A stretch of DNA of 64,000 nucleotides from Humidesulfovibrio sp. (lineage in GTDB: Bacteria > Desulfobacterota > Desulfovibrionia > Desulfovibrionales > Desulfovibrionaceae), in assembly GCF_031082295.1 (NCBI RefSeq), contig NZ_JAVHLD010000002.1, forward strand, positions 40,976 to 104,975, in the 5' to 3' direction. Made by a program: the position numbers and the translations under genes. Shown one piece after another: positions 1 through 64,000 of this stretch (within the stretch, counting starts at the first letter, position 1; the number at the start of each line of letters is the position of its first letter). Under the pieces are notes generated by a model. That model was not told where the DNA came from. It saw only the letters and a list, made by a program, of their open reading frames with translations, and made no database searches.

Positions 1-208
1 CATCGTCTCCCGCGTGAGCCTGGACGAGTCCGGCAAGGTCCCTGCGGACGCCTTTGTGTCCGAGGAGGTCAAAGGCCTGGCCGTCTCCGTGGCCAAGGCA
101 CCTGGAGAAAAATGCCAGCGTTGCTGGCGCTATGAGGAAAACCTGGGCTCCGCTGAAGACCATCCGGAGATCTGCCCCCGCTGCACCGCAGTGGTCCAGG
201 GACTGTAG
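1..208 (+). CDS. ileS: Isoleucyl-tRNA synthetase, C-terminal fragment (5' end outside window)
   Basis: C-terminal Zn-finger GEKCQRCWRY...ICPRC typical of type 1 IleRS; directly upstream of lspA (classic ileS-lspA order). Confidence 0.92.
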   Translation, partial: IVSRVSLDESGKVPADAFVSEEVKGLAVSVAKAPGEKCQRCWRYEENLGSAEDHPEICPRCTAVVQGL

Positions 209-219
209 GAGTTTCCGGC

Positions 220-735
220 ATGGACCAGCGCCTCAAGACGGCGGCGCTCCTGGCCGCAGCCATCATCGTGCCAGACCAGATCACCAAAGCGGTGATCCAG
301 CAGAAATACGCCCTGTGGGCCTCGGATACAGTGATTCCAGGGTTCTTCAACATCGTGCACGTGCTGAACAAAGGCGCGGCGTTCGGTTTCCTGAACCAGC
401 CCGACACCGATTGGCAGACCGGATTCTTCGTGGCCGTGACCATCGCCGCTGTCGGCTTCATCTATTATCTGCTGAAGACCGCTGACGCTGGCGATCGCTT
501 TTTCATCTGGGGCCTGGGCCTTGTCCTTGGCGGCGCGCTCGGCAACCTCATCGACCGCCTGCGCACCGGGCTCGTGGTCGACTTTCTGGACTTCTACATC
601 GGGCCGTACCACTGGCCAGCCTTCAACGTTGCGGACATCGCCATCACCTGTGGAGCTTTTGCGGTGCTCATGTCCATGTACATGCAGAACAAACGCGAAA
701 GACCCCCCAAAAACAGGCGCACAAGCGCGCCCTAG
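220..735 (+). CDS. lspA: Lipoprotein signal peptidase II
   Basis: NKGAAFG, GNLIDR, VVDF and FNVAD motifs; four hydrophobic segments. Confidence 0.97.
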   Translation: MDQRLKTAALLAAAIIVPDQITKAVIQQKYALWASDTVIPGFFNIVHVLNKGAAFGFLNQPDTDWQTGFFVAVTIAAVGFIYYLLKTADAGDRFFIWGLGLVLGGALGNLIDRLRTGLVVDFLDFYIGPYHWPAFNVADIAITCGAFAVLMSMYMQNKRERPPKNRRTSAP

Positions 736-756
736 TCTGCGCCCAAGGGAGCGAAC

Positions 757-981
757 ATGTTTTTTTCATCGCCTCAGCTCACGACCATGCATTGGGTCGC
801 CATCCTGTTCGGCGGAGCCCTGTTCGTGGGACTTACCTGCTACAGCATCTACGACGCCCTGCGTCGAGACTTCGGCTCCACCAACGCCAAGCTTGCCTGG
901 GTGCAGCTTTCCGTGCTTGTTCCCTTTTTTGGCGGACTGGCGTATCTTATCTTTGGAAGAAAAAGAGGGAGAAAGATATGA
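757..981 (+). CDS. Small two-TM membrane protein, PLDc_N (phospholipase D N-terminal)-like
   Basis: 74 aa, two hydrophobic helices, W...VPFFGGLAYLIFGR pattern; ATGA overlap with the next gene. Confidence 0.7.
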   Translation: MFFSSPQLTTMHWVAILFGGALFVGLTCYSIYDALRRDFGSTNAKLAWVQLSVLVPFFGGLAYLIFGRKRGRKI

Positions 982-1904
982 AGACATTCAGCTGCCGTAA
1001 CGCGCTGCTCAGCCTTGTTTGCGCCGGACTCCTCGGAGGATGCGCCAGCAAGAGCGACATGGAGACCCTCCAGAACCAAGCCTATCGTGACCGCCAGGAG
1101 AGCCGCAAGACCATTCAGCGCCTTGAGGAAGAGCTTGCCAAGAGCCAGGAGGTACTTCGCGAAGACATCCAGAAATCGACCTCCCCGGTGCAGGCCCGCC
1201 AGGCCAACACCTGGGCCGAGCTTGAAGCCTTGCGCGTGCAGGTCGCCAAGCAGCAGGAAAAGCTCGAAACTCTGACCATGAAGTTCAACGCGCTGACCAG
1301 CGCACAGGGCGAAGGCCCCAGCCTGGCCGACACCGTTCGCGACGTTCAGAACATCAAGGTCGCGCTACAGAGCCAGTTCGGCCTGGAGCTCGACTCCACC
1401 CCGACAGCCGCTGTCGCTGCCGCTCCGGCGGATGCAGCTGTTGCCACTGCCGACAAGGCCAAGGCGGCCACCAAGACCGAGACCGCGAAGCCCAAGGCAG
1501 CGGAAGAACCCAAGGCCGATCCCAAGACCAACACCGCCGACGCATTGTTCGCCAAGGCCGAAGCCGCCTTCAAGGCCAAGAAGTACGAGGAGGCGAGCCA
1601 GTATTACTCGGAGTTCGCCACGGCCTTCAAGAAGCACCCCAACACCTCACAGGCCGTGTTCTGGGTTGGCGAATGCGCGTACAACCTGCAGGACTACGGC
1701 AAGGCCGTGCTGGCCTACCAGGAAGTCATCGAGAAGTACCCGCGCAGCACCAAGTACAAGCCCGCTGTGCTCAAGCAGGGCATGGCCTTTTTCAAGATCG
1801 GCAAGGACAAGGCCGGCCGGGCCGTTTTGCAGGACCTGATCGACCGCTTCCCTAAGGACCCCGAGGCCACCGTCGCCAAAAAGTTTCTCAAGGAGCACAA
1901 GTAG
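978..1904 (+). CDS. Tol-Pal-associated YbgF/CpoB-like TPR lipoprotein
   Basis: Lipobox LGGC, N-terminal coiled coil, Ala/Lys/Pro linker, three C-terminal TPRs (FWVGECAYNLQDYGKA...YP.S.K...A.LK.GMAF). ATG at 978 chosen over the longer ORF-track start. Confidence 0.8.
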   Translation: MKTFSCRNALLSLVCAGLLGGCASKSDMETLQNQAYRDRQESRKTIQRLEEELAKSQEVLREDIQKSTSPVQARQANTWAELEALRVQVAKQQEKLETLTMKFNALTSAQGEGPSLADTVRDVQNIKVALQSQFGLELDSTPTAAVAAAPADAAVATADKAKAATKTETAKPKAAEEPKADPKTNTADALFAKAEAAFKAKKYEEASQYYSEFATAFKKHPNTSQAVFWVGECAYNLQDYGKAVLAYQEVIEKYPRSTKYKPAVLKQGMAFFKIGKDKAGRAVLQDLIDRFPKDPEATVAKKFLKEHK

Positions 1905-1940
1905 CCCCGGTTTCGTGCCGGGCCTTGTTTGGAGCGCAGC

Positions 1941-2384
1941 ATGACTGAAGAAGCCAACGGTTTCCGCAAGATCGTCTACCTGTCCTTCCCGCCGGAGGCT
2001 TCCAACCGGCCTGTGGTCTGCAACCTTGCCCTGCTGTTCAACTTGAGCTTCAACATCCTCAAGGCGGACATCAGCCCCAGGCACGAAGGCTCGCTCACTC
2101 TTGAGCTCGCCGGGCGCGAGGTGGACTACCACAAGGGCATCTCCTACCTGAAACAGAACGGGGTCAAAATTACTCCGGCGTCCCAAAAGATATTCCGCGA
2201 CGAGGAGTTGTGCATGCACTGCGGCCTGTGCACGTCGCTTTGCCCAACCAAGGCCTTAAGCGTGAACCTCGAAAACCGTATCGTTGAATTCGACGTAGAG
2301 CGGTGCTCGGCCTGCGGCATGTGCACCCGCGTCTGCCCTGTGCGGGCCATGATCGTTGACATGAACGAGAACGACCTGCGCTGA
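1941..2384 (+). CDS. NIL domain plus 2x[4Fe-4S] ferredoxin
   Basis: N-terminal FNILKA NIL motif; CMHCGLCTSLCP and CSACGMCTRVCP. Confidence 0.88.
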   Translation: MTEEANGFRKIVYLSFPPEASNRPVVCNLALLFNLSFNILKADISPRHEGSLTLELAGREVDYHKGISYLKQNGVKITPASQKIFRDEELCMHCGLCTSLCPTKALSVNLENRIVEFDVERCSACGMCTRVCPVRAMIVDMNENDLR

Positions 2385-2406
2385 TTGCTTTCTGGAGGCT
2401 TGCATT

Positions 2407-3141
2407 ATGGACGAAGCAAAACTCTCCCATGAACTCATGCAACGCGTGGCCGACCAGATTACGGCTGAATTGCGCGAGACCTTGAGCGTTACGGTGGAGC
2501 GCGAGATCAACAAGATTCTCTCCAGTGCGCTCGTCGAGGGAGAATTCTATCGTCGCGTCAACGAGGACCTGCAGAAAGGCTTCAAAGAGATCTACCAGGA
2601 AATCAAGCACGCCAAGACCGGAAACGGCAACTCGCAGCCTGTGCTGAACGAAGACCCCAACGAGCTCTTCAGCCAGGCATCCAACCAGCTGGATGCCATA
2701 ATGCAGACGACCGAAACGGCGACGGTCAAGATCATCGACACCATCGAAAACCTGCAGACCCTCTCCGACACCCTCGCCCGCATCGTCAAATCCTTTGAAA
2801 AGGGCGGCGTGTCCAAAGCCGAGCGCGAACAGTTAAGCGACATCAACTCCAGCCTGAGCCAGGATCTCATGTCCATAATGACGACCTTGAGCTTTCAGGA
2901 CCTGACGGGCCAACGCATCAAGATAATCATTGAAACCATTAAAAAGATTGAGAAAATTGTCCTTGATGTCTACATGACCACGGGGCTAATGATCAAGGCG
3001 CACACCGAGGCGCCGGACACCAAGGCCGATTTCAGCCGCCTGCAGGCACAGGCCAAGAACAAGCTTTCTGAATTGCAGGGTCCTCAACTAGACAGCAGCC
3101 AGGGTTCGGTGGATGATCTTTTGGCCAGCATGGGCCTCTAG
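2407..3141 (+). CDS. CheZ-like chemotaxis phosphatase
   Basis: QLDAIMQTTETAT helix, LSFQDLTGQRI (DxxxQ catalytic motif), C-terminal Q..VDDLLASMGL peptide; GGAGG RBS. Confidence 0.8.
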   Translation: MDEAKLSHELMQRVADQITAELRETLSVTVEREINKILSSALVEGEFYRRVNEDLQKGFKEIYQEIKHAKTGNGNSQPVLNEDPNELFSQASNQLDAIMQTTETATVKIIDTIENLQTLSDTLARIVKSFEKGGVSKAEREQLSDINSSLSQDLMSIMTTLSFQDLTGQRIKIIIETIKKIEKIVLDVYMTTGLMIKAHTEAPDTKADFSRLQAQAKNKLSELQGPQLDSSQGSVDDLLASMGL

Positions 3142-3169
3142 CAGGGCCGGTATCGCCTTTGGTTTCGCC

Positions 3170-3198
3170 TTGACAGCGGCTGGCCGACACTGTAGCCA
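3170..3198 (+). promoter_or_regulatory. Possible sigma70 promoter of the tRNA
   Basis: Perfect TTGACA at 3170-3175; only a weak -10 (TAGCCA) 17 nt downstream. Confidence 0.35.
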
Positions 3199-3209
3199 TT
3201 CACCCTCGC

Positions 3210-3286
<77 letters not shown>

Positions 3287-3291
3287 TTTTC

Positions 3292-3317
3292 AGGCCGCCC
3301 CACAGGCGGCCTTTTTC
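3292..3317 (+). terminator. Intrinsic terminator after the tRNA
   Basis: AGGCCGCC-ccaca-GGCGGCCT stem followed by a T run. Confidence 0.75.
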
Positions 3318-3413
3318 ATGTCAAACCGGCGTGTTCAAGGCGGTCTCCGTGGCAGCCATTATCTCGGCGCTTCGCGCCCCTTCGCAGAACGACCTAATAT
3401 GACGGGAGGACTC

Positions 3414-3920
3414 ATGCGCGAGAGTATCATGATCGCTGTCTTGGCAATCTCTGTCTCAGCGTGCGCCTTCAAAGCGCCCAGCGCGGAAGCGGTCCTCAAA
3501 CCGACTCGAGGCAACACCGCCAGCGGCACCTTGAGTTTTGAGCAACAAGGCGGCAGCGTGTTCATCAAGGGTCAATTTGCAGGGCTCACCCCCGGAGCGC
3601 ACGGGTTCTCCATACACGCCAAGGGCGATTGCACCGCCGCGGATGCCTCCAGCGCCGGTGGGCACTTCAACCCTTTCGGCAAACGCCATGGCTCGCCCTC
3701 CATGCCGAACCACCACGCCGGGGATCTGCCCATGCTTGTGGCCGGGACCAACGGCAAGGCGCAGTTCCAGGCGCTCATGGACGGGATCAGCCTTGAGGAC
3801 AGCCCGAACGGAATTCTTGGGCGTAGCGTCATCATCCACGCCAAGCCAGACGACTTCACCACGCAACCAGGCGGAAACTCTGGGCCAAACGTTGCCTGTG
3901 GCGTCATCCAAGCGCGTTGA
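3414..3920 (+). CDS. Cu/Zn superoxide dismutase-family lipoprotein with degenerate active site
   Basis: Lipobox-like VSAC; GGHFNP, HG.P, HAGDLP, GRSVIIH and ACGVI motifs; GFHIH reads GFSIH and the catalytic Arg position is Asn; GGAGG RBS before ATG 3414. Confidence 0.85.
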   Translation: MRESIMIAVLAISVSACAFKAPSAEAVLKPTRGNTASGTLSFEQQGGSVFIKGQFAGLTPGAHGFSIHAKGDCTAADASSAGGHFNPFGKRHGSPSMPNHHAGDLPMLVAGTNGKAQFQALMDGISLEDSPNGILGRSVIIHAKPDDFTTQPGGNSGPNVACGVIQAR

Positions 3921-3938
3921 GGCAGATCACCGCAAATG

Positions 3939-3968
3939 AAAAGGGCCCCGGCACGCCGGAGCCCTTTT
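3939..3968. terminator. Bidirectional intrinsic terminator between the sodC-like gene and the MCP
   Basis: AAAAGGGC.CCGGC-ac-GCCGG.GCCCTTTT hairpin flanked by A and T runs between convergent genes. Confidence 0.8.
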
Positions 3969-3989
3969 GATTTGTGTACTGACAAAGGA

Positions 3990-5753
3990 TCAGCCTCGTG
4001 CGGTCCCCGACGAAGCCTTTCCAAGGTTGATGTCAGCGGCCAGAACACCTGCGATGGCGCCATCGGGGCTGAGGATCGGCGTGGACACGGTGATGCAGTT
4101 TTCACCCGTTGCACTCGACAAGTAGACATCCGAAACGATGGTTCCACGCATTTCCACCGGCTGGCGGAACCAGGCCCGCGTCCCCCAGTTCTTGCCCACG
4201 GCGCTGCCGTCCACGACGATGCCGGAGTCTCCGCGTCCGATGTTGGACACGATCTGCCGCCCGTCGGCATCCGTAATGTACAAAAGTTCAAAGGACGGGT
4301 TGAGCTTGAGCGTCTCGCGCATGGCCTGTTCCTGTTCATCACGGCGCATGGAGCGCACGGAAGGCTGCGTTGCCATATCCTCCAGAATATGCTGAATGCT
4401 GCCGCCGCCGATGAGCTGGAACACGGCGTTCATGGCCTCCAGCTCCACAACACGCTCAAGCAGCAGGTCCACCGCCAGTGATGCATTTTGCGCCCCCTCG
4501 TAGCTCGCTTCCGAAATGCCGCTCACCTGCCGAACGATGCGGCTGATCCGCTCTCCTGTCGCGGCCTGGCTGCGGGTGTCTTGGGCGATTTCGCTGATAT
4601 GCGCTGCAGAACTGCCTGACAACTCAACAATTTCGCGCAGGGCGTCACCGGAGCTCTTGGCCAGCGCAACAGCCTGGTCGACACGCTGCGAGGTCTCCTG
4701 CATGTCGCGCCCGGTGCGCTCCACCCCATCCTGAATGCCCTTGATGTGGTCCGCCACGTCACGGGTCGCATTCATGGTCTTTTCAGCAAGCTTTCGCACC
4801 TCATCGGCCACAACAGCGAAGCCGCGACCGGCATCGCCAGCGCGAGCGGCCTCGATCGCGGCGTTCAAGGCCAGCAGGTTTGTCTGGTCGGCAATATCGC
4901 TGATGACCTCCATGATGCGTTCCACGTCACGGGCCTGGCTGCCCAGGTCGCGCACAACCTCGGCAAGGTCCTCGGCCTTGCGTTCCACCAGGCGGATTGA
5001 CTGGACGGTTTCGTCAACAACCTTGGCCCCGCCAAGAGCACGATCACGCGCCGACTGGGCCTGGATTACAGCGCGGTCAGAGCCGTTCTGCATTTGCGAA
5101 AATGCGCTGTCCAATCCGTCCATTGCCTGCACCGCCTCGGCCACCAGCCGCTGCTGATCCTTGGCGCCATTACCGGCAGACTTTGACAAGGTGCGCAGGT
5201 TGTCGCTTGAACCGTGAATACCCTCAATGGCAACACCAAGAGTCCGTGCGGCAGACAAGAGTCCGTCGCGACGGGACGCCTCGGAACTCTCACGAATGAA
5301 CACTGCTTCTTGCCGCGCCACATTCAGAGCCTTCTCCTGGTCCGCGAGCAACGCGCGCAGTTCAGCTTCGGTCTTTGCCGCCGCTTCCAACCGGTCGAGC
5401 GCTGCGTAAAGAGTTTGCTCAAACATGACAGAACTGTCGCCCGTTGCCGACAGTTGGCCAATGCCTGTGAACAATTTTGAAGAAGACAATTTTGCACGGA
5501 TCGACAACGATAAGGCACTATCATTACGGGCGGTTAAGATTGACACAACGACCAACACCATACCGCTCGCCACGAGCAGCACCCCCATGCCGAGGCTAAA
5601 ATCCAGGGCAATGGTTTGCAAAAACGTTAACTTTGAAACACCGGCAGCAACGTCGTCCTTGCCTGGCGCGGCTGCAACCACAAAGCCGGTGAGCACACAC
5701 AACGCACCGATTACATTAGAAATTATCAACTTTGACCGAACGCCCATATTCAT
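3990..5753 (-). CDS. Methyl-accepting chemotaxis protein with C-terminal Cache/PDC-like domain
   Basis: [37 protein letters not shown] hairpin; two N-terminal TM segments; C-terminal LYITDADG...R.WF...S.VY.S.ATG..CITVS.PI....GVLAADI; GAAGGAG RBS before ATG 5753. Confidence 0.93.
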
Positions 5754-5791
5754 GACTGCTCCTTCAAGCGTAAAACGATTGCCAGCGCTAA

Positions 5792-5807
5792 AGCAAATCA
5801 TGGACCA
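5792..5807 (-). promoter_or_regulatory. Candidate sigma54 (-24/-12) promoter of the MCP
   Basis: Minus strand TGGTCCATGATTTGCT: exact GG-N10-GC spacing and TTGCT, imperfect -24 box, about 40 nt upstream of the ATG. Confidence 0.4.
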
Positions 5808-5830
5808 TCGGTGCAGGGAAGATTATTATG

Positions 5831-5872
5831 TTGCAAGCGGTGTATCGTTCTTGCAAAATGATTCATGAATCA
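5831..5872 (+). promoter_or_regulatory. Candidate sigma70 promoter plus palindromic operator of the AsmA-CHAT operon
   Basis: TTGCAA-N17-CAAAAT (5831-5859); perfect palindrome TGATTCATGAATCA (5859-5872) over the predicted start site. Confidence 0.45.
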
Positions 5873-5927
5873 GGTTGGAAGCAAAACGCAGCCAGTCAAA
5901 ACCTGAGACGATACTTTTGGAGTCCAG

Positions 5928-8900
5928 ATGTCCGAGCAACGGCAAGACCAGCAAAGCTTCTTCCTCAAACGCAAGTGGTTGCGACGCCTGCTGTTTTGCC
6001 TTGCTGCAATTGCCGCACTTCTCGTTGCCGTCGTGCTTGCCATACCGGCCATGGTCAGTTCAGACTGGGCGCGGAACAAGGTGGAGCAGGCGCTCAGCGC
6101 CTCGACCGGCAAGGACGCGACCGTGCGTCAGCTCTCTTTCGGCTGGTCTGAGGGTCTGAACGTCGGTGGCCTGAATGTCGGGCAGGGCGGACTGGACGAT
6201 GAGGCTTTCCTGTGCTCGCTTGAGACCCTGAGTGTGAAGTTCGACTTTCTTAAAGCCCTGCGCAAGGATATGCACCTGACTGTGTCCGTCTCCGGCCTGC
6301 GCCTGCGCCAGATCGTTGAGCCCACACCCCCACACGCTGAACCCCAGCCAACTGAACTTCCCAAGCCCCTGCCGAAGCTGCTCAGGGACAGCCTTTCTGC
6401 GCTGCGCCAAGGCCTCAAGCCAAGCCCCAGGAGTGGTGATGCGCATATCCTGGTAGATGTTTCGGACATCGAGGCACGACTGATATTCGTCGCCGACAAC
6501 AGCACCCTCGACATCCGCGACGTGACCTTTCGCTTGAGTGTCCCCGGGCTCGCAAACGGCCCGGTACGACTCAATGCTGGTTTCAAGACGCTGCTTAATG
6601 GAAAGGAGCTGGCCCCGCTGAAGCTGGAGGCGCTGCTTGAGGGCCTCGTGGATGAAACCGGGCAGCTGAACCCGGCCCAAGCTCGCCTCAAGGCCAATGC
6701 CGAAGCGCCTGGCGTGGCTCTGCTGGCCCTGGGCAGCGTGGGCAAGGGCTTCAAGACCGACCTTCGCGTTGACTTGCGCAAACTTGCGCCCCTGCTGAAG
6801 CCCTTTGTCGGGTCAGCGCTCCCAGATGTCTCCGGTGCGCTGGCCATCGGGCTGACGGCTGCGCAACCAGACACGGACCATCTCAACCTTGGGCTTGTCG
6901 CTTTTGTTGATTCCTTGCGTGCCGCAGGCGGGCCGCTCGGTCCCAAGAGCGCTGGCCCTTTCGCCATGAACCTGCTGCAGGAGGCGAGCGTTGACCTCAA
7001 GACAGGCGCCATACAGCTGCCGGGCAAGCTTCGCCTGCTGAACAAAAGCACTGCAGACTGGCAGGGCGAGGTCACAGGCCTCAACGAAAGCCAACCCAAG
7101 CTGAACCTGAACGTCCACCCCATCCACCTGCAGCTCGACGAGTTGATGAACGCCGCACGCGCCTGGATTCCCCCCGGCATCAGCATTGCCGCCGCAACCC
7201 TGGACATTCAGAGCATGGTGCTCCAGGCCGCGTTGCCCACGAACGCCGGGGGCAAGCTCCAGGCACTAGCGTCCTTGAAAGACCTCAACCTTGAGGCCAA
7301 AAACGTTACCCGCACGTCCGGGCAAGAACGCCTGAGCATCGCACGTTCACAACTTGTCCTTGAGACCGCTCAGGTCGAACTGCCGGGCAAGGCTCCCGGG
7401 CAGCTTTCAGCCAAAGCGATGGTGACCGTTGAAGGCCTGCGCCAGCAGGGCAAGACGCCAGTGAGCGTGAAGCGCATGGCGCTGACGCACCTTGCCGCCA
7501 GGGTCGACGGTCTTGCCCAGGATTCGGCGGGATTGTTCGGCGTGCTTGGAGCTGCTGCCCTGGACATCACGGGAGAGGTCCAGGGCATCGACATCCCCAA
7601 AATGGCGCAGGTGCCCTCGCTGAAGCACACAGTTACCCTCCGCGCGGACCTGCCCGCCACGAAGTCCGCCACAGCCCGCCTTGAGGCACTGACTCTGGAC
7701 GCACCACGTCTGCGCGTGCTCCTGCCCGGCAAGCGCCCGGTCGATACTCCCCTTGCCCTGCATCTCAGCGTACCGGACATCAGCCTTTCCGATTCCTCGC
7801 CCATGGAGGTCGGCATCGCAGATGCCAAGCTGACCCTTGAGCTCGGGCAGGCCCTGCGTTTGCTGACCACTTCAAGCATGCAGGGAAAAGCGGTGCGCAG
7901 CTCCGGCACCATGACCTTGGACGTGCAACGCTTGCTGGCCTTGGCCACGCCACTGCTTCCGAGCAAGGCGCAAGGCTCGGGCGGTGTCGCGCTGGACTGG
8001 AAACTGTCCGCCGTCCTGCCGCAACCCCAGGGGCCGGTGCAGCAGCCGGTAAAACTCTCCAAGACCCTTGCGCGGCTTGATTTCCTGAAAGAGTTGGAAG
8101 CGGTGTTGACCCTTACCGACGTCAACCTGGACTGGCCCAAGGCAGGGACGGCCCAGGCCGGTGGCGGAAAGCCAGGCGACGTTCTGCGCTTGCGCTCGCT
8201 CAGCACCCCAAAGCCCCTGCGTGTGAACACTTCCGGTGGCCTGCGCGAGTCGAGCCTGCGTGGTTCACTGGCTTTTGGGCCGTTGGACGAACTCCCCGGA
8301 GTCGGGGCGTTGGCCAAGCCACTGCGCGGGCTCGTGACCGTCAACGCCGCGCAGCAAGGTCTTCGTTCGCTCCAACTCTCTGAGATTCTGCACACGGACG
8401 GCCTTGAACTTGACCAGAGCCTGAACATCGCCCTGGATCGCCTGGACCAGGTGCTGGACCGTGACAAAGACAGATTCGCCGCCATCCTGGAGCACGTGGA
8501 CGGCACCATCAGCTTCGCCGCCAAGACCGGACTGGCGACCCTGTCCGCCCAGGCGGGCAAGGCCCAGGCCGCACAGAAGCTCTCCGGCAAGGGCAACCTC
8601 GAGGCAGGATTCGACGCGAAGCTCTCCAGCGGCCGAAGCCTTGCCCTGTCCGCGCGCCTGCTGAGCCCCGGGCTTGACCTGAACCTTGGGCCGAACCTGG
8701 CCATTAGCGGCCTGACCAGTTCCCTGCGCCTGAACAAGCGCTATGCCCTCCAGCCCGGCCTGCGATGCGCCGGACCAAGCCACGAAGTGCTGCAGCCCCT
8801 TTCCGAGCAGGTCTTCGACCTGTTCCCGTCCTCCACCCCAAGCAGCAACTTTGCCGATGACGACAACGCAGTGGCGCACGCACGCCTAAGCGAGTTCCAG

Positions 8901-9635
8901 GCCGGTGGCGGGAGCCTCGGCTTCAGCCGCATGAAGCTCAAGTCCGGCTCGCTGCCGCTGGCTCTCCACGATGTCTTTCTGCGCCTGGACACCAGCGGCC
9001 CGCTCCCTGCCTTGCGCTCTTTTCGCGCGGGCCTGTTGGGCGGAAACATGCTGGGCAGCCTCCAGGTCAAGGGCGCTCGGGGCGACTACGCCCTGGCGGC
9101 CGACCTGAGCTTCACGGGCATCGATCCGTCACGGTTCTTCCCCGGCAAGGCCGCCAAGGACCTTGGCGACAAGGCCGAGACGGCAGGCCGCGTGAGCGTG
9201 ACCCTGCCCCTGACGCCCGACGCGGAAGCCCTGCTGCAACGCATCGGCCTGCGCGCGGACATCACCAAGATCGGCCCGCGCACCCTGGAGCGCATGCTCT
9301 ATGCGCTCGATCCCGACGAGCAGAACGAGACCATCGTGCAACAGCGCCGCCTCATGGACATCGGCTATCCGCGCTTCGTGAACCTGGGATTGGCGTACGG
9401 CAACCTGAGCCTGTCCGGCGCGGTGGAGGTCAAGGGTTTCCAGTTGGACCTGCCGCGCATCGACCGTTTGCCCGTCGGGAACCTCCCCATTGGCACACAA
9501 CTCAAAAAGGCACTGGCGCCCATGCCCAAGCTCATCAAGACCCTGGACGCAGTCTCGTCCAACAGCCTCTGCCGTGACCCAGCAGGGTCGCTCAAGGTTT
9601 CCGGCAACAACGATCAAGAAGGAGTCGCACCATGA
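5928..9635 (+). CDS. AsmA-superfamily (YdbH-type by context) inner-membrane-anchored periplasmic bridge protein, 1235 aa
   Basis: Single N-terminal TM, then AsmA-type pattern (KVEQALSASTGKDATVRQLSFGW...LSVKFDFLKAL) and long alternating-hydrophobic beta-strand sequence; followed by a DUF1318 gene as in ydbH-ynbE-ydbL. Confidence 0.7.
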   Translation: MSEQRQDQQSFFLKRKWLRRLLFCLAAIAALLVAVVLAIPAMVSSDWARNKVEQALSASTGKDATVRQLSFGWSEGLNVGGLNVGQGGLDDEAFLCSLETLSVKFDFLKALRKDMHLTVSVSGLRLRQIVEPTPPHAEPQPTELPKPLPKLLRDSLSALRQGLKPSPRSGDAHILVDVSDIEARLIFVADNSTLDIRDVTFRLSVPGLANGPVRLNAGFKTLLNGKELAPLKLEALLEGLVDETGQLNPAQARLKANAEAPGVALLALGSVGKGFKTDLRVDLRKLAPLLKPFVGSALPDVSGALAIGLTAAQPDTDHLNLGLVAFVDSLRAAGGPLGPKSAGPFAMNLLQEASVDLKTGAIQLPGKLRLLNKSTADWQGEVTGLNESQPKLNLNVHPIHLQLDELMNAARAWIPPGISIAAATLDIQSMVLQAALPTNAGGKLQALASLKDLNLEAKNVTRTSGQERLSIARSQLVLETAQVELPGKAPGQLSAKAMVTVEGLRQQGKTPVSVKRMALTHLAARVDGLAQDSAGLFGVLGAAALDITGEVQGIDIPKMAQVPSLKHTVTLRADLPATKSATARLEALTLDAPRLRVLLPGKRPVDTPLALHLSVPDISLSDSSPMEVGIADAKLTLELGQALRLLTTSSMQGKAVRSSGTMTLDVQRLLALATPLLPSKAQGSGGVALDWKLSAVLPQPQGPVQQPVKLSKTLARLDFLKELEAVLTLTDVNLDWPKAGTAQAGGGKPGDVLRLRSLSTPKPLRVNTSGGLRESSLRGSLAFGPLDELPGVGALAKPLRGLVTVNAAQQGLRSLQLSEILHTDGLELDQSLNIALDRLDQVLDRDKDRFAAILEHVDGTISFAAKTGLATLSAQAGKAQAAQKLSGKGNLEAGFDAKLSSGRSLALSARLLSPGLDLNLGPNLAISGLTSSLRLNKRYALQPGLRCAGPSHEVLQPLSEQVFDLFPSSTPSSNFADDDNAVAHARLSEFQAGGGSLGFSRMKLKSGSLPLALHDVFLRLDTSGPLPALRSFRAGLLGGNMLGSLQVKGARGDYALAADLSFTGIDPSRFFPGKAAKDLGDKAETAGRVSVTLPLTPDAEALLQRIGLRADITKIGPRTLERMLYALDPDEQNETIVQQRRLMDIGYPRFVNLGLAYGNLSLSGAVEVKGFQLDLPRIDRLPVGNLPIGTQLKKALAPMPKLIKTLDAVSSNSLCRDPAGSLKVSGNNDQEGVAP

Positions 9636-10225
9636 AACGATTGATCCTGACGACCTCCCTCGTGGCACTGGCCACCCTGTCCGGCTGCACCCTTGCCGAG
9701 GTCAAGGTCAACGTCGCCAGCGAACGAACCTCCCTTGAGAACCAGATCCTCGGCTCGTACAATTCCCTGTCCGAGGAGACGCTGCTCGTGGCCTCGGTGC
9801 GCGGAGTGGATCCACTCGGCCGCATCCAGACCCCGCCACGCAAGAGCCGGGAACAGCAGGACGCCATCACCGCCATGCAGGTCACAAGCTTCCATGCGGA
9901 CGACGTGGACGCCTTCAAGCGCCTGGGCTGGGTGGGCGAGGACAACAAGGGCCTGCTCACCGGCTTCCCGCTCACCAGGGACAACGCCCCGGACGACCTC
10001 AAGGATTTCGCCGCGCGCTACCAGCAGAATGAATTCAATGCGGTTCTGGCCGAGGTCAACCGCGCTCGCGACACCATCATGCGTCGGGCCATCGAGACCA
10101 ACGCCTCCCTCACCCAGGCCGACTTGCCCAAGGTGCGGGGCGTGTTCGCGAAGCTCAACGAAGACACGGCAAAACCCGGGGAGAAGGTGCAGACCCCTGA
10201 CGGCGCCTGGACGGTGAAGAAATGA
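9632..10225 (+). CDS. DUF1318/YdbL-family lipoprotein
   Basis: Lipobox LSGC; GWVGEDNKGLL motif, EVNRARDTIMR helix, PGEKVQTPDGAW end; ATGA overlaps on both sides. Confidence 0.75.
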   Translation: MKRLILTTSLVALATLSGCTLAEVKVNVASERTSLENQILGSYNSLSEETLLVASVRGVDPLGRIQTPPRKSREQQDAITAMQVTSFHADDVDAFKRLGWVGEDNKGLLTGFPLTRDNAPDDLKDFAARYQQNEFNAVLAEVNRARDTIMRRAIETNASLTQADLPKVRGVFAKLNEDTAKPGEKVQTPDGAWTVKK

Positions 10226-13200
10226 ACGCGCGACCCTTCCGACAACTTTACCGGCAGATTTTAGCGGGATCCTGCCTGGCGCTGGCCCTGCTGCCTTGGC
10301 CAGCCACGGCTGCCACCCCGAAGGCGACTCCGGCGGCTGTGCCCCAAACCCAGCTTGACCAGTCGGCCAAGGCACTGTCCGAAGAGGCATTGCGCGCCAC
10401 GGGGAAACGCCTTGCGCCGCGTCGCGTCGAGGTCAATCGCCCCGTGCAGGTCACGTTCGAGACCGGAGCCGTGCAGCATCTGGACATCACGCCTGATGGA
10501 AAGTGGCTGGCCTACACTCGCCAGAGCAACGGCTACAGCGAGCTTTGGGTGCGCGGCTTGGGTGACGGCCTCACCGGCCTGCCCAGACGACTGGCCCCGG
10601 CACTGGCCGACCGCCTTTCCCCTGCGCTTTCGCCCGACGGCCGACGTATCGCCTTCGTCGGCATGGAGGACGATGTCAAAGGCGACATCTACCTCCTTGA
10701 CCTGGCCAATCCCCAGGCTCAAGCACAAAAGCTGACGGGCCGCGCCACCGAGGACCGCTCGCCCTGCTTCAGACCGGACGGCAAGAGCCTGTACTTCCAA
10801 CAGCGCGACGAGGGCGAGCCAAAGCGTCGCATCGTTGCCCTGGAACTCGCCAACCTTTCGTCCGCCCCGCGCGCCCTCGACACTGACGGCGACGCCGCCC
10901 AGCCCACCCTTTCGCCTGATGGACGCCGGCTTGCCTTCGTCTCGGCGCGCACGGGCGTCAGCGCCGTGTACGTCATGAACCTGGCCTCCGGCGCAGCAGC
11001 CGGACTTCCGCAAAAGCTCACCACGGACGTCCTGCCCCAGGCCTATCCGCGCTTCACGCCCGATGGCATGACCGTGCTGTTCACCACCGCCCCGGTCTTT
11101 GGCGTGACTTCGGACCAGGGCGGCATCCAGACCGTCATCGCACGCGCACCAGTGCCAGCAGATGCCGGTCAAAGCAGCAAGCCTGAAGACCTGACCTCGG
11201 CCCAGGGGGCTGACCTTTCCCCGGTCATGGCCGCGGGCAGGCTGTTCTTCCTGGCCTCGCGCGCCCTTGGAAACACCATCCCGTCCAATGTGTTCAGCCT
11301 CCCGCCAGAGGGCGAGATACCAGACAAGTCCTCCGCGGAGCTGATGACACTCGCCGAAACGCTGGCCAGCCAGTTGCCCGTTGATCGGCACCTGACCATC
11401 CTGGCCTTGGGCAAGGCCGCGCGGACTTCAGGCTACCGCGGCGACATCGCCGCCAAGGCTCTCCTCGGAATGGGGCGGCAGTATGAAAGCCTCGGGCTTG
11501 AGACCCCTGCTCGGCAGGCTTTCGATGCCGCTTCGGCGCTTGATGTGCAGCCCGAGTCGGGCTTTGCCCACATCCGCAGCCTGCTCCTCGGCGTGGCCGA
11601 GGATACCCGCCAGGCTCTGAACGACAAGGGCAGGCGCGCGGCGTTGCAGGCGGGGCTGAAGGCCCTTTCGGGCATTGCCGCCAAGCCGGCCGATACCCCC
11701 GCGCAATCGCGCGTGCAGGCCCAGGCCCGCCTGGAACAGGCCCGGCTGCTGCAAAGCGCCGGGGACTCCAAGTCCATGGCCGAGGCCATCCGCCTCCTCG
11801 ATGCGCAACTCGCCGTGCGGGGCATCGCGCCGGAACAGGCTGCCGAGGCGCTCTTCCTCAAGGCCGAGACCTTTGGGCGCATCGGCCAGGTGCAGGCAGT
11901 GCTCCCCATCCATGCCCAGGTCATCCGCGACTACCCGGACAATGGCCCCTGGGCCGACATGGCCGTCTCGCGCGTGCTGGACCGCACCGTGGAGGCCGCC
12001 GGACCGAAACCTGAAGCCCAGGCCCAGGCCCTGCTTCTCTTGTCGGGCCAGCATCGCCTGGACCTGCCCAAGCTCTCACTCGGCGCTTTGAACCGGTTGG
12101 GGGATGTGTATTACGCCTCGGACGAATGGTCCAAGGCCAAGGACGCATACCGCCAGGCCCTGGACAATGCCAACGCATGGCAGAAGCAGTCTCCGCAGAA
12201 CGCCTCGCAGGTGGCCACGCAGGTTGCCGCCGCCCGGCTCGCCCTGGCGGAGATACTCTACCGCGAGGAACGCTTCCATCAGGCGCTTGATCTCTACGAG
12301 AGCGAAATGGCCTCGCGCCCCTTCGAGGACCGCCTGTACCGCCTGGCCAAGACAGCGCACCTGCGCAAGTCGACAGCGGCGGGCGACTATCTGCTGCGCA
12401 TCGGCGAGGTGCCCTCGGCCCGGGCGATCTTCGCCGGGCTCCTGCGTGACGACCCGGACTTCGTGCCCGCCCACAGGGGCATGATCCGCGCGGCGGCGGC
12501 GCTCAAGACCATCCCCGCCACCCTGGCGGAATACAGGCAGAAGCTGTCCGCCAAGCCGGACGACGCCACCCTGCTCTACGCCACGGGCCTCACCCTGACC
12601 TATGAGAACGGCAAGGCGCCGCTCCTTGAGGCGCGCGACCTCATCAGCCGGGCCATCCAGAAGAATGGCCAGGTGGAGTACTTCCACCAGACCCTGGGCT
12701 ACATCGACGAGGTGCTGGAGACGGTTCATGGTGAACGCGGGCGGCTGGAAGCGGCGCTGGAGTCCTATCAGCGCGCGCGTTTCCTCAACAGCCGCGAGCA
12801 GAACCCGGAAAACGCCGCCAACCTCGACATGAACATCGGCAACATCCACTTCCTGCTGGGCCAGTATGCCCAGGCCTTTGAGGAGTATGGCAAGCGCCAG
12901 GACTCCAAGGTGCCTTTCGACAACCCGGAAACCGAGATCCTGTTCTATCAGCGATTCGGCACTTCCGCCTTCCAGGCCCGCGAGCGCGACAAGCCAAGCC
13001 TCGCGTTTGCCAAGTCCCTGGAGCTTGTCGAGCAGCGCATCCAGCCAAAGTACGCCTCCGAGGTCTTTGGCCGTATCAACAAGTTCGTGTTCGACCGCGT
13101 GCTCACACTTGCCCTGGGCCACGCAGACTTGGCCGAGAAGGCCAAGACTCTGGCCACGCGCCAGTCCGAGCTGAACAACCGGCTCTTCGAGGCCAGCATC

Positions 13201-16200
13201 AAGCCCGCCGGACCGCCGCCTGACCCGGCCTTTGGCGTGTACGTCAAGGCAGTGCAGGAGCTCTTGTCCGAGCAGGAGCGGATCATCGGCGAGTTGCCGC
13301 CGCTGATGCAAAAGGACCGCGAGGCGTCCATGCAGACGCTCTTCGTCATGGCGGGAAAGGTGCGCGAGGCCCTGGGCTTTCCGCCCCGGTTCGTGCAACT
13401 GCGCGCGGAATTGTACGACCGCCTGGGGCTTGCGCATCAAGAGGCCGGTCGCTGGCACGAGGCCAGAGAGGCCTTTGAAAAGGCGCTCGTCATGAACACG
13501 TCCCTGGGCCTCAACCAGAACCTCACGGCCAACCAGCGATCCGTTGCCTACTGCGCGTACATGGAGGCGGGACTGACCACGGGCCTTGATCGCGACAAGC
13601 TGCTTGCTACCGCCGAAGCCGGCTTCCGCCGCATCCCGGAGTTGGTGAGCAAGTATGGCGTGGCCGACAAGAAGGGCGGCAGGGCCGGCAAGGGACTGAT
13701 CAACATCGACCTGGACGTGAGCCTGGACAAGTCCACGGCTTCCCAGGCCGCATACGGGTTCAGCGCCGAGCAGGAGCTGCGCCTGGCTGAGACGTTCCTG
13801 GCGCGCATCGCCACCGAGCGCGGCCGCCCGCGTGAAGCCCTCGGGCTGGTCGAACGCCAATCCACCGCCTTCGAGAAGGGCTCCGTCGCGCCACAGGACA
13901 CCTTTGGCGCGGCCCTGCTGCTGCACCGCGCCGGCATGCTGGAAGCCTCTCTCGGCAGCGAGCCGCAGGCCTTTGAGCGTTTCCGGCGCTCCGCAGAGCT
14001 GTCGCTGGAGATGAAGAATCCTGTCAGCGCCTCGCTGAACGTCATCGACATGGCCGCAACCCTGTTGCGGATGCCCTTTGATTCCAAGGAATTTGCGCTA
14101 CGCCTGAACGAACTGCGCCGTGTGGAGGCCCTCGTCGCCGAGGGCTTGCGGCATAAGCTGCCCGGTGGCGATTCCCTGTCCGCACCGGCCTTCCAGAACA
14201 TCATGGCCGCGCAAAACATGGCCCTGGCGGAGCGCCTGCCCGTCACCGACGCACTCAGCGCGGCACGGCGCATGGAACTGCTGGCACGCTCCGGCCAGCG
14301 GCTTGCCGAGGGCCTGTCCTGGTTCAAGAACAGCCTACCCGCTGGCAACCGCCGCGCACTTGCTCTCAACGCCGCCTTGCACCTGAACCAGGCCGAGCTT
14401 GCCTTGCGCCTGGGTGAAGACGACGTTCGCGCCGAGCAGCTGAACGCAGCCCTGGTCCTGGCCGATGAAGGCCTGCTGCCGGGCTTGCGTTGGCGCGCAT
14501 TGGCAGGCCTCGGGCGCCTCAAGGAAGCCCTTGGCGTCGTGCAGGCCCTGCCGCTGGACGAGGCCTCCTGCGGCGCTGGCGAGATCACCGGAGCTTTTGC
14601 GCCCCTGGTGGCAGCGCTGGTGGACGCCGGTAAGGCCGAAGACGCATACAACCTGACCGAGCGCCTGTCTGAACTGGAACGCGTGGGCCGCATGGGTCGG
14701 CTCGGCGTGGCGCAGCCAACCCAGGCAGAATCCCAGCTCTTGCGGCGCACCGCGCTGAGACTGCTGGCCATCCGCGACCTCAAAGCCCGTATTACAGCCA
14801 CCAAGGGCGATGACCGCGTCGACCTCTCGCGCCGGTTGAGCCAGGAGGAAGAGATCCTCCAGCGCGACCTTGGCCTGGACCGCGAGTCCCTTCCCGGCGT
14901 GGCCCGTCTGGGCAACAGCGTCGCCGAGCAGGACTGGCTGACCATCCTGCACGGCTTGTCGCTTGAGGCTTCGGCCGCTGCCGACTCCGCCGCGAGCGGC
15001 TCCGCCGAGCAGCGATCCCGTCACGCCCAGTTGATGACGCGTCTTGGCGCGCTCAAGGCCGAGGCCGGGAAATCCATCGGCAGGCTGGACGCGCCTGGAG
15101 CCTTGGGCCTGTATCTAGCCGCGCCGAGCGAGGCCATCGACCTCATGGAGAACCTGCCGAAGAACACCAGCACGCTACGCGTCGTTGCCCTGCCTTCGCC
15201 TCGCCGGGATGCGATGCGCTGGGTGGGCCTGCGCCTGGACGCCGATTCCGTTCGTTCCGTGGCCCTTGGCAGCGGCCCTCGCCCGACGCTTCCAGCCGTT
15301 GCTCCAGGGGAACAGCGCCTGCTGGCCTTCGAGGATCCGGGATTCATCGCATCGGATGACTTGCGCACGGCCCAAGCCGGAGCCTTGAGCGGCACGCATC
15401 TGGTTCGCTCGTTCAAAGCGCGCAAGCCCTTCCGCAAGAACCTGGTCTTCATCACCGGCTCGGCCCAGGCCGCATCAATCGGCTTCAAGGGCTTTGACAC
15501 AAAGTCCGTGGCATCTTCCGCCGCCGGCTTGCGGCAATCTCTGGCCCAGGCCCACACCGTGGTTGCGGAGACCCCAGCCCGCCTGTCGCAGTCTGCGCCC
15601 AGCCGTCAGGATGAGCTGCCGGTGCGATTCCTGGCGTTGACCCCGGCCAAGGGAGAGCCGCTGCCGCTGACCGGCCTGGCCACGGCCATGCAGGATGTCT
15701 CCCTTGCCGTGCTGACCCAGGTCCCTGCGGAGAGCCTGCCGCTTGTCGTGCATCTCCTGTCCCTCTACGGCGTGCCCTCGGTGCTGGCCGCACAGGAAGC
15801 GGACGCCAGCGGCAAGGGGTTCACCACCTCCTTCCTGACAGCCTACGCCGAGGATTCGGCGGCCAACGCCCGCGCCAAGGCGCATGCCTCGGGCAAGGAC
15901 ACCGCTTCCTGGCTGCTCCTGGGCGATCCGGGGCTAAACGTCGCTCAGGCCGGCGCCTTCGCCGCCACCCAGTTTGCCCGCTACGTGCGCTCCGGCATGG
16001 AAGACTTCAAGTCGGGACGCCATGCCCAGGCGTTGTCCCTGTTCGAAAACGCCCTGCGCGTAGCCCGGTCGTCGACCCAATTCAGCAAGCACTTGCCTGA
16101 CCTCTTGTCATACTGCCGCGAGAGCGCCTACGCCTCCGACCAGTTCGACAAGTCCCTGGCCTATGCCAAGGAGCTTGCGGCCCTGGTGGCCAAGTCCAGC

Positions 16201-18813
16201 CCGGACACCCCGGCCCACGCCGAGGCCTTGCTGCGGCTCGGCCTGGTCTACGCCAGGCTGGAGCAGTATTCCCAGGCCATCACGGCCGTGCAGCAATCGA
16301 CGGACATGCTCGCCAATCTCGAGTTGGCGCCAAAGGAGATCGAGGCCTTGGCGAGCCTTGGCGCGGTGCTTGAAAACGCCATCCAGTACGACAACGCGCT
16401 CAAGCGCTTCGAGGGTGCGGCCAAGCTGTCCAAAAAGACCGGCTCCAAGGAACTTGTTGCCAAACAGTACCTGAGCATCGGCCGCATTCACGACCTGCGG
16501 CTCTCGCAATACGCCCAGGCCCGCGAGGCCTACGGCGAGGCCCTCTCCATCTACACCAGTCTCGGCCGCAAGGCGGACATGGCCCAGGCCATGCTCGACA
16601 TAGGCCGCTGCGCGAGACTCATCGGCAACTTCACAGAGGCTGAGACCCGCTACGCCGAGGCCCTCAAGCTCATCGCCGCCGACAAAGCGCAGGAACGCCT
16701 GCGCGCGCGCATCCTCATCGAGCAGGCCAACAACGCCTGGCAGCAGGCGCGGTTCCAGCAGGCCTTCGACCTTCAGCGGCAGGTGCTCAAGTCCGCCGAG
16801 AAGAACGGCTGGGTACTTGAGCAGGTCATCGCCCGCAACACCGCCGGACTCCTGTGGTGGAGCCTGGGCGACCACAACCGCGCCGTGCGAGAGCTTGACG
16901 CGGCCCTGCCCCTGGCCCAGTCCCTGCGCATCCGCAAGGACGAGGTCGCCACCACCCTGAACAACCGTGGCTTGGTCGAACGCGACATGGGCCGCTACCC
17001 GCTGGCGCTCAAGACCCTGGGCGAGGCACTCGCCATTGACCGCGAGATACGCTCGCGCTGGGCCATCGCCTACGACCTGCGCAACATCGCCCAAACTTAC
17101 GTGCGCATGGGCGACCCGAGGAAAGCGCTGCCGCTGCTGGACGAGGCGCTCGCCATCGTCTCGGCCACAGGAAACCGCATCAACCAGACCAAGATCCTGC
17201 TGGCCCAGGGCGAGGCGCTGCTTGCCCTTGGCAACGACGACAAGGCCAAGGCCGCCTTTACGCAGGCCGATGGATTGTCCCGCGAAATGGGGCTGCGAGA
17301 CAGCCAGTGGCGCGCGCTGCACGGGCTCGCACGGCTGGACATTGCCGCGGGCAAGCGCCAGGAGGCCAAGGACCTGCTGCAAAAGGCCGTCGATGTCATC
17401 GAGGGCATGCGCGCCGAGCTCAAGGTGGACCAGCTGAAGGACGGCTTCATCGCCGACAAGGCCGTGGTCTACGAGGACCTGGTGACGCTGCTGGCCGATA
17501 TGGGCGAGGTGGCCGAGAGCTTCCGCACGGCAGAACGCTCCCGCGCCCGCAACCTCATCGACCTCCTGGGCAACAAGCGCAGAAGCCCACAACACAAGGA
17601 AGACCAGGCGCTCTACGAGCGCATTAACGCCGTGCGCTCGGCCCTGCGAGAGCAGGAATCGCTGCTGGCCCAAGCACAGGGCAAGAACGAGCGGGAGGTT
17701 TACGCCAAGGGCGTGAAGCGCCTGCAGGACGACTACCGCGACATCCTGCTGGAACTCCAGGCCAACCGGCCGGACATCGCCAGCCTTGTCAGCGTCAATC
17801 CGCTCACCCTGGCCGACGTGCAGAGGATGCTCGAACCCGGCGTGGCGCTTTTGACCTACTACGTCACCGCCAACGAAATCCTCTGCTGGACCGTGGACCG
17901 CGACCGCGTGGAACTGACGCGCACGCGCCTGGGCCGCGACACCCTTGGCCAGATGATCCTGACCTATCGACGCATGCTGCAGAATCTGGAGCCTGTGGAG
18001 GCACACTCGAAGGAACTCCATGCGCTGCTGCTCGCCCCTGTGTTGCCGAAGCTCAACGGCGTGAAGGTTCTCGGCATCATCCCCCACGACAGCCTGCACA
18101 CCCTGGCCTTCGCCACGCTCTCTGACGGCGATTCGAACCTGCTGGACCGCTACCCATTGTTCCAGCTGCCCAGCGCCAGCGTGTTCAAGTTCACGCTGGA
18201 ACGGCGCAAGGCCGAGCGCAACACCAAGGTGCTCGCCGTCGGCAACCCGGACCTGCACGACCAGTCGCTAGAGTTGCCGTTCGCCGAGCGCGAGGTGGGC
18301 TCGCTGGCCTGGAACTACCCGAACATGACAGCATTGACGCGCGAGAAGGCCACCAAGAGCTGGATATCCGAGCACATCAGCGACTTCGGCATCATCCACC
18401 TGGCCACCCACGGCGAGTTCGACCCCGTGAACCCGCTGTTCTCGGCACTCAAGCTGGTGAGCGACAAGAAGGACAAGGACGGCGACCTGGACGCCGCTGA
18501 AATCTTCGACCTGAAGATCTCGGCGGACCTGATCGTGCTCTCGGCCTGCCAGACGGGTCTCGGCAAGGTCACCAGCGGCGACGAGGTTCAAGGCCTGAAC
18601 CAGGCCTTCCTGTATGCCGGTACCCACGCGCTGGTATCGAGCCTGTGGCGGGTGAGCGACATCTCCACTGCCATGCTGATGAAGCAGTTCTATCGCGAGT
18701 ACCAGTCACGCCCGAAGGCCGAAAGCCTGCGTCGGGCCATGCTGCACGTGAAGAACCGTTTCCCGCACCCGGGCTATTGGGGCGCGTTCACCTTGAGCGG
18801 CGACTACAAGTAA
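10222..18813 (+). CDS. Giant exported TolB/PD40-propeller, TPR and CHAT (caspase-like) protease, 2863 aa
   Basis: Sec signal (..LALLPWPATA|A); repeated P..SPDG+.+AF blades (about aa 75-360); long TPR arrays; degenerate CHAT at about aa 1640-1904; C-terminal CHAT with IIHLATHG (H2730), VLSACQTG (C2776) and HP.YWGAFTLSGD. Confidence 0.92.
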   Translation: MNARPFRQLYRQILAGSCLALALLPWPATAATPKATPAAVPQTQLDQSAKALSEEALRATGKRLAPRRVEVNRPVQVTFETGAVQHLDITPDGKWLAYTRQSNGYSELWVRGLGDGLTGLPRRLAPALADRLSPALSPDGRRIAFVGMEDDVKGDIYLLDLANPQAQAQKLTGRATEDRSPCFRPDGKSLYFQQRDEGEPKRRIVALELANLSSAPRALDTDGDAAQPTLSPDGRRLAFVSARTGVSAVYVMNLASGAAAGLPQKLTTDVLPQAYPRFTPDGMTVLFTTAPVFGVTSDQGGIQTVIARAPVPADAGQSSKPEDLTSAQGADLSPVMAAGRLFFLASRALGNTIPSNVFSLPPEGEIPDKSSAELMTLAETLASQLPVDRHLTILALGKAARTSGYRGDIAAKALLGMGRQYESLGLETPARQAFDAASALDVQPESGFAHIRSLLLGVAEDTRQALNDKGRRAALQAGLKALSGIAAKPADTPAQSRVQAQARLEQARLLQSAGDSKSMAEAIRLLDAQLAVRGIAPEQAAEALFLKAETFGRIGQVQAVLPIHAQVIRDYPDNGPWADMAVSRVLDRTVEAAGPKPEAQAQALLLLSGQHRLDLPKLSLGALNRLGDVYYASDEWSKAKDAYRQALDNANAWQKQSPQNASQVATQVAAARLALAEILYREERFHQALDLYESEMASRPFEDRLYRLAKTAHLRKSTAAGDYLLRIGEVPSARAIFAGLLRDDPDFVPAHRGMIRAAAALKTIPATLAEYRQKLSAKPDDATLLYATGLTLTYENGKAPLLEARDLISRAIQKNGQVEYFHQTLGYIDEVLETVHGERGRLEAALESYQRARFLNSREQNPENAANLDMNIGNIHFLLGQYAQAFEEYGKRQDSKVPFDNPETEILFYQRFGTSAFQARERDKPSLAFAKSLELVEQRIQPKYASEVFGRINKFVFDRVLTLALGHADLAEKAKTLATRQSELNNRLFEASIKPAGPPPDPAFGVYVKAVQELLSEQERIIGELPPLMQKDREASMQTLFVMAGKVREALGFPPRFVQLRAELYDRLGLAHQEAGRWHEAREAFEKALVMNTSLGLNQNLTANQRSVAYCAYMEAGLTTGLDRDKLLATAEAGFRRIPELVSKYGVADKKGGRAGKGLINIDLDVSLDKSTASQAAYGFSAEQELRLAETFLARIATERGRPREALGLVERQSTAFEKGSVAPQDTFGAALLLHRAGMLEASLGSEPQAFERFRRSAELSLEMKNPVSASLNVIDMAATLLRMPFDSKEFALRLNELRRVEALVAEGLRHKLPGGDSLSAPAFQNIMAAQNMALAERLPVTDALSAARRMELLARSGQRLAEGLSWFKNSLPAGNRRALALNAALHLNQAELALRLGEDDVRAEQLNAALVLADEGLLPGLRWRALAGLGRLKEALGVVQALPLDEASCGAGEITGAFAPLVAALVDAGKAEDAYNLTERLSELERVGRMGRLGVAQPTQAESQLLRRTALRLLAIRDLKARITATKGDDRVDLSRRLSQEEEILQRDLGLDRESLPGVARLGNSVAEQDWLTILHGLSLEASAAADSAASGSAEQRSRHAQLMTRLGALKAEAGKSIGRLDAPGALGLYLAAPSEAIDLMENLPKNTSTLRVVALPSPRRDAMRWVGLRLDADSVRSVALGSGPRPTLPAVAPGEQRLLAFEDPGFIASDDLRTAQAGALSGTHLVRSFKARKPFRKNLVFITGSAQAASIGFKGFDTKSVASSAAGLRQSLAQAHTVVAETPARLSQSAPSRQDELPVRFLALTPAKGEPLPLTGLATAMQDVSLAVLTQVPAESLPLVVHLLSLYGVPSVLAAQEADASGKGFTTSFLTAYAEDSAANARAKAHASGKDTASWLLLGDPGLNVAQAGAFAATQFARYVRSGMEDFKSGRHAQALSLFENALRVARSSTQFSKHLPDLLSYCRESAYASDQFDKSLAYAKELAALVAKSSPDTPAHAEALLRLGLVYARLEQYSQAITAVQQSTDMLANLELAPKEIEALASLGAVLENAIQYDNALKRFEGAAKLSKKTGSKELVAKQYLSIGRIHDLRLSQYAQAREAYGEALSIYTSLGRKADMAQAMLDIGRCARLIGNFTEAETRYAEALKLIAADKAQERLRARILIEQANNAWQQARFQQAFDLQRQVLKSAEKNGWVLEQVIARNTAGLLWWSLGDHNRAVRELDAALPLAQSLRIRKDEVATTLNNRGLVERDMGRYPLALKTLGEALAIDREIRSRWAIAYDLRNIAQTYVRMGDPRKALPLLDEALAIVSATGNRINQTKILLAQGEALLALGNDDKAKAAFTQADGLSREMGLRDSQWRALHGLARLDIAAGKRQEAKDLLQKAVDVIEGMRAELKVDQLKDGFIADKAVVYEDLVTLLADMGEVAESFRTAERSRARNLIDLLGNKRRSPQHKEDQALYERINAVRSALREQESLLAQAQGKNEREVYAKGVKRLQDDYRDILLELQANRPDIASLVSVNPLTLADVQRMLEPGVALLTYYVTANEILCWTVDRDRVELTRTRLGRDTLGQMILTYRRMLQNLEPVEAHSKELHALLLAPVLPKLNGVKVLGIIPHDSLHTLAFATLSDGDSNLLDRYPLFQLPSASVFKFTLERRKAERNTKVLAVGNPDLHDQSLELPFAEREVGSLAWNYPNMTALTREKATKSWISEHISDFGIIHLATHGEFDPVNPLFSALKLVSDKKDKDGDLDAAEIFDLKISADLIVLSACQTGLGKVTSGDEVQGLNQAFLYAGTHALVSSLWRVSDISTAMLMKQFYREYQSRPKAESLRRAMLHVKNRFPHPGYWGAFTLSGDYK

Positions 18814-18832
18814 CTTGAGGAATATAGCTGAC

Positions 18833-20077
18833 ATGCGTGCAAGACTCTGCTCAACATGGCTGATGGCGATCTGTCTGCTTGCTTTGTCTGCCGGGCAGGT
18901 TCTGGCCGCGCAGGCTGGGGGGGCCGTCCTGTGGACCGCCTCGGACAGGACGCCGCTCAGATCGGATCGCTCCGGCGTGGCCGCGACGCTCAAGGACTTG
19001 CCGCGCGGTACTCCCGTGCGACAGTTGCAAAACGAGGGCGCCTGGCTGCTCGTGGAAGAACCGGGCGGCGTCAAGGGCTGGGCCTACCAGGGACATCTGG
19101 AGGCCTCGCGGCCTTTGCCCACCAGTGTCGACCTCTTTGCGCCGCTGCCTGGCAGCATCGTGCTGGCCGAGACAGCGGACACAAGCCGCAGCTCGCGCTC
19201 TGTCCAGCCGGAGCGCAACAAGGACAATGAGGCCTTGTGGTCTGTTCTGGAGCTGCCGCTTTCCCGTCAGAACCTGGAGGACTTCCTGCGCGAAGGGGGC
19301 ATCGGAGAGTACTCGCAGGCGACGCCGCACAGCAACGGCGGCCCACTCAAGCTCCCTGCGCTCAAACCAGCAGCCCCGCCGGGCGGAGACGCCGAGCGCC
19401 TTCTCGGGCTGAACCTTGCCGTCACGGTGACGCGCAAGGTGGCCAAGCCGGCCTTCGGTACGCAGTTGCAACGCTATGTCAATCTGGTGGGTTTGAGCGT
19501 GGCGCGTTTCGCACCCGGCAACGCCCTGAGCTATCGTTTCATCGTACTGGACAGCCCTGCGCCGATGTCCTTGAGCCTGCCTGGAGGCTTTGTCATGATC
19601 AGCACGGGCCTCGTCAAGTCGCTGGACAACGAGGCCCAGTTGGCGCTGGTGCTGGCGCACGAGGCTGCGCACGCCTCTCTCGCCCATGGCTGGGCCAGGG
19701 CCAAGGCGACGCAGTTCTTCCGCTCAGGCCTTGGCATGACCGATGATGGCGTGAAATCGCCGTTGTTCGGGCAGATGCAGGACGAGTTGCTGAAGCAGTT
19801 GTTGCGCCACGGCACGGACCAGAAGCAGGAATATGACGCAGACGCCGCAGCCGTGCAGATGGCCTATCGCGCCGGCTACGACCCCATGCAATTGATCGCC
19901 GCGCTCCATAACGTGGACCGCGCGTCGGACGGCGCCGTGCTGAGTTCTAGCGCCAGATGGAGCGACCTGCACCCGCCTTTACAGATGCGCATGAACAGAA
20001 TCCAGGCGCTTTTGGCGCGGTTGCCCATGCAGGACGGACTGGCGCTGGCAACGCAACGTTTCCAGGCCAACATCTAG
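18833..20077 (+). CDS. Exported SH3b domain plus M48-family zinc metalloprotease
   Basis: Signal peptide; SH3b (LPRGTPVRQLQNEGAWLLVEEPGGVKGW); M48 motifs SLPGGFVMISTGL, LAHEAAH, QEYDAD, HPP; GAGG RBS before ATG 18833. Confidence 0.85.
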   Translation: MRARLCSTWLMAICLLALSAGQVLAAQAGGAVLWTASDRTPLRSDRSGVAATLKDLPRGTPVRQLQNEGAWLLVEEPGGVKGWAYQGHLEASRPLPTSVDLFAPLPGSIVLAETADTSRSSRSVQPERNKDNEALWSVLELPLSRQNLEDFLREGGIGEYSQATPHSNGGPLKLPALKPAAPPGGDAERLLGLNLAVTVTRKVAKPAFGTQLQRYVNLVGLSVARFAPGNALSYRFIVLDSPAPMSLSLPGGFVMISTGLVKSLDNEAQLALVLAHEAAHASLAHGWARAKATQFFRSGLGMTDDGVKSPLFGQMQDELLKQLLRHGTDQKQEYDADAAAVQMAYRAGYDPMQLIAALHNVDRASDGAVLSSSARWSDLHPPLQMRMNRIQALLARLPMQDGLALATQRFQANI

Positions 20078-20086
20078 GCCAAGCAG

Positions 20087-20674
20087 CTAGAACTTCATGT
20101 TCTTGGCGTCCTCGATGGCCTTGAGCGCATCGGGCGGGATGTCCTTTTCAGTGGCCGGGCCGCTGGAAGGATAATCCTTGTTGCCGATGCGAACCGTGCC
20201 GCCCTTGTTGACGACCGTGCCGACGCTGGATTTGATCTTTCCCTTTTCAACGCCCTCGGCGGCCTCGCGCTTCAAGGCCTCCTTCTCGGCCTGGGCCTCG
20301 GCCTTGGCGGCGGCCTTGAGGGCTTCCTTCTCCGCCTTGAGCTGAGCCTTCAGCGCCTGCTTCTCGCGCTCGCGCTCGGCCTTGGCGGCGGCTTTGGCGG
20401 CGGCCTTTTCGGTGTCGGCGGCCGGATCGTGCGGAACCAGGGCCACCTTGCCGTCGCGGATGATCACGTCCATGCCGGGCTTGTACTTTTGCTCCTGCAG
20501 GACACCGTCCAAGTAGATTTTGTCACCCTCGATGACCACGCTGTTCACACTGCCCTTGCCGGTTTTCCAGTCGCCCACCACCACGTTGGTCACGTCGTCC
20601 GCCGCAATGGCGGACACGCCTGAGGCCAACAACAGGGCTAAGGCAACCAGAATGCTTCGAAACTTGCGGTGCAT
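20087..20674 (-). CDS. Hypothetical secreted protein with Ala/Lys/Glu-rich coiled-coil
   Basis: AAGGAGG RBS, Sec signal (..SAIA|A), beta-rich N-terminal part, repeated AEKEALK, host-like codon usage. Confidence 0.75.
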   Translation of the reverse strand: MHRKFRSILVALALLLASGVSAIAADDVTNVVVGDWKTGKGSVNSVVIEGDKIYLDGVLQEQKYKPGMDVIIRDGKVALVPHDPAADTEKAAAKAAAKAEREREKQALKAQLKAEKEALKAAAKAEAQAEKEALKREAAEGVEKGKIKSSVGTVVNKGGTVRIGNKDYPSSGPATEKDIPPDALKAIEDAKNMKF

Positions 20675-20712
20675 GGGAACCTCCTTCGCGCCATCGCGCG
20701 GAATGGGGCGCC

Positions 20713-22887
20713 TTAGGAAACGCGGACAGCCTCGGTAACGGACTCCACAAGCCGGATCTTGTCCAGCACGCCGTAGAGCTGATGCAGGTCCTTCACCTCA
20801 ACGGTGAACTCCATCAGCGCGTTGCCGTCCACGTTGGACTGGAACGAGCCGGACTGGATGTTCACGTCGTCGCTGGTCAAAAGCGCCGTCACCTGGGAAA
20901 GCGCCCCCTTGAAGTTGCGGCAGACGATGCGGATTTTCGAAGGATAGGGCTTGTCCTCCACGCCTTCCCAACTGACGGAGATGACGCGGTCGGTCTCGAA
21001 GCCCTTGATGTTGGTGCAGTCGAGGGAATGGATGGTCACCCCGCGGCCACGGGTAATGTAGCCCACGATGGGCTCGCCGGGCAGGGGGTTGCAGCAACTG
21101 GCGAAACGGAAGAGCACGTCGTCCACGCCGGAGAGCTTGATGCCTTCGCCCTTCTTTGTTTTGGCGGGCTCTGCCTGCTGTTCGGGTTGCTCCGTTCCCT
21201 TGCGCTGGTCCTCGGCAATCTTTTCGGCCAGCTTTTCGCCGGGGTGGAGCATGGCGTAAAGCTTCTGGAGCACCTTGCGCGGGGTCAGGCGCGCATAGCC
21301 CACCTGGGAGAGCAGCTCGTCCACGCTGGGCAGGGAGAACTCCTCGGCCAGCTTATGGATATGGCCGTCCTTCAAGGCCTTGGCGTAATTCACACCGAGC
21401 TTGCGGCCCTCCTTCTCCAGCATCTCCTTGGCCAGGCTGATGCTGCGGGCGCGCTCCTCGGTGCGGATGTACTGCTTGATGCGCGTCTTGGCCCGAGCGG
21501 TCTTGACGAATTTGAGCCAGTCGCGGCTGGGGTTGCGGTGGTTGTCGGTGATGATCTCCACGCGGTCGCCGTTCTTGAGCGCCGTGCCGAGCGGCACCAG
21601 GCGGCCATTGACCTTGGCCCCGGCGCAGTGGTCGCCGACGACGGAGTGCACGGCGTAGGCGAAGTCCACAGGAGTAGCGCCCTCGGGGAGTTCCTTGATG
21701 TCGCCGCGGGGGGTGAAGACGTACACCTCGTCCTGAAACAGGTCGATACGCAACGAGGCCATGAACTCGCGCGGGTCCTGCAGGTCGCGCTGCCAGTCGA
21801 GGATCTGTCGCAGCCAGGTGAAGCGCTCGGCGTCGCGGTTGCTGCCCTTTTTGCCCTTTTCCTTGTACTGCCAGTGGGCGGCCACGCCGTACTCCGCGAC
21901 GCGGTTCATCTCCTCGGTGCGAATTTGTATCTCGATGCGCTCCCCGTCCGGCCCGATGACCGTGGTGTGCACGCTCTGGTACATGTTGGCCTTGGGGATG
22001 GAGATGTAGTCCTTGAAGCGGCCGGTGACCGGCTTCCAGATGGAGTGGATGAGGCCGAGCACGGCGTAGCAGTCCTTCAAGCTGCCCACGATGATGCGGA
22101 AGGCGATGAGGTCGAAGATCTGATCCAGGCCAAGGTTCTGCTGCAGCATTTTGTTATAGATGCTGTAGAGGTGCTTGGTGCGACCGGCCACGCGGCCCTT
22201 GATGGAGTTCTCCTTCAGCATGTCGCTGATCAGGCCCGTGACCTTGTCGATGTACTCCTGCCCGGAGGTGCGATGGCGGGCAACGCCCTGGTCTATCTGC
22301 TCGTACACGTCGGGCTTCAGGTACTTGAGGCAGAGGTCCTCCAACTCCCGCTTGGTGCGATGAAGGCCCAGGCGGTTGGCCAGCGGCGCATAGATTTCAA
22401 GGGTCTCCTGTGAGATAAGCCGCTGTTTCACAGAGGGCTGAAAGTCCAGGGTGCGCATGTTGTGCAGGCGGTCGGCCAGCTTGACCATGAGCACGCGGAT
22501 GTCTTCAGCCATGGCCAGGATCATCTTGCGAATGTTCTCGGCCTGGGCCACGGCCTTGGACTCAAACTGCATCTTGCTGATCTTCGTCACACCATCGACG
22601 ATGTCGGCAACTTCCTCGCCGAAGAGCTCCTCGATCTCGTCGATGGTGGTGCGGGTATCCTCCACCGTGTCGTGCAGAAGTCCGGCGGTGACGGTGGCCT
22701 CGTCGAGCTTCATGTCCGCCAGGATGCTGGCCACGCTCATGGGGTGCGAAAGGTACGGCTCGCCGGACAGGCGCGTCTGCCCCACATGGGCCTGCGCCGT
22801 GAAGATGTAGGCCTTCTGGATCAGCTCCAGGTCGGGCTTTTCGATGTAGGAAGCCACCTTGTCGGTGATCTCATTGATGCGGATCAT
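20713..22887 (-). CDS. rel: Long bifunctional RelA/SpoT (p)ppGpp synthetase/hydrolase
   Basis: Intact HD hydrolase (LLHDTVED); synthetase motifs R.KHLYSI, D..AFRI, YQSVHT, EIQIRT; TGS and ACT domains. Confidence 0.97.
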   Translation of the reverse strand: MIRINEITDKVASYIEKPDLELIQKAYIFTAQAHVGQTRLSGEPYLSHPMSVASILADMKLDEATVTAGLLHDTVEDTRTTIDEIEELFGEEVADIVDGVTKISKMQFESKAVAQAENIRKMILAMAEDIRVLMVKLADRLHNMRTLDFQPSVKQRLISQETLEIYAPLANRLGLHRTKRELEDLCLKYLKPDVYEQIDQGVARHRTSGQEYIDKVTGLISDMLKENSIKGRVAGRTKHLYSIYNKMLQQNLGLDQIFDLIAFRIIVGSLKDCYAVLGLIHSIWKPVTGRFKDYISIPKANMYQSVHTTVIGPDGERIEIQIRTEEMNRVAEYGVAAHWQYKEKGKKGSNRDAERFTWLRQILDWQRDLQDPREFMASLRIDLFQDEVYVFTPRGDIKELPEGATPVDFAYAVHSVVGDHCAGAKVNGRLVPLGTALKNGDRVEIITDNHRNPSRDWLKFVKTARAKTRIKQYIRTEERARSISLAKEMLEKEGRKLGVNYAKALKDGHIHKLAEEFSLPSVDELLSQVGYARLTPRKVLQKLYAMLHPGEKLAEKIAEDQRKGTEQPEQQAEPAKTKKGEGIKLSGVDDVLFRFASCCNPLPGEPIVGYITRGRGVTIHSLDCTNIKGFETDRVISVSWEGVEDKPYPSKIRIVCRNFKGALSQVTALLTSDDVNIQSGSFQSNVDGNALMEFTVEVKDLHQLYGVLDKIRLVESVTEAVRVS

Positions 22888-24548
22888 TATTGTGTCAGCT
22901 CCGGGCCTTGCTTGGCCTCGTTAATCCACCAGCGGATGAAGTTATAGGCGATGCCTGCGGGCGCGGGCTCGATGCCCTGCACGCGCGCGTGAACCATGGG
23001 CAGCGCCATGGGGACGTAGAGGAAGCAGTAGGGCTGATCCTCGTGAAAAATCTCCTGAACTCGATCATATATGGGCTTGCGCTTCTTTTGGTCAAGAAGC
23101 CTCCGCCCGCGTTCAAGCAGTTCATCAAGTTCCGGGTTCTTGTAGCCCACGAAATTGAGGCCGCCCGGCACGGCCTTGGACGAATGCCAAACGTCGAAGA
23201 GGTCCGGGTCCTGCACGATGTTCCAGCCGAGGATGATGGCGTCGAAGCGCCCCTTGTCCACGAATTCCTTGACGAACGCGGCCCACTCAACCGTGCGGAT
23301 CTCGACCTTTATGCCCAGCGCGGCAAGCCTGCTCTGGACGATGATGGCTGTCTTGATGCGCTGGCTGTTGCCCTGGTTGGTCAGGATGGTGAAGGCGAAG
23401 GGCCGACCGTCCGGGTCCACCAGAGGGCCGTCCGGCGTGCGGCGCGTCCACCCGGCCTCGGCAAGCAACCGCTTGGCCTTGGCAGGATCGTACTCGTTGG
23501 CGGGAATGGCGGCGTTGTAAGCCCAGGTGCCGGGCTTGTAGGGTCCGTTCGCCGCCTGCCCCAGGCCGGAGAGCACACCGCGCACGATCTCGTCCTTGTT
23601 CAACGCATGATTGATGGCCCGGCGCACCCGCACGTCGGAGAAGAGTCGGCTTTTCAGATTATAGCCCAGATAGGTGTAGGCCGAAGCAACGTACTTGAAC
23701 TTGCGGAAGTTCGCCGCCCAGTCTTGGCCGTCGGTCTGATACAAATACTGCTGCGGCGAGAGGTTGATCTCGTCCAGGTTGCCGCTTTTCAGCTCCATGA
23801 ACTGGGTGGACTGGTCCGGAATGACGCGCATGACCACTTCGTCGATGTAGGCGCGCCCCTCGAAATAGTCGGGGTTGGCCACCAGCACGAGGCGATCTCC
23901 CGTGGTCCAGCTTTTGAGCATGTAGGGCCCCGCGCCGACGGGCTTGCGTGAGAGCGGCGTCTTCAAGAGGTCCTGCCCTTCCAGCAGGTGCCGGGGCAGG
24001 ATGGAACTGGCCCAGGTGACCAGGGCTCTCGCAAAGGGCTTGTCGTAGCGTACCTCGAAAGAATACTCGCCAGTAAGCTTGAACTCCTTCACCGCCAGAA
24101 AATCCTCGGCATAGGCGGTGGGGGTCTTGGGGTCGATCATGAGCCTGTAGGTGAACTCCACGTCGCGCGCGGTGAGCGGCTTGCCGTCGGTCCAGCGGAT
24201 GCCCGTCTTGAGGGTGAAGCGCAAGAGCCGACCATCCTCTAGAATTTCAAATGATTCCGCTGCGAGGGGCACGAGGTTGATGTTCTTGTCGTACTTGAGA
24301 AGGCTGACGTAGATGAGATCGGCGACCTCGTGCGAGGCCGAGTCCGTGGCCAGCGGCGGAATCAGATTGCTCGGTTCGCCGATGGTGGCCTCAACCAGTC
24401 GCCCACCGGGCTTGGGGTCGCCTGCAGGCGCTGAAACCTGGACTGGCTTTGCGGATGACGAAACTGTAGGTGCGCGCCCGTCCCCGCCCTGACCGCAACC
24501 GGCCAGCAGCAGCACCAAAACAAGCGCCAGTGTTCGTATTCCAGGCAT
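22887..24548 (-). CDS. Peptide ABC transporter substrate-binding lipoprotein (family 5, OppA/AppA-like)
   Basis: Lipobox LAGC; I.W.DG.PLTA.DV.FTY, PVGAGPYML, N.DYFEG...ID.V; AGAGGA RBS favours ATG 24548. Confidence 0.93.
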   Translation of the reverse strand: MPGIRTLALVLVLLLAGCGQGGDGRAPTVSSSAKPVQVSAPAGDPKPGGRLVEATIGEPSNLIPPLATDSASHEVADLIYVSLLKYDKNINLVPLAAESFEILEDGRLLRFTLKTGIRWTDGKPLTARDVEFTYRLMIDPKTPTAYAEDFLAVKEFKLTGEYSFEVRYDKPFARALVTWASSILPRHLLEGQDLLKTPLSRKPVGAGPYMLKSWTTGDRLVLVANPDYFEGRAYIDEVVMRVIPDQSTQFMELKSGNLDEINLSPQQYLYQTDGQDWAANFRKFKYVASAYTYLGYNLKSRLFSDVRVRRAINHALNKDEIVRGVLSGLGQAANGPYKPGTWAYNAAIPANEYDPAKAKRLLAEAGWTRRTPDGPLVDPDGRPFAFTILTNQGNSQRIKTAIIVQSRLAALGIKVEIRTVEWAAFVKEFVDKGRFDAIILGWNIVQDPDLFDVWHSSKAVPGGLNFVGYKNPELDELLERGRRLLDQKKRKPIYDRVQEIFHEDQPYCFLYVPMALPMVHARVQGIEPAPAGIAYNFIRWWINEAKQGPELTQ

Positions 24549-24650
24549 CATCAATCCTCTTGCCAAATCCGGCAACCTTGCGCATATACTGACCGAAGCG
24601 CCGCTGTCGCTCACACTATGGCTCAGACCACGTAAAAAGCCAAGCGCCCC

Positions 24651-24678
24651 TTGCTTTTGCGGCAGCGATTGCTATACT
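24651..24678 (+). promoter_or_regulatory. Candidate sigma70 promoter of the SNF2 operon
   Basis: TTGCTT-N16-TATACT with extended -10 TGn. Confidence 0.45.
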
Positions 24679-24756
24679 CGCTCATTCGCGTCTGGCAAGG
24701 TTGCCCATAATGTCCTCACCGGCGCATGATATTGCACTTAAGGAGTTTTCTGCTTC

Positions 24757-27700
24757 ATGCCCATAGCAGACGAGAACAGGGTTCGGGAGATCCTCACCCG
24801 CTTTGTACGGGAGACGATTCCTGACTATATTGTGGAGAATTCCACGGCCATTGTCGAGTCCGATGGCGTGCAGAAGCTCGACATACAGCAACGCGACCAA
24901 TTTTTGGACGTGGACGGGCAGGTGCAAGGTGACGATTTCCAGATCTACACCTCCGAACTCGGCCTGAACCTGAGCGACGGCACCATCAACTCCTACTGCA
25001 ACTGCCCGGACTCCTTTTCCGGCGTGTGCCGCCATGTGGGCGCCACGGCGCTCAAGATGCTCAATTCACTTTCGAGCGCCAAGAAGACTGACGTCCCCAA
25101 GCCCCGCACGGACTGGCGCCAAACCTTCCGCACCTTCTTCTCCACCGAGCTTGAGCCCGAACCAGGCAAGCATTACCTGGTGTATCGACTCTTCCCCGAG
25201 CCAGGTCGACTGCAGGTATCCTTCGCCCGCGCCAGGCAGAACAAGTCCGGCATCTCAAGCGTGCAGCAGGACATCACGCTGGAGCAAATCATAAAGAACC
25301 CCGACTGGTGCGAAATCGCGCCGGGCTTGCCGAAGGTAGCGGGCATGATCGCGCACTACCTTGACTATCAGGGGCACCGCGTTGAGCTCCCGGCAGGCCT
25401 GCACTCCTGGTTCTTCCGCGCCATCAAGAACGAGTACTACATCTATCTTCGCGACACGGAACAGCCGGTACGCATCGAGAGCAAGACCCTGCAGCTCAAG
25501 CTCTCGCCCCAGCTCTCGGAGGACGGCCTGGGCTTTGACCTGCTGCTCTCGCGCGAGGACCGCCCCCCCTTCTCCATCCGCAAGGAGGACGAGATCTATT
25601 TCTACGGGCGGTTGCCCCTGTGGCTTTACTGGAAGGGCAACTTCCATCCGGTGCAGACCGGACTCGATCCTGAGCTCATCCAGGAGATGGTCGAGCAGGC
25701 GCCCATCGTTCCCCACGCGGACATATCCGAATACCTGGACCGCGTGTGGACCAAGATTCCAGTTTCCGACCTCTACGGCCAGGAGGACTTCCTGGAGCGC
25801 ATGGGTCCGATCTTCCAGCCCGCCGAGTTCAACCCCAAGCTGTTCCTCGACGAGGAAGGCAGCCTGCTGGTGCTCAAAATCCAGTGCATGTACGACACCG
25901 ACCACGGCGAGGTCTCGCTGCCCGGCCCCAATCCGGACCTGCAGACCGGCAGCTACCGCTACGCCGACAAAAGCTACCTCATCCGCCGCGCCCAGGACGA
26001 GGAGGCCGTGCTCTTCGCCGAGTTGCAGCACATGGGCTTCCAGCCCAGGAGCAACCACACCTGGTTCATGGAGCAGGAGGCGGCCATCAACTTCCTGTTG
26101 GACTTCTACCCCATGCTGGTCGAGGGCTACCGTGTCTACGGCGAGCAGAACCTGACCCGCTACAAGGTGCGCCTGAGCAAGCCCGAGATCGTGGCCGAGG
26201 TGAAGAGCGACGAGGAGAACAAGTGGTTCACCCTTGATCTCACCGTGCAGTACGACGACCAGAAGGTGCCCATCGAGGAGATTTGGAAGGCCTGGGTCCA
26301 GAAGAAGCGCTATGTCCAGCTCAAGGACGGCTCCTACACCAGCCTGCCCGAGTCCTGGCTCCGGCGCTTGGGGCACAAGCTCAAGGCCCTTGGCTTCGAC
26401 CCCGAAAAGCCGCCGCAGAAGAAGTTCCAGCAGTTTGAAGCCCCGGTGCTGGACAACCTGCTGGACGACATGCCCGGCGCAAAGACCGACGCCTATTTCG
26501 TCAAGCTGCGCGAGAAGATCAGCAACTTCCAGCAGATACGGCAGCTGCCGCCGCCCAGGGGCCTCAACGCCACCCTGCGCCCCTACCAGGTCATGGGCCT
26601 GTCGTACATGAATTTCCTGCGCGACTACGGTTTCGGCGGAATCCTGGCCGACGAAATGGGACTTGGCAAGACCGTGCAGACCTTGTCCTTCCTGCTCTCC
26701 CTCAAGGAGCGCGGGGTCAAGGGTCCAAGCCTCATCGTGGTTCCCACAAGCGTGCTGCCCAACTGGGAGCGTGAAGCCGCGAAGTTCGTGCCCGCCATGA
26801 CACGGCTCACCATCTACGGCGCCAAGCGCGATGATTTGTTCAGTCGCATCAAGGACTCGGACCTCATCATCACGACCTACGCACTGCTTCGCCGCGACCT
26901 GGAGGAGCTCTGCAAGTACAAGTACACCGTGATCATTTTGGACGAGGCCCAGAACATCAAGAACCCCAACACCATAACAGCCCGTTCCGTGCGCCGCCTG
27001 GAAGCCGAGATGCGCCTGTGCCTGTCCGGCACGCCCATCGAGAACAACCTCTTCGAGCTGTGGAGCCTGTTTGAATTCCTCATGCCGGGCTTCCTCGGCT
27101 CGCAGCACGCCTTCCAGCGCGGCATCGTGAAGCCCATCAAGGACGCCGACGAGGAAACGCTCAACTACCTGCGCTCCCGCGTGAAGCCGTTCATCCTGCG
27201 GCGCACCAAGAGCGAGGTGGCCAAGGATCTGCCGCCCAAGATCGAGACCACCCATTACTGCGACCTCGCCGACGAGCAGCGCGATCTTTACGGAGCGCTG
27301 GCCGCCAGGCTCAAGGCCCAGGTGCTCAAGGACGTGGACGAGAAGGGCCTGGCCAAGAGCCAGATGTCCATCCTCGACGCCCTCTTGAAGCTGCGCCAGA
27401 TCTGCTGCCATCCGCGCCTGCTCAAGCTCGACATCCCAGGCATCAACACCAACCTGCCCTCGGGCAAGTTCGACGCCTTCAAGGATCTGGTGACGGACAT
27501 CGTGGAGGGCGGCCACAAGGTGCTGGTGTTCTCGCAGTTCGTGCAGATGCTGCACATCATCCGCTCCTGGCTGCAGATCCGTGAAGTGCCCTTCGCCTAT
27601 CTCGACGGCTCAAGCAAGGACCGCTTCGAGCAGGTGGACAAGTTCAACGACTCGCCGGACATCCCGATCTTCCTGATCTCGCTCAAGGCGGGCGGCACCG

Positions 27701-27966
27701 GGCTTAACCTGACCAGCGCGGACTACGTCATCCACTACGACCCGTGGTGGAACCCGGCGGTTGAGAATCAGGCAACGGACCGCACGCACCGCATCGGCCA
27801 GAAGCGGCAGGTCTTCGCCTACAAGATGATCTGCCAGAACACCGTCGAGGAGAAGATCCTGAAGCTCCAGGAGATGAAGAAGGACGTGGCCGAGTCCATC
27901 ATTCCCGGTCAGTCGGCGTTCAAGTCGCTCACGCGGGATGACCTGGAGATGCTCTTCGAGGTCTAA
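24757..27966 (+). CDS. SWIM zinc finger plus SNF2/SWI2-family ATPase
   Basis: SWIM CNCP...CRH; LADEMGLGKT, LDEAQNIKN, LSGTPIENN, LVFSQF, GLNL..AD, QATDRTHRIGQ. Confidence 0.95.
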   Translation: MPIADENRVREILTRFVRETIPDYIVENSTAIVESDGVQKLDIQQRDQFLDVDGQVQGDDFQIYTSELGLNLSDGTINSYCNCPDSFSGVCRHVGATALKMLNSLSSAKKTDVPKPRTDWRQTFRTFFSTELEPEPGKHYLVYRLFPEPGRLQVSFARARQNKSGISSVQQDITLEQIIKNPDWCEIAPGLPKVAGMIAHYLDYQGHRVELPAGLHSWFFRAIKNEYYIYLRDTEQPVRIESKTLQLKLSPQLSEDGLGFDLLLSREDRPPFSIRKEDEIYFYGRLPLWLYWKGNFHPVQTGLDPELIQEMVEQAPIVPHADISEYLDRVWTKIPVSDLYGQEDFLERMGPIFQPAEFNPKLFLDEEGSLLVLKIQCMYDTDHGEVSLPGPNPDLQTGSYRYADKSYLIRRAQDEEAVLFAELQHMGFQPRSNHTWFMEQEAAINFLLDFYPMLVEGYRVYGEQNLTRYKVRLSKPEIVAEVKSDEENKWFTLDLTVQYDDQKVPIEEIWKAWVQKKRYVQLKDGSYTSLPESWLRRLGHKLKALGFDPEKPPQKKFQQFEAPVLDNLLDDMPGAKTDAYFVKLREKISNFQQIRQLPPPRGLNATLRPYQVMGLSYMNFLRDYGFGGILADEMGLGKTVQTLSFLLSLKERGVKGPSLIVVPTSVLPNWEREAAKFVPAMTRLTIYGAKRDDLFSRIKDSDLIITTYALLRRDLEELCKYKYTVIILDEAQNIKNPNTITARSVRRLEAEMRLCLSGTPIENNLFELWSLFEFLMPGFLGSQHAFQRGIVKPIKDADEETLNYLRSRVKPFILRRTKSEVAKDLPPKIETTHYCDLADEQRDLYGALAARLKAQVLKDVDEKGLAKSQMSILDALLKLRQICCHPRLLKLDIPGINTNLPSGKFDAFKDLVTDIVEGGHKVLVFSQFVQMLHIIRSWLQIREVPFAYLDGSSKDRFEQVDKFNDSPDIPIFLISLKAGGTGLNLTSADYVIHYDPWWNPAVENQATDRTHRIGQKRQVFAYKMICQNTVEEKILKLQEMKKDVAESIIPGQSAFKSLTRDDLEMLFEV

Positions 27967-27986
27967 GGACCTGAGCGACGTCATCC

Positions 27987-28874
27987 ATGAACGCCCTTAC
28001 ACGTCCTCTTATCCAGGCCTTTGACGGACTGCAGGCGTTTGCCGAGTCGGAACCGACGCGTCGCCGGGTCGGCAAGGCGCTCATCTGCTACTTTCTGACG
28101 GCGCTGACCCTCATCGAGTTGAACAGCCTGGGCTGGTTGCCAGACTTCCTCGCCCGTTATCTCTCCACAAACCGGTTTGACGCGGTGGCCCACACCTTCA
28201 CGTTGGTGCTGGTGCTAGAGGTTGTGGATCTTGTGTTCTCCCTGCCCAAGTCCACGTCCAGATCCGTGGGCAAGCAATTTGAAATCCTGGCGCTCATCCT
28301 CTTGCGAAACGCCTTCAAAGAGCTGAACAACCTGCCTTTTCCCGTCGACATCACAAACCACACGGACGTGCTGGTGCGGCTGGCAACGAACGGAGCCGGT
28401 GCGCTGGCCGTCTTTGTCCTGCTGGGGGCGTACCTGCATGCCCAGCGTTGCGCGCCAAAGCACTGGGCGCCAGATATCCTCCAGAAGTTCATCGCCGCCA
28501 AGAAACTCGTGGCTCTCCTCGTGCTTGGATCGTTCTTGTGCATGGGGGTGTACAACGGGATTTTGATCGTACGCGGCGAACCGCATTTCGACGTGTTCCA
28601 CGATTTCTACACAGTGCTCGTCTTCACCGACATCCTCATAGTGCTCATTGCGCAGCGTTACATGCCGGAATTCCACGCGATCTTCCGTAATTCAGGCTTC
28701 GCTTTGTCCACGCTGTTCATTCGCATGGCGCTCACAACCGATACGATCCTCTCGGTCATCGTGGGCGTAGGCGCCATGGTCTTCGCAGTCTGCCTGACTT
28801 ACGCCTCCAACCACTTCTACAGCATCACCGCCAAACCGGGGCTGCCGTGTCCGCTTCCTCCTTTTCCAAAATAA
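27987..28874 (+). CDS. Hypothetical polytopic membrane protein (about 8 TM)
   Basis: 295 aa with repeated hydrophobic helices; 20 nt after the SNF2 stop. Confidence 0.75.
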   Translation: MNALTRPLIQAFDGLQAFAESEPTRRRVGKALICYFLTALTLIELNSLGWLPDFLARYLSTNRFDAVAHTFTLVLVLEVVDLVFSLPKSTSRSVGKQFEILALILLRNAFKELNNLPFPVDITNHTDVLVRLATNGAGALAVFVLLGAYLHAQRCAPKHWAPDILQKFIAAKKLVALLVLGSFLCMGVYNGILIVRGEPHFDVFHDFYTVLVFTDILIVLIAQRYMPEFHAIFRNSGFALSTLFIRMALTTDTILSVIVGVGAMVFAVCLTYASNHFYSITAKPGLPCPLPPFPK

Positions 28875-29269
28875 AGAACAGCGCGAAGAAACGGCTGTAC
28901 GGTCCGCGCCGCTGCCTTGTCTGCGGCTACAAGGCGGACGAACAGGAAACTCTGCTGGCCATGATGGTTCGTTGGAATTTCGCGGACATGCCCGCGCTGT
29001 TCGCGGGTGCCGTGGACATGGACCGCCTGGTGGGTGATATCCTGAGCGAGGAAGGCGGCTACGGCCAGGGCCAGGACAGCCCGCTGCCGCGTGCGGTCAT
29101 CCTTTCCGGCCTTACCGAAAAGGAACTGCACACCTTCATGGCTGCCTGGAAGCACCTGGGACTGCCACGCCAGAACTGGGCCACGCTGACCCCCACCAGC
29201 GAGACATGGACGCTCATCGACTTGCTGACGGAATTGGACATGGAGCGGGTGGCGCTGGGCGGGAAGTAA
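28847..29269 (+). CDS. DUF3783-family protein
   Basis: C-terminal AVILSGL...LH.FM...K.LGL....WATLTPTSE.WTL..LL.EL pattern; GTG start approximate. Confidence 0.65.
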   Translation: MSASSFSKIKNSAKKRLYGPRRCLVCGYKADEQETLLAMMVRWNFADMPALFAGAVDMDRLVGDILSEEGGYGQGQDSPLPRAVILSGLTEKELHTFMAAWKHLGLPRQNWATLTPTSETWTLIDLLTELDMERVALGGK

Positions 29270-29276
29270 GAGAATA

Positions 29277-29471
29277 GCCTCCGGCGGCCAAAGGGCCTGA
29301 GGCCCTTTGGGGTCCCCAGTAAACAAGCGGGGCATTCAAGGGAAGTCGGATCAATTCGCCTGAGGCAACTCCATATCACTGCGAAGGGCCGGGAAGAGCA
29401 TCAGCTCGACCCGGCCCTTTGCCGTGCATGAGGGGGGACGGGGGGAATCATTCCCACCGACCGCCAGAGGC
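29277..29471. repeat. REP-doublet-like inverted intergenic element with internal hairpins
   Basis: GCCTCCGGCGG (29277, +) and GCCTCTGGCGG (29471, -), each followed by its own hairpin and a C run; central long hairpin 29381-29422. Confidence 0.55.
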
Positions 29472-29481
29472 TGAATGCTCT

Positions 29482-30006
29482 CTAGAACGGCACGTCGTCC
29501 ATGCCGCTGGCCTCGGACGGGAACGCCGGGCCAAGGTCTTCATCGTCATGGAAGGGCGGATTCTGGCCGCCGCCACGCTGCTGGTTCTGCTGCCCGCCAT
29601 ACTGGTTGCCACCCTGCTGGCGCGGAGCGTAGCCGCCCTCGCTGCCCTGACCGCCACCCTGGCCGCCGCCCGGACGTGGCCCAAGGGCCTGCACGCGCTG
29701 TGCGACGACCTCGGTGGAATAGCGATCCTGGCCGTCCTTATCCTGCCACTTGCGGGTCTGCAAACGGCCTTCGACCATAATCAGCGAGCCCTTGGCCAGG
29801 TACTTGCCGCAAAAGTCGGCCTGCTTGTCGAAGGTCACGACGGTGTGCCAGTCGGTGCGCTCGGTGAACTGGCCGTCCTTGTCGCGGATGCGCTCGCTGG
29901 TGGCCAGGCGCATGTTGGCGATGGGCAGGCCGGACTGCGCATAGGAAATTTTCGGGTCCTGCCCCAGGTGTCCGACCAGAATCACTTTATTCAGGCTGCC
30001 AGCCAT
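29482..30006 (-). CDS. ssb: Single-stranded DNA-binding protein
   Basis: SLNKVILVGHLGQDP, T.WH.VV.F, VEGRLQTRKW, Gly/Gln linker, DDVPF tail. Confidence 0.97.
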   Translation of the reverse strand: MAGSLNKVILVGHLGQDPKISYAQSGLPIANMRLATSERIRDKDGQFTERTDWHTVVTFDKQADFCGKYLAKGSLIMVEGRLQTRKWQDKDGQDRYSTEVVAQRVQALGPRPGGGQGGGQGSEGGYAPRQQGGNQYGGQQNQQRGGGQNPPFHDDEDLGPAFPSEASGMDDVPF

Positions 30007-30060
30007 GTGCTCACTCCTTGCAAAGATATGCGTTCTACGTAAAGTTGATAACAGACGCTG

Positions 30061-30441
30061 TTAGTCGCGTCCAGGCTGATCCTTGAATTTCTTGCACTGG
30101 GACTCAAGGTCGTCCAGTGCGTCCTCTATTGCGTCGGTAGCCGCATTGGCGGCGCGGGCGTTCCATTCGCCAAGCTCGGCGTCCAGTCGCGCCTTGGCCG
30201 CAGCTGCCTTTCTGATGCCCTCAGGAAGTTCGCTCAAAGCCTCTTCTGGCAGCAGGCCGATCTCCAGGCGATCGGCCAGGTGCGTCACAAGCTCAAGCAC
30301 GCCGCGCTTTTCCGGCGGCAAGGCCTCGATCTTCACCGCGACAGGGCTGAAGGCCATGGCCGAAAGCCTCGGCCAGCGCTTCTGTACTTCGGCAGGATCG
30401 AAGGTCGTAGCGGAAACGCGAATCTGCAGCGTGCGGCCCAT
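30061..30441 (-). CDS. Hypothetical helical protein in the acetyl-CoA carboxylase cluster
   Basis: AGGAG RBS before ATG 30441; 10 nt downstream of the biotin-carrier-like gene. Confidence 0.7.
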   Translation of the reverse strand: MGRTLQIRVSATTFDPAEVQKRWPRLSAMAFSPVAVKIEALPPEKRGVLELVTHLADRLEIGLLPEEALSELPEGIRKAAAAKARLDAELGEWNARAANAATDAIEDALDDLESQCKKFKDQPGRD

Positions 30442-30451
30442 GCCAAAGCTC

Positions 30452-31102
30452 CTAGTCGCGCTCTTCCCATTCGCCCTGGACGCGGTTGACCACATCCTGA
30501 ATGAGGCTGAGCTGGTTTTCGGGGCACACGCCGATGAGTGGCTGCCCACCGTCGACGTTGTCGCCCTGCTGGAAATATACCGCGTAGATGATGCCTTCCG
30601 GCCCGGAATAGGAGAGCGGGGTCTCGCGTTTCATGCGCGACACGATGAACATGTCCAACCCCTCGCGCACCTTCACCGACTGCTCGCCCCCGGCCTTGAT
30701 CTTGGCGTCGATCTCGGGGACGAAGTAGTACTTGGCGCGTTCCGGCGCGCAGAATAGGTGCAGGGCTTTCTTGAGGATGCGTCCTATGACCTCCTCCTTG
30801 GACAGGAAGTGGCGGATGGTGAGCAGCCGCTCCCCGGCCTCCACAAACTTGCCCTCAAGCTCGCTGCGAATGTCCATGACCTGGCCCTTCTGCGTGGCGT
30901 AAATGGGCTTCTTGTTTCTCTCGCGCGTCAGGTGGGCCAACAGCGTGCCTGGGCGCTCCAGCCATTTCCCGGAAGGCCCGGTGACGCGGTCGCCGGCGTT
31001 CAGGCCGACGAACTCAACAACACCCGTGTGCGGGGTGTTGATCTCGATCTCTTCATAGGGCGAGGCGTTCAATTCCTCGAGCATTTCTTTAACGTTCAGC
31101 AA
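30452..31102 (-). CDS. Biotin carboxyl carrier-like protein with two biotinyl/lipoyl-type domains
   Basis: Two barrel-sandwich repeats; the second has IVSRMKRET (MK biotin-Lys site), the first has Arg at the Lys position; TTG start. Confidence 0.7.
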   Translation of the reverse strand: MLNVKEMLEELNASPYEEIEINTPHTGVVEFVGLNAGDRVTGPSGKWLERPGTLLAHLTRERNKKPIYATQKGQVMDIRSELEGKFVEAGERLLTIRHFLSKEEVIGRILKKALHLFCAPERAKYYFVPEIDAKIKAGGEQSVKVREGLDMFIVSRMKRETPLSYSGPEGIIYAVYFQQGDNVDGGQPLIGVCPENQLSLIQDVVNRVQGEWEERD

Positions 31103-31188
31103 AGCGTGTCCCTCGCATTAGTCGTTACGGCTTCTTTTCCGTTTCGGCATGCTGTTCTATTTGTCAGGAATTAATAATCTTATTCGCG

Positions 31189-33447
31189 CTAGCGGTAATA
31201 CAGGTTCTTGCCGCCCATGGTCAGAAGCGCCTGGTGCAGGTTCTTCTTGATGTCGCGCCTGTCCCAGATACCCTGAATGTGCCCGCGCGACAAGGCCGAG
31301 AATGCCCGGTGATATTTCGGGGGCACCTCGACGCCGGTGGTCTCGAAAATGACGCCCGGTCCTGCGAAACCGATGTTCGAGGAGCGCACGGCGAACTGGT
31401 AGGGAGAGCAGCCCAGGAAGCTGGCCACCGGTCCAGCGTAGGAGTTGGTGTCATACAGCACCAGGTACAGGCCTCCGGCCTCGATATAGCGGCGGACGGC
31501 CATGGTCACGCGCGGCATCTGGATGACCCCGCAGGTGCCCTCCTGAATGCGGATGCCTGCCGTTCCGTGTGAGTACAGGATGAACGGAGCGCGCTTGAGC
31601 ATGGCCCGCTCGGCCGCGCGGATTATCTTTTCGCCCTCGGCCGCGCCCACCGTGCCGCCACGGAACGGGCTGACCAGCACCGCAACAACCGTTGTCACGC
31701 CTTCGATACGCGTCTCGAACGTGATACAGGAGCTGCCCAGGCCGGTCTTCCGCTTGGCCTGCTCCAACTTCAGGTCAAAGCCCTCGTAGGACAACGGGTT
31801 GCCGGACTCCAACTCGCGGTTGAACTCGTAGGCTGAGGCAAAATCAAAGACGTTGTACAAATACCACTGGAATTCCAACGAAAAATGGTGGCCGCAATGG
31901 GAGCATACACCGGCGAATTCGCCGAAGAGGTCCGGTGACCAAAGATCCAGGCAACCATGGGTCGGCGCATTCGGACAGGTGAGGGTGCGGTCCTCGCGGC
32001 TTTTGGGGCTCACGTACACCCAGGAGTCCTCCAGGCGGCATGGCCCTTCTTCCGGGCAGGAGAGGTTGGTCAGTCGTTCCAATGCCTCCGGCGGCACCTC
32101 CAGGCGGCGCTGCTGACCGTCGCCCAAACCAAGAAGCTTTCCCAGCGGACCGCCAACGCCCTGGCGCAGTGCCCGCAATTCGGCTTCGGCGGCCTCAAGC
32201 ATCCGCAAGAGACGACGTTTGTGCGGGGCCAAAAAGTCGTGGCGCAGCGTGCTGTGAGCGGACCAGAGCATGCCCTCCAGGCTGGAATAGATGCGCGCGC
32301 CAAGGGTTCGATTGTCGCGGCAGGCAGAGCGGCTCATGGCCCGGAACTTATCGAAACGCCTGCGCACCAGCTTCTTCCGGGCGCTCTGACCAAGCGACCA
32401 GCGCACAAAGATATCCTGTGGATCCAAAGACTTGCCCTGGCGACGGATGGCCATGCCACGCAACGGGCCGAGGGCTTCCACGGCGTCTACCACCTCGTCC
32501 GTGGCGCGTATGACCTCACGCCGGAGCTTGCGGAAGAAATCATAGTGTTCTGGCCGGGCGCCAAGGGGCGGCTCCTGCACCACGCGGTCGATGAAGCCGA
32601 GCTCCAGGTTGTCGGAGGCCGTGATGCGCAATCTCTCGGCGCATTGGGCAATCAGTTCAGGCGTGGCCTTGCCCTTCAGCCCGCCCTCGATGGCCGCGGC
32701 GCCCTCGGGAGAGATGACAGAGTAGTAGCCGTGCGAGAGCATAAGCCGCTTGTCGGCCAGCGCGATGGCCTCGGCCCCGCCGCTTCCGCCCTCGGAGAAT
32801 ACGCTGATGATGGGGACTCTCAGCCCCGCCATGACATAAAGGTTCTTGGCAATCTGCTGGGCGGCGCCGGGGTAGTCCTCCACGGGAAAGGCGCCAGGGG
32901 TGAACACGTAGGAATGGATGGGGATGTTCTCGATCTCGGCCACGCGCATGTAGTAAAGAGCGTTGGCGTTGCCCCAGGGCTTGATGGAGCCGCCGTTGCG
33001 GAACTCCTGGCCGTGGCCCTTCTCCTGGCCGATCACCATCACCGACTGGTGCACCGTTTTCTTGCCCATGCGGCGGGCAATGGTGGCGCGGGCGATGATG
33101 ATGCCCGGGTCGATGCTCCACTCGTCCTGTCCGCCGATCTCGGTGTAGTTGTCGTAGACGTTTTCGAGGATGTCCTTGAGGGACACGCGCTGCGGGTGGC
33201 GCACGATGCGCACGCGATCCATGGGCGTGAGCTCGACCTCAAGCTTGCCTTCCAGTAGCGAGAAGAGCTCCTCCAGCTTGGCCACCTGACGGGACAGCTC
33301 CCGCATGCCAAGGTGCGCGGCCTGCTCCAGAAACTCCTCCAGCCGGGTCCTCAGCAACGCCACGGACGAGTTCTCGCGCTGGCCGAAGATGTCCTGAATG
33401 TAGGTGAGCCGCGCGGCCAGCTCCTGAGTGCGTTTATCTATGTCCAT
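31189..33447 (-). CDS. Acetyl-CoA carboxylase carboxyltransferase, fused alpha (AccA) and beta (AccD)
   Basis: AccA motifs LTPMDRV..VRHPQR, GQEKG, GGSGGA, YSVISPEG; AccD motifs Zn ribbon, GGTVG...GEKI, G.RIQEG, IGFAGP. Confidence 0.9.
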   Translation of the reverse strand: MDIDKRTQELAARLTYIQDIFGQRENSSVALLRTRLEEFLEQAAHLGMRELSRQVAKLEELFSLLEGKLEVELTPMDRVRIVRHPQRVSLKDILENVYDNYTEIGGQDEWSIDPGIIIARATIARRMGKKTVHQSVMVIGQEKGHGQEFRNGGSIKPWGNANALYYMRVAEIENIPIHSYVFTPGAFPVEDYPGAAQQIAKNLYVMAGLRVPIISVFSEGGSGGAEAIALADKRLMLSHGYYSVISPEGAAAIEGGLKGKATPELIAQCAERLRITASDNLELGFIDRVVQEPPLGARPEHYDFFRKLRREVIRATDEVVDAVEALGPLRGMAIRRQGKSLDPQDIFVRWSLGQSARKKLVRRRFDKFRAMSRSACRDNRTLGARIYSSLEGMLWSAHSTLRHDFLAPHKRRLLRMLEAAEAELRALRQGVGGPLGKLLGLGDGQQRRLEVPPEALERLTNLSCPEEGPCRLEDSWVYVSPKSREDRTLTCPNAPTHGCLDLWSPDLFGEFAGVCSHCGHHFSLEFQWYLYNVFDFASAYEFNRELESGNPLSYEGFDLKLEQAKRKTGLGSSCITFETRIEGVTTVVAVLVSPFRGGTVGAAEGEKIIRAAERAMLKRAPFILYSHGTAGIRIQEGTCGVIQMPRVTMAVRRYIEAGGLYLVLYDTNSYAGPVASFLGCSPYQFAVRSSNIGFAGPGVIFETTGVEVPPKYHRAFSALSRGHIQGIWDRRDIKKNLHQALLTMGGKNLYYR

Positions 33448-33469
33448 TGCTTTGGTCCACGTCTGCCGC

Positions 33470-34906
33470 CTAGAAGTGCAGGATGGTCTGGGTGCGGTTG
33501 AGCAGGAAGGAAACGTTGGTGCGCAGAGGCTCGCCGCGCGTATCCGTGCCGCGGAGCACAAGCGCGTTCAGGAACTCCGCGCCGCGCTTGCGGGCCTCAT
33601 CCAGGCTCTCGCCCCAGACGATGCCAAGCGCCAGGTTGGGGTCGAAGTCCATGGGTATCTCGTAGGGCTTGTCGCCGTCTTTCAGATTCGGGACCTGGGT
33701 GAACACCTGAAGCCAGGGTTCCTCACGCCAGCCAAAGGCCTCGATACGGCCCAGACACGGGGTAAAGCGGTCAGCAGGGTCCTCGGCCAGAATGCGGTAC
33801 TCTATGCCCACTCCGGCGAAGGTGACATCCTGCTGGGTGTAGCCCAAGGGTTCGCCCAGGCCCAGACGGATCTGCTCGGCTATGACGTCCACCCCGTGCT
33901 GGCCGTCGGCCCGGCCGCGGATGCGCGAGGTGATGCCGGAGACGCCGTTTTCCACCTGAATGCGCGTGTTGACTTCCATCAGGAAGGGATCGCCTCTCGG
34001 CGTCACGATCCACTCCCAGGTGCCCACATTGTCGTACCCGACCTGGAGCGACATGTTCACGCTGTGGGTCGTGATGGAGTCAAGCACCTTGGCGGCGTCA
34101 AAGGCATAGGTCAGGCTCACGGGGTCAAAGCCCGGTGCAACCTCGATGCGCTTCTGACGGCCCAGGCTCTGCACGGAGCAGTTGCGCGTGCCCAGATGCA
34201 CGGCGTTCTTCCCGCCACGCTCGGCCACCACCTGGACCTCCAGGTGGTTGAAATCAAAGATGCGCTGCTCGATGAGCACGCCCTCGTCACTCAGGTTGCG
34301 CTTGGCGTAGTTGCGGATGCGCCGGTACACGGAGCGGAACTTGTCGATATCAAAGACTTCCTCGATGCCCATGCCTCCGCCGCCGGCCGAGGCCTTGACC
34401 AGCACGCACCCTTCGGCGATGCCCTGGTCCTGCTGGAAGGCGAAGATGGTCTGCGCCAGTTCCACGGCCTCCATCTCGTCATAGATGGGCCGGTCCGAGC
34501 CGGGGATGGTGGGAACGCCATGAGCGCGGGCGATGCGTTTGGTGTTGATCTTGTCGCCCAGGTCGCGCACCAGCGTCCACGAGGGTCCGATGAAGATGAG
34601 GGGGCGCTGGCGCGTCTCGACGCGTCTTGCGAAACGGAAGTCCTCGGCGAAGAAGCCGTAGCCGGGATGGATCGCGGTGGCCTGGGAGGCATCGGCCACC
34701 GCCAGTATCTCGCTCGGGTCCTGATAGGAGTGGATGCGGTAGAGCCGTTCAGGGCCGCCGAGCTCGCGCGCAAGCCGCACATGCCCGGACTGTTCGTCAG
34801 CGGTGGTGTAGACGCAGACGAAGTCGTGCCCGAGCTTCACGCAGGCGCGCAGTATACGCATGGCGATCTCGCCACGGTTTGCGATGAGCAGAGTGTGTTT
34901 GGCCAT
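33470..34906 (-). CDS. accC: Biotin carboxylase
   Basis: LIANRGEIA, HPGYGF.AE, KASAGGGG.G, RNCSVQ, MEVNTRIQVE. Confidence 0.92.
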   Translation of the reverse strand: MAKHTLLIANRGEIAMRILRACVKLGHDFVCVYTTADEQSGHVRLARELGGPERLYRIHSYQDPSEILAVADASQATAIHPGYGFFAEDFRFARRVETRQRPLIFIGPSWTLVRDLGDKINTKRIARAHGVPTIPGSDRPIYDEMEAVELAQTIFAFQQDQGIAEGCVLVKASAGGGGMGIEEVFDIDKFRSVYRRIRNYAKRNLSDEGVLIEQRIFDFNHLEVQVVAERGGKNAVHLGTRNCSVQSLGRQKRIEVAPGFDPVSLTYAFDAAKVLDSITTHSVNMSLQVGYDNVGTWEWIVTPRGDPFLMEVNTRIQVENGVSGITSRIRGRADGQHGVDVIAEQIRLGLGEPLGYTQQDVTFAGVGIEYRILAEDPADRFTPCLGRIEAFGWREEPWLQVFTQVPNLKDGDKPYEIPMDFDPNLALGIVWGESLDEARKRGAEFLNALVLRGTDTRGEPLRTNVSFLLNRTQTILHF

Positions 34907-34929
34907 TCCCGGTCCCCGGGACAAGCCGG

Positions 34930-35313
34930 CTATTCTGCCGCGCGCTTGGCCTTGCGCAGTTCGATGAGTCGTTTTTGGACCTCAAGCACGAGCTTGTCGA
35001 GCTTGATTTCCTGACGGCGGTCCATAGCCTGGAAGTTGCACCCGATGATGCCCCGATCAAGCACACGCATGACCTTGCCCTTGAGTTCGCCCAGGAAAAG
35101 CTTTTTGCTCAGCATGAGATCGAAAGTGAACTCAAGGCCGGCGCTATACCCGCGCGGATTGTCCTCAAAGGCGAAGCCCGAAGCGCTGATGTCGCTCACG
35201 GGAAAATCCCGGGGGCCGTTCTTGGTGTTGATGCGGATGTCAAGCCCGGGAACGCGTGTGCGATAGGCTTGGCGGAGCTTGTCTTCCTCGTCAACCTTGA
35301 TTTCGAAGTCCAT
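34930..35313 (-). CDS. Single-domain PilZ (c-di-GMP-binding) protein
   Basis: RQAYR (RxxxR) and DISASG (DxSxxG) motifs. Confidence 0.88.
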   Translation of the reverse strand: MDFEIKVDEEDKLRQAYRTRVPGLDIRINTKNGPRDFPVSDISASGFAFEDNPRGYSAGLEFTFDLMLSKKLFLGELKGKVMRVLDRGIIGCNFQAMDRRQEIKLDKLVLEVQKRLIELRKAKRAAE

Positions 35314-35392
35314 GCAGCACCTCGCGGATTCTTGGCATTACGCCGACTTTTGCCCCCATGCAGGGGAGTTGATTCGACGCGTCGGAAGCACC

Positions 35393-36136
35393 TTACTTTC
35401 CGAAGACTCGTTTTTCCAGCACAAATTCAACCCTGCGGTTCTGGGCCCGATACTCTTCGCTTGTGTTCGGAAACAGCGGACTAATGTCCGCCAAGCCCGT
35501 CGACGTCAGCCGTTTGGGCTCAATCCCCATGGACATGAGGACACGCAGCACGTTCACCGCGCGCATGGAGGAAACCTCCCAGTTGTCCTTGAACCGGGAA
35601 CCCGGTGGAGGAGGCTGATCATCGGTATAGCCCCGAATGTTGATGGTCTGGTCCGGGTGTTGGATGAAGAAATCCTTCATCTCAGCAATGATCATCAGGC
35701 CCTTCTCTGTCAGGTTCACCTCGCCACGGGCGAAAAGCACATCTCCGGGAGCGCGCAACGTGATGACGCCATCCTCGAAGTTGGCGCCCACGAGCCCTTC
35801 CAGACCCTTCTTGGTCTGCAGAAGCTTAACGTCGGAAAAGACCTTTTGCTGGGCAAGCTGAATCTGGCGATTCATCATCACCTGGTCAAGAATGACCCCC
35901 GCCTCCTGCTGGCTGATGGTGCTGGTGGCCATGGAGGTCTCCTTGCCGCCAAGCGCCGCCGTCACAGCCTGCAGCGCAGTGGAAATCTTCTTCTCGTCCG
36001 GCACGGACATGGAGTACAAAAGAATAAAGAACACCAGCAGAAGCATGGTCAGGTCAGAGAATGTAGTCAACCATTCCTGAACATCACCAGGATCTTCCTC
36101 AATGGGCGGCGGAATTCTTTCTTCGCTCTCAGCCAT
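35393..36136 (-). CDS. motB: Flagellar stator MotB/PomB-type subunit
   Basis: WLTTFSDLTMLLLVFFILL TM with the conserved Asp; OmpA-like domain (I.GYTDD.P, NWEVS..RA.NV, NRRVE). Confidence 0.93.
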   Translation of the reverse strand: MAESEERIPPPIEEDPGDVQEWLTTFSDLTMLLLVFFILLYSMSVPDEKKISTALQAVTAALGGKETSMATSTISQQEAGVILDQVMMNRQIQLAQQKVFSDVKLLQTKKGLEGLVGANFEDGVITLRAPGDVLFARGEVNLTEKGLMIIAEMKDFFIQHPDQTINIRGYTDDQPPPPGSRFKDNWEVSSMRAVNVLRVLMSMGIEPKRLTSTGLADISPLFPNTSEEYRAQNRRVEFVLEKRVFGK

Positions 36137-36139
36137 GGG

Positions 36140-36886
36140 CTACTTCCTTTCAGACGGAGCAAGGAACGAGGAAAGCTTTTCCGAGACGAGCAATGGGTTG
36201 TTGTTCTCAAGGATTGATTTGGCGCCCTCGAATATAACTTCCAGGTGCAGTTCTTCCTGAAGTGTTCGCGTGCGCAGCTTGTTGGCGATGGGCAGGAAGA
36301 TGACCGTGGCCAGGATGGTGCCGTAGAACGTTGTGATGATGGCGACGGCCATGGCCGGGCCGATGGACTTGGGGTCGTTCAGGTTGGCCAGCATCTGGAT
36401 GAGGCCGATGAGTGTTCCGATCATTCCGAAGGACGGGGCGAGGCTGCCCAGGCGCCTGAAAACTTCCTCACCGACCTTGTGTCGACGCTTCATGGAGCTG
36501 ATCTCGATGGACAGGGTGCTGCGGATGAGGCCGGGATCGGCGTTGTCGGCGATGAGCTGACAGGCCTTCTTGAGGACCATATTCTCGGTTTTGACGTTCT
36601 CAAGGGCGATAAGTCCCTCGCGACGGCTGATCTCCGCGATCTTGACCATGGTGCCGACCACCTCGCGAACCTGGACTTTTCTTGATGAAAAGGCCTTGAA
36701 CATGGCCTTGAGCGCCTGGGCGACCTCCTCAAAGGGGAAGGCTACGAAGATCGTGCCGAAGGTGCCGCCAACAACGATCATGACGCTGGGCAAGTCAAGG
36801 AAGATATTGACCTGACCGCCCATGAAGATGGCGACCATCACCAGCGAAAGTCCGGAGAAGAGACCTATGAGGGTTGCGAAATCCAT
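36140..36886 (-). CDS. motA: Flagellar stator MotA/PomA-type subunit
   Basis: RREGLIALE, APSFGMIGTLIGLIQML, GPAMAVAIITTFYG. Confidence 0.93.
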   Translation of the reverse strand: MDFATLIGLFSGLSLVMVAIFMGGQVNIFLDLPSVMIVVGGTFGTIFVAFPFEEVAQALKAMFKAFSSRKVQVREVVGTMVKIAEISRREGLIALENVKTENMVLKKACQLIADNADPGLIRSTLSIEISSMKRRHKVGEEVFRRLGSLAPSFGMIGTLIGLIQMLANLNDPKSIGPAMAVAIITTFYGTILATVIFLPIANKLRTRTLQEELHLEVIFEGAKSILENNNPLLVSEKLSSFLAPSERK

Positions 36887-36959
36887 ACGCTGTGCCTACC
36901 CTGGCTTGTGCTTTCCGGCGCTCCTGAGGTACATTGCCAAAGGGGGCAAGAAGAACACC

Positions 36960-37814
36960 ATGATGAAAAACTCAATCGACTGCCACGAAACTGCTCGGCA
37001 CTCTGCCCGCTTCATACGCGAAAAACTATGCAATGTTCAAGCAGGAACCTTGGGGCTCGTGCTCGGGTCAGGCCTTGGGGCCGTCCGCGAGCGGATCACC
37101 CAGTTCACCGACCTGCCCTACTCCGGCATTCCCGGCTTGCCGCAGTCGACTGTCGAGGGCCACGGCGGGTTCCTGCGCTCCGGGCTGCTCGGCGGACGAC
37201 CGGTCATCGCCCTGTGCGGGCGCGTGCACCTCTACGAAGGCTACTCTGCCGCCGAAGCCTGCCTTCCTGTGCGCGTGCTCTTTGAGCTCGGCGTGCGCAC
37301 CCTGGTGCTGACCAACGCCGCAGGAGCCCTGAACCCGCTCTTCTCCACCGGCACGCTCATGACCATCACCGACCACATAAACTTCACGGGCCAGAGCCCG
37401 CTGACCGGGGCCAACGTCGACGCCTGGGGCCCGCGTTTCCCGGACATGAGCCGGGTGTGGTGCCCCGGCCTTGTCGCCCTGGCCAACGCCCAGGCCAGGC
37501 GCCTGGGACTGGTGCTTGAGCGGGGCGTCTACATCCAGGTTGCCGGGCCGAACCTCGAGACGCCTGCCGAGACAAGGTCTTATCGGCAGCTTGGCGCGGA
37601 TGCCATAGGGATGAGCACAGCCATTGAGGCCATCGCCGCCGCGCACATGGGCATGCGGCTCATGGGTCTGAGCTGCCTGACCAACAAGAACCTGCCGGAC
37701 TGCATGGCCGAGACAAGCCATCAGGAAGTCCTTGACATGGCTGGACGCGCCGCAGCAGACATGGCCATGCTGCTTGAGGCTGTTGCCCAGGCCATGCCGA
37801 CGCTGGACGCCTAG
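36960..37814 (+). CDS. Purine-nucleoside phosphorylase (trimeric PNP/MTAP family)
   Basis: VLGSGLG, GR.HLYEG, TNAAG, DHINF, GP..ETPAE, GADAIGMST, SCLTN. Confidence 0.93.
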   Translation: MMKNSIDCHETARHSARFIREKLCNVQAGTLGLVLGSGLGAVRERITQFTDLPYSGIPGLPQSTVEGHGGFLRSGLLGGRPVIALCGRVHLYEGYSAAEACLPVRVLFELGVRTLVLTNAAGALNPLFSTGTLMTITDHINFTGQSPLTGANVDAWGPRFPDMSRVWCPGLVALANAQARRLGLVLERGVYIQVAGPNLETPAETRSYRQLGADAIGMSTAIEAIAAAHMGMRLMGLSCLTNKNLPDCMAETSHQEVLDMAGRAAADMAMLLEAVAQAMPTLDA

Positions 37815-37826
37815 CTGTTCCTGGCG

Positions 37827-37854
37827 TAAAGTTATTTCGCCAAACGAACGATAT
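37827..37854 (+). promoter_or_regulatory. Candidate sigma28 (FliA)-type promoter of the flgO-like gene
   Basis: TAAAGTTA-N12-AACGATAT; same TAAAGT-N16-CGAT.T spacing as upstream of cheW. Confidence 0.4.
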
Positions 37855-37906
37855 GTTCAGTGCAAGGATAAGCATCGTCAACAACATGTTCCCCGGACAA
37901 CGAGAC

Positions 37907-38683
37907 ATGAACGCGACAATCCGCCTCCGCAAAGTGTGTCTGCTGGCCCTGATCCTCCTGGTCAGCGCGGCTGTGTCCGGTTGCGGCAGCGCAACAACGT
38001 CCTACTACAACCGCATCAAGCGGACGGTCGTGGATGCCAAGGACGACGTGCTCGGCACACGGCCGACCACGGCGGAGCTCTTCCCCGAGGACAACACCCC
38101 ACTTATCGACATCAACTACGATGCGGCTGACGACATGATGGGCCTGTTCGTGCCCGCGCTGAACAAAAAATCGCCCATCTACTACGACCGCTTCACCAAC
38201 CGCATCGACCCCGCTGATCCGTCGCCTTTTGGCCGCCTTGTGTCCGAGCAGGTGGCGGCGCGCTTTGCGACCCGCAGCTTCATGGTCACCGATGGTCCAG
38301 CCAAGATACCGCCAACTGTGGTGAAGAAGCCCGTGGAGCACGACCCGATGCCCGCCTCGCCCGAAGCCAGAGAAGCGGAGTACAAGCGCACGCAGGAAGA
38401 GTTCAGTCCGGTGAGGCCTTGTGAGCTCACCGGCACCTACCTCATCGCCGACAGGGTGGTGTACATCTCCGCGCGCCTGACCGCCTTGGACAACGGACAG
38501 GTCATGGCCGCGCACAGCTGGACAGTTCCCGTGAACCGCAACACTCGCTCGCTCCTGCCGCAACTCAAGCAGAGCGGCGGCATGAAGCCGTCGGTTCGCA
38601 CTTCGCTGAACTACAGCCCCCATGAGATAGCCAATCCCTCAGGCCAGCGCGACACCTACATCGAGCGCACGCTCGTCCGCTAA
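37907..38683 (+). CDS. FlgO-family outer-membrane lipoprotein
   Basis: Lipobox VSGC; S.FGRLVSEQVAARF and LTGTY.....VYISARL...DNGQVMAA pattern. Confidence 0.7.
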   Translation: MNATIRLRKVCLLALILLVSAAVSGCGSATTSYYNRIKRTVVDAKDDVLGTRPTTAELFPEDNTPLIDINYDAADDMMGLFVPALNKKSPIYYDRFTNRIDPADPSPFGRLVSEQVAARFATRSFMVTDGPAKIPPTVVKKPVEHDPMPASPEAREAEYKRTQEEFSPVRPCELTGTYLIADRVVYISARLTALDNGQVMAAHSWTVPVNRNTRSLLPQLKQSGGMKPSVRTSLNYSPHEIANPSGQRDTYIERTLVR

Positions 38684-38770
38684 CCCCGGCTGGCCGTGAG
38701 GGCCGACTCTTGACGCAGCGCCGTTCCTCCCCTACCAATCTCGTCCACACCATGAAAGGGAGACGCGCGC

Positions 38771-39655
38771 ATGTCCGCATCCTTGCCTGAATCCTTGTTC
38801 GACACCTTCTTCCAGGCCGAGGCCAAGCTGTTCCTGCTGGCAGGCATCCGCATCGCGCTGAGCGAGGACGGCAAGGACCTTACCTCCCTTGGAATTTTTG
38901 AGGACTCTGACCTCGCCGTGGCCCATATCGTAGCCAAGGAGGACACCATTGTCGCCGGCTTGCCGCTTATCCCGCTCATTCTGGAATTCGCCGGGTGCGA
39001 GTTCCAGCACATGCTGAACGTGGACGAAGGCGACCGCGTGTCCGCAGGCGCCATGCTGGCGGCCATCCAAGGCCCGGCCGCCCACCTGCTGCGCACGGAA
39101 CGCGTCATCCTGAACTACCTGGGGCACCTGTCCGGAATAGCCACCCTTACCGCCAAATACGTGGCCGCGCTGCAAGGTTCGCGCACCACTCTGCTCGACA
39201 CGCGCAAGACCCTGCCGGGCCTGCGCTATCCTGAGAAGTACGCCGTGCTTGTGGGCGGCGCCAGGAACCATCGGCTGAACCTTTCCGAGATGCTCATGGT
39301 CAAGGACAACCACATAGACCGCGCGGGTGGCATCATTCCCGCCGTTGAGAAGCTGCGCCTGGCCTATCCCGAGGATTGCCCGCCCATCGAAGTCGAGTGC
39401 CGCACCCTCGATGAAGTCGACCAGGCCGTCAGCGCTGGCGTCCAGCGCATCATGCTGGACAACATGGCCGTTCCCCTGCTGCGAGAGGCCCTGGCCCGCA
39501 TCCCCGAGGGCATAGAGTCCGAGGCCAGCGGCAACGTGACCCTGGAGAACATCGCCGAGATTGGTGCGGCAGGCCCGGACTTCGTGTCTGTCGGTCGCAT
39601 CACGCATTCCGCACCGTGTTCAGACTTGAGCATGCGCATTCAACCGCTAGAATAG
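38771..39655 (+). CDS. nadC: Nicotinate-nucleotide diphosphorylase (quinolinate phosphoribosyltransferase)
   Basis: ER..LN.L.HLSGIAT, DTRKT.PGLR, HR..LS...MVKDNH, IEVEC, IMLDN, EASG.VT. Confidence 0.96.
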   Translation: MSASLPESLFDTFFQAEAKLFLLAGIRIALSEDGKDLTSLGIFEDSDLAVAHIVAKEDTIVAGLPLIPLILEFAGCEFQHMLNVDEGDRVSAGAMLAAIQGPAAHLLRTERVILNYLGHLSGIATLTAKYVAALQGSRTTLLDTRKTLPGLRYPEKYAVLVGGARNHRLNLSEMLMVKDNHIDRAGGIIPAVEKLRLAYPEDCPPIEVECRTLDEVDQAVSAGVQRIMLDNMAVPLLREALARIPEGIESEASGNVTLENIAEIGAAGPDFVSVGRITHSAPCSDLSMRIQPLE

Positions 39656-39741
39656 CGCCCCCTGGACCAAGCGTCGGCTTGAATATCCGGAATAAGGCGA
39701 GTATGCAGCCAGCATGAGGCCAATATCATAAGGACAGAAGC

Positions 39742-40773
39742 ATGAGCGCACTGAACGAACGCATTGAGACCCTGCGCGCGCAGTACGGAAACAGGCTGGC
39801 CATCCTGGGTCACCACTACCAGTCCGACGAGGTCATCCGGCACGTGGACTTCCAGGGAGATTCCCTTGAACTTGCGCGCAAGATCGACGGACTGGCTGCC
39901 GAACACATAGTCTTCTGCGGCGTCTACTTCATGGCCGAGTCCGCCTGCGCGCTGGCCAGGCCAGGGCAGAAGATCCACATTCCCGACGTGGACGCCACCT
40001 GCCCCATGGCCGACATGGCCCCGGCCCAGCGCGTGGAGGACGTGCTCTCCGCCCTGCGCGACGACGGTCGCCTGGTGATCCCCCTGGCCTACGTGAACTC
40101 CTCCGCCGAGGTGAAGGCCGTTTGCGGCATGTACGGCGGCAGCGTGTGCACTTCCGCCAACGCCAAGGTCATGCTCGAATGGGCGCTCCAACAGGGCGAC
40201 GCGGTGCTCTTTCTGCCCGACAAGAACCTGGGGCACAACACGGCCAACCAGTTGAACATCGACACCACCGAGCGCCTCGAGATCGACATCCGCGACGGCG
40301 GCGCCCGCCTTGACCACAAGAAGGCACAGTACGCCCGCCTGCTGCTTTGGCCCGGCGCCTGCGCCATCCACCACAAGTTCAAGAAGAGCCAAATCCAGGA
40401 GTTGCGCCGCACCAGACCGGGGGTTCGCGTCATCGTGCACCCGGAATGTTCCCAGGGCGTCGTGCGCGCGGCAGACGGCGCTGGCTCCACCTCCTACCTC
40501 ATCAAATACTGCGCCAACGCCCCGGCGGGATCAAAGATCGCGGTGGCCACGGAATGCAATCTGGTCGAGCGGCTGGCCGCCCGCCACACCCCAGAGGGCA
40601 AGGAGATCTTCCCGCTCAAGCGCCTGGCTTGCTCCAACATGGCAAAAATTTCGGAAGAGCGGTTGCTTGCGCTGCTTGAAAATCTCGACTCAGCGACGCC
40701 GCTGGCCCTTAGCGACGACGTCACCGAACATTCGCGGGTGGCGTTGGAGCGGATGCTGCGCATCTGCGCGTAG
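39742..40773 (+). CDS. nadA: Quinolinate synthase
   Basis: ILGHHYQ, GDSLELA, FCGVYFMAE, CPMA, YVNSSA, CTSANA, C.IH, HPEC, C.NM. Confidence 0.96.
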   Translation: MSALNERIETLRAQYGNRLAILGHHYQSDEVIRHVDFQGDSLELARKIDGLAAEHIVFCGVYFMAESACALARPGQKIHIPDVDATCPMADMAPAQRVEDVLSALRDDGRLVIPLAYVNSSAEVKAVCGMYGGSVCTSANAKVMLEWALQQGDAVLFLPDKNLGHNTANQLNIDTTERLEIDIRDGGARLDHKKAQYARLLLWPGACAIHHKFKKSQIQELRRTRPGVRVIVHPECSQGVVRAADGAGSTSYLIKYCANAPAGSKIAVATECNLVERLAARHTPEGKEIFPLKRLACSNMAKISEERLLALLENLDSATPLALSDDVTEHSRVALERMLRICA

Positions 40774-40808
40774 CGCCTCCTGCTGTCCACCTGTCGCCTG
40801 GAGCCTGG

Positions 40809-42401
40809 ATGAACGACTATCGCCTCAAGACCGACGTACTGGTCATCGGCTCCGGCATCGCCGGGTCCATGGCCGCCCTCACCCTCGCCGAAACCGGCGC
40901 GGACGTGACCCTGCTCACCGCTGGCGAGGATCTTTTCTCCGGCAATACGCGCCTGGCCCAGGGGGGCGTGGTTTTTCATTCGCAGGACGACGACCCCGGC
41001 ATCCTTGAAAAGGACATCATGACCGCCGGATGGGGCCAAAACTACCTGCGGGCCGTGCGCTACCTCTGCCACAAGGGGCCGAAAGTCCTGCAGAAAACGC
41101 TCATCGACGCCTACCACGTGCCCTTTGAGCACCGCGATGCGGACGCCTGGTACTTCACCCGCGAGGGCGGCCACAGCGTGGCCCGCATCCTCTACGCAGC
41201 CGACCACACCGGCCTGACCATCATGCAGCAGCTGACCAAGGCCGTTGAGGAGTCTCCCAACATCCGCGTGCTGACGAAGCGCACCGCCATCGACCTTTTG
41301 ACCACGCACCACCACGCCACCCACCTGGACTTCAAGTACAGCCTGGCAAACCAGTGCGTCGGCGCATACGTCTTCAACGAGCAGCTCTCGCAGGTGGAGA
41401 TCGTGCTGGCCGACTTCACGGTTCTCGCCACCGGCGGGGCCGGACACATCTTCCTGCACACCACCAACTCGCGCGGCTCCATCGGCTCGGGGCTTTCCAT
41501 GGCCAATCGCGCCGGGGTAAAGCTGCACAACCTGGAATACGTCCAGTTCCACCCCACGGCCTTCTACCAGGGCACCAAGCGCTTCGAACGGCGTTTCCTC
41601 ATCTCCGAAGCCGTGCGCGGAGAAGGCGCGCGCCTTGTGAACAGCAAGGGCGAGGCCTTCATGCAACGCTATGACCAGCGCTCGGACCTTGCCCCCCGAG
41701 ATATCGTCACCCGCGCCATCATGGCCGAGATGCTCAGCACCGACGAGGATTGCGTCTACCTCGACACGACACGCGGGATGCACCGCGAGGTGACCGAACG
41801 CTTCCCGACCATCTACGGCAAGTGCCTGGAGCAGGGCATCGACATCCGCACAACCCCGATCCCCGTTGTACCGGCGGCGCATTATTTTTGCGGCGGCATC
41901 CTCGTCGACACGCGCGGGCGCACCACCCTTGAGCGCCTGTACTCCGCCGGGGAATGCACCTGCACCGGCGTGCACGGCGCAAATCGCCTCGCAAGCACGT
42001 CCCTGCTTGAAGGCCTGCTCTGGGGCTACAGCGCCGGACAGGACATCGCCAAGCGCCTCGGTTCCAAATGGCGCGTCACCAAGAAAATGGCTGGCGCCAT
42101 CCCCGACTGGCAGAACCCCGGCGACATCCACAACGAGGACCCGGCGCTCATCGCCCAGGACTGGGCCACCATCCGCAACACCATGTGGAACTACGTCGGC
42201 GTCATCCGCTCCACCGCCCGCCTGCGCCGCGCCTTCGAGGACCTGCGCAACCTGTCGAAGAACATGCACGACTTCTACAAGAAAACCCCCATCAGCAAGC
42301 CCATCATCGACCTCTTCCACGGCTGCCAGACAGCCTACGTGGTGACCCTTGCCGCCATGCGCAACACAAAGAGCCAGGGCTGCCACTACAGGGTGGACTA
42401 G
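40809..42401 (+). CDS. nadB: L-aspartate oxidase
   Basis: IGSGIAG FAD motif, T..AQGGV, EGGHS..RI, QFHPT, SEAVRGEG, APRDIV, PAAHY.CGG, HGANRLASTSLLE. Confidence 0.96.
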   Translation: MNDYRLKTDVLVIGSGIAGSMAALTLAETGADVTLLTAGEDLFSGNTRLAQGGVVFHSQDDDPGILEKDIMTAGWGQNYLRAVRYLCHKGPKVLQKTLIDAYHVPFEHRDADAWYFTREGGHSVARILYAADHTGLTIMQQLTKAVEESPNIRVLTKRTAIDLLTTHHHATHLDFKYSLANQCVGAYVFNEQLSQVEIVLADFTVLATGGAGHIFLHTTNSRGSIGSGLSMANRAGVKLHNLEYVQFHPTAFYQGTKRFERRFLISEAVRGEGARLVNSKGEAFMQRYDQRSDLAPRDIVTRAIMAEMLSTDEDCVYLDTTRGMHREVTERFPTIYGKCLEQGIDIRTTPIPVVPAAHYFCGGILVDTRGRTTLERLYSAGECTCTGVHGANRLASTSLLEGLLWGYSAGQDIAKRLGSKWRVTKKMAGAIPDWQNPGDIHNEDPALIAQDWATIRNTMWNYVGVIRSTARLRRAFEDLRNLSKNMHDFYKKTPISKPIIDLFHGCQTAYVVTLAAMRNTKSQGCHYRVD

Positions 42402-42453
42402 CTCAACGCTTTCCAATACAGTCTGGCGAATACCCCCCCAACGGAGGCCAGAC

Positions 42454-43581
42454 ATGCCCTTTGTCAGAATTCTTGCGTTATTTGCAGCGCTTACCCTTAT
42501 CGCCGGTTGTGGTGCCGTAACCCAACGCCCGGACCTCGACGAGGGCGCGGTGGCTGCGGAAGCCAACCGCATGTATGAAATGACGGCGGAACGCGAACAG
42601 AAGATGAGCAAAAGGGTTTTCGATCTCGCCACCCCCCTGCTCATCAACAATGCGGACCTGTGCGAAGACAACACCAGCTACATTATCTCCATGTCAGTCG
42701 CCAACGTTGAAAGCTATAGCGGACGTAGGCGCGAGGTCATGAGAACCTTGTACGAGCTGGACGAACGCTTGCGAGTGACGATAGTTGGCCGTGAAGGCCC
42801 CGCGCACATTGCAGGCATCCGCGCTGGCGATATCATCCTGGCCGTCAACGACATCGAAACGCCACGAGGGCTGGATGCGAAAGCGTATTTCAAGGTACAT
42901 ATGTCGCCGCTGGTGGAGTCAGGAAAGCCCATCAAATTCAGCCTACTGCGAAACACTGAAATAATCACTGCCTATGTTCAACCAGTCATGGCATGCGACT
43001 ACCCCGTGCATCTCGTGGCAAACGGCGAAATAAACGCCTATGCCACTGGCACGTCCATTTCAATCAACACAGGGCTTCTGAACGCCTTTGAAAGTGACAG
43101 CATCGTCGGAATGGTTGTTGGGCATGAGCTTGCACACAATATCATGGGGCACAGGGAAAAGAAGGAATTGGAGTACTGGAAGGACATCTTCGTCATGAAG
43201 GTCTTGAACAATTCCACCGGCACCAACGTCGGCACCGTCTACGCCAACTTCTCCTACCTGGACAGCAGCGTTGATCTCGAATTCGAAGCTGACTACGTGG
43301 GCCTGTACCTGACCGCGAGGGCAGGTCTTGAATACGAAGGAGCTCCCGCCTTTCTGCGCAGACTCGCGCTCGACTCGCCCCGGTCCATCAACCGCAGCAG
43401 CACCCACCCCAAACTGGCCGAGCGCTATGTCGCCCAAGAGGCGGCCATCGCCGAGATACGCAAGAAGACGGCGCTGGGCCATCCGCTGATCCCGGAGATG
43501 AAGCTCGAAAAGGCGGAGAAAAAGCCGACCATGAAGGACGGCTGGGCGCCGGTGGCCGTGGGCCTTGGGGCAGGTGACTAG
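42454..43581 (+). CDS. PDZ domain plus M48-family metallopeptidase lipoprotein
   Basis: Lipobox IAGC; PDZ (GPA..AGIRAGDIILAVN); INAYA, GHELAHN, EFEADY, THP; GGAGG RBS. Confidence 0.85.
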   Translation: MPFVRILALFAALTLIAGCGAVTQRPDLDEGAVAAEANRMYEMTAEREQKMSKRVFDLATPLLINNADLCEDNTSYIISMSVANVESYSGRRREVMRTLYELDERLRVTIVGREGPAHIAGIRAGDIILAVNDIETPRGLDAKAYFKVHMSPLVESGKPIKFSLLRNTEIITAYVQPVMACDYPVHLVANGEINAYATGTSISINTGLLNAFESDSIVGMVVGHELAHNIMGHREKKELEYWKDIFVMKVLNNSTGTNVGTVYANFSYLDSSVDLEFEADYVGLYLTARAGLEYEGAPAFLRRLALDSPRSINRSSTHPKLAERYVAQEAAIAEIRKKTALGHPLIPEMKLEKAEKKPTMKDGWAPVAVGLGAGD

Positions 43582-43645
43582 CCCTATCTGCCAGCCCACG
43601 CTTGGGTAAACGCCGCAAACCAATGATGCGCACGTTCCCCAACGC

Positions 43646-43681
43646 AAAAAGCCCGCCACGGAAATCCGCGGCGGGCTTTAT
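43646..43681. terminator. Intrinsic terminator (rpsT side; possibly bidirectional)
   Basis: AAAAAGCCCGCC.CGGA-aa-TCCG.GGCGGGCTTT hairpin with a U tract on the minus strand. Confidence 0.8.
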
Positions 43682-43701
43682 TGTCAGATAAGGGACTCTG
43701 T

Positions 43702-43974
43702 CTAGGCTTCGGCGGCCATCTTGTTGATGGCGGTCTGCAAGCGAGCGATGCAGCGGCCAGCCTTCTTCCAGTGGATGACTTTCTTGGAAGCGGCGCGGTC
43801 GAGCACGGAGCTGGCGGCCTTGAGCGCGGTAGCGGCAGACTCGGCGTTCTTCTCGGCCAGGGCCTGACGCACGGCCTTCACCACGTTCTTGATGCGGGTC
43901 TTGACGGCTTTGTTGCGCGCCTGACGCTTCAGGCTCTGACGGTGCCTCTTCAAGGCGGAAGGATGATTGGCCAA
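43702..43974 (-). CDS. rpsT: 30S ribosomal protein S20
   Basis: [26 protein letters not shown]; TTG start. Confidence 0.97.
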
Positions 43975-44079
43975 GGCTCTTTCTCCTGATTCTTTGTGTT
44001 GTTCAGTCTCGACACTGAGTCGAGAGAGGGTCCTTAATCACAGCGCCATGCGCTTGTCAAGCGGTTTTTTGTGGCAGGC

Positions 44080-46164
44080 CTACACCTGCAGGGCACCGAA
44101 GTCCGCAAGACGCCCCAGCCGCTCTACCAGGGTGAAGAGAATGTTCAGGCGGTTCTGGCGCAAATCCGCGTCCTCGGCCATGACCATGACATTGTCGAAG
44201 AAGGCGTCCACGGCTGGCCGGAGCTCGCCCAGCATGGCGAAAAGTCCGGCGAAGTCGTCCGCAGCCCAGAGCTCCTCAAAGCGTCCGGCGCTGACGCTCA
44301 GACTCTCGGCCAGCACGCGCTCCTGGTCCATTTCCAGGCGCGCCACGTCTACATTGGCGGAGAGCGCGGCCCCGGCCTCCGCTCCCTGCTTGCGGATGAT
44401 GTTGGCGGCGCGCTTGAAGGTCAGCACAGCCTGCTCGAAGTCCGGCTGGCGACTGAAGGTGGTCAGCGCGTCGAAACGCATCTTCAGGGTGCGGATGTCA
44501 TCGAAGCCAGCGCCGAGGGCGGCGTCGGCCACGCGGCTGTCGGCCTCGCCGCTCGCAAAGAGCGCGCGCAGGCGCAAACCGAAGAATTCCAGCATTTTGG
44601 ACTTCGCCTCAGATGGAGGGAGCTTCCACTTCACGTTCTCGTACCCGGCTTGGGCCCAGCCAAGCAGTTCATCGAGCTTCAGGCGCAACCCGTGCTCCAT
44701 GACGATACGGCTGATGCCGAGCGCCGCGCGTCGCAGCGCATAGGGATCGGCGGCGCCAGTGGGGATCATGCCCAGGCCGAAGCACCCGGCCATGGTATCG
44801 GCCTTGTCGGCAATGGCGAGCAGCGCCCCGGCGAGGGTGGCGGGCACGGGAGAGTCCGGTCCTGCGGGCAGGTACTGCTCTGCGATGGCCTGGGCCGTCA
44901 GCTCGCTCTCGCCCTTCTTGCGGGCGTAGATGCCGCCCAGGACTCCCTGCAGGCTGTCGAACTCGTAGACCATCTCGCTCATGAGGTCGGCCTTGGCCAG
45001 GCGTCCGGCGCGGGACATGTCGGCCACGGGCAGGGCACAGGCCTCGGCCAGGCGGGCGCAGAGCTTCTCCAAACGGCGCGACTTGTCGCCCATGCTGCCC
45101 AGCGGACCAAGGAAGACCACGCTGTCGAGCTTGGCGAGCCACTTGTCCTGGCTGGCGGCAAGGTCAGCCTCCCAGAAGAAGCGGGCGTCTTCCAGGCGGG
45201 CCTTCAGCACGCGCTCCCAGCCCTTCTTGACCAGAGCCATGTCGAGAGGCTCGATGTTCAGCGTGGTCAAGAAATAGGGCAGCAGGTTGCCGTCAGCACC
45301 GCGGATGCCGAAGCTCTTCTGGTGGCTCTGCATGCTGGTCAGCAGCACCTGGGCGGGCAGTTCCAGGTAGAGGCGCGCGAACTCGCCCAGAATGGGCCTG
45401 GGGAACTCAACGAGGTTCGCCACCTCAAGCAGCAGGCCGTCGTCCCAGACCACGGTTCCGCCCAGGCTGGTAGCAAGGCGGTCACCCTCGGCGCGAACCA
45501 GTTCCAGGCGCTCACGGGCGTCGAGCACCACGTTGCACTTGTCGCGGATGATGTCGAAATAATCCGCCGCAGCGTCCACGGTCCACGGGCCGGGGCCGAG
45601 CACGCGGTGGCCGTGGGTGATGCGCCCGGAGGTCAGCCCGGCGATCTCGATGGGTACAACGTCGGCGTCGAGAAGTGCCAGCACCCAGCGCAACGGGCGG
45701 CCGAACAGGAAATCGAGGCTGCCCCACTTCATGCGCTTGGGGAAGGAGAGGCCCTTGAAAGCCGTGAGGCAGAGCGCGGGCAGAATGTCCTGGGTGCGCC
45801 CGCCGCCGACTTTTTTCTTGGCAGCCAGATACTCGCCCTTGGGCGTCTGCTGTATGAACAGATCGGCCTCGTCCACGCCCTGGGTCTTGGCGAAGCCCTC
45901 GCCGGCCTTGGTCAGCTTGCCGTCGGCATAGGCGATCTTCACCGGCGGCCCGGAGACGATCTCCTCCTCCAGGCGCTGTGAGGGTGCAAGGCCGGAGACG
46001 TGCGCCACGAGCCTGCGCGGGGTGGCGAAAGCGCGAACTCCGGCATGGTCGATGCGCGCCTCGGCAAGCAGGCGCTCGAACAATTCAACAAGTTCCTCGC
46101 CCAGGCGCGGCACAAACCGCGCGGGCATCTCCTCGGTTCCGATCTCAAGAATGAATTCAGACAT
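44080..46164 (-). CDS. glyS: Glycyl-tRNA synthetase beta subunit
   Basis: FILEIGTEEMP, ATPRRL, F.RP.RW, RLEDA.FF, LQG..G..YA, G.ADPYALRR. Confidence 0.97.
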   Translation of the reverse strand: MSEFILEIGTEEMPARFVPRLGEELVELFERLLAEARIDHAGVRAFATPRRLVAHVSGLAPSQRLEEEIVSGPPVKIAYADGKLTKAGEGFAKTQGVDEADLFIQQTPKGEYLAAKKKVGGGRTQDILPALCLTAFKGLSFPKRMKWGSLDFLFGRPLRWVLALLDADVVPIEIAGLTSGRITHGHRVLGPGPWTVDAAADYFDIIRDKCNVVLDARERLELVRAEGDRLATSLGGTVVWDDGLLLEVANLVEFPRPILGEFARLYLELPAQVLLTSMQSHQKSFGIRGADGNLLPYFLTTLNIEPLDMALVKKGWERVLKARLEDARFFWEADLAASQDKWLAKLDSVVFLGPLGSMGDKSRRLEKLCARLAEACALPVADMSRAGRLAKADLMSEMVYEFDSLQGVLGGIYARKKGESELTAQAIAEQYLPAGPDSPVPATLAGALLAIADKADTMAGCFGLGMIPTGAADPYALRRAALGISRIVMEHGLRLKLDELLGWAQAGYENVKWKLPPSEAKSKMLEFFGLRLRALFASGEADSRVADAALGAGFDDIRTLKMRFDALTTFSRQPDFEQAVLTFKRAANIIRKQGAEAGAALSANVDVARLEMDQERVLAESLSVSAGRFEELWAADDFAGLFAMLGELRPAVDAFFDNVMVMAEDADLRQNRLNILFTLVERLGRLADFGALQV

Positions 46165-46192
46165 ATTGTGGCGCTCCGGCTTGCTTGGCTGG

Positions 46193-47065
46193 CTATTTTT
46201 CGGCGAGCATGGGATGGCCCATGGCTTCGCGCTGGGCGGCGTACAGGGCGGCGATGGCCGAGGCCAAATTCCTTACCCGACCGATGTACCCCGTGCGTTC
46301 GGTGATGGAGATGGCCCCGCGCGCGTCCAGCAGGTTGAAGGTGTGCGAGCACTTGAGGCAGTAGTCATAGGCGGGCCAGGGCACTCCCGCGTCGATCAGG
46401 CGTTTGCACTCGCCTTCGAACTTGTTGAACATATCGAGCAGCATGGCGGCGTCTGAAAGCTCGAAGTTGTACTTCGACTGCTCAACCTCGTTCTGGTGAT
46501 ACACATGCCCGTAGGTCACCGTGTCGTTCCACTTGAGGTCGTACACGGATTCCTTTTCCTGCAGATACATGGAGATGCGCTCAAGGCCGTAGGTGATCTC
46601 CACGCTGGTGGGGAACAGGTCGATGCCGCCGACCTGCTGGAAGTAGGTGAACTGCGTCACCTCCATGCCGTTGAGCCAGACTTCCCAGCCCAGGCCCCAC
46701 GCGCCCAGGGTGGGCGACTCCCAGTCGTCCTCCACGAAGCGGATGTCGTGGGCCGCAGGGTCCACGCCCAGCGCGCGCAGGCTCTCAAGATAGAGTTCCT
46801 GCACGTTGTCCGGCGAGGGCTTCAGAATGACCTGGAACTGGTAGTAGTGTTGCAGGCGGTTGGGATTCTCGCCGTAGCGGCCGTCGGTCGGGCGGCGAGA
46901 AGGCTCGACGTAGCAGACGTTCCACGGTTCCGGCCCGATGACGCGGAAAAAAGTGGAGGGGTTGAAGGTTCCAGCCCCGCACTCGATGTCGAAGGGCTGG
47001 ACCAGCACGCAGCCCCGGTCCGTCCAGAAGCGCTGCAAGGTTTGGATAACGTCTTGAAAGTGCAT
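46193..47065 (-). CDS. glyQ: Glycyl-tRNA synthetase alpha subunit
   Basis: [53 protein letters not shown]. Confidence 0.98.
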
Positions 47066-47082
47066 TTATCTCTCCAGAGAAA

Positions 47083-47877
47083 CTAGATTTTACGATACAT
47101 TCCATTTTCCCAGCGAAGACCCAAGTGATAGGCGACGAAGCGATCCACCACGCGGCCGAGCTGGCGGCGCATCTCCGGCGCAAGGGTCAACCTCGGCCAG
47201 TCCGCGGGCCTGCTCTCGCCGATCCATTCCAGGGTGCGCACGGCTCCGATGGAGAAGGGCTCATCCTGTGCGTCAAAGCTCAAATCGCAGCAACTGGTGC
47301 AGACCACGCCGCCGCGCTCCACAGAAAATCCGAGATTCGAGCTCGCGCAGGCATATTGCGTCGGCTCATGGTCGGCACCCGCATGATCCCAGGCCGGACG
47401 CCCGCACCGCACACACAAGGTCAAGTCCGGCTTCAGCCCCTGCTCAAAGGTCAGTTTGGCCTTGAACAAGAGCGGCAAAAGCTCCGCGCCGACCTCGCTC
47501 TTCTCCAGGGTGCCCAGGGTCTCAAGCAAAAGGTCGAAAACCGCCTGCGCGCCCTGGGAACCGACCTGTACCGCCTCGACGAACTTGAGGCAATGAGCCA
47601 CCAGCCCCAGTTTTCGCGGATCGGAGCGCAAGCCAGGAAACGCGTGCAGCAGCGTGCCTTCCTCAAGAACCTTGTAGGTGCCGCGCCGGTTGCTGCCCAC
47701 CCGGAACGTTCCGAGCACCAGCTGGTCAAGGCAGCCGCAAAAACGCCTTGTGCTTCGGCTGCCCCCAAAGGCGAAGGCCGTGACCATGCCACGGCCCGCG
47801 AAAAAGAGTCGGAGCCAGATGTCCGCCTCCCGAAACCGGCCCACCTTGAGCACAAGGGCCTTTTCGGTGAACTCCAC
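47083..47877 (-). CDS. recO: DNA repair protein RecO
   Basis: FREAD.W...F....G.V.AFA.GG..S.RRF OB fold; C..C/C..C Zn finger; position upstream of glyQ. Confidence 0.88.
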   Translation of the reverse strand: MEFTEKALVLKVGRFREADIWLRLFFAGRGMVTAFAFGGSRSTRRFCGCLDQLVLGTFRVGSNRRGTYKVLEEGTLLHAFPGLRSDPRKLGLVAHCLKFVEAVQVGSQGAQAVFDLLLETLGTLEKSEVGAELLPLLFKAKLTFEQGLKPDLTLCVRCGRPAWDHAGADHEPTQYACASSNLGFSVERGGVVCTSCCDLSFDAQDEPFSIGAVRTLEWIGESRPADWPRLTLAPEMRRQLGRVVDRFVAYHLGLRWENGMYRKI

Positions 47878-47898
47878 GTCCGCTCCCCAGGCGGCGGG

Positions 47899-48948
47899 TT
47901 AGCGCGCGCCGAACTCCACGGTTTCGATGCTGCCGCGTTTGCCCTCGTACGGGTAGTCCTTGTCGTTCAGGCGGAAGCTCACGCCCCCGGCGTTGCCCAG
48001 GCGAACGCTCAGACGGCGGGAAAACTCCACCTGACGGGTTTCCCCATTGCGCAGGGTGAAACTCTTGGCCTGCTGTCCGTCGTTGACCTGAATCCAGCAG
48101 ACCTCGTCGGCCTTGGCCGTGATGGTCAACTGCTGCATGCCCGGCGTACGCATTTCGACCACCGGCGCACTGCGCGACACCTCGATGGAAGCGGTCGGAA
48201 CGTTGACAGAAGTCGGGGCAGGGGCAACAGGGGCGGCAGGAGTCGCGCTGGCCGAGGGTTCTGGCGCAGCAGGCGTTGCTGCAGTCTCCGCGCTGGACGT
48301 GTCGGGCAGCGAAGCATTCGCCGAGGCGTTATCCAGGGCGATGGATGCATTGTCGGGGATGGTCGCATTGATGGCCGCTGCTGGCGGCTCAGGCGGAGCC
48401 TGGGGCGTTTCCACCTGCATGCGCTGGTACTGCACGAGCAGACCGATCAAGACGCCGATCAGCAGTATGAGCACAGCGATGGAGCGCAAGGTCCCAGCCT
48501 TGTTCGGCTTGGGCGGGGTCAGCGGCTCGGGAGTAAAGCGCTGCCTGGCCTCCGGCTCCGGCGCGACGCTCGGCCTTGAGGGGACCTGCTCCGTCATGGT
48601 CACCGCAGGTTTTGCATTTTCAATTGAACCGGGAGAGACGCTCGTTGAAGACGAGGCTCCCGTTGCCGGGGGAGCAATCGGGGCCTGGGGCAGATACGTC
48701 GACAGCTCGGAATCGAACTGCTGGTCTACCACCTGTGCCAGGGCGTCGGCATCAAGGCCGACCATCTTGGCGATATTGCGCACGTAGCCTTTGAGGTACA
48801 CGGGGTGCGGCAAGGACTTGACCTGTCCCTCTTCAAGAGCCGTCAGGTTGCGGCGGCTTATCTTCGTCGCCTCCATCACATCACGGATGGTTATTCCGCA
48901 CCTTTCGCGCTCCCTGCGAAGGAGTTCTCCAACTTCCAATAAATTCAT
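47899..48948 (-). CDS. RodZ-like HTH membrane protein (HTH_25, TM, DUF4115)
   Basis: GELLRRERE....I.DV...TKI....L.ALEEG....LP..VY.KGYVR; one TM; C-terminal CWIQV.DG...LGNAGGV. Confidence 0.85.
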   Translation of the reverse strand: MNLLEVGELLRRERERCGITIRDVMEATKISRRNLTALEEGQVKSLPHPVYLKGYVRNIAKMVGLDADALAQVVDQQFDSELSTYLPQAPIAPPATGASSSTSVSPGSIENAKPAVTMTEQVPSRPSVAPEPEARQRFTPEPLTPPKPNKAGTLRSIAVLILLIGVLIGLLVQYQRMQVETPQAPPEPPAAAINATIPDNASIALDNASANASLPDTSSAETAATPAAPEPSASATPAAPVAPAPTSVNVPTASIEVSRSAPVVEMRTPGMQQLTITAKADEVCWIQVNDGQQAKSFTLRNGETRQVEFSRRLSVRLGNAGGVSFRLNDKDYPYEGKRGSIETVEFGAR

Positions 48949-48978
48949 GGCATTGCCCCGCATATACGCCGAACTGGG

Positions 48979-49956
48979 CTACAAGTTCCTATATTCGATG
49001 ACGGCTTTTCCCCGCAGCCTCTCCATATATTCCTTGAATACTTTCTCGAATTTGCCCTCGTGAAGGGAATTGTAAATCTGCTCGCGCACTGCATCCAGAG
49101 GAAGCTCCTCGCCTTCGTTCACCTTGACGACCTGCAGCAGCCCGTCGAAGTCTTGAATGCGCACAGGCGCCGCAATCTGCCCAGGCTTGAGCCCCCTAAG
49201 CGCCTCACTCCATTCCGGCGCCATGTCCTTCCAGGCAATGAAGCCGATATCGCCCCCCTGCTTGGCCCCGGGACCAGTCGAATACTTTTCCGCAGCTTCG
49301 GCAAAGGTCATCTTTCCAGCCTCTATGTCAGCCTTCAGGTTCTGCGCGTTCATCGATGCCGGCAGCAGGATCAACGCAAGCTGAACGGAACTGTCCTGGG
49401 AAAACTCAGACTTGCGCGCGTTGTACTCCTGCTCCACTTCGGTATCGGTGACCACGACCTTTGAAGTGACAACACCGCCGATAAGCCTGTGCTTGATCAG
49501 GTCACGACGCATATTCTTGTAGAATTCCTCAAGGCTCATATGCTGCTTATCGAGCTGCTTCTTGAAGTCCTCTTCACTGAGTTTGCGTTTTTCGCGAAAC
49601 TGCTTGGTCTGTTCAACCACTTCAGCGTCTGTGATTTTAAGCTTGTAGCGCTCGGCATCATCCTGAATAAGCAGGTCGTCTATCATGCGATCCAAAGACT
49701 GGCGGCGCAATGACTGAACCTGGCGCTGTTCCTCGGGTGAAAGCACTCGGCCGCGAATCTGCTCATAGACCGGGCGCATTTGCCCTTCAAGGTCGTAGCG
49801 GGTGATGATCTTGCCGTTGACGGTGGCCACGATGCCATCCACAACGGTATCCTCGGCCTGAGCGACGCCGACAAAAGCCATCAGCAGCAAAATGGCCGAC
49901 GCAAAAGCAAACAGACCGGACTCAAAGCGGTTCTTGGGGGACCGGGGTGCGAACAT
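48979..49956 (-). CDS. SurA-like periplasmic chaperone/PPIase
   Basis: VDGIVATVNG.IIT, L..MIDDLLI.Q.A, parvulin F.EAA.KYS.GP.A..GGD.G; GAGGAG RBS. Confidence 0.9.
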   Translation of the reverse strand: MFAPRSPKNRFESGLFAFASAILLLMAFVGVAQAEDTVVDGIVATVNGKIITRYDLEGQMRPVYEQIRGRVLSPEEQRQVQSLRRQSLDRMIDDLLIQDDAERYKLKITDAEVVEQTKQFREKRKLSEEDFKKQLDKQHMSLEEFYKNMRRDLIKHRLIGGVVTSKVVVTDTEVEQEYNARKSEFSQDSSVQLALILLPASMNAQNLKADIEAGKMTFAEAAEKYSTGPGAKQGGDIGFIAWKDMAPEWSEALRGLKPGQIAAPVRIQDFDGLLQVVKVNEGEELPLDAVREQIYNSLHEGKFEKVFKEYMERLRGKAVIEYRNL

Positions 49957-50029
49957 ATCACTCCTCAAAACAGTATCATGCAGAATGAAAGCATCCGTCA
50001 CAACGGCGGAGTCACTTCAACCAGGGACC

Positions 50030-51076
50030 CTACCCGGTCTCGTTGCCGCTGGCAACGCCCGGCTGTCCCCCTTGCTGCCCTCCGCTTTGATCGGCGGGCT
50101 GGGCTTCTGCTGGAGGCGCCTCTGGCGGGAGGTCCTCGTCCTCACTCTTGTGCAAAAGGCGCTGGCTGACGAGGACTGTCGAGGCGTCCAAGGCCTTGAT
50201 CAGCCAGGCGTCGAATGCTTGCTGGAGCCGTTCCTCAACCAGGGCGGCTTCAACCTGCGAATAGGCCTGCGCAATGTCCAGGGTCTCGGCAGGGAGACGC
50301 TCAAGCAACAATAGCCCCTCGAACACGCCACGTCCCCCGGCGACCACAGCAGTCTTCCCGGGTTGAATGCTCTGCAGCGCCTCGGTCCAGGCCGGGCTCA
50401 GTACATCCTTGGCGACAGTGACTTCGCGCGCCTGTATGCCGGCAAAAGCCTCGCTCACAGCCTTGATGTCCTTCTGTTGCAGATAGCGCGACAGGGCCTT
50501 TTCCACAGTATCCCGCCCAGGGCCATAGACGACTACCAGCCGCACCCGTTCCGGCAGTCGGAAGGCGGCGATGTGCGCATTGTAGTAGGCTTCGATCTCG
50601 CGGTAGTCGAGGTGGATTTGGGGCCGAAGCACCAGCCGCTGGAACTTCTCAGCACCGCAGGCGTAGCGCAGATGCTTGCGCCACATGGGCAAGTCGATGA
50701 ACTCCTCGGCCAGCATCTTGTCAAAGGCGTCGTCAGGATAATCGGCCCGAACCTTGGCCTCAGCCTCGGCCAGTTCGGCGTCGCTGACCTCCTGGCCGCG
50801 TTTCTCTAGCTCCTGGCTCACCAGCTCAAGCGCGATGAGCCCGCCAAGAATCTTGCCGTACGCCTCGCGGAGCGCGCCGACTGTGGGCAGAGAGCCGGAG
50901 AATGCGTCAAAATGAAGCAGGTCATACTGATATTCAAGCATCTCAAGAGGGATGGGGCGGCCATTGACCTTGGCCACAACTCCCACATCATCCTGGGACT
51001 TGCCGCTGCAGCCGGCCATGAGCGCAGTGAGCAGCATCAGAAGCAGCGCGGCATGCGCGCCGAGGAATTTTCGCAT
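50030..51076 (-). CDS. SurA-N/PpiC-type peptidylprolyl isomerase-like lipoprotein
   Basis: Lipobox MAGC; VAKVNG.PI; degenerate parvulin region; TGATG overlap with the mfd stop. Confidence 0.75.
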   Translation of the reverse strand: MRKFLGAHAALLLMLLTALMAGCSGKSQDDVGVVAKVNGRPIPLEMLEYQYDLLHFDAFSGSLPTVGALREAYGKILGGLIALELVSQELEKRGQEVSDAELAEAEAKVRADYPDDAFDKMLAEEFIDLPMWRKHLRYACGAEKFQRLVLRPQIHLDYREIEAYYNAHIAAFRLPERVRLVVVYGPGRDTVEKALSRYLQQKDIKAVSEAFAGIQAREVTVAKDVLSPAWTEALQSIQPGKTAVVAGGRGVFEGLLLLERLPAETLDIAQAYSQVEAALVEERLQQAFDAWLIKALDASTVLVSQRLLHKSEDEDLPPEAPPAEAQPADQSGGQQGGQPGVASGNETG

Positions 51077-54000
51077 CAGGCACCGGCCTTGTCCGACGTG
51101 CTCGCGCCGCCGGTTGAAAGCGTCTCCAGTTCCGTGCGCAAGTACTCCAACCCGCCGCCAACGTCCAGACCCGCGGGGTAGCGCAGCTCGATCTTGGAGG
51201 GCGGCAGCAGGCGGGCCTGGCGAGTGGGCTGCCCAACCCACGACACCAGCGCCTCCGGGGACACTGCTCCGGTCTCCTGTCCCCAGTGCAGCACAGCCCG
51301 CGTGGTCGAAAGCTCTGCCCGGAGCACCTGCAGCCGCGCCAGCACGGACTTTGCCTCCAGCACGCCCAGGAAGTTCTTGGCCTCCTCGGGCATGGGGCCG
51401 AACCGGTCTCGCATCTCCGCCGCCAGTTCCATGAGCAGCTGCTGGCTGCGCGCGCTGGACAAAGCCTTGTAGTAGCGCAGCCGCTCCTTGGCGTCGGTGA
51501 CGTAGTCCGATGGCAGGTGCGCCTCGAACACGAACTGGAGCTCCGGGCTGGTCTCCTGGGTCATTGGTCCGCCGCGGAGGCGCCGCACCTCCTCCTCCAG
51601 CATCTCAAGGAACAGGTCAAGTCCCACTCGGGCGATCTGGCCTGACTGCACCTCGCCAAGAATGTTCCCGGCGCCACGCAGGCGCAGGTCCTCCATGGCC
51701 ACCTGGAAGCCTGCCCCAAGGTAGTCCAGCTCCAGAATGATGCGCAGGCGGCGCTTGCTGATCTCCGGGAGGCGGTCCAGGCTCGGCACCACAAAATAAG
51801 CATAGGCCTGACGGTCGCTGCGGCCGACGCGACCGCGAAGCTGATAGAGCTGTCCAAGGCCGAACATCTGCGCCTGGTCCACGATGAGCGTGTTGGCGTT
51901 GGGGAAATCCAGGCCCGACTCGACGATGGCCGTGCACACCAGCACGTCCAGCTCCTTGTGCCAGAAGCCGTGCATGGCCTCTTCCAGCGCGCGCTCGTTC
52001 ATCTGGCCGTGGGCCATGCCCACGCGGGCGCCGGGCGCGAGCTTGCGCACGTACTCGGCAACCTGCTCCAGCCCCTCCACCCGGTTGTAGACCCAGAACA
52101 CCTGGCCGCCGCGCTCCAGCTCCCGAGCCAGGACATTGCCAAGCAGCGTATCGTCGCGTTCAACCAGCGCGGTCTCAACCGGTTTGCGGTCCTCCGGCGG
52201 GGTCTCGATGACCGACAGGCCGCGCAAGCCTGAGAGCGAAAGCTGCAAGGTGCGCGGGATAGGCGTGGCTGTGAGTGTCAACACATCGATATTCTTGCGC
52301 AAAAGCTTGAGCTTTTCCTTGTGCTTGACGCCAAAGCGCTGCTCCTCGTCCAGAATCAGCAGGCCCAGGTTCGGCAGGTCCACGTCCTTTGAGATGAGGC
52401 GGTGCGTGCCGATCAGAATGTCCACCTCGCCACGTGCGGCGGCCTGCACCACAAGTTTTTGACGGTTTGCGGGCACGAAACGGCTGAGCATGGCCACACG
52501 CACGGGGAAGCCCTCCATGCGCCGGGTGAAGGTCTGGTAATGTTGCTCGGCCAAGACCGTGGTCGGGCACAGCAGGGCCACCTGGCGACCATCACTGACG
52601 GCGCGGAAGGCGGCGCGCAGGGCGACCTCGGTCTTGCCGAAGCCCACGTCGCCGCAGACCAGGCGGTCCATGGGCTCGCTGCCAGCCATGTCCACGAACA
52701 CGTCCTCGATGGCCTTGGCCTGGTCCGGGGTCTCCTCGAAGCCGAAGGTGGCCTCGAACTCGCGGTACATCTCATCCGGCGCGCCATAGGAATAGCCCTT
52801 GGCCACACGGCGGAAGGCGTACATCTCCACCAGATCCTGGGCGATCTTCTCGATGGCCTTACGCGCCCGCTCGGTACTCTTGGCCCACTGGCTGCCGCCC
52901 AGGCGGTCCAGCCTGGGGTCCAGGCCCTCCGGCCCTTTGAAGCGCTGAACAAGATTCATCCGGTCCACGGGCAGGTACAGCTTGTCCTCGCCGTCGAAGA
53001 ACAGCAGCAGATAATCGTTGGCCACGTCGCCGACCTTCAGGTGGTGCAGGCCGCCAAAGCGCGACACGCCGTATTCGCGGTGCACCAGCAGGTCGTCCAC
53101 GCCCAGGTCGTCATGCCGCGACAGCCCCTCGAAGGCCTTTTTGCGGTCGGCGCGGACCTGGGGCGCAGCCTCGGGCTGGAGGATGTTCTCCGGCAGGATG
53201 GACAGGTCACAGAAGGACAACTCCATGCCCGCCTTGAGCGGCGAAAGCAGCGCAGCGACGCCGCGCTTGCCCGGCGCGAACTCCGTGCCGATCTTGAGCC
53301 CTTCCTGCTCGGCCAGGCCAAGAAACTTGCGGCGCGAGCGCTCCGTGTGGAAGCTCAAAATCACCTGCGAGTTCGAGGCGCTCCACTCCTTCAGGGCCGT
53401 GGTCAGGGCGGTCCAGGGGCGACGCGCGCTGTCGGGCCGCCAAAAGAGGTCCTGAAAGCTCTGGTAGCTTTTCTCCGGCAGGTCCACGCCGTGCTTTTCC
53501 TGGCCCATGACGAGATCTTCAAAGACCACTTGGCGTTGCCCCTGCCAGGTCTTGCGGGCAGACTCCTCCGGCCAGCACAGGGCGTGCAGCGGCCAGCGCC
53601 AGCCGCTCTCAACTGCTTCGCGCTCCAGAAACGACCTCCAGCCGGCGTACTGGTCGGACAGGCGGTTCCGCAGCTCTGGCGCCGACCCCAGCAGGAATAC
53701 GGCGTCCTGCGGCAGAAAGGCGTCAAGGGCGGCGGCCTCCGGGTAGAACAGGCCCGGCCAGAGGAAGGTGTCAGAGCGCTCCAGGCGGTCGCCAAGCTCC
53801 TGCTCAAGCGCAAGTGACATCTCGCCGCTCACGCGCAAGCGGCGCACATGCTCCAAGGCCTGGCCCAGGGAGTGCGCATCAAGGACTCCAGGCGAAACCG
53901 GCAACAGCGTCATTTCCTTCAAATCCATACGCGAGCGCTGGGTGGCGGGGTCAAACAGGCGTATCTCGTCCAGGGTGTCGCCAAAAAATTCCAGGCGCAG

Positions 54001-54555
54001 CGGAAGATGGTAACCGGCGGCGAAGATGTCGACGATGTCGCCGCGCACGGCGATCTCGCCCACCGCCGTGACCACCGGGCGGCGCACATAGCCCCAGGTG
54101 ACGGCCTGCTCAAGGAGCATCTCGGGCGAAAGCTCTTCCCCCCTGGTCAGGGTGAGGTTGCTCTTCTCGACCACATCAAGTGCTGGCCAGCGGGGAAGCA
54201 GGTTGTCCACGGTCAGCAGCACAATGCGCGGCTTGCGGCCGAAACAGAGGCCATGCAGGGCTGACCAGCGTCCGGCCCAATCTTCGGCCGTCGGCTTTCG
54301 CGGCAGATGCTGCGGCAGGGTCAGGAAGGCTCGTTCCCAGGCCGGAAGGGTCTCGTCCTGTTGCCCGAAGAAGAGGGAGAGAAGACCCTCAAGTTCGCGA
54401 AACTCGCGCGCCCCGGCGGCCACGAGGACGACCTCCTGCCCGGCAGCGCGCAGGGCGTGAGCCAGCAAGGCCTGGGTACCGGGGCCGCTCTTGAAGACAC
54501 GCAAGGCGCCGCCACGGCCCTTGAAGAATTCACTCAACTCCTGCGGAAACTGCAC
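51076..54555 (-). CDS. mfd: Transcription-repair coupling factor
   Basis: RGDIVDIF, RLEFFGD UvrB-like region; CarD-like RID; GDVGFGKT, DEEQRFGV, TATPIPRTL, QLRGRVGR; TRCF domain. Start uncertain (GTG 54555 or 54582). Confidence 0.96.
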   Translation of the reverse strand: MQFPQELSEFFKGRGGALRVFKSGPGTQALLAHALRAAGQEVVLVAAGAREFRELEGLLSLFFGQQDETLPAWERAFLTLPQHLPRKPTAEDWAGRWSALHGLCFGRKPRIVLLTVDNLLPRWPALDVVEKSNLTLTRGEELSPEMLLEQAVTWGYVRRPVVTAVGEIAVRGDIVDIFAAGYHLPLRLEFFGDTLDEIRLFDPATQRSRMDLKEMTLLPVSPGVLDAHSLGQALEHVRRLRVSGEMSLALEQELGDRLERSDTFLWPGLFYPEAAALDAFLPQDAVFLLGSAPELRNRLSDQYAGWRSFLEREAVESGWRWPLHALCWPEESARKTWQGQRQVVFEDLVMGQEKHGVDLPEKSYQSFQDLFWRPDSARRPWTALTTALKEWSASNSQVILSFHTERSRRKFLGLAEQEGLKIGTEFAPGKRGVAALLSPLKAGMELSFCDLSILPENILQPEAAPQVRADRKKAFEGLSRHDDLGVDDLLVHREYGVSRFGGLHHLKVGDVANDYLLLFFDGEDKLYLPVDRMNLVQRFKGPEGLDPRLDRLGGSQWAKSTERARKAIEKIAQDLVEMYAFRRVAKGYSYGAPDEMYREFEATFGFEETPDQAKAIEDVFVDMAGSEPMDRLVCGDVGFGKTEVALRAAFRAVSDGRQVALLCPTTVLAEQHYQTFTRRMEGFPVRVAMLSRFVPANRQKLVVQAAARGEVDILIGTHRLISKDVDLPNLGLLILDEEQRFGVKHKEKLKLLRKNIDVLTLTATPIPRTLQLSLSGLRGLSVIETPPEDRKPVETALVERDDTLLGNVLARELERGGQVFWVYNRVEGLEQVAEYVRKLAPGARVGMAHGQMNERALEEAMHGFWHKELDVLVCTAIVESGLDFPNANTLIVDQAQMFGLGQLYQLRGRVGRSDRQAYAYFVVPSLDRLPEISKRRLRIILELDYLGAGFQVAMEDLRLRGAGNILGEVQSGQIARVGLDLFLEMLEEEVRRLRGGPMTQETSPELQFVFEAHLPSDYVTDAKERLRYYKALSSARSQQLLMELAAEMRDRFGPMPEEAKNFLGVLEAKSVLARLQVLRAELSTTRAVLHWGQETGAVSPEALVSWVGQPTRQARLLPPSKIELRYPAGLDVGGGLEYLRTELETLSTGGASTSDKAGA

Positions 54556-54616
54556 GGCAAAAACTCCAGCGCGCGGCGCCACAAATCATGGCGTCGCGTC
54601 ATGCGGTTGAGAATTG

Positions 54617-54653
54617 AAAAGCCGCCTCTTCGCCGGGTGAGCGAAAAGGCGGC
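54617..54653 (-). terminator. Intrinsic terminator after cheW
   Basis: Minus strand GCCGCC..TTCGC-loop-GCGAA..GGCGGC followed by TTTT. Confidence 0.65.
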
Positions 54654-54679
54654 CAATAAGCCTACATGAGGCAGACCGT

Positions 54680-55159
54680 CTAGACTGCAGAGCCCAGAGC
54701 CGCGTGCTCTTCGTTGCTAAGGAGCTTGTTCAGATCCAGCAGGATGAGCAGACGGTCTTCAAGCTTCCCGACGCCGCTGATGTACTCGGAATCGAGGCCG
54801 GACACAACTGGCGGAGGCGGCTCCACCGTATTGGCGGGAATTCGCAACACCTCGGACACGGAGTCGACAACGAAGCCGACGACCATGCTGCTGATCTCAA
54901 TGACGATAATGCGTGTGTGCTTGTCGTGCGCGCGGTCAGCCAGCTTGAACCTGCGGCGCAGGTCGATGATGGGTATGACCTTGCCGCGAAGGTTGATCAC
55001 GCCCTCGACGAACTCAGGGGCGCGGGGCACGCGGGTGATCTCCATGGTGCGGATGATCTCCTGCACCTTGAGGATATCAACACCGAATTCCTCATCCCCA
55101 ATACTGAAGGTTACGAGCTGAATAAGAGCGTCATCCTGGCGTCTTACGTTTTCTTCCAT
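54680..55159 (-). CDS. cheW: Chemotaxis coupling protein CheW
   Basis: LVTFSIGDEEFGVDI..VQEI, VP.AP.FVEGVINLRGKVIP, VGFVVDSV.EV. Confidence 0.97.
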   Translation of the reverse strand: MEENVRRQDDALIQLVTFSIGDEEFGVDILKVQEIIRTMEITRVPRAPEFVEGVINLRGKVIPIIDLRRRFKLADRAHDKHTRIIVIEISSMVVGFVVDSVSEVLRIPANTVEPPPPVVSGLDSEYISGVGKLEDRLLILLDLNKLLSNEEHAALGSAV

Positions 55160-55348
55160 TTCCGGCTCCTTGTTGTCCGCCGAGCTATCAGAGGGGCGAT
55201 AACCAAAGCTCCAAACTTTTCATCGTCCTAATGATTACTTTGCAACATCCTTAAAAATTGTCAATGGCAATTCATCAACTTCATGTAAGTTGTTCGCCAC
55301 TTCCCAGGTTTGACGGGCGGGAGGGAAACGGCTATTCATGCCTCGTTC

Positions 55349-55376
55349 ACATCGAACAGATGCACGAAATACTTTA
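55349..55376 (-). promoter_or_regulatory. Candidate sigma28 (FliA)-type promoter of cheW
   Basis: Minus strand TAAAGTAT-N12-TTCGATGT; same spacing as upstream of the flgO-like gene. Confidence 0.38.
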
Positions 55377-55395
55377 CCCCAAGGAACCTTATTGC

Positions 55396-55614
55396 ATGGG
55401 TCAATTTGCCAACGCCGACGACATTCTCACCCTTGAAGAGCAGATCAAGTCCCTTGGTGACGATGAACTGCTCGACTTCTGGGAAGAGACACAGCACCTG
55501 CTGAAGCTCCTGAACTCTGGCGAGCCGGTGTCTGAGGAGCAGGTCCATCCCGAGTACGAGCGCCTTATCCTGCAGGAGCTGCAAGTGCGCTCCGGGCGAG
55601 GCGTGCTGCGCTAG
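55396..55614 (+). CDS. Small acidic hypothetical protein (72 aa)
   Basis: AAGGA RBS; coding-like codon usage (LEEQIKSLGDDELLDFWEE...YERLILQEL); fills the gap between cheW and the ABC permease. Confidence 0.65.
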   Translation: MGQFANADDILTLEEQIKSLGDDELLDFWEETQHLLKLLNSGEPVSEEQVHPEYERLILQELQVRSGRGVLR

Positions 55615-55636
55615 CCAGATCAGGCCAGACTCCCCC

Positions 55637-56803
55637 TCACACCGCCCGCAGGGCGTCCACGATCTTGATGCGTGCCGCGCGCAGGGCGGGAATGAGTCCG
55701 CCCAGAAGTCCCATGCCCGTGCCAAAGGCCAGGGATAGAATCACAATGCCCGGCGTGAGCGAAAAGCCGAAGGCCAGCTCCGAGAAGGTCTGAAAGTTCA
55801 TGGTGGATATGGTGAACAATTGCAGGCCAGAGGCCGCCAAGAGCCCCACCGCCCCACCTAGAAGCCCAAGAAACAGCGCCTCGAGCACGAAAGCTGTGAG
55901 GATGGACCGCCGCGGGAATCCCAAGGCCCGGAGCGTGCCGATCTCCCCCACGCGCCCGGCCACGGCCGCGTGCATGGTGATCATGGCCCCGATCATGGCG
56001 CCGATGGAAAAGATGGCCGTCAGCGACACGCCAAGAATCTTCAAGAACTTCGCCATCATCTCTGACTGCTCGGCATAGAACACCGCCTCCGCCTTGACGT
56101 CGAGCTTCAGCCGCGGATCAGCCTCCACCCCGTTGCGGAATGCCCCGAGCGAGTCCTCGCTGACCAGACGCACCAGCAACAGCGTGTACGCGTTGCGCCG
56201 GAAGGCGTTCATGAACTGGTCCACGTCGCCCCATATCTCGGAGTTGAAGCCGGTCGCGCCAGCGTCGAAGATGCCCACGACCGTCCACTCGCGCATACCG
56301 AACCGGAGCTTTTCGCCCAGGCCTGCGCCTTTGAACCGCCGAGCCACCCCTTCACCCGCAACGATCTCTGACGATCCGAAACGTGGCATGCGGCCGGACA
56401 CCAGCCGCACCTGGGGCCGGAGCGCCAGGGACTTCTGCCCGATGCCGCGCAACATCACGTTGGAAGCCTCGCCAGTGCCTCTCTTGGCCAGGTTGATGAG
56501 CACCACGACCTCGCTCGCTGCAAGCGCGGAGCCGTCTGCGTCGCGTGCGATCTCCGAGCGAGTCTCGACCAGCGAGGCAACGCCACGCTCCACGACGCTC
56601 TCGATCTCCGACTTCGACCCCTTGCGCAACACCAGCGCGTTGCCTGGCGTTCCGGTCTGCACCAGCGTCGAGCGCAGCCCCTCAGCGAGCATCAGCGCCG
56701 CCGCGAACACGAAAACCACCAGGGCCATGCCGCCGGCGGTCAAGACCGTGGTCATGCGACGGGCCAACAGGTTGCGCAAGCTGTAGGACACAAGCAGAGC
56801 CAT
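55637..56803 (-). CDS. MacB/FtsX-type ABC transporter permease
   Basis: TM1, large periplasmic domain, then three TMs; R..EIGTLRALGF, EALFLG..GG..G. Confidence 0.9.
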   Translation of the reverse strand: MALLVSYSLRNLLARRMTTVLTAGGMALVVFVFAAALMLAEGLRSTLVQTGTPGNALVLRKGSKSEIESVVERGVASLVETRSEIARDADGSALAASEVVVLINLAKRGTGEASNVMLRGIGQKSLALRPQVRLVSGRMPRFGSSEIVAGEGVARRFKGAGLGEKLRFGMREWTVVGIFDAGATGFNSEIWGDVDQFMNAFRRNAYTLLLVRLVSEDSLGAFRNGVEADPRLKLDVKAEAVFYAEQSEMMAKFLKILGVSLTAIFSIGAMIGAMITMHAAVAGRVGEIGTLRALGFPRRSILTAFVLEALFLGLLGGAVGLLAASGLQLFTISTMNFQTFSELAFGFSLTPGIVILSLAFGTGMGLLGGLIPALRAARIKIVDALRAV

Positions 56804-57960
56804 CAGGCGATCCTCCGCAGGGCCTCGGCGATGCCGACGCTTTGCGCCCGCAAGGCCGGGACGATGCCCGCCACAAGCCCCACGACGAGCGCCGCCCCGC
56901 CCTGCAGGGTTACGGTCAGGCCCGACACCTGGAACACCGGAAAAAACTGGCTCACGGCCTGGCCAAAGGCGTGCGCGGCGGGGAATGTCATGGCGCAGCC
57001 AAGCGCGCTGCCAAGCGTGGCGATGGTGAGGGACTCGCCCAGGATAAGCAGCGCAAGATAGCCGCCGCCAAAGCCCAGGACCTTCAAAGCCGCGAATTCG
57101 CCCATGCGCTCGCGCGCGCTCATGGCCATGGTGTTTGCGGCCACGGCCATGATGATGACGATGACGAGCAGGGACACGATGCGTATCGCCGCGACGATGG
57201 CGCCGCTCATGGCCACGAAGCTCATCTGGAAGGCCTTCTCGGTCTCGGTGAGCGTCTCGGCCAGGGAATTCTTGAAGCGGTTGTCGATGGCGAGGGCGGT
57301 CGACGCCGCCAGATCGGCGCTGCTGACGCCGATCATGTAAAAGCCGGCCTGGTCTGCCCGGTTCGGCGAGGTCTTCTTGAGCGTCTCGTTCAGGTAATCC
57401 CAGTGGAACAAAAGCTGCGTTTCGTCGGTGCCCTTGTCTCGCCCGGTGTAGATGCCGCGAACTGTCATCCCCCAGTTCCCGGGGAAGATGGTGCCCTTGA
57501 GGGTCACGGGATCACCGAGCTTCCAGCCAAAACGCTTGGCCAGCTTGTCCCCGATGATGCACCCCTTGCGGTCGCGCAGGAAGGCAGCCTTCTGGTCCTC
57601 GCTGAGCTGAATCTCCGGATAGAGTTCCAGGTAGGTGCGGGCGTCCACGGCAAAATTGGGGAAGAAGTTCTTTTCGTCGATGTATTCCCCGCCGAACCAG
57701 TTCCCGCGCGAGACGATGGTCACGCCGTCCACGGCGCGGATGCGTTCCTCGTAGGATACAGGCAACGAGAATATGAGCGAGATGGAGTTTCGCGTGACAA
57801 GCCGCGTGGCCGAGCTGGCCTCGACCCCGGCGTACCAGGCGTCAACGGTGGTCCGGAGCAGGCCGAAGGAAAGCACCGACACCGCGATGCCCACGATGGT
57901 CAGGCAATTTCGCAGCTTGTGGCGCGAGAGATTCTTAAGAATGAAGCGGAGCGTCAGCAT
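56803..57960 (-). CDS. MacB/FtsX-type ABC transporter permease (second)
   Basis: KNL.RHKLR..LT; ER..EFA.LK.LGF, GES; TGATG overlap with the next permease. Confidence 0.9.
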
Positions 57961-58690
57961 TGCCGTTGCCGCCTTCAGCGCCGTTGCCAGCGTCAATGAG
58001 CAGGCCCTTCTCCAGACTGCGCACAAGGTGGGCGCGCTGCGCCGCCCTTGGATCGTGGGTGACCATGACAATCGTCTTGTTGAGGCTTTCGCTCAAGCCC
58101 GCCATGAGGTCCAGAATCTCTCCGGCGGAGACGCGGTCCAGGTCGCCGGTGGGCTCGTCGGCCACCAGGATGTCCGGGTCGGTGACAATGGCCCGGGCTA
58201 TGGCGGTGCGCTGCTGCTGGCCGCCGGAGAGCTCCGAGGGCTTGTGGTCCATGCGGTCGGCAAGGCCCACCAAGGCAAGCGCGGCCTCGGCGTGCTTCCG
58301 GCGCTCACGGGCCGAGAGCGGCGTGAGCAGCAGCGGAAGCTCGACATTCTCCAGGGCCGTCAGAACCGGAATCAGGTTGTAGAACTGAAAGATGAAGCCG
58401 ACGCTGCGGCTGCGCCAGCGGGCCAGCTCGCTCTCGCTCAAGGTGGTTATGTCCGCTCCGCTGACGAAGATGGAGCCCGAGTCCACCCGGTCGATGCCCG
58501 CTATAAGGTTCAAAAGCGTGCTTTTGCCCGAGCCCGAGGGCCCCATCAGCGCGACGAACTCGCCCTTTGCGATGTGGAAACTGACGTTCTGCAGCACAGG
58601 CACGGTCTGCTGCCCGCGCGTGTAGGACTTGCACACCGAACGAATGTCGATGGCCGGGCCGGAGCCGCCAGGAGCGTCTTGCCCGGTCAT
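57935..58690 (-). CDS. ABC transporter ATP-binding protein (LolD/MacB family)
   Basis: [32 protein letters not shown]. Confidence 0.95.
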
Positions 58691-59901
58691 TTCTTGGCCG
58701 CGACCCCGGCCCCGGACTTGAGAGCCGCAGGAGGGTTCAAGACCACGCGGTCCCCGGCCTTGGGGCCGGAGGAGAGCTCCAGAAAATCACCGATGGCTCC
58801 GCCGGTCTCAACGGAGACAGCCTTGGCAACGCCGCCCTCTACCTGAAAGACGACCTTGCGGCCATCGCGCTCCACCACGGCGGCGGCTGGCACGGCCAGA
58901 CGCGGGCCGCGCTCGGCCTCGGCCAGCTCGCGGGACAGGAATGCGACCTTGGCGCTCATCTCGGGCAGGATGCGCGGGTCGAGCGCCTGGAACTTGACCT
59001 TGACCAACACCGAGGCCTTGGTGCGGTCCGCCGTGGGCACGATCATGTGCACGCTGGCGGGAAAGCGTTCGCCTGGCAGGGCGTCGAGCTGAATCTCGCA
59101 GGGCGCGCCAGGCTTTACCTTGGCGACGTTTGATTCGGAAACGTCTGTCTCGACAAGAAGCGAGAGCATGTCGGCGATGGTGACAACGCTGGCCTTGGCG
59201 TTGGCCGCGGCGCCAAGCGGAGTGACGATGTCGCCCACGTCGGCGTTCTTGGTCAGCACCACGCCGTCGAAGGGCGCCTCAAGCTGGGTGTAGCCAAGGC
59301 TCGCGCTCGAGCCGCGCAAGGCCGCCTGCGACGAGCCTGCGTTCCAGCGCGCGGCCTCCATGCCTGCCTGCGCCTTCTGAAAACGGGCAAGCGCGGTGTC
59401 GAAATCGGCCTGGGCGATGATCTTCTGGTCCAGAAGCGTCTTCATGCGGTCCAGGTTCCGGGTAGCGTCGGTCAATTCGGACTGGGCACGCTCGATCTCG
59501 GCCTTGCTGGCCTTGAAGGTGGCGCTGGCCTGATCTCGGGCCGCAAGCACGTCATCATGTTCGAGCTTGGCGATGACCTCGCCCTGCCGTACACGGCTGC
59601 CTTCCTCAACCCCAAGCCAGATGAGCCGCGCGGTGGTTTTGGAGGCCACCGAAGCCTTACGCTGAGCGGTGACATAACCGCTTGAGTTGAGCAGCGTTAT
59701 GCCCTGGGATGGATAGACCTGGCTCACCGCGGTGGTCTCGACTTCCAAGGAGGAAGGAAAGAAATTCCGCACAGCCATAACGCACACGACCACGGCCCCA
59801 AGGACCAAGACAATGCGCAAGGCCCGGCCCGTGGTGCGTTTCGCGCCACCACGCCAGGAGGACTTGTCAATCTTCAGTTTCGAAAGTTCGTTTTCCGTCA
59901 T
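58687..59901 (-). CDS. MacA-like membrane fusion (periplasmic adaptor) protein
   Basis: N-terminal TM, lipoyl halves (VEEG.RV..GEVIA.L; L.APFDGVV), alpha hairpin, beta barrel. Confidence 0.92.
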
Positions 59902-59925
59902 TATTCACCGATCCTGAGAAGCCTT

Positions 59926-59941
59926 AGCAAATGCCGTGCCT
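59926..59941 (-). promoter_or_regulatory. Sigma54 (-24/-12) promoter of the MacA/B-like operon
   Basis: Minus strand AGGCACGGCATTTGCT versus consensus TGGCACG-N4-TTGCW (one mismatch); 25 nt upstream of the ATG. Confidence 0.7.
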
Positions 59942-60080
59942 TAGAGGGGGCAGAGATATGCGAACGAGTCGTGCTAGGCAAGGACTGAAACTCTCATTTT
60001 TGCAGCACCCAATATGGTCAAGGCGGGCGCTCACTCCATTTTCTTCTTGACTCGGCAGGGCTTTCTGGTTTTTTACTTTG

Positions 60081-60096
60081 TGGATTATGAATTGCT
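60081..60096 (+). promoter_or_regulatory. Candidate sigma54 promoter of the CBS-ACT/Liv-like operon
   Basis: TGGATTATGAATTGCT: GG-N10-GC spacing and TTGCT, weak -24 box; 31 nt upstream of the ATG. Confidence 0.4.
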
Positions 60097-60127
60097 GCCA
60101 AGCCAATGGCAACGCCAAGGAGGGGCC

Positions 60128-60781
60128 ATGTACGTCGGCCTGAAAATGCTTCGCAACTTCGTCACCGTGACGCCCAAAACATCCGTCATGGAGGCTCAAA
60201 AACTCCTTGAGCAGAGCAAACTCGGCATGCTGTTGGTGGTAGATGGAGGCAAGCTTCTGGGCTATGTACGCCCGGAGGACCTCTCGGCCTCGCTTCCGAG
60301 CATCATGACATCCCTTGAAAAGCATGAGGTCAAATACCTCATGACCCGGCTCACCGTCGACAAGATCATTCGCAAGGACATCAAGACCATCGGCCCGGAC
60401 ACGGAAATAGAGGCCGCCGCCGACATGATGTTCGCGGGCAACCTTGCCGGGCTCGCTGTCGTGGACAAGGCCGGGGAGCTCATCGGCTACATCAACAGAA
60501 GCGTCATGCTCGATGTCCTGATCGAGGAGATGGGCCACCGCCAGGGCGGAGTGCGCATCACTTTCGAAGCCCAGGACCGCACCGGCGTGCTGCACGAGGC
60601 TTCCGGCATCATCGCGGGCATGGGCATCTCCATCATCTCCACCGCCACCTTCTATCATGACGGCAAGCGCATCGTGGTCATCCGCGTGGCCACTGACAAC
60701 GCCGCCCCCATCGCCAAGGCCCTGGAGGATCGCGGTTACAAGGTCATGGGCCCTGCCGACTTCAGCCACGAGTGGCAGTGA
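60128..60781 (+). CDS. CBS-pair plus ACT domain protein (AcuB-like)
   Basis: Two CBS repeats; ACT (DRTGVLHEASGIIAGMGISI); AAGGAGG RBS. Confidence 0.88.
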   Translation: MYVGLKMLRNFVTVTPKTSVMEAQKLLEQSKLGMLLVVDGGKLLGYVRPEDLSASLPSIMTSLEKHEVKYLMTRLTVDKIIRKDIKTIGPDTEIEAAADMMFAGNLAGLAVVDKAGELIGYINRSVMLDVLIEEMGHRQGGVRITFEAQDRTGVLHEASGIIAGMGISIISTATFYHDGKRIVVIRVATDNAAPIAKALEDRGYKVMGPADFSHEWQ

Positions 60782-61575
60782 TGGCCTTAACCACACCGCT
60801 CCTTGAAGTTAAAGGCGTCACCCTGACGTTCAAGGGCATCGCGGCCCTTACCGATGTCGCCTTTTCAGTCGAAAAAGGCCGCATCGTCTCGCTCATCGGG
60901 CCAAACGGCGCGGGCAAGACAAGCATCTTGAACTGCATCAGCGGCCGCTACACGCCAGACTGCGGCGAAATCTACCTGGATGGCAAGAACCTGCTGGCCG
61001 TGCCCGCGCACAAGCGCACAGGCATGGGGCTCTCGCGCACCTTCCAGAACATCGCCCTGTTCAAGGGGCTGTCCGTGCTGGACAACCTCATGGTGGGCCG
61101 CCACCACCTCATCCGCTACGGCATCCTCTCAAGCATCGCCTACTTTGGTCGCGCCATGAACGACGAGGCCGAGCACCGCCGCCGGGTGGAAGACGTCATC
61201 GACTTCCTGGGGCTCTCGCCCTACCGGCATCAGGCCGCAGGCCACCTGCCCTACGGCGTGCAGAAGCGCGTCGAGCTGGGCCGGGCACTCGCCGCCGAGC
61301 CCAAGCTCATTCTGCTGGACGAACCCATGGCCGGCATGAACCTTGAGGAAACCGAGGACATGGCCCGCTACATTCTCGACATCTGCGAGGAATGGGGCGC
61401 CACGGTGCTGCTTATCGAACACGACATGGGCGTGGTCATGGACATCTCGGACAAGATCGTGGTGCTCGACTTCGGTTCCGTGCTGGCGCAAGGCCGCCCA
61501 GACGAGATCAGCGCCAACCAGGATGTCGTGGCCGCCTATCTCGGCACAGAAGACGCCACCTTCTTCGGACGCTAG
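60781..61575 (+). CDS. LivG-like ABC ATP-binding protein
   Basis: GPNGAGKT, RTFQN..LF, LPYGVQKRVEL, LLDEP.AG, IEHDM..VM. Confidence 0.93.
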   Translation: MALTTPLLEVKGVTLTFKGIAALTDVAFSVEKGRIVSLIGPNGAGKTSILNCISGRYTPDCGEIYLDGKNLLAVPAHKRTGMGLSRTFQNIALFKGLSVLDNLMVGRHHLIRYGILSSIAYFGRAMNDEAEHRRRVEDVIDFLGLSPYRHQAAGHLPYGVQKRVELGRALAAEPKLILLDEPMAGMNLEETEDMARYILDICEEWGATVLLIEHDMGVVMDISDKIVVLDFGSVLAQGRPDEISANQDVVAAYLGTEDATFFGR

Positions 61576-61595
61576 GCGCACAGGAACCACGTCAC

Positions 61596-63503
61596 ATGGC
61601 TAGAAACTACGATACCACCCTGCCCGCCCTGCTGCTCGCCCAGGCAAGTAAGCGCCCACGCAAGACCGCCCTGCGCGAAAAGCAGTGGGGCGTCTGGCAG
61701 CCCTATTCCTGGCGCGACTACCTCGGCCTCACGGCGGAATTCGCCTGCGGCCTGCGAGAGTTGGGCCTTGGCCAGGGCGACATGGTCATCCTGATCGGCG
61801 ACAACCGCCCCGAGTGGCTCTTCGCCGAAATCGCCATCCAGGCTCTTGGCGGCATGGCCCTTGGCCTCTACCAGGACTCCACGGCCGACGAAGTGCGCTA
61901 CATCTTCGAACTTTCCGAGGCCAGGCTGGTGGTGGCGGAAGACCAGGAGCAGGTGGACAAGATCCTGAGCCTGCGCCCGGACCTCCCGCAACTTAGGCAT
62001 ATCATCTTCCACGACCCCAAGGGCCTCACCGGCTACGAGGCGGAGGACCTGCTTTCCTTCGAGGCCGTGTGCGAGAGGGGACGCAAGGCCGTCACCGACT
62101 CCGTGGCCGAGTTCAGCAGCATGACCGAACGCCTCAAGCCAACGGACCCCTGCCTGGTGGCCACCACCTCCGGCACTACGGGACGCCCCAAGCTGGCCAT
62201 GCTTTCGCACCGCAACATGCTCTCCATGGCCGCGAACCTCGGCCAGGTGGACCCCAAGCGCGAGAGCGACGAGTTCGTGTCGTTCCTGCCCCTGGCCTGG
62301 ATGGGCGAGCAGATGATGGCCGTGGCCTCCAGCCTGCTTTTCGGCTTCTGCGTGAACTTCCCGGAGGAGCCGGACACCGCCCAGGCCAACATCCGCGAGA
62401 TCGGACCGCACCTGATCTTCTCTCCGCCGCGCGTGTGGGAAGGCCTGTCGGCCAAGGTCCGGGGCGACATCCTGGAGACCACCTCGCTCAAGCGCTTCCT
62501 GTACAACTTCTTTCTGCCCATCGGGCTCAAGTACGTGGACGAGACCTTTGCCGGCCGCAAGCCCGGCGCGATGCTCAGCCTCGGAAACTTCGTGGCGGAC
62601 TGCTGCCTGTTCCGTGCCCTGCGCGACCGCCTCGGCTTCTCGCGCATCCGGTCGGCCTCCACCGGCGGCGCGGCCCTGGGGCCGGACACCATCCGCTTCT
62701 TCCACGCCCTCGGCGTGAACCTGAAGCAGATATACGGCCAGACGGAGATTGCCGGCATCTCGTGCATCCATCGCGATGGCGCCGTGGACTTCGACTCCGT
62801 TGGCCTGCCCATCCCCGAGACTGAGCTCAAGCTGTCCGAGGAGGGCGAGATCCTGTCCAAGAGCCCGGCGGTTTTTTTGGGCTACTACAAGAACGAGAAG
62901 GCTACGGCGGAGACGATCCAGGACGGCTGGCTGCTCTCGGGCGACGCAGGCTACTTCGACGACTCCGGTCGGCTGGTGGTCATCGACCGCCTGAAGGACG
63001 TCATGCACCTGAAGGACGGCACGCGCTTCTCGCCACAGTTCCTGGAGAACAAGCTCAAGTTCTCGCCCTTCCTGCGTGAGGCCGTGGTGCTTGGCCAGGC
63101 GCGCGACATCGTCACGGCCATCGTCTGCATCGACATGAACATCGTCGGCCACTGGGCCGAGGGCCGCATGATCACCTACACCACCTACCAGGACCTGGCT
63201 GCCAAGGACCAAGTCTACGCGCTGGTGAAGGACGAGATCCGGAAAATCAACAAGAGCCTGCCCGAGGCCACGCGCATCCGCCGTTTCGCCCTGCTTTACA
63301 AGGAACTGGACGCCGACGACGGCGAGCTGACCCGGACCCGCAAGGTGCGCCGTGGGACCATCAACGAACGCTACGGAGCTCTCATCGAGGCCCTGTACAC
63401 CGACGCCTGCACCATGCGCCTGGACATGGCCATCCAATACCAGGACGGCCGCGTGCAGGAAATGTGCGGCGACATCCGCATCGAGACAGTGGAGGACGAG
63501 TAG
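61596..63503 (+). CDS. AMP-binding long-chain acyl-CoA synthetase-like protein
   Basis: TSGTTGRPK, SFLPLAW, YGQTE, GWL.SGDAG, IDRLKD. Confidence 0.92.
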   Translation: MARNYDTTLPALLLAQASKRPRKTALREKQWGVWQPYSWRDYLGLTAEFACGLRELGLGQGDMVILIGDNRPEWLFAEIAIQALGGMALGLYQDSTADEVRYIFELSEARLVVAEDQEQVDKILSLRPDLPQLRHIIFHDPKGLTGYEAEDLLSFEAVCERGRKAVTDSVAEFSSMTERLKPTDPCLVATTSGTTGRPKLAMLSHRNMLSMAANLGQVDPKRESDEFVSFLPLAWMGEQMMAVASSLLFGFCVNFPEEPDTAQANIREIGPHLIFSPPRVWEGLSAKVRGDILETTSLKRFLYNFFLPIGLKYVDETFAGRKPGAMLSLGNFVADCCLFRALRDRLGFSRIRSASTGGAALGPDTIRFFHALGVNLKQIYGQTEIAGISCIHRDGAVDFDSVGLPIPETELKLSEEGEILSKSPAVFLGYYKNEKATAETIQDGWLLSGDAGYFDDSGRLVVIDRLKDVMHLKDGTRFSPQFLENKLKFSPFLREAVVLGQARDIVTAIVCIDMNIVGHWAEGRMITYTTYQDLAAKDQVYALVKDEIRKINKSLPEATRIRRFALLYKELDADDGELTRTRKVRRGTINERYGALIEALYTDACTMRLDMAIQYQDGRVQEMCGDIRIETVEDE

Positions 63504-63506
63504 GCC

Positions 63507-64000
63507 GTGGAATATTATCTCCAATTATTCATCAACGGCCTGGTGGTGGGCAGCATCTACAGCCTGGTGGCCCTTGGCTTCGTGGTCATCTACAAGGCCA
63601 CCAAGGTCGTCAACTTCGCCCAGGGCGAAATGGTCATGGTGGGCGCGTACGTGTGCTTCGGGCTCACGGTGCAGCTGCACATCCCGTTTTTCTGGGCGTT
63701 CCTCATGACGCTGGCCTTCTCCGTGCTGCTGGGCATGGCCATCGAACGCCTGGCGCTCCGACCCCTCATCGGCGAGGCGCACATCTGCGTCATCATGGTG
63801 ACCATCGGCCTGTCCTCCGTGCTCAAGAGCGTGGTGCAGCTCATCTGGGGCACACAGATAAAGGTCTATCCTGAAGTCTTGCCCACAACGCCCATCATGA
63901 TCGCGGGCATGCCGGTGGCGCCGGTGTACATCGCGGCCTTCGCGCTCTCCGGCGTGCTGTTCGCAGTGTTCACCGCCTTCTTCAAGTACTCCCGCATGGG
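63507..64000 (+). CDS. LivH-like branched-chain-type ABC permease (3' end outside window)
   Basis: GTG start; QLFINGLVVGSIYSLVALGFVVIYKAT.VVNFAQGE. Confidence 0.92.
   Translation, partial: MEYYLQLFINGLVVGSIYSLVALGFVVIYKATKVVNFAQGEMVMVGAYVCFGLTVQLHIPFFWAFLMTLAFSVLLGMAIERLALRPLIGEAHICVIMVTIGLSSVLKSVVQLIWGTQIKVYPEVLPTTPIMIAGMPVAPVYIAAFALSGVLFAVFTAFFKYSRM

Follow-up and report, generated by a model that had tools for sequence, protein, structure and literature searches.

A conserved gene module that joins a predicted AsmA-like bridge protein and a YdbL-type lipoprotein to a giant exported TPR-CHAT protein

What could bring together a predicted bridge protein, a YdbL-type lipoprotein and two predicted proteases in a single run of genes? 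This question was raised by an initial annotation of the 64,000-nt stretch of DNA analysed here (the window), which pointed to four co-directional genes at 5928-20077, here termed g1 to g4 (Table 1). The run is indeed present, with all four ORFs on the + strand. Direct reading confirmed the ATGA overlaps claimed between g1 and g2 (9632-9635) and between g2 and g3 (10222-10225), as well as the 19-nt spacer between the g3 stop at 18813 and the g4 ATG at 18833. An alternative in-frame TTG of g4 at 18815 is likewise open. The genes flanking the run lie on the opposite strand, and the rest of the window consists of housekeeping genes. A sigma-70-like promoter match is located upstream of g1, but it is weak because two such matches were found against 1.1 expected by chance. 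That all four products are targeted to the envelope was borne out by the transmembrane segment of g1, the lipobox of g2 and the signal-peptide-like N-termini of g3 and g4, signals that were read from the sequence and are kept in the homologues.

Table 1. Positions of the g1-g4 genes, their parts and their flanks in the window
Feature	Position (nt)	Strand	Remarks
MCP gene	3990-5801	opposite	upstream flank of the run
Sigma-70-like promoter match, TGGACC-17-TATTAT	5801..5829	+	weak; ~100 nt 5' of g1, in the 126-nt divergent intergenic region
g1	5928..9635	+	ORF, 1235 aa; predicted AsmA-like bridge protein with a repeating beta-groove and an inner-membrane anchor
g1 N-terminal transmembrane anchor, residues 19-43, RRLLFCLAAIAALLVAVVLAIPAMV	5982..6056	+	read from sequence
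g1 low-confidence loop, residues 945-992	8760..8903	+	pLDDT <50, model residues 910-957
g1 C-terminal region, residues 1100-1210, including LYALDPDEQNE	9225..9557	+	best-conserved part of g1
g2	9632..10225	+	ORF, 197 aa; long-form YdbL (DUF1318) lipoprotein
g2 lipobox L-S-G-C, residues 16-19	9677..9688	+	Cys19 predicted lipidated residue, Thr at +2; read from sequence
g2 N-terminal extension, residues 19-88	9686..9895	+	strongest conservation in the module
g3	10222..18813	+	ORF, 2863 aa; exported TolB-like propeller - TPR - CHAT protein (Pfam, NCBIfam, PDB matches)
g3 PD40/TolB-like beta-propeller, ~residues 60-400	10399..11421	+	PD40 2e-27, 3 stretches
g3 helical/TPR region, ~residues 620-2500	12079..17721	+	TPR dense at 1920-2500, sparse at 620-1100
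g3 CHAT caspase-like protease domain, residues 2596-2861	18007..18804	+	Pfam CHAT 3e-61, model positions 4-289 of 289
g3 CHAT His2730	18409-18411	+	predicted catalytic
g3 CHAT Cys2776	18547-18549	+	predicted catalytic
g4	18833..20077	+	ORF, 414 aa from ATG; exported SH3 + M48 zinc metalloprotease
g4 SH3	~18947-19099	+	sub-threshold Pfam SH3_3
g4 M48	19469-20008	+	Pfam
g4 HEAAH	19658-19672	+	metal-binding motif
g4 EYDAD (E-x-x-A-D)	19829-19843	+	downstream of HEAAH
195-aa ORF	20087-20674	opposite	downstream flank of the run

Co-occurrence and gene order in other genomes were checked in both directions, from the g1 side and from the CHAT gene, and the linkage held. Specifically, g2 was located directly after g1 in 61/61 loci and g3 after g2 in 58/58, on the same strand throughout, and a CHAT-first search of metagenome loci placed g2 upstream in 30/30 and g1 in 26 of 27. 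Start/stop overlaps were seen in the window and at loci L001-L003, L065, L066 and L072. The genes were still clustered where their order was permuted (g2-g3-SH3-M48-g1 at L149), and at the distant loci L069 and L072 (43-50% GC) a DUF1318 gene is followed by a giant TPR-CHAT gene, this pair being additionally preceded at L072 by a gene with a g1-like C-terminus. The holders of the module are sulfate- and metal-reducing bacteria from two classes plus further lineages with 43-50% GC. Recurrence of this order at over 100 independent loci puts the arrangement of g1-g4 far beyond chance. The linkage of g1, g2 and g3 is obligate. Synteny and overlaps also uphold the view of one coupled module of envelope-targeted proteins. 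Conceivably, the four genes could be functionally unlinked neighbours that make up two or more independent units. This is exceedingly improbable, given the order and strand kept in more than 100 loci across these lineages, the preserved overlaps and the clustering of the permuted genes; synteny has already come close to refuting it.

The first gene had been labelled an AsmA/YdbH bridge, and only the first half of this label stood. g1 gave zero Pfam or NCBIfam matches, even at E=10. An AF2 model of residues 36-1235 (pLDDT 75.8), however, displayed a near-unbroken series of long beta-strands, with 9cap_A (LPD-3/BLTP1) as the top PDB fold match (E=9e-7, probability 1.0). Over its full length, g1 aligned with its L065 homologue (24% identity, E=4e-85), which scores above the Pfam thresholds for DUF748 (58.5 vs 50) and AsmA (30.3 vs 29.8), and the transmembrane anchor of g1 (Kyte-Doolittle mean over 15 residues of 3.17) aligned with the N-terminal AsmA/DUF748 region of this homologue. 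Among the 31 family members, matches to YhdP were obtained for three, to AsmA for two and to DUF748 for one. Judged by its modelled fold and by homology to a relative that passes Pfam, g1 is a predicted AsmA-like protein. Membership of the YdbH family was rejected: the YdbH family model recovers E. coli YdbH at 3e-291 but did not hit g1, and no sequence similarity between g1 and YdbH was found.

Conservation within g1 peaks in the C-terminal region, both in column conservation (0.72-0.77 vs ~0.55 elsewhere) and in identity between classes (33-35% vs 24% for the remainder). The C-terminal motif also precedes long-form DUF1318 genes at the distant loci L071 and L072. Furthermore, the low-confidence loop contains a P957-L958-S959 motif (nt 8796-8804) that is invariant in 31 sequences between variable flanks, which makes this loop a candidate docking or cleavage site.

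The assignment of g2 as a YdbL lipoprotein was well supported. Residues 89-196 match Pfam DUF1318 (32.8 bits vs a cutoff of 27), hhalign relates g2 to E. coli YdbL at E=4e-5, and the AF2 model (pLDDT 83.6) has the E. coli YdbL crystal structure 28oj as its top PDB fold match (probability 1.0, target TM-score 0.87, rmsd 2.7). Both Cys19 and Thr20 of the predicted lipidation site are invariant among 28 homologues. The N-terminal extension comprises an amphipathic strand-like segment (20-30), a helix (31-54) and an invariant loop, ASVRGVDPxGxIxxPP (54-69); the monomer model shows disorder at residues 18-29 and a helix at 31-54. Between classes, this N-terminal segment is 66-69% identical, as compared to 24% for g1. 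It is not specific to the protease, because long-form DUF1318 lipoproteins occur at loci L067 and L068 with no CHAT gene nearby. Past the signal peptide, no similarity of the g2 N-terminus to YnbE was detected.

The third gene had been described as encoding a giant exported CHAT protein with C2776 as the cysteine of its active site, and both points were verified. g3 has Pfam matches to PD40, TPR and CHAT, its CHAT domain is complete, and signal-peptide-like N-termini were present in ~60 homologues. His2730 and Cys2776 are at least 95% conserved in 48 aligned homologues and invariant in distant ones. The region around this dyad aligned with the catalytic region of Csx29 (7y9x_B, 2e-4) and with that of a 991-aa CHAT protein (8rot_B, 1e-3) that we take to be DdvA, by its length and residue numbering. 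At the other end of g3, residues 90-297 match TolB structures at 1.5e-15 to 4e-11. No domain was recognised in a search of residues 1100-1900.

With ~2000 residues of helical repeat and a TolB-like propeller, g3 might be mainly structural, a TPR solenoid with propeller that spans the periplasm and, at the peptidoglycan or outer membrane, holds the bridge in place or forms a sheath around it, the CHAT domain serving only for self-processing or binding. Translational coupling would fit a stoichiometric assembly, and the propeller is separable, as in a modular scaffold: it is a separate 383-aa gene at L065, and the 2309-aa protein of L072 lacks a Pfam propeller annotation, while a local N-terminal profile still matches residues 106-273. 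We nevertheless consider a mainly structural g3 quite improbable, since the CHAT domain, dyad included, is the most conserved part of the protein (63% identity between classes vs 30-36% for the propeller and middle region), which is the pattern of a working enzyme.

The description of g4 as an SH3-M48 protease held for its M48 part, with a Pfam match at 5e-19, the HEAAH motif and the downstream E-x-x-A-D, and PDB matches to 3c37 (M48 family; 2e-25) and BepA (3e-8). The SH3_3 match (4.6e-4) remained below the Pfam cutoff, with a score of 20.7 vs a threshold of 27. g4 follows g3 in 36/45 and 56/75 loci, occurs in the Geobacter clade as two genes, one for SH3 and one for M48, and is missing from ~20-25% of loci. 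The M48 gene is therefore accessory, and the proposed two-protease cascade is unsupported as an obligatory feature. Gene content, domain identities, translational coupling and the conservation of active site and export signals are all direct observations on this module.

Our working model, which we consider possible rather than probable, is that the four genes form one operon building a protease-controlled AsmA-like/YdbL intermembrane bridge. g1 would provide the inner-membrane anchor and a long AsmA-like (bridge-like lipid transfer) beta-groove. g2 would act as a YdbL-type chaperone with a lipid anchor, docking at the conserved g1 C-terminus as YdbL and YnbE do on E. coli YdbH. In E. coli, YdbL is a binding partner of YnbE that places it at the C-terminus of YdbH; the amount of YdbL is critical, and in vitro the general protease DegP breaks down free YdbL (PMC13464000, PMC11126948). 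Since no ynbE gene or YnbE homologue is encoded at the g1-g4 locus, the lipidated strand-and-helix at the g2 N-terminus may itself form the outer-membrane end of the bridge. g3 would reside in the periplasm, where it may bind either the bridge or a cue from the envelope through its propeller and ~2000-residue TPR/helical scaffold, and may cut a component of the module with its CHAT His-Cys site. As candidates for the cleavage site we consider the invariant loop 54-72 of g2, which connects its N-terminal segment to the YdbL domain, and the g1 loop with the invariant PLS motif. Cleavage would serve to license the bridge, to remodel it or to take it apart, and g4 might be a second, non-obligatory protease for the removal of products or of misassembled components. 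We infer a physical complex, a substrate within the module, a trigger, a direction of regulation and lipid transport. The pattern of constraint, in which identity of the g2 N-terminal segment (66-69%) and of CHAT (63%) lies far above that of the g1 body (24%), is consistent with this model. As neither g1 and YdbH nor the g2 N-terminus and YnbE are alike in sequence, the analogy with E. coli is based on the YdbL domain and on a common fold class. Moreover, a simple maturation protease would require far less than 2863 aa, and the size of g3 points to sensing or scaffolding roles that the bridge model does not specify.

Alternatively, g1 and g2 could be a TAM-like assembly or export device that delivers g3 and g4 to the outer membrane or surface, towards external targets. 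One source labels a g1 homologue as TamB, a protein whose first description was in protein assembly, and the proteases are co-encoded with g1-g2. However, neither the operon nor its conserved flanks contain an Omp85/TamA-type barrel or other secretion component, and g3 ends with CHAT, with no recognisable secretion tag. As current evidence also assigns lipid transport to AsmA-like proteins (PMC11126948, PMC8593681), we regard an export device as very doubtful.

The initial annotation had left a choice between processing of the bridge and the sensing of attack. In the latter case, g3 would act as a periplasmic sensor of envelope damage or of a foreign protein (phage, predator, toxin), upon which CHAT would cut the bridge to seal, kill or signal, much like DdvA or Craspase. 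TPR-CHAT proteins of known biology are ligand-gated switches, and DdvA is a periplasmic TPR-CHAT protein and a proposed sensor of a phage cue (PMC11506125). The g3 CHAT region aligns with Csx29 and 8rot_B, the size of g3 would fit a sensor, and one locus adjoins prophage-like genes and a ThsB-type TIR gene, another a HEPN gene. Nevertheless, the PADLOC defence models gave no match save generic TPR and weak BovA, the parts of the module are strongly conserved rather than diversifying, and effectors such as a nuclease are absent from the operon, as are sigma and anti-sigma factors. Its neighbours are, moreover, fixed housekeeping genes, namely SodC-MCP upstream and SpoT/SBP downstream in the Desulfovibrionales, and a different but likewise fixed set in the Geobacter clade. 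A surveillance or defence switch thus appears rather unlikely, and processing of the bridge the more likely half of the original proposal. A protease-controlled bridge would point to dedicated proteolysis controlling an outer-membrane supply line.

In agreement with the initial annotation, our literature search found no description of a bridge, YdbL, CHAT and M48 combination, but each component resembles known systems. The PD40 propeller of g3 (residues 90-297) aligns with that of TolB, but g3 shares the propeller only (86.8 bits vs a cutoff of 343), and no Tol-Pal genes are nearby. Like BepA and LoiP, g4 is an exported envelope M48 zinc protease with HExxH; it scores far under their cutoffs (35 vs 570 and 23 vs 365, respectively), carries SH3 instead of the TPR domain of BepA, and is two genes or absent at many loci. 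g3 shares the TPR-CHAT architecture, and a weak similarity around the dyad, with Csx29/Craspase of type III-E CRISPR and with separase, switch-like caspase-fold proteases that each cut a specific partner. In contrast to g3, these are cytoplasmic and RNA-guided or cell-cycle controlled; g3 scores 50 bits vs the Csx29 model cutoff of 300, and CRISPR genes are absent here. As predicted for g3, DdvA of Myxococcus xanthus has a periplasmic TPR-CHAT unit with a His-Cys dyad. DdvA is an anti-sigma factor that crosses the membrane once, has its zinc anti-sigma domain in the cytoplasm and pairs with an ECF sigma factor, and its CHAT domain is incomplete, lacking three helices (PMC11506125). g3, on the other hand, is predicted to be soluble and exported, is threefold larger, and has a complete CHAT domain, a TolB-like propeller and no sigma factor nearby.

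With the AsmA-like clan (AsmA, TamB, YhdP, DUF748) and BLTP1/LPD-3, g1 shares an N-terminal transmembrane anchor followed by a repeating beta-strand groove. It differs in being too diverged for any Pfam model, in lacking a TamA-type partner and in having its own C-terminal module (LYALDPxEQNE), tied to long-form DUF1318. A close parallel for the locus is E. coli YdbH-YnbE-YdbL (PMC11126948, PMC13464000), where an inner-membrane beta-groove gene likewise precedes a DUF1318/YdbL-fold gene with an overlapping start, the C-terminus is the most conserved part of the bridge protein, and proteolysis of YdbL belongs to the model. Unlike that system, the g1-g4 locus has no ynbE, g1 is TamB/YhdP-sized (1235 aa vs 879) and leaves the YdbH family model unmatched, and g2 is predicted to be lipidated, with a 70-residue conserved N-terminal extension. 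Finally, where E. coli uses the general protease DegP, the module described here co-encodes two dedicated proteases.

The four open reading frames proposed by the initial annotation, referred to here as g1 to g4, were confirmed at their coordinates, and direct reading likewise verified the two ATGA start/stop overlaps that join the first three genes and the 19-nt gap ahead of g4. The unit is bounded on both sides by genes on the opposite strand, namely an MCP gene upstream and an ORF for a 195-aa protein, followed by SpoT, downstream. Judged by structure, the overlaps, the short gap and these boundaries point to a four-gene operon that stands alone. At 100 nt 5′ of g1 there is a weak promoter-like match, and terminator-like sites inside the operon were not above chance (9 found versus 13 expected). 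The host organism is uncultured and known from wastewater and groundwater metagenomes, and none of the RNA runs searched for the locus contains it. One candidate RNA run, X12, was discarded as DNA, because it showed a flat depth of ~20x in contigs spanning divergent genes. The GC content across the module (63-68% in window 6000-20000) is higher than in the 6 kb upstream (58-61%) and further downstream (~60-63%), which may merely reflect the Ala/Leu/Arg-rich composition of the TPRs.

Coordinates of the four genes in the window and of the predicted segments of the g3 protein
Feature	Position	Strand	Length or remark
g1, predicted AsmA-like bridge protein	5928-9635	+	1235 aa
g2, predicted long-form YdbL lipoprotein	9632-10225	+	197 aa
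g3, predicted propeller-TPR-CHAT protein	10222-18813	+	2863 aa
g4, predicted SH3-M48 protease	18833-20077	+	414 aa counted from ATG
PD40/TolB-like propeller	g3 residues ~60-400
Sparse TPRs	g3 residues 620-1100
No assigned domain	g3 residues 1100-1900		probably helical
Dense TPRs	g3 residues 1920-2500
Complete CHAT domain	g3 residues 2596-2861

The initial annotation had staked its reading on co-occurrence and synteny in other genomes. A scan for g1 relatives with one genome per species yielded 60 loci spanning two classes of Thermodesulfobacteriota, with 41-63% identity to g1 among Desulfovibrionales (Desulfocurvus, Humidesulfovibrio, Desulfovibrio) and 22-28% among Geobacteraceae/Desulfuromonadaceae. 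When the evaluable loci were scored with locally built HMMs, g1 was followed by g2 in 61/61 loci, g2 by g3 in 58/58 and g3 by g4 in 36/45, always on the same strand; these locus counts contain some nearly identical genomes, L002 and L007 among them. When metagenome contigs were scanned reciprocally for the CHAT domain, 233 relatives were found, 80 of which were kept. Here, g2 was located upstream of g3 in 30/30 loci and g1 in 26/27, while g4 was present downstream of g3 in 56/75 loci. The g1-g2-g3 linkage thus held from both the g1 side and the CHAT side, and an adjacency of these genes by mere chance is effectively excluded.

The variant loci were in line with this arrangement. The Geobacter clade carries SH3 and M48 on separate genes, and locus L149 (1809-14376) has the permuted order g2-g3-SH3-M48-g1, in which g1 follows the M48 gene rather than preceding g2; locus L152 probably shares this order. 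Distant lineages with 43-50% GC contain a long-form DUF1318 gene followed by a TPR-CHAT gene for 2300-2800 aa, and in locus L072 a gene with the g1-type C-terminal motif lies ahead of the long-form DUF1318 gene. Start/stop overlaps recur in the variant loci. From the near-universal g1-g2-g3 linkage, the incomplete presence of g4 and these variants, we conclude that g1-g2-g3 is the core of the module and that g4 is a frequent accessory. The sole cultured carrier found was Geobacter sp. OR-1 (L041, NZ_BAZF01000008.1), where g1 (9803-13484) is read as two overlapping ORFs, 9803-10876 and 10839-13484, which a frameshift or an error of the draft assembly would explain; split versions of g1 or g3 occur in L049, L051, L055 and L066 as well. 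A metagenome-assembled genome labelled Dongiaceae (Alphaproteobacteria; L024) carries a module of the Geobacter-clade type with 26% identity to g1, reflecting either a mis-binned contig or horizontal transfer.

In the Desulfovibrionales clade the module is always located between SodC-MCP and SpoT/SBP, and in the Geobacter clade another but equally constant set of genes precedes it; no extra partner gene upstream or downstream is common to both clades. The rest of the window is of a housekeeping nature (AccA/D, GlyS, Mfd, RapA-like and others). A search against PADLOC-DB 2.0 matched g3 only to a generic TPR model and weakly to BovA (0.0017) and returned nothing for g1, g2 and g4, by which the identity of the module with a known defence system was rejected. 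This fixed housekeeping context and the lack of a defence-model match are typical of an envelope function passed on by vertical inheritance rather than of a mobile defence island. The module could still act as a surveillance or defence switch, for which DdvA and Craspase offer precedents; the housekeeping context and the conservation count against this, and we consider it unlikely.

Several observations on the neighbouring genes were made in addition. A Cu/Zn superoxide dismutase gene (+) is a conserved neighbour upstream in 15 Desulfovibrionales-clade loci (window 3225-5801, L002, L007, L009-L014, L016-L020 and L043), with the MCP gene (-) between it and g1 in most loci, L002 and L007 excepted, and SpoT together with an SBP_5 gene is conserved downstream in this clade. 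In L002 (1-8964), the region immediately ahead of SodC and the module contains prophage-like genes (baseplate J, Mu Gp48, integrase) as well as a ThsB-type TIR gene, and L001 has a HEPN gene upstream (8181-8948); none of these is conserved across loci. The 195-aa protein gene (window 20087-20674, -) converges on g4 and lies 9 nt from the g4 stop. Its product combines a signal peptide with an Ala/Lys/Glu-rich coiled coil in the middle; it matched no family, giving nothing beyond weak TolA-like low-complexity matches, and did not turn up as a conserved neighbour in the other loci. Elsewhere in the window (31189-33561, -), a 790-aa ORF with an AccA-like carboxyltransferase domain and a second carboxyl-transferase domain looks like a fused AccA/AccD.

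The targeting signals of all four proteins were read by eye and from hydropathy. In g1, a hydrophobic stretch at residues 19-43 (Kyte-Doolittle mean 3.17), preceded by KRKWLRR, points to an N-terminal inner-membrane anchor, as read from the sequence rather than from a topology predictor. The g1 protein matched no Pfam or NCBIfam model at any threshold, E=10 included, and a profile of 15 g1 homologues gave 0 matches against all PDB sequences. The AlphaFold2 model of residues 36-1235 (pLDDT 75.8, hence of moderate confidence) consists of almost unbroken long beta-strands, and its best solved-structure match by Foldseek was LPD-3/BLTP1 (E=9e-7, probability 1.0), followed by ApoB100; the TM-scores were low (0.15-0.17), as expected of long flexible rods. 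Six weak Pfam matches to YhdP, AsmA or DUF748 were detected among 31 diverse members of the g1 family. Furthermore, the syntenic protein of locus L065 is collinear with g1 from end to end (24% identity, E=4e-85) and exceeds the curated thresholds for DUF748 (58.5 versus 50) and AsmA (30.3 versus 29.8). By this transitive homology and by its predicted fold, g1 is placed in the AsmA-like clan as a putative bridge protein. The AsmA-like part of the original 'AsmA/YdbH' label was thereby retained, while membership of the YdbH family was excluded, since g1 did not match the YdbH-like model PF11739 at E=10 (E. coli YdbH scores 3e-291) and both hhalign and a local family HMM were negative when the g1 family was compared with E. 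coli YdbH. The invariant PLS motif of g1 (P957-L958-S959) is located in an otherwise variable, low-confidence loop of the model (residues 945-992).

The identification of g2 as a YdbL-type protein was borne out by three lines of evidence. Residues 89-196 exceed the Pfam DUF1318 (PF07027) threshold with 32.8 bits versus a cutoff of 27, hhalign against E. coli YdbL gave E=4e-5, and the g2 model (pLDDT 83.6) had the E. coli YdbL crystal structure 28oj as its top and only significant PDB fold match (probability 1.0, target TM-score 0.87), whereas a sequence search of the PDB did not retrieve YdbL. In contrast to E. coli YdbL, g2 is predicted to be a lipoprotein (lipobox LSGC, Cys19) with an N-terminal extension. 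This extension (residues 19-88) comprises the lipidated Cys, an amphipathic strand-like EVKVNV stretch for which the monomer model shows disorder, a helix and the invariant ASVRGVDPxGxIxxPP loop. Its profile matched at least 150 clusters, most of them lipoproteins with a length of 180-210 aa, which argues that long-form YdbL is a separate family; a CHAT gene is missing from the vicinity of some members. Multi-repeat matches to the N-terminal profile in two unrelated proteins, P0182 and P0215, were set aside as repeat artefacts.

The possibility that g2 represents a YnbE-YdbL fusion was likewise rejected for want of sequence support: g2 gave no match to the YnbE model PF13617, in hhalign of the g2 N-terminus against YnbE only the signal peptide aligned, and the extension belongs to the broad family of ~190-aa lipoproteins. 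A YnbE-like role of the extension is retained solely as a functional inference. A co-encoded YnbE was not found either, since the overlaps joining g1, g2 and g3 leave no space for a small ynbE ORF, and the g2-g3 gaps of other loci held an unrelated 128-aa insert or nothing convincing in the way of hidden small genes. The insert occurs in three Desulfuromonadaceae/Geobacteraceae loci, L036 (14473-14856), L038 (14336-14719) and L044 (14447-14830), where the usual g2/g3 overlap is broken. The encoded protein is presumably similar to DUF559, a very-short-patch-repair-like endonuclease, and the ORF has the look of a selfish insertion.

A comparison of the two classes gives 24% identity for the g1 body and 33-35% for the g1 C-terminus, while in g3 the identity rises from 30-36% in the propeller and middle region to 44% in the TPRs and 63% in the CHAT domain. 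For g2, the values are 47-51% in the DUF1318 domain and 66-69% in the N-terminal extension, the most conserved element of the module.

The N-terminus of g3 is signal-peptide-like and directly followed by the propeller. The g3 protein matched PF12770 with 3e-61 over model positions 4-289 of 289, and residues H2730 and C2776 are conserved across 48 homologues, without exception among the most distant ones. The dyad region aligns with that of Csx29 and with that of 8rot_B, a 991-aa CHAT protein which we take to be DdvA. Together with the dense TPRs upstream, these data substantiated the TPR-CHAT assignment and mark g3 as a TPR-associated, caspase-like CHAT protein with a complete domain and a His-Cys dyad, and as a predicted protease. 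A mainly structural role of g3 is at odds with the conservation of the dyad and appears quite improbable. Still less credit can be given to the idea that the operon encodes a TAM-like device for the export of g3, as neither a barrel partner nor a secretion tag is present. The propeller is encoded by a separate gene for 383 aa in L065 (10570-19217). In L072 (10539-17468), the 2309-aa protein lacks a Pfam propeller annotation and still matches the local N-terminal profile, so that its propeller would be very diverged at best.

For g4, the proposed M48 identity was supported by a PF01435 match (5e-19), by the motifs HEAAH (residues 276-280) and EYDAD (333-337), which represent HExxH and the downstream Glu ligand, and by 3c37 as the closest solved relative (2e-25). 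A signal peptide is present as well, and an SH3 match remained below threshold; the protein did not reach the equivalog cutoffs for BepA and LoiP.

We therefore put forward, as plausible if somewhat short of probable, a protease-controlled bridge. In this model, g1 and g2 would form the bridge unit, the TPR/propeller scaffold of g3 would bind this unit or an envelope cue, and cleavage by the CHAT site would fall in the g2 loop or in the PLS loop of g1. The cut could license, remodel or dismantle the bridge, with g4 serving as an optional clean-up protease. A more far-reaching version, which we regard as possible though doubtful, is that the module represents a new class of envelope machine, with a dedicated giant periplasmic caspase-like protease as the gatekeeper of an AsmA-like lipid bridge. 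The TPR/propeller sensor would then read the state of the envelope, and the CHAT site, by cutting either the PLS loop or the lipidated YdbL-type adaptor, would open or close intermembrane lipid flow. If gating proved true, a giant CHAT protease that is exported would for the first time have a function assigned to it, and the module would be the first case of a bridge-like lipid transfer protein under site-specific proteolytic control.

How phospholipids travel to the Gram-negative outer membrane, and how this traffic is regulated, is an open question for which AsmA-like bridges are the leading candidates. To our knowledge, the regulatory clues on such bridges have so far been limited to the importance of YdbL dosage and the in vitro degradation of free YdbL by DegP (PMC13464000). 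The module ties a YdbL-type protein and a putative AsmA-like bridge to a predicted active caspase-fold protease across classes of Thermodesulfobacteriota, and it offers a natural system for testing proteolytic control of a bridge via one point mutation (C2776A). For exported CHAT proteases it also supplies a specific set of candidate partners, and it defines a long-form lipidated YdbL family with an extremely conserved N-terminal segment. Full-text literature on DUF1318/YdbL, AsmA-like, CHAT and periplasmic proteins returned only the work on E. coli YdbH/YnbE/YdbL and on DdvA, none of which describes the module; an 'AsmA' match in the DdvA paper was an author name. The DdvA anti-sigma factor was the only characterised periplasmic CHAT protein found there. 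We regard the module as an undescribed form of a known type of system, a putative AsmA-like/YdbL bridge with co-evolving dedicated proteases.

With respect to the known CHAT systems, g3 scored 50.2 bits against an equivalog cutoff of 300 for Csx29 of the type III-E Craspase, and cas genes were absent from the operon and its flanks. DdvA-type anti-sigma factors differ from g3 by their cytoplasmic zinc anti-sigma domain, TM helix and adjacent ECF sigma factor; no sigma factor gene is adjacent to the operon. In E. coli, YdbH depends on the lipoprotein YnbE for reaching the outer membrane, and YdbL binds the YnbE helix and docks YnbE on the YdbH C-terminus (PMC11126948; PMC13464000). Furthermore, the amount of YdbL is critical, and DegP degrades the free protein in vitro (PMC13464000). 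Like the ydbH-ynbE-ydbL operon, the module encodes a YdbL-type protein, and its gene lies directly downstream of the bridge gene in 61/61 loci. The module would follow a like logic with other parts: no separate YnbE, and instead a predicted AsmA-like bridge, a lipidated YdbL and dedicated proteases.

Follow-up and report, generated by a model that had tools for sequence, protein, structure and literature searches.

The DNA analyzed here (the window) is a 64,000-nucleotide stretch of contig NZ_JAVHLD010000002.1 of a Humidesulfovibrio sp., and the locus of interest is an operon encoding an AsmA-like protein, a DUF1318 lipoprotein, a giant protein with a CHAT protease domain, and a metalloprotease. 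Its features, apart from the domains of the giant itself, are the following.

5801..5829, + strand, sigma-70-like promoter match before the AsmA-like gene, noted for its position; weak evidence, as the regional match count is not above chance
5928..9635, + strand, AsmA-like protein, 1,235 aa, with an N-terminal TM anchor (alignment with the L003 orthologue)
5976-6056, + strand, TM anchor of the AsmA-like protein, residues ~17-43 (KD19 peak 3.18, residues 21-39)
9632..10225, + strand, DUF1318 lipoprotein, 197 aa (lipobox and Pfam DUF1318)
9677-9688, + strand, lipobox LSGC of the DUF1318 protein, Cys19 (motif)
9896-10219, + strand, DUF1318 domain, residues 89-196 (Pfam PF07027)
10222..18813, + strand, giant CHAT protein ORF, 2,863 aa, 312 kDa
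18833..20077, + strand, SH3-M48 metalloprotease, 414 aa, predicted exported (Pfam Peptidase_M48, signal peptide)
18833-18910, + strand, predicted signal peptide of the M48 protease, N terminus MRARLCSTWLMAICLLALSAGQVLAA↓Q
~18947-19099, + strand, SH3 region of the M48 protease (weak SH3_3 and SH3_4 matches)
~19469-20008, + strand, M48 domain (Pfam Peptidase_M48)
19658-19672, + strand, HEAAH (HEXXH) motif of the M48 protease, residue 276
20132..20144, + strand, terminator-like hairpin right after the M48 gene, noted for its position only; the count is not above chance

The AsmA-like protein has a single TM-like segment, and its remainder is predicted to be periplasmic. The window's own sequence has no Pfam match; over its full length it can be aligned (E 3e-68) with an orthologue, L003, that carries AsmA, DUF748, and YhdP matches, and among 26 orthologues alignable end to end DUF748 is matched in 16, AsmA in 14, and YhdP in 12. 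The stop codon of this gene overlaps the start of the DUF1318 gene as ATGA. The DUF1318 lipoprotein matches PF07027 with an E value of 1e-7 (32.8 bits against a cutoff of 27) and is 51% identical to its L003 orthologue, and in 59 of 59 orthologues the lipobox cysteine is followed by TLAxVxVxVxSERTxLENQxLG. At the other end of the operon, the metalloprotease has a GAGGAA 9 nt ahead of its ATG at 18833 and a Peptidase_M48 match (E 5e-19, 69.4 bits against a cutoff of 20.3). An MCP gene and relA/spoT flank the operon, and PADLOC detected no defence genes at the locus, only a generic TPR match, all of which indicates that the operon is not a mobile or defence island. Transcription of the locus is represented by one 197-nt metatranscriptome contig, which is negligible evidence.

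The gene order AsmA-like protein, DUF1318 lipoprotein, PD40-TPR-CHAT giant, and SH3/M48 protease is conserved. Among species-representative loci, the DUF1318 gene lies directly upstream of the giant on the same strand in 53 of 70, and the giant is preceded by the AsmA-like gene in 48 of 65 and followed by the M48 gene in 29 of 48, likewise on the same strand. The loci span the Desulfovibrionales, Desulfobacterales, Geobacterales, and Deferrisomatales, and the overlap between the DUF1318 and giant genes is kept across orders. The lipoprotein, which had been proposed as a partner in the initial annotation, is thus encoded by the gene most tightly linked to the giant; the adjacency is not obligatory, because 17 of the 70 species, for example Desulfonema magnum and Myxococcales, have no DUF1318 gene before the giant. 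The giant family is rare: a set of 1.84 billion representative proteins contains about 65 clusters of it at 50% identity. Hosts available in culture are Humidesulfovibrio idahonensis, Geoanaerobacter pelophilus, strain NaphS2, and Salidesulfovibrio brasiliensis.

The stretch 10222-11310, on which the initial annotation was centered, consists of the codons for residues 1-363 of the giant ORF. The AsmA-like gene, the SH3-M48 protease, and the internal pseudo-CHAT domain did not figure in that annotation. The parts of the giant are as follows.

10222..10311, + strand, Sec-type signal peptide, residues 1-30, predicted cleavage ATA↓A (composition and family conservation)
10444..11301, + strand, six-bladed PD40/TolB-type beta-propeller, residues ~75-360 (Pfam PD40, AF2 model, Foldseek)
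11314..15165, + strand, helical/TPR scaffold 1, residues ~365-1648 (TPR_2/TPR_10 matches, e.g., residues 1062-1091)
15166..15924, + strand, pseudo-CHAT domain, residues ~1649-1901 (fold of the caspase/CHAT type lacking both catalytic residues, His and Cys)
15925..18006, + strand, TPR scaffold 2, residues ~1902-2595 (TPR_12, TPR_1, TPR_8, TPR_7, and TPR_16 matches, residues 2050-2400)
18007..18804, + strand, CHAT protease domain, residues 2596-2861 (Pfam CHAT PF12770, E 3e-61)
18409-18411, + strand, predicted catalytic His2730 (ATHG; family alignment)
18547-18549, + strand, predicted catalytic Cys2776 (LSACQTG; family alignment)

The C-terminal CHAT domain is the most conserved part of the giant. 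It matches PF12770 at 207.7 bits against a cutoff of 24, over profile positions 4-289 of 289, and at least 95% of the 95 full-length homologues compared keep the His2730/Cys2776 dyad, which aligns with the dyad regions of Csx29 and DdvA; these two are also the nearest solved chains by sequence (E 2.6e-4 and 1.5e-3, respectively). The caspase-like CHAT identity given in the initial annotation is upheld, and that the giant would be an active caspase-type cysteine protease is supported by the comparison of homologues, that is, by the profile match, the invariant dyad, and the conservation of the domain. The rest of the chain is dominated by about 2,000 residues of TPR/helical scaffold, in which helices begin at residue 371 of the AlphaFold2 (AF2) model and H751-R752-G753 is an example of family-conserved residues.

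Between the two scaffolds, residues ~1649-1901 form, according to profile and model, another CHAT domain, one that is catalytically dead, similar to what is seen in separase. The region matches the family's own CHAT profile in hhalign with a probability of 93% (E 2.8e-7), the profile also retrieves genuine C-terminal CHAT domains from the 1.84-billion-protein library, and at the catalytic positions His is replaced by Glu/Thr and Cys by Val/Gln. Its AF2 model has a pLDDT of 88.6 and a pTM of 0.86, and Foldseek places Csx29 first among the structural matches of that model (E 1e-4), followed by separase and metacaspases. In sequence and fold, both the active CHAT and the pseudo-CHAT find their best match in Csx29 of Craspase, which has the same order of TPR followed by CHAT but is a cytoplasmic protein of about 700 aa bound to Cas7-11. 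The giant was rejected as a Csx29 itself, scoring 50 bits in NCBIfam against a cutoff of 300 (partial match, 2e-13), and its neighborhood holds no CRISPR/cas genes, including Cas7-11/gRAMP. Separase resembles the giant in that a pseudo-protease domain and an active caspase-like domain come after a very large scaffold of helical repeats, and separase structure 5U1S is matched by the pseudo-CHAT model with an E value of 6e-3. Separase, however, is a eukaryotic protein of the nucleus or cytoplasm under the control of securin, and its pseudo-protease and active domains are adjacent, whereas about 690 residues of TPR lie between them in the giant.

The N terminus bears on where the protease acts. 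An in-frame stop lies at 10198, and ATG 10222 is the first start to follow it. After this ATG no other start occurs in frame until a GTG at codon 40, the ATG shares an ATGA overlap with the stop of the upstream DUF1318 gene, and all close orthologues begin with MNA(R/H/P). The upstream stop, the overlap, and the conserved N termini together fix the start codon, and it stays upstream of the hydrophobic segment, where the initial annotation had allowed that the true start might lie downstream. The n-region MNARPFRQLYRQ, with a net charge of +3, is followed by the h-region ILAGSCLALALLPW and the c-region PATA↓A, an arrangement that corresponds to a Sec (SPase I) signal defined by a basic n-region, a hydrophobic h-region of 7-15 residues, and small residues at -3 and -1; signal peptides were called with our own heuristic plus conservation, not with SignalP. 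There is no twin-arginine motif in the N terminus, and Cys18 is not in a usable lipobox, since the hydrophobic core runs on past it. Signal-like N termini occur in 106 of 120 homologues of the giant (88%) compared with 3% of internal control windows, and several homologues have a lipobox in place of a cleavable-type signal, so that some relatives would be lipid-anchored instead of soluble. Scanning 19-residue Kyte-Doolittle means revealed no TM-like segment past the signal; the two highest values, 1.76 at residue 1839 and 1.63 at residue 2602, fall within the cores of folded CHAT-type domains. Both the Sec signal with its AxA site and the lack of a later TM segment had been read correctly from the sequence at the outset. 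With predicted signal cleavage, the mature giant would have a mass of 309 kDa.

These data leave it extremely unlikely that the giant is cytoplasmic, with the annotated start wrong or the hydrophobic stretch fortuitous. A few database homologues (P0021, P0058, P0063, and P0111) do start exactly at the propeller and have no signal, but these entries look like truncated gene calls, and the fixed start and the prevalence of signals in the family argue against that reading. It is also quite unlikely that the N terminus is an uncleaved signal-anchor tethering the giant to the inner membrane, or that the giant travels on to the cell surface or medium. The lipobox-bearing relatives show that tethering is compatible with function, but the h-region is short, with ~14 residues that include Gly and Pro, and ATA↓A comes after it, and no secretion-system genes are found in the operon.

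The propeller that follows the signal is matched by Pfam PD40 (E 3.8e-27, five matched stretches), and the AF2 model of residues 1-410 (pLDDT 86, pTM 0.81) has six four-stranded blades, the sixth of which lacks the PDG motif. In Foldseek searches of the PDB its top 17 matches are TolB (E 4e-16 to 1e-14, 21-23% identity), so that the TolB-like propeller of about six blades proposed in the initial annotation has its counterpart in model and fold comparison. TolB is also a periplasmic six-bladed PD40 propeller, but the N-terminal alpha/beta domain of TolB is missing from the giant, whose gene lies outside a tol-pal cluster. An assignment as TolB itself was rejected on the absence of this N-terminal (TolA-binding) domain and on the NCBIfam TIGR02800 score of 86.8 bits against a cutoff of 343.15, over profile positions 199-385 of 418 only. 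Propellers of S9 peptidases rank behind TolB as secondary fold matches, and Tricorn_N and Tricorn_2nd are among the precomputed Pfam matches on homologues. In tricorn and S9 peptidases the propeller abuts and gates the catalytic domain, whereas the propeller of the giant is at the opposite end of the 2,863-residue chain from a protease of a different clan.

All three operon partners of the giant are predicted to be exported or membrane-anchored. The export signal, the TolB-type propeller, and the operon of envelope proteins together make it very probable that the giant works in the periplasm, and the extracytoplasmic location favored in the initial annotation is strongly supported by comparison, through the conserved signal, the lipobox-bearing relatives, and the three envelope partners. 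A free catalytic thiol is plausible in the periplasm of anaerobes.

The same annotation went on to suggest a sensing or gating role for the propeller in the periplasm: by binding a lipoprotein, much as TolB does Pal, it would turn the CHAT domain on or off. This is a possibility, if a minority one in our estimation. The fold and blade number match TolB, including Pal-bound TolB structures, most species have a lipoprotein gene in translational coupling with that of the giant, and allosteric regulation is typical of CHAT/caspase proteases (PMC11506125). Against this, about 2,200 residues separate the propeller from the active site, and the pseudo-CHAT domain is the more obvious regulator; the TolB equivalog threshold is missed and the TolB N-terminal domain is lacking; and conservation within the propeller falls mostly on structural PD40 positions. 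Pal is OmpA-like, whereas the lipoprotein coupled to the giant belongs to DUF1318, and there is no Pal/OmpA-like gene among the neighbors of the giant.

Most of what is known of caspase-like CHAT proteases concerns cytoplasmic switches, such as Craspase, the gasdermin activators, HetF, and separase. To our knowledge, the only characterized periplasmic CHAT example is DdvA, a membrane-bound anti-sigma factor. The periplasmic TPR-CHAT domain of this Myxococcus xanthus anti-sigma factor was solved by cryo-EM (PDB 8ROT/8RW5) in 2024 (PMC11506125), so that an extracytoplasmic CHAT domain is not unprecedented, and the premise of the initial annotation that the best-studied CHAT proteases are cytoplasmic is incomplete on this point. 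The giant, predicted to be periplasmic, resembles DdvA in its TPR-CHAT arrangement, canonical His/Cys dyad, and CHAT sequence (E 1.5e-3). DdvA itself, at 991 aa, crosses the membrane once, carries a zinc anti-sigma domain on the cytoplasmic side, and is paired with an ECF sigma factor. The giant is three times as large, has no TM helix but a cleavable-type signal, contains a propeller and a pseudo-CHAT domain, and lies in an operon that encodes envelope proteins and no sigma factor. A DdvA-type anti-sigma factor was therefore rejected as an identity for the giant, the zinc anti-sigma domain, the TM helix, and a cognate ECF sigma gene all being absent. CHAT domains are common in defence systems. 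That the giant is a periplasmic danger or phage sensor signaling by proteolysis, as proposed for the DdvA TPR-CHAT, or an abortive-infection effector, would have DdvA as a precedent for such a periplasmic module, but we regard it as very unlikely, given a giant without TM helix or anti-sigma domain, no neighboring ECF sigma factor, no nearby defence genes, housekeeping flanks, and partners of envelope-biogenesis type.

Our preferred reading, to which we assign a probability of about 0.5, is that the giant is a Sec-exported periplasmic caspase-type protease, the central enzyme of a conserved envelope operon, and a dedicated proteolytic device for a lipid-transport bridge. The functional link of the giant to the AsmA-like/DUF1318 pair is one of guilt by association only. 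In E. coli, YdbH, which is AsmA-like, has as its partners YnbE, a lipoprotein, and YdbL, a DUF1318 protein (PMC11126948), and YdbL is degraded by DegP in vitro and protected by its partner YnbE, which has been proposed as a control of YdbL levels (PMC13464000). The operon of the giant likewise combines an inner-membrane-anchored AsmA-like protein, a DUF1318 protein, and a lipoprotein. The differences are considerable: the AsmA-like family profile has no match to E. coli YdbH (hhalign probability 1.5%), the DUF1318 protein is here the lipoprotein itself, is twice the length of YdbL, and is similar to it only in a short C-terminal motif, and the E. coli operon has no protease genes. The DUF1318 lipoprotein shows no YnbE similarity, and between the operon genes there is no additional gene for a small lipoprotein.

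We present a hypothetical scheme for how such a device may work. The propeller and TPR solenoids would provide docking surfaces for periplasmic partners, most likely the DUF1318 lipoprotein and the AsmA-like bridge protein, and the pseudo-CHAT domain may regulate or complete the active CHAT domain, precedents being found in separase, with its pseudo-protease domain, and in caspase dimers, with their partner subunit. Upon a cue, the CHAT domain would make a specific cut in a component of the AsmA-like/DUF1318 system, and the M48 metalloprotease might then degrade the cleavage product. The role would be the proteolytic assembly, turnover, or quality control of the intermembrane lipid-transport bridge. 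The fully specified version, in which the giant docks on the AsmA-like bridge and its DUF1318 cap and cleaves a bridge component site-specifically to license, dismantle, or quality-control the bridge while the SH3-M48 protease clears the fragments, is speculative and, in our estimation, fairly unlikely.

The partner metalloprotease, with its HEXXH motif and signal peptide, resembles the E. coli envelope M48 enzymes BepA, LoiP, and YcaL, and the TPR-plus-protease build together with an M48 partner recalls BepA-type machinery, as does a partial match to NCBIfam BepA. It could thus be argued that the giant is a general BepA/DegP-like periplasmic quality-control or scaffolding machine whose linkage to the AsmA-like gene reflects shared envelope regulation and not a direct function, a view with which the species lacking an adjacent DUF1318 gene are compatible. 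We consider this unlikely, because the 4-nt overlap and the fixed gene order across orders argue for stoichiometric co-production, and because the CHAT and caspase enzymes of clan CD are usually site-specific rather than bulk degraders.

With the giant, caspase-type chemistry would reach the cell envelope in a soluble, exported TPR-CHAT protein of ~310 kDa that includes a pseudo-protease domain and whose gene is linked to those of an AsmA-like protein and a DUF1318 lipoprotein. The assembly, regulation, and removal of AsmA-like bridges pose a question in outer-membrane biogenesis for which the operon offers testable candidate regulators. If the link to the bridge is only regulatory, the giants still form a well-defined, rare protein family whose architecture can now be properly annotated; if the docking and cleavage reading is true, the cassette would represent a previously unrecognized regulatory layer of envelope lipid transport.

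There is strong support for the giant PD40-TPR-CHAT protein (the giant) being exported and possessing both a TolB-type propeller and an intact caspase-type active site beside a dead copy of that domain. Its co-encoding and translational coupling with three envelope proteins is likewise strongly supported. The four genes of this cassette, and the dead domain (pseudo-CHAT) within the third, are as follows:

5928-9635, + strand: AsmA-like protein, 1,235 aa, with one strong N-terminal transmembrane helix
9632-10225, + strand: DUF1318 lipoprotein, 197 aa, with lipobox LSGC and a C-terminal DUF1318 match above the Pfam threshold
10222-18813, + strand: the giant, 2,863 aa, 312 kDa
15166-15924, + strand: pseudo-CHAT, residues ~1649-1901 of the giant, ~690 residues before the active CHAT
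18833-20077, + strand: SH3-M48 metalloprotease, 414 aa, predicted to be exported, with HEAAH

The stretch 10222-11310, singled out by the initial annotation, is the first 363 codons of the giant's open reading frame. The ATG at 10222 is the earliest possible start past an in-frame stop at 10198 and shares an ATGA overlap with the TGA of the upstream gene; the second in-frame start, a GTG, comes only at codon 40. The resulting N-terminus, MNARPFRQLYRQ-ILAGSCLALALLPW-PATA|A, has an n-region of charge +3, an h-region of 14 residues and an AxA site, and no twin-arginine motif was found in it. Among 120 homologues with 29-81% identity to the giant the N-terminal letters vary and the n/h/c pattern is kept, a fixed heuristic scoring 106 of the 120 as signal-like. 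The corresponding rate was 3% among 6,000 randomly chosen internal windows and 2.8% among internal windows starting with Met. Several relatives have a lipobox in place of the SPase-I site (e.g., ...LLAC|S, ...FVSC|A, ...LAGC|M), a swap that makes sense only for an exported protein. In the giant itself Cys18 cannot serve as a lipobox cysteine, since the hydrophobic core runs on beyond it and a basic residue is too near upstream. In the few signal-less database entries the sequence opens right at the propeller, suggesting truncated gene calls. No transmembrane-like segment follows the signal (maximum 19-residue Kyte-Doolittle mean, 1.76), the two top windows being inside the cores of folded domains. 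The Sec-type signal and the absence of a later transmembrane segment, both read from the DNA in the initial annotation, thus hold, and a periplasmic location is very probable. There are merely eight cysteines in the 2,863 residues, one in the signal peptide and one the catalytic Cys2776, and the family comes mostly from anaerobes, whose periplasm would be a suitable place for a free catalytic thiol.

Pfam detects PD40 repeats at the N-terminus of the giant. The AlphaFold2 model of residues 1-410, based on a 22-sequence alignment (pLDDT 86, pTM 0.81), contains six four-stranded blades at residues ~75-360 followed by helices; five blades bear the (S/T)PDG motif, as had been noticed earlier, and the sixth is divergent. 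When this model was compared with the PDB by Foldseek, the top 17 matches were TolB (E 4e-16 to 4e-14, ~22% identity), including several structures of TolB in complex with Pal, with S9-peptidase propellers ranking after TolB, so that the earlier description of a TolB-like propeller is correct as to fold. The propeller fold is common to both proteins; however, the giant is not a TolB, because it lacks the TolB N-terminal domain and misses the equivalog threshold by a wide margin, the NCBIfam TolB match being partial and sub-threshold (residues 90-290, 87 bits, cut-off 343). The weakest propeller matches, at ~9000-11125 of two Acidobacteriota loci (L079 and L080), are outside the giant family and consist of a transmembrane helix followed by a PD40 propeller, with upstream sequence resembling the C-terminal portion of a protein kinase. 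Such a layout would be another way of putting a TolB-type propeller outside the membrane.

From the N-terminus, the giant is composed of the signal, the propeller, a ~1,280-residue helical/TPR scaffold in which Pfam recognizes many TPR families, the pseudo-CHAT, ~690 residues of TPR and the active CHAT. The last is a full-length Pfam match at residues 2596-2861 (E 3e-61); NCBIfam Csx29 matches this CHAT part only, partially and below threshold. In a full-length alignment of 95 family sequences the CHAT domain is the most conserved region, and the dyad His2730 (ATHG) and Cys2776 (LSACQTG) shows no variation at the 95% level, which argues that selection maintains the protease as an enzyme. Conservation is lowest at residues ~1550-1900, where Pfam has no match even at E 10, and the middle of the giant shows no similarity to its own C-terminal CHAT by pairwise BLASTP. 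Residues ~1649-1901 are a second CHAT domain that is catalytically dead, missed by Pfam and BLAST and seen solely by profile-profile comparison and structure modelling. We assign it as such because the profile alignment, the structural matches and a library search agree. Profile-profile comparison with the family's own CHAT gave a probability of 93% (E 2.8e-7), with non-catalytic residues at the positions of the dyad. The AlphaFold2 model (pLDDT 88.6, pTM 0.86) best matched the Csx29 TPR-CHAT (E 1e-4), then separase (6e-3) and metacaspases. A search of 1.84 billion representative proteins returned the family first (65 clusters at E<=1e-30), followed at lower scores by true CHAT domains at the C-termini of ordinary TPR-CHAT proteins. 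The arrangement is like that of separase, in which one very large helical scaffold carries both a dead and a live protease domain, and the giant is likely to be an active protease whose pseudo-domain has a regulatory role. The initial annotation had proposed that the propeller is a lipoprotein sensor or gate in the manner of TolB-Pal. The propeller may have such a role, which is compatible with the data, but the idea is weakened by the 2,200 residues that separate the propeller from the active site and by the more obvious regulatory domain that the giant possesses. The observation was confirmed, and the interpretation is partly supported.

Periplasmic TPR-CHAT proteins are a kind already known. 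Only DdvA and Csx29 are significant PDB sequence matches to the giant's CHAT, and cryo-EM of DdvA from Myxococcus xanthus shows that the periplasm can house a TPR-CHAT domain (PMC11506125). Unlike the giant, DdvA spans the membrane and is an anti-sigma factor, its partner being an ECF sigma factor. Our literature search, part of which was swamped by "ChatGPT" papers, found nothing linking CHAT to AsmA-like proteins or DUF1318; a preprint on diversity-generating retroelements (DGR) naming CHAT and the periplasm was irrelevant.

The first three genes of the cassette are joined by ATGA overlaps and the fourth lies 19 nt further on, its ATG at 18833 preceded by the Shine-Dalgarno sequence GAGGAA. 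The AsmA-like protein of the window has no Pfam match of its own and can be aligned over its whole length (E 3e-68) to orthologues matching AsmA, DUF748 and YhdP; the 26 aligned members of the family include 16 that match DUF748, 14 that match AsmA and 12 that match YhdP. A sequence search of the PDB with the DUF1318 lipoprotein gave nothing significant. The cassette is flanked by an MCP gene and relA/spoT, both on the opposite strand, and PADLOC applied to the neighbourhood detected no known anti-phage defence, only a generic TPR model; with such housekeeping-type flanks the cassette is therefore a self-contained chromosomal unit and not a mobile or defence island. Scanning for promoters and terminators gave sensibly placed sites, yet their counts were no better than chance. 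The giant's locus was not found in the RNA runs, and evidence of its transcription is negligible: in one metatranscriptome a lone 197-nt contig matched exactly (17595-17790), the remaining matches being spurious 20-nt ones. DNA near-identical to 5800-20200 is present in metagenomes of wastewater, groundwater, sediment and drinking water (sequencing runs X1-X20), pointing to an environmental Desulfocurvus/Humidesulfovibrio-like bacterium as the source organism.

Elsewhere in the window, further envelope genes lie upstream at 220-735, about 975-1904 and 3225-3920. An LspA-like lipoprotein signal peptidase and a periplasmic Cu/Zn superoxide dismutase-like (SodC) ORF were recognized there by eye from translation; unlike these, a coiled-coil and TPR_6/YfiO-like lipoprotein similar to CpoB/YbgF was scanned. 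A second ORF, 42346-43578, weakly matches the M48 profile of the cassette (E 9e-6) and may encode another M48-family peptidase.

Among six distant homologues, the order AsmA-like, DUF1318, giant, SH3, M48 is found in Geoanaerobacter pelophilus and one Desulfosarcina genome, and a metagenome contig has the genes in changed order. With one genome taken for each species, a scan gave 74 loci, mostly from the Desulfobacterota, with Desulfocurvus closest (69% identity) and others from Deferrisomatales, Nitrospinota, Myxococcales and Acidobacteriota. HMMs of the cassette proteins were run against all ORFs of these loci, and a locus was counted only where its flanking sequence was long enough. A DUF1318 gene lies immediately upstream of the giant on the same strand at 53/70 loci, an AsmA-like gene upstream at 48/65 and an M48 gene downstream at 29/48; in 17 of the 70 species the adjoining DUF1318 partner is missing. 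The overlap of DUF1318 stop and giant start is kept across orders. The giants form a rare family, confined in its phylogenetic spread, of exported proteases with the architecture PD40-TPR-pseudoCHAT-TPR-CHAT, set within a conserved envelope cassette. SH3 and M48 are fused as one 414-aa protein in the window and other Desulfovibrionales-type loci (L008-L021), and are two adjoining genes in Geobacterales and Desulfobacterales (cf. L002 18379-19779, L003 16806-18278). At the Desulfonema magnum locus (L001, 1-6199) a giant gene without the cassette adjoins NrdD, an anaerobic ribonucleotide reductase, split by an intein and LAGLIDADG homing-endonuclease domains.

All 59 DUF1318 partners (59/59) are lipoproteins, and across these 59 species their mature N-terminus is almost invariant (C-TLAxVxVxVxSERTxLENQxLG; window 9689-9760). 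The alternating pattern suggests a beta-strand, which could extend an AsmA-like groove as YnbE does. If tethering to the membrane were its only role, the lipoprotein should be absent where the giant has a lipobox of its own, yet all such giants (L028, L037, L042, L050, L068, L069, L078) keep the partner; most partner-less giants have SPase-I-type signals, and a giant's own lipobox does not correlate with a missing partner.

In E. coli, the AsmA-like YdbH and the lipoprotein YnbE form an inner-to-outer-membrane bridge, and their operon also encodes YdbL, a DUF1318 protein that modulates how YnbE multimerises (PMC11126948). In vitro, DegP degrades YdbL, against which YnbE gives protection (PMC13464000). 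The cassette also pairs an AsmA-like with a DUF1318 protein. However, its AsmA-like family matches YdbH with a profile-level probability of only 1.5%, its lipoprotein has no sequence similarity to YnbE, and likeness to YdbL is limited to the C-terminal DUF1318 motif; for these reasons the pairing is analogous and not the YdbH-YnbE-YdbL system itself.

We propose that the propeller and TPR solenoids would be docking surfaces, most likely for the DUF1318 lipoprotein and the AsmA-like protein, and that the pseudo-CHAT may regulate or complete the active site. The CHAT would cut specifically a component of the AsmA-like/DUF1318 system, and the M48 enzyme would clear the product. That the giant acts on or with this pair is a tentative suggestion, with slightly less than an even chance of being right; to the combined account of a periplasmic protease with a pseudo-domain acting on or with the pair we assign a probability of roughly 0.5. 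The giant cassette offers a testable handle on the regulation of AsmA-like bridges.
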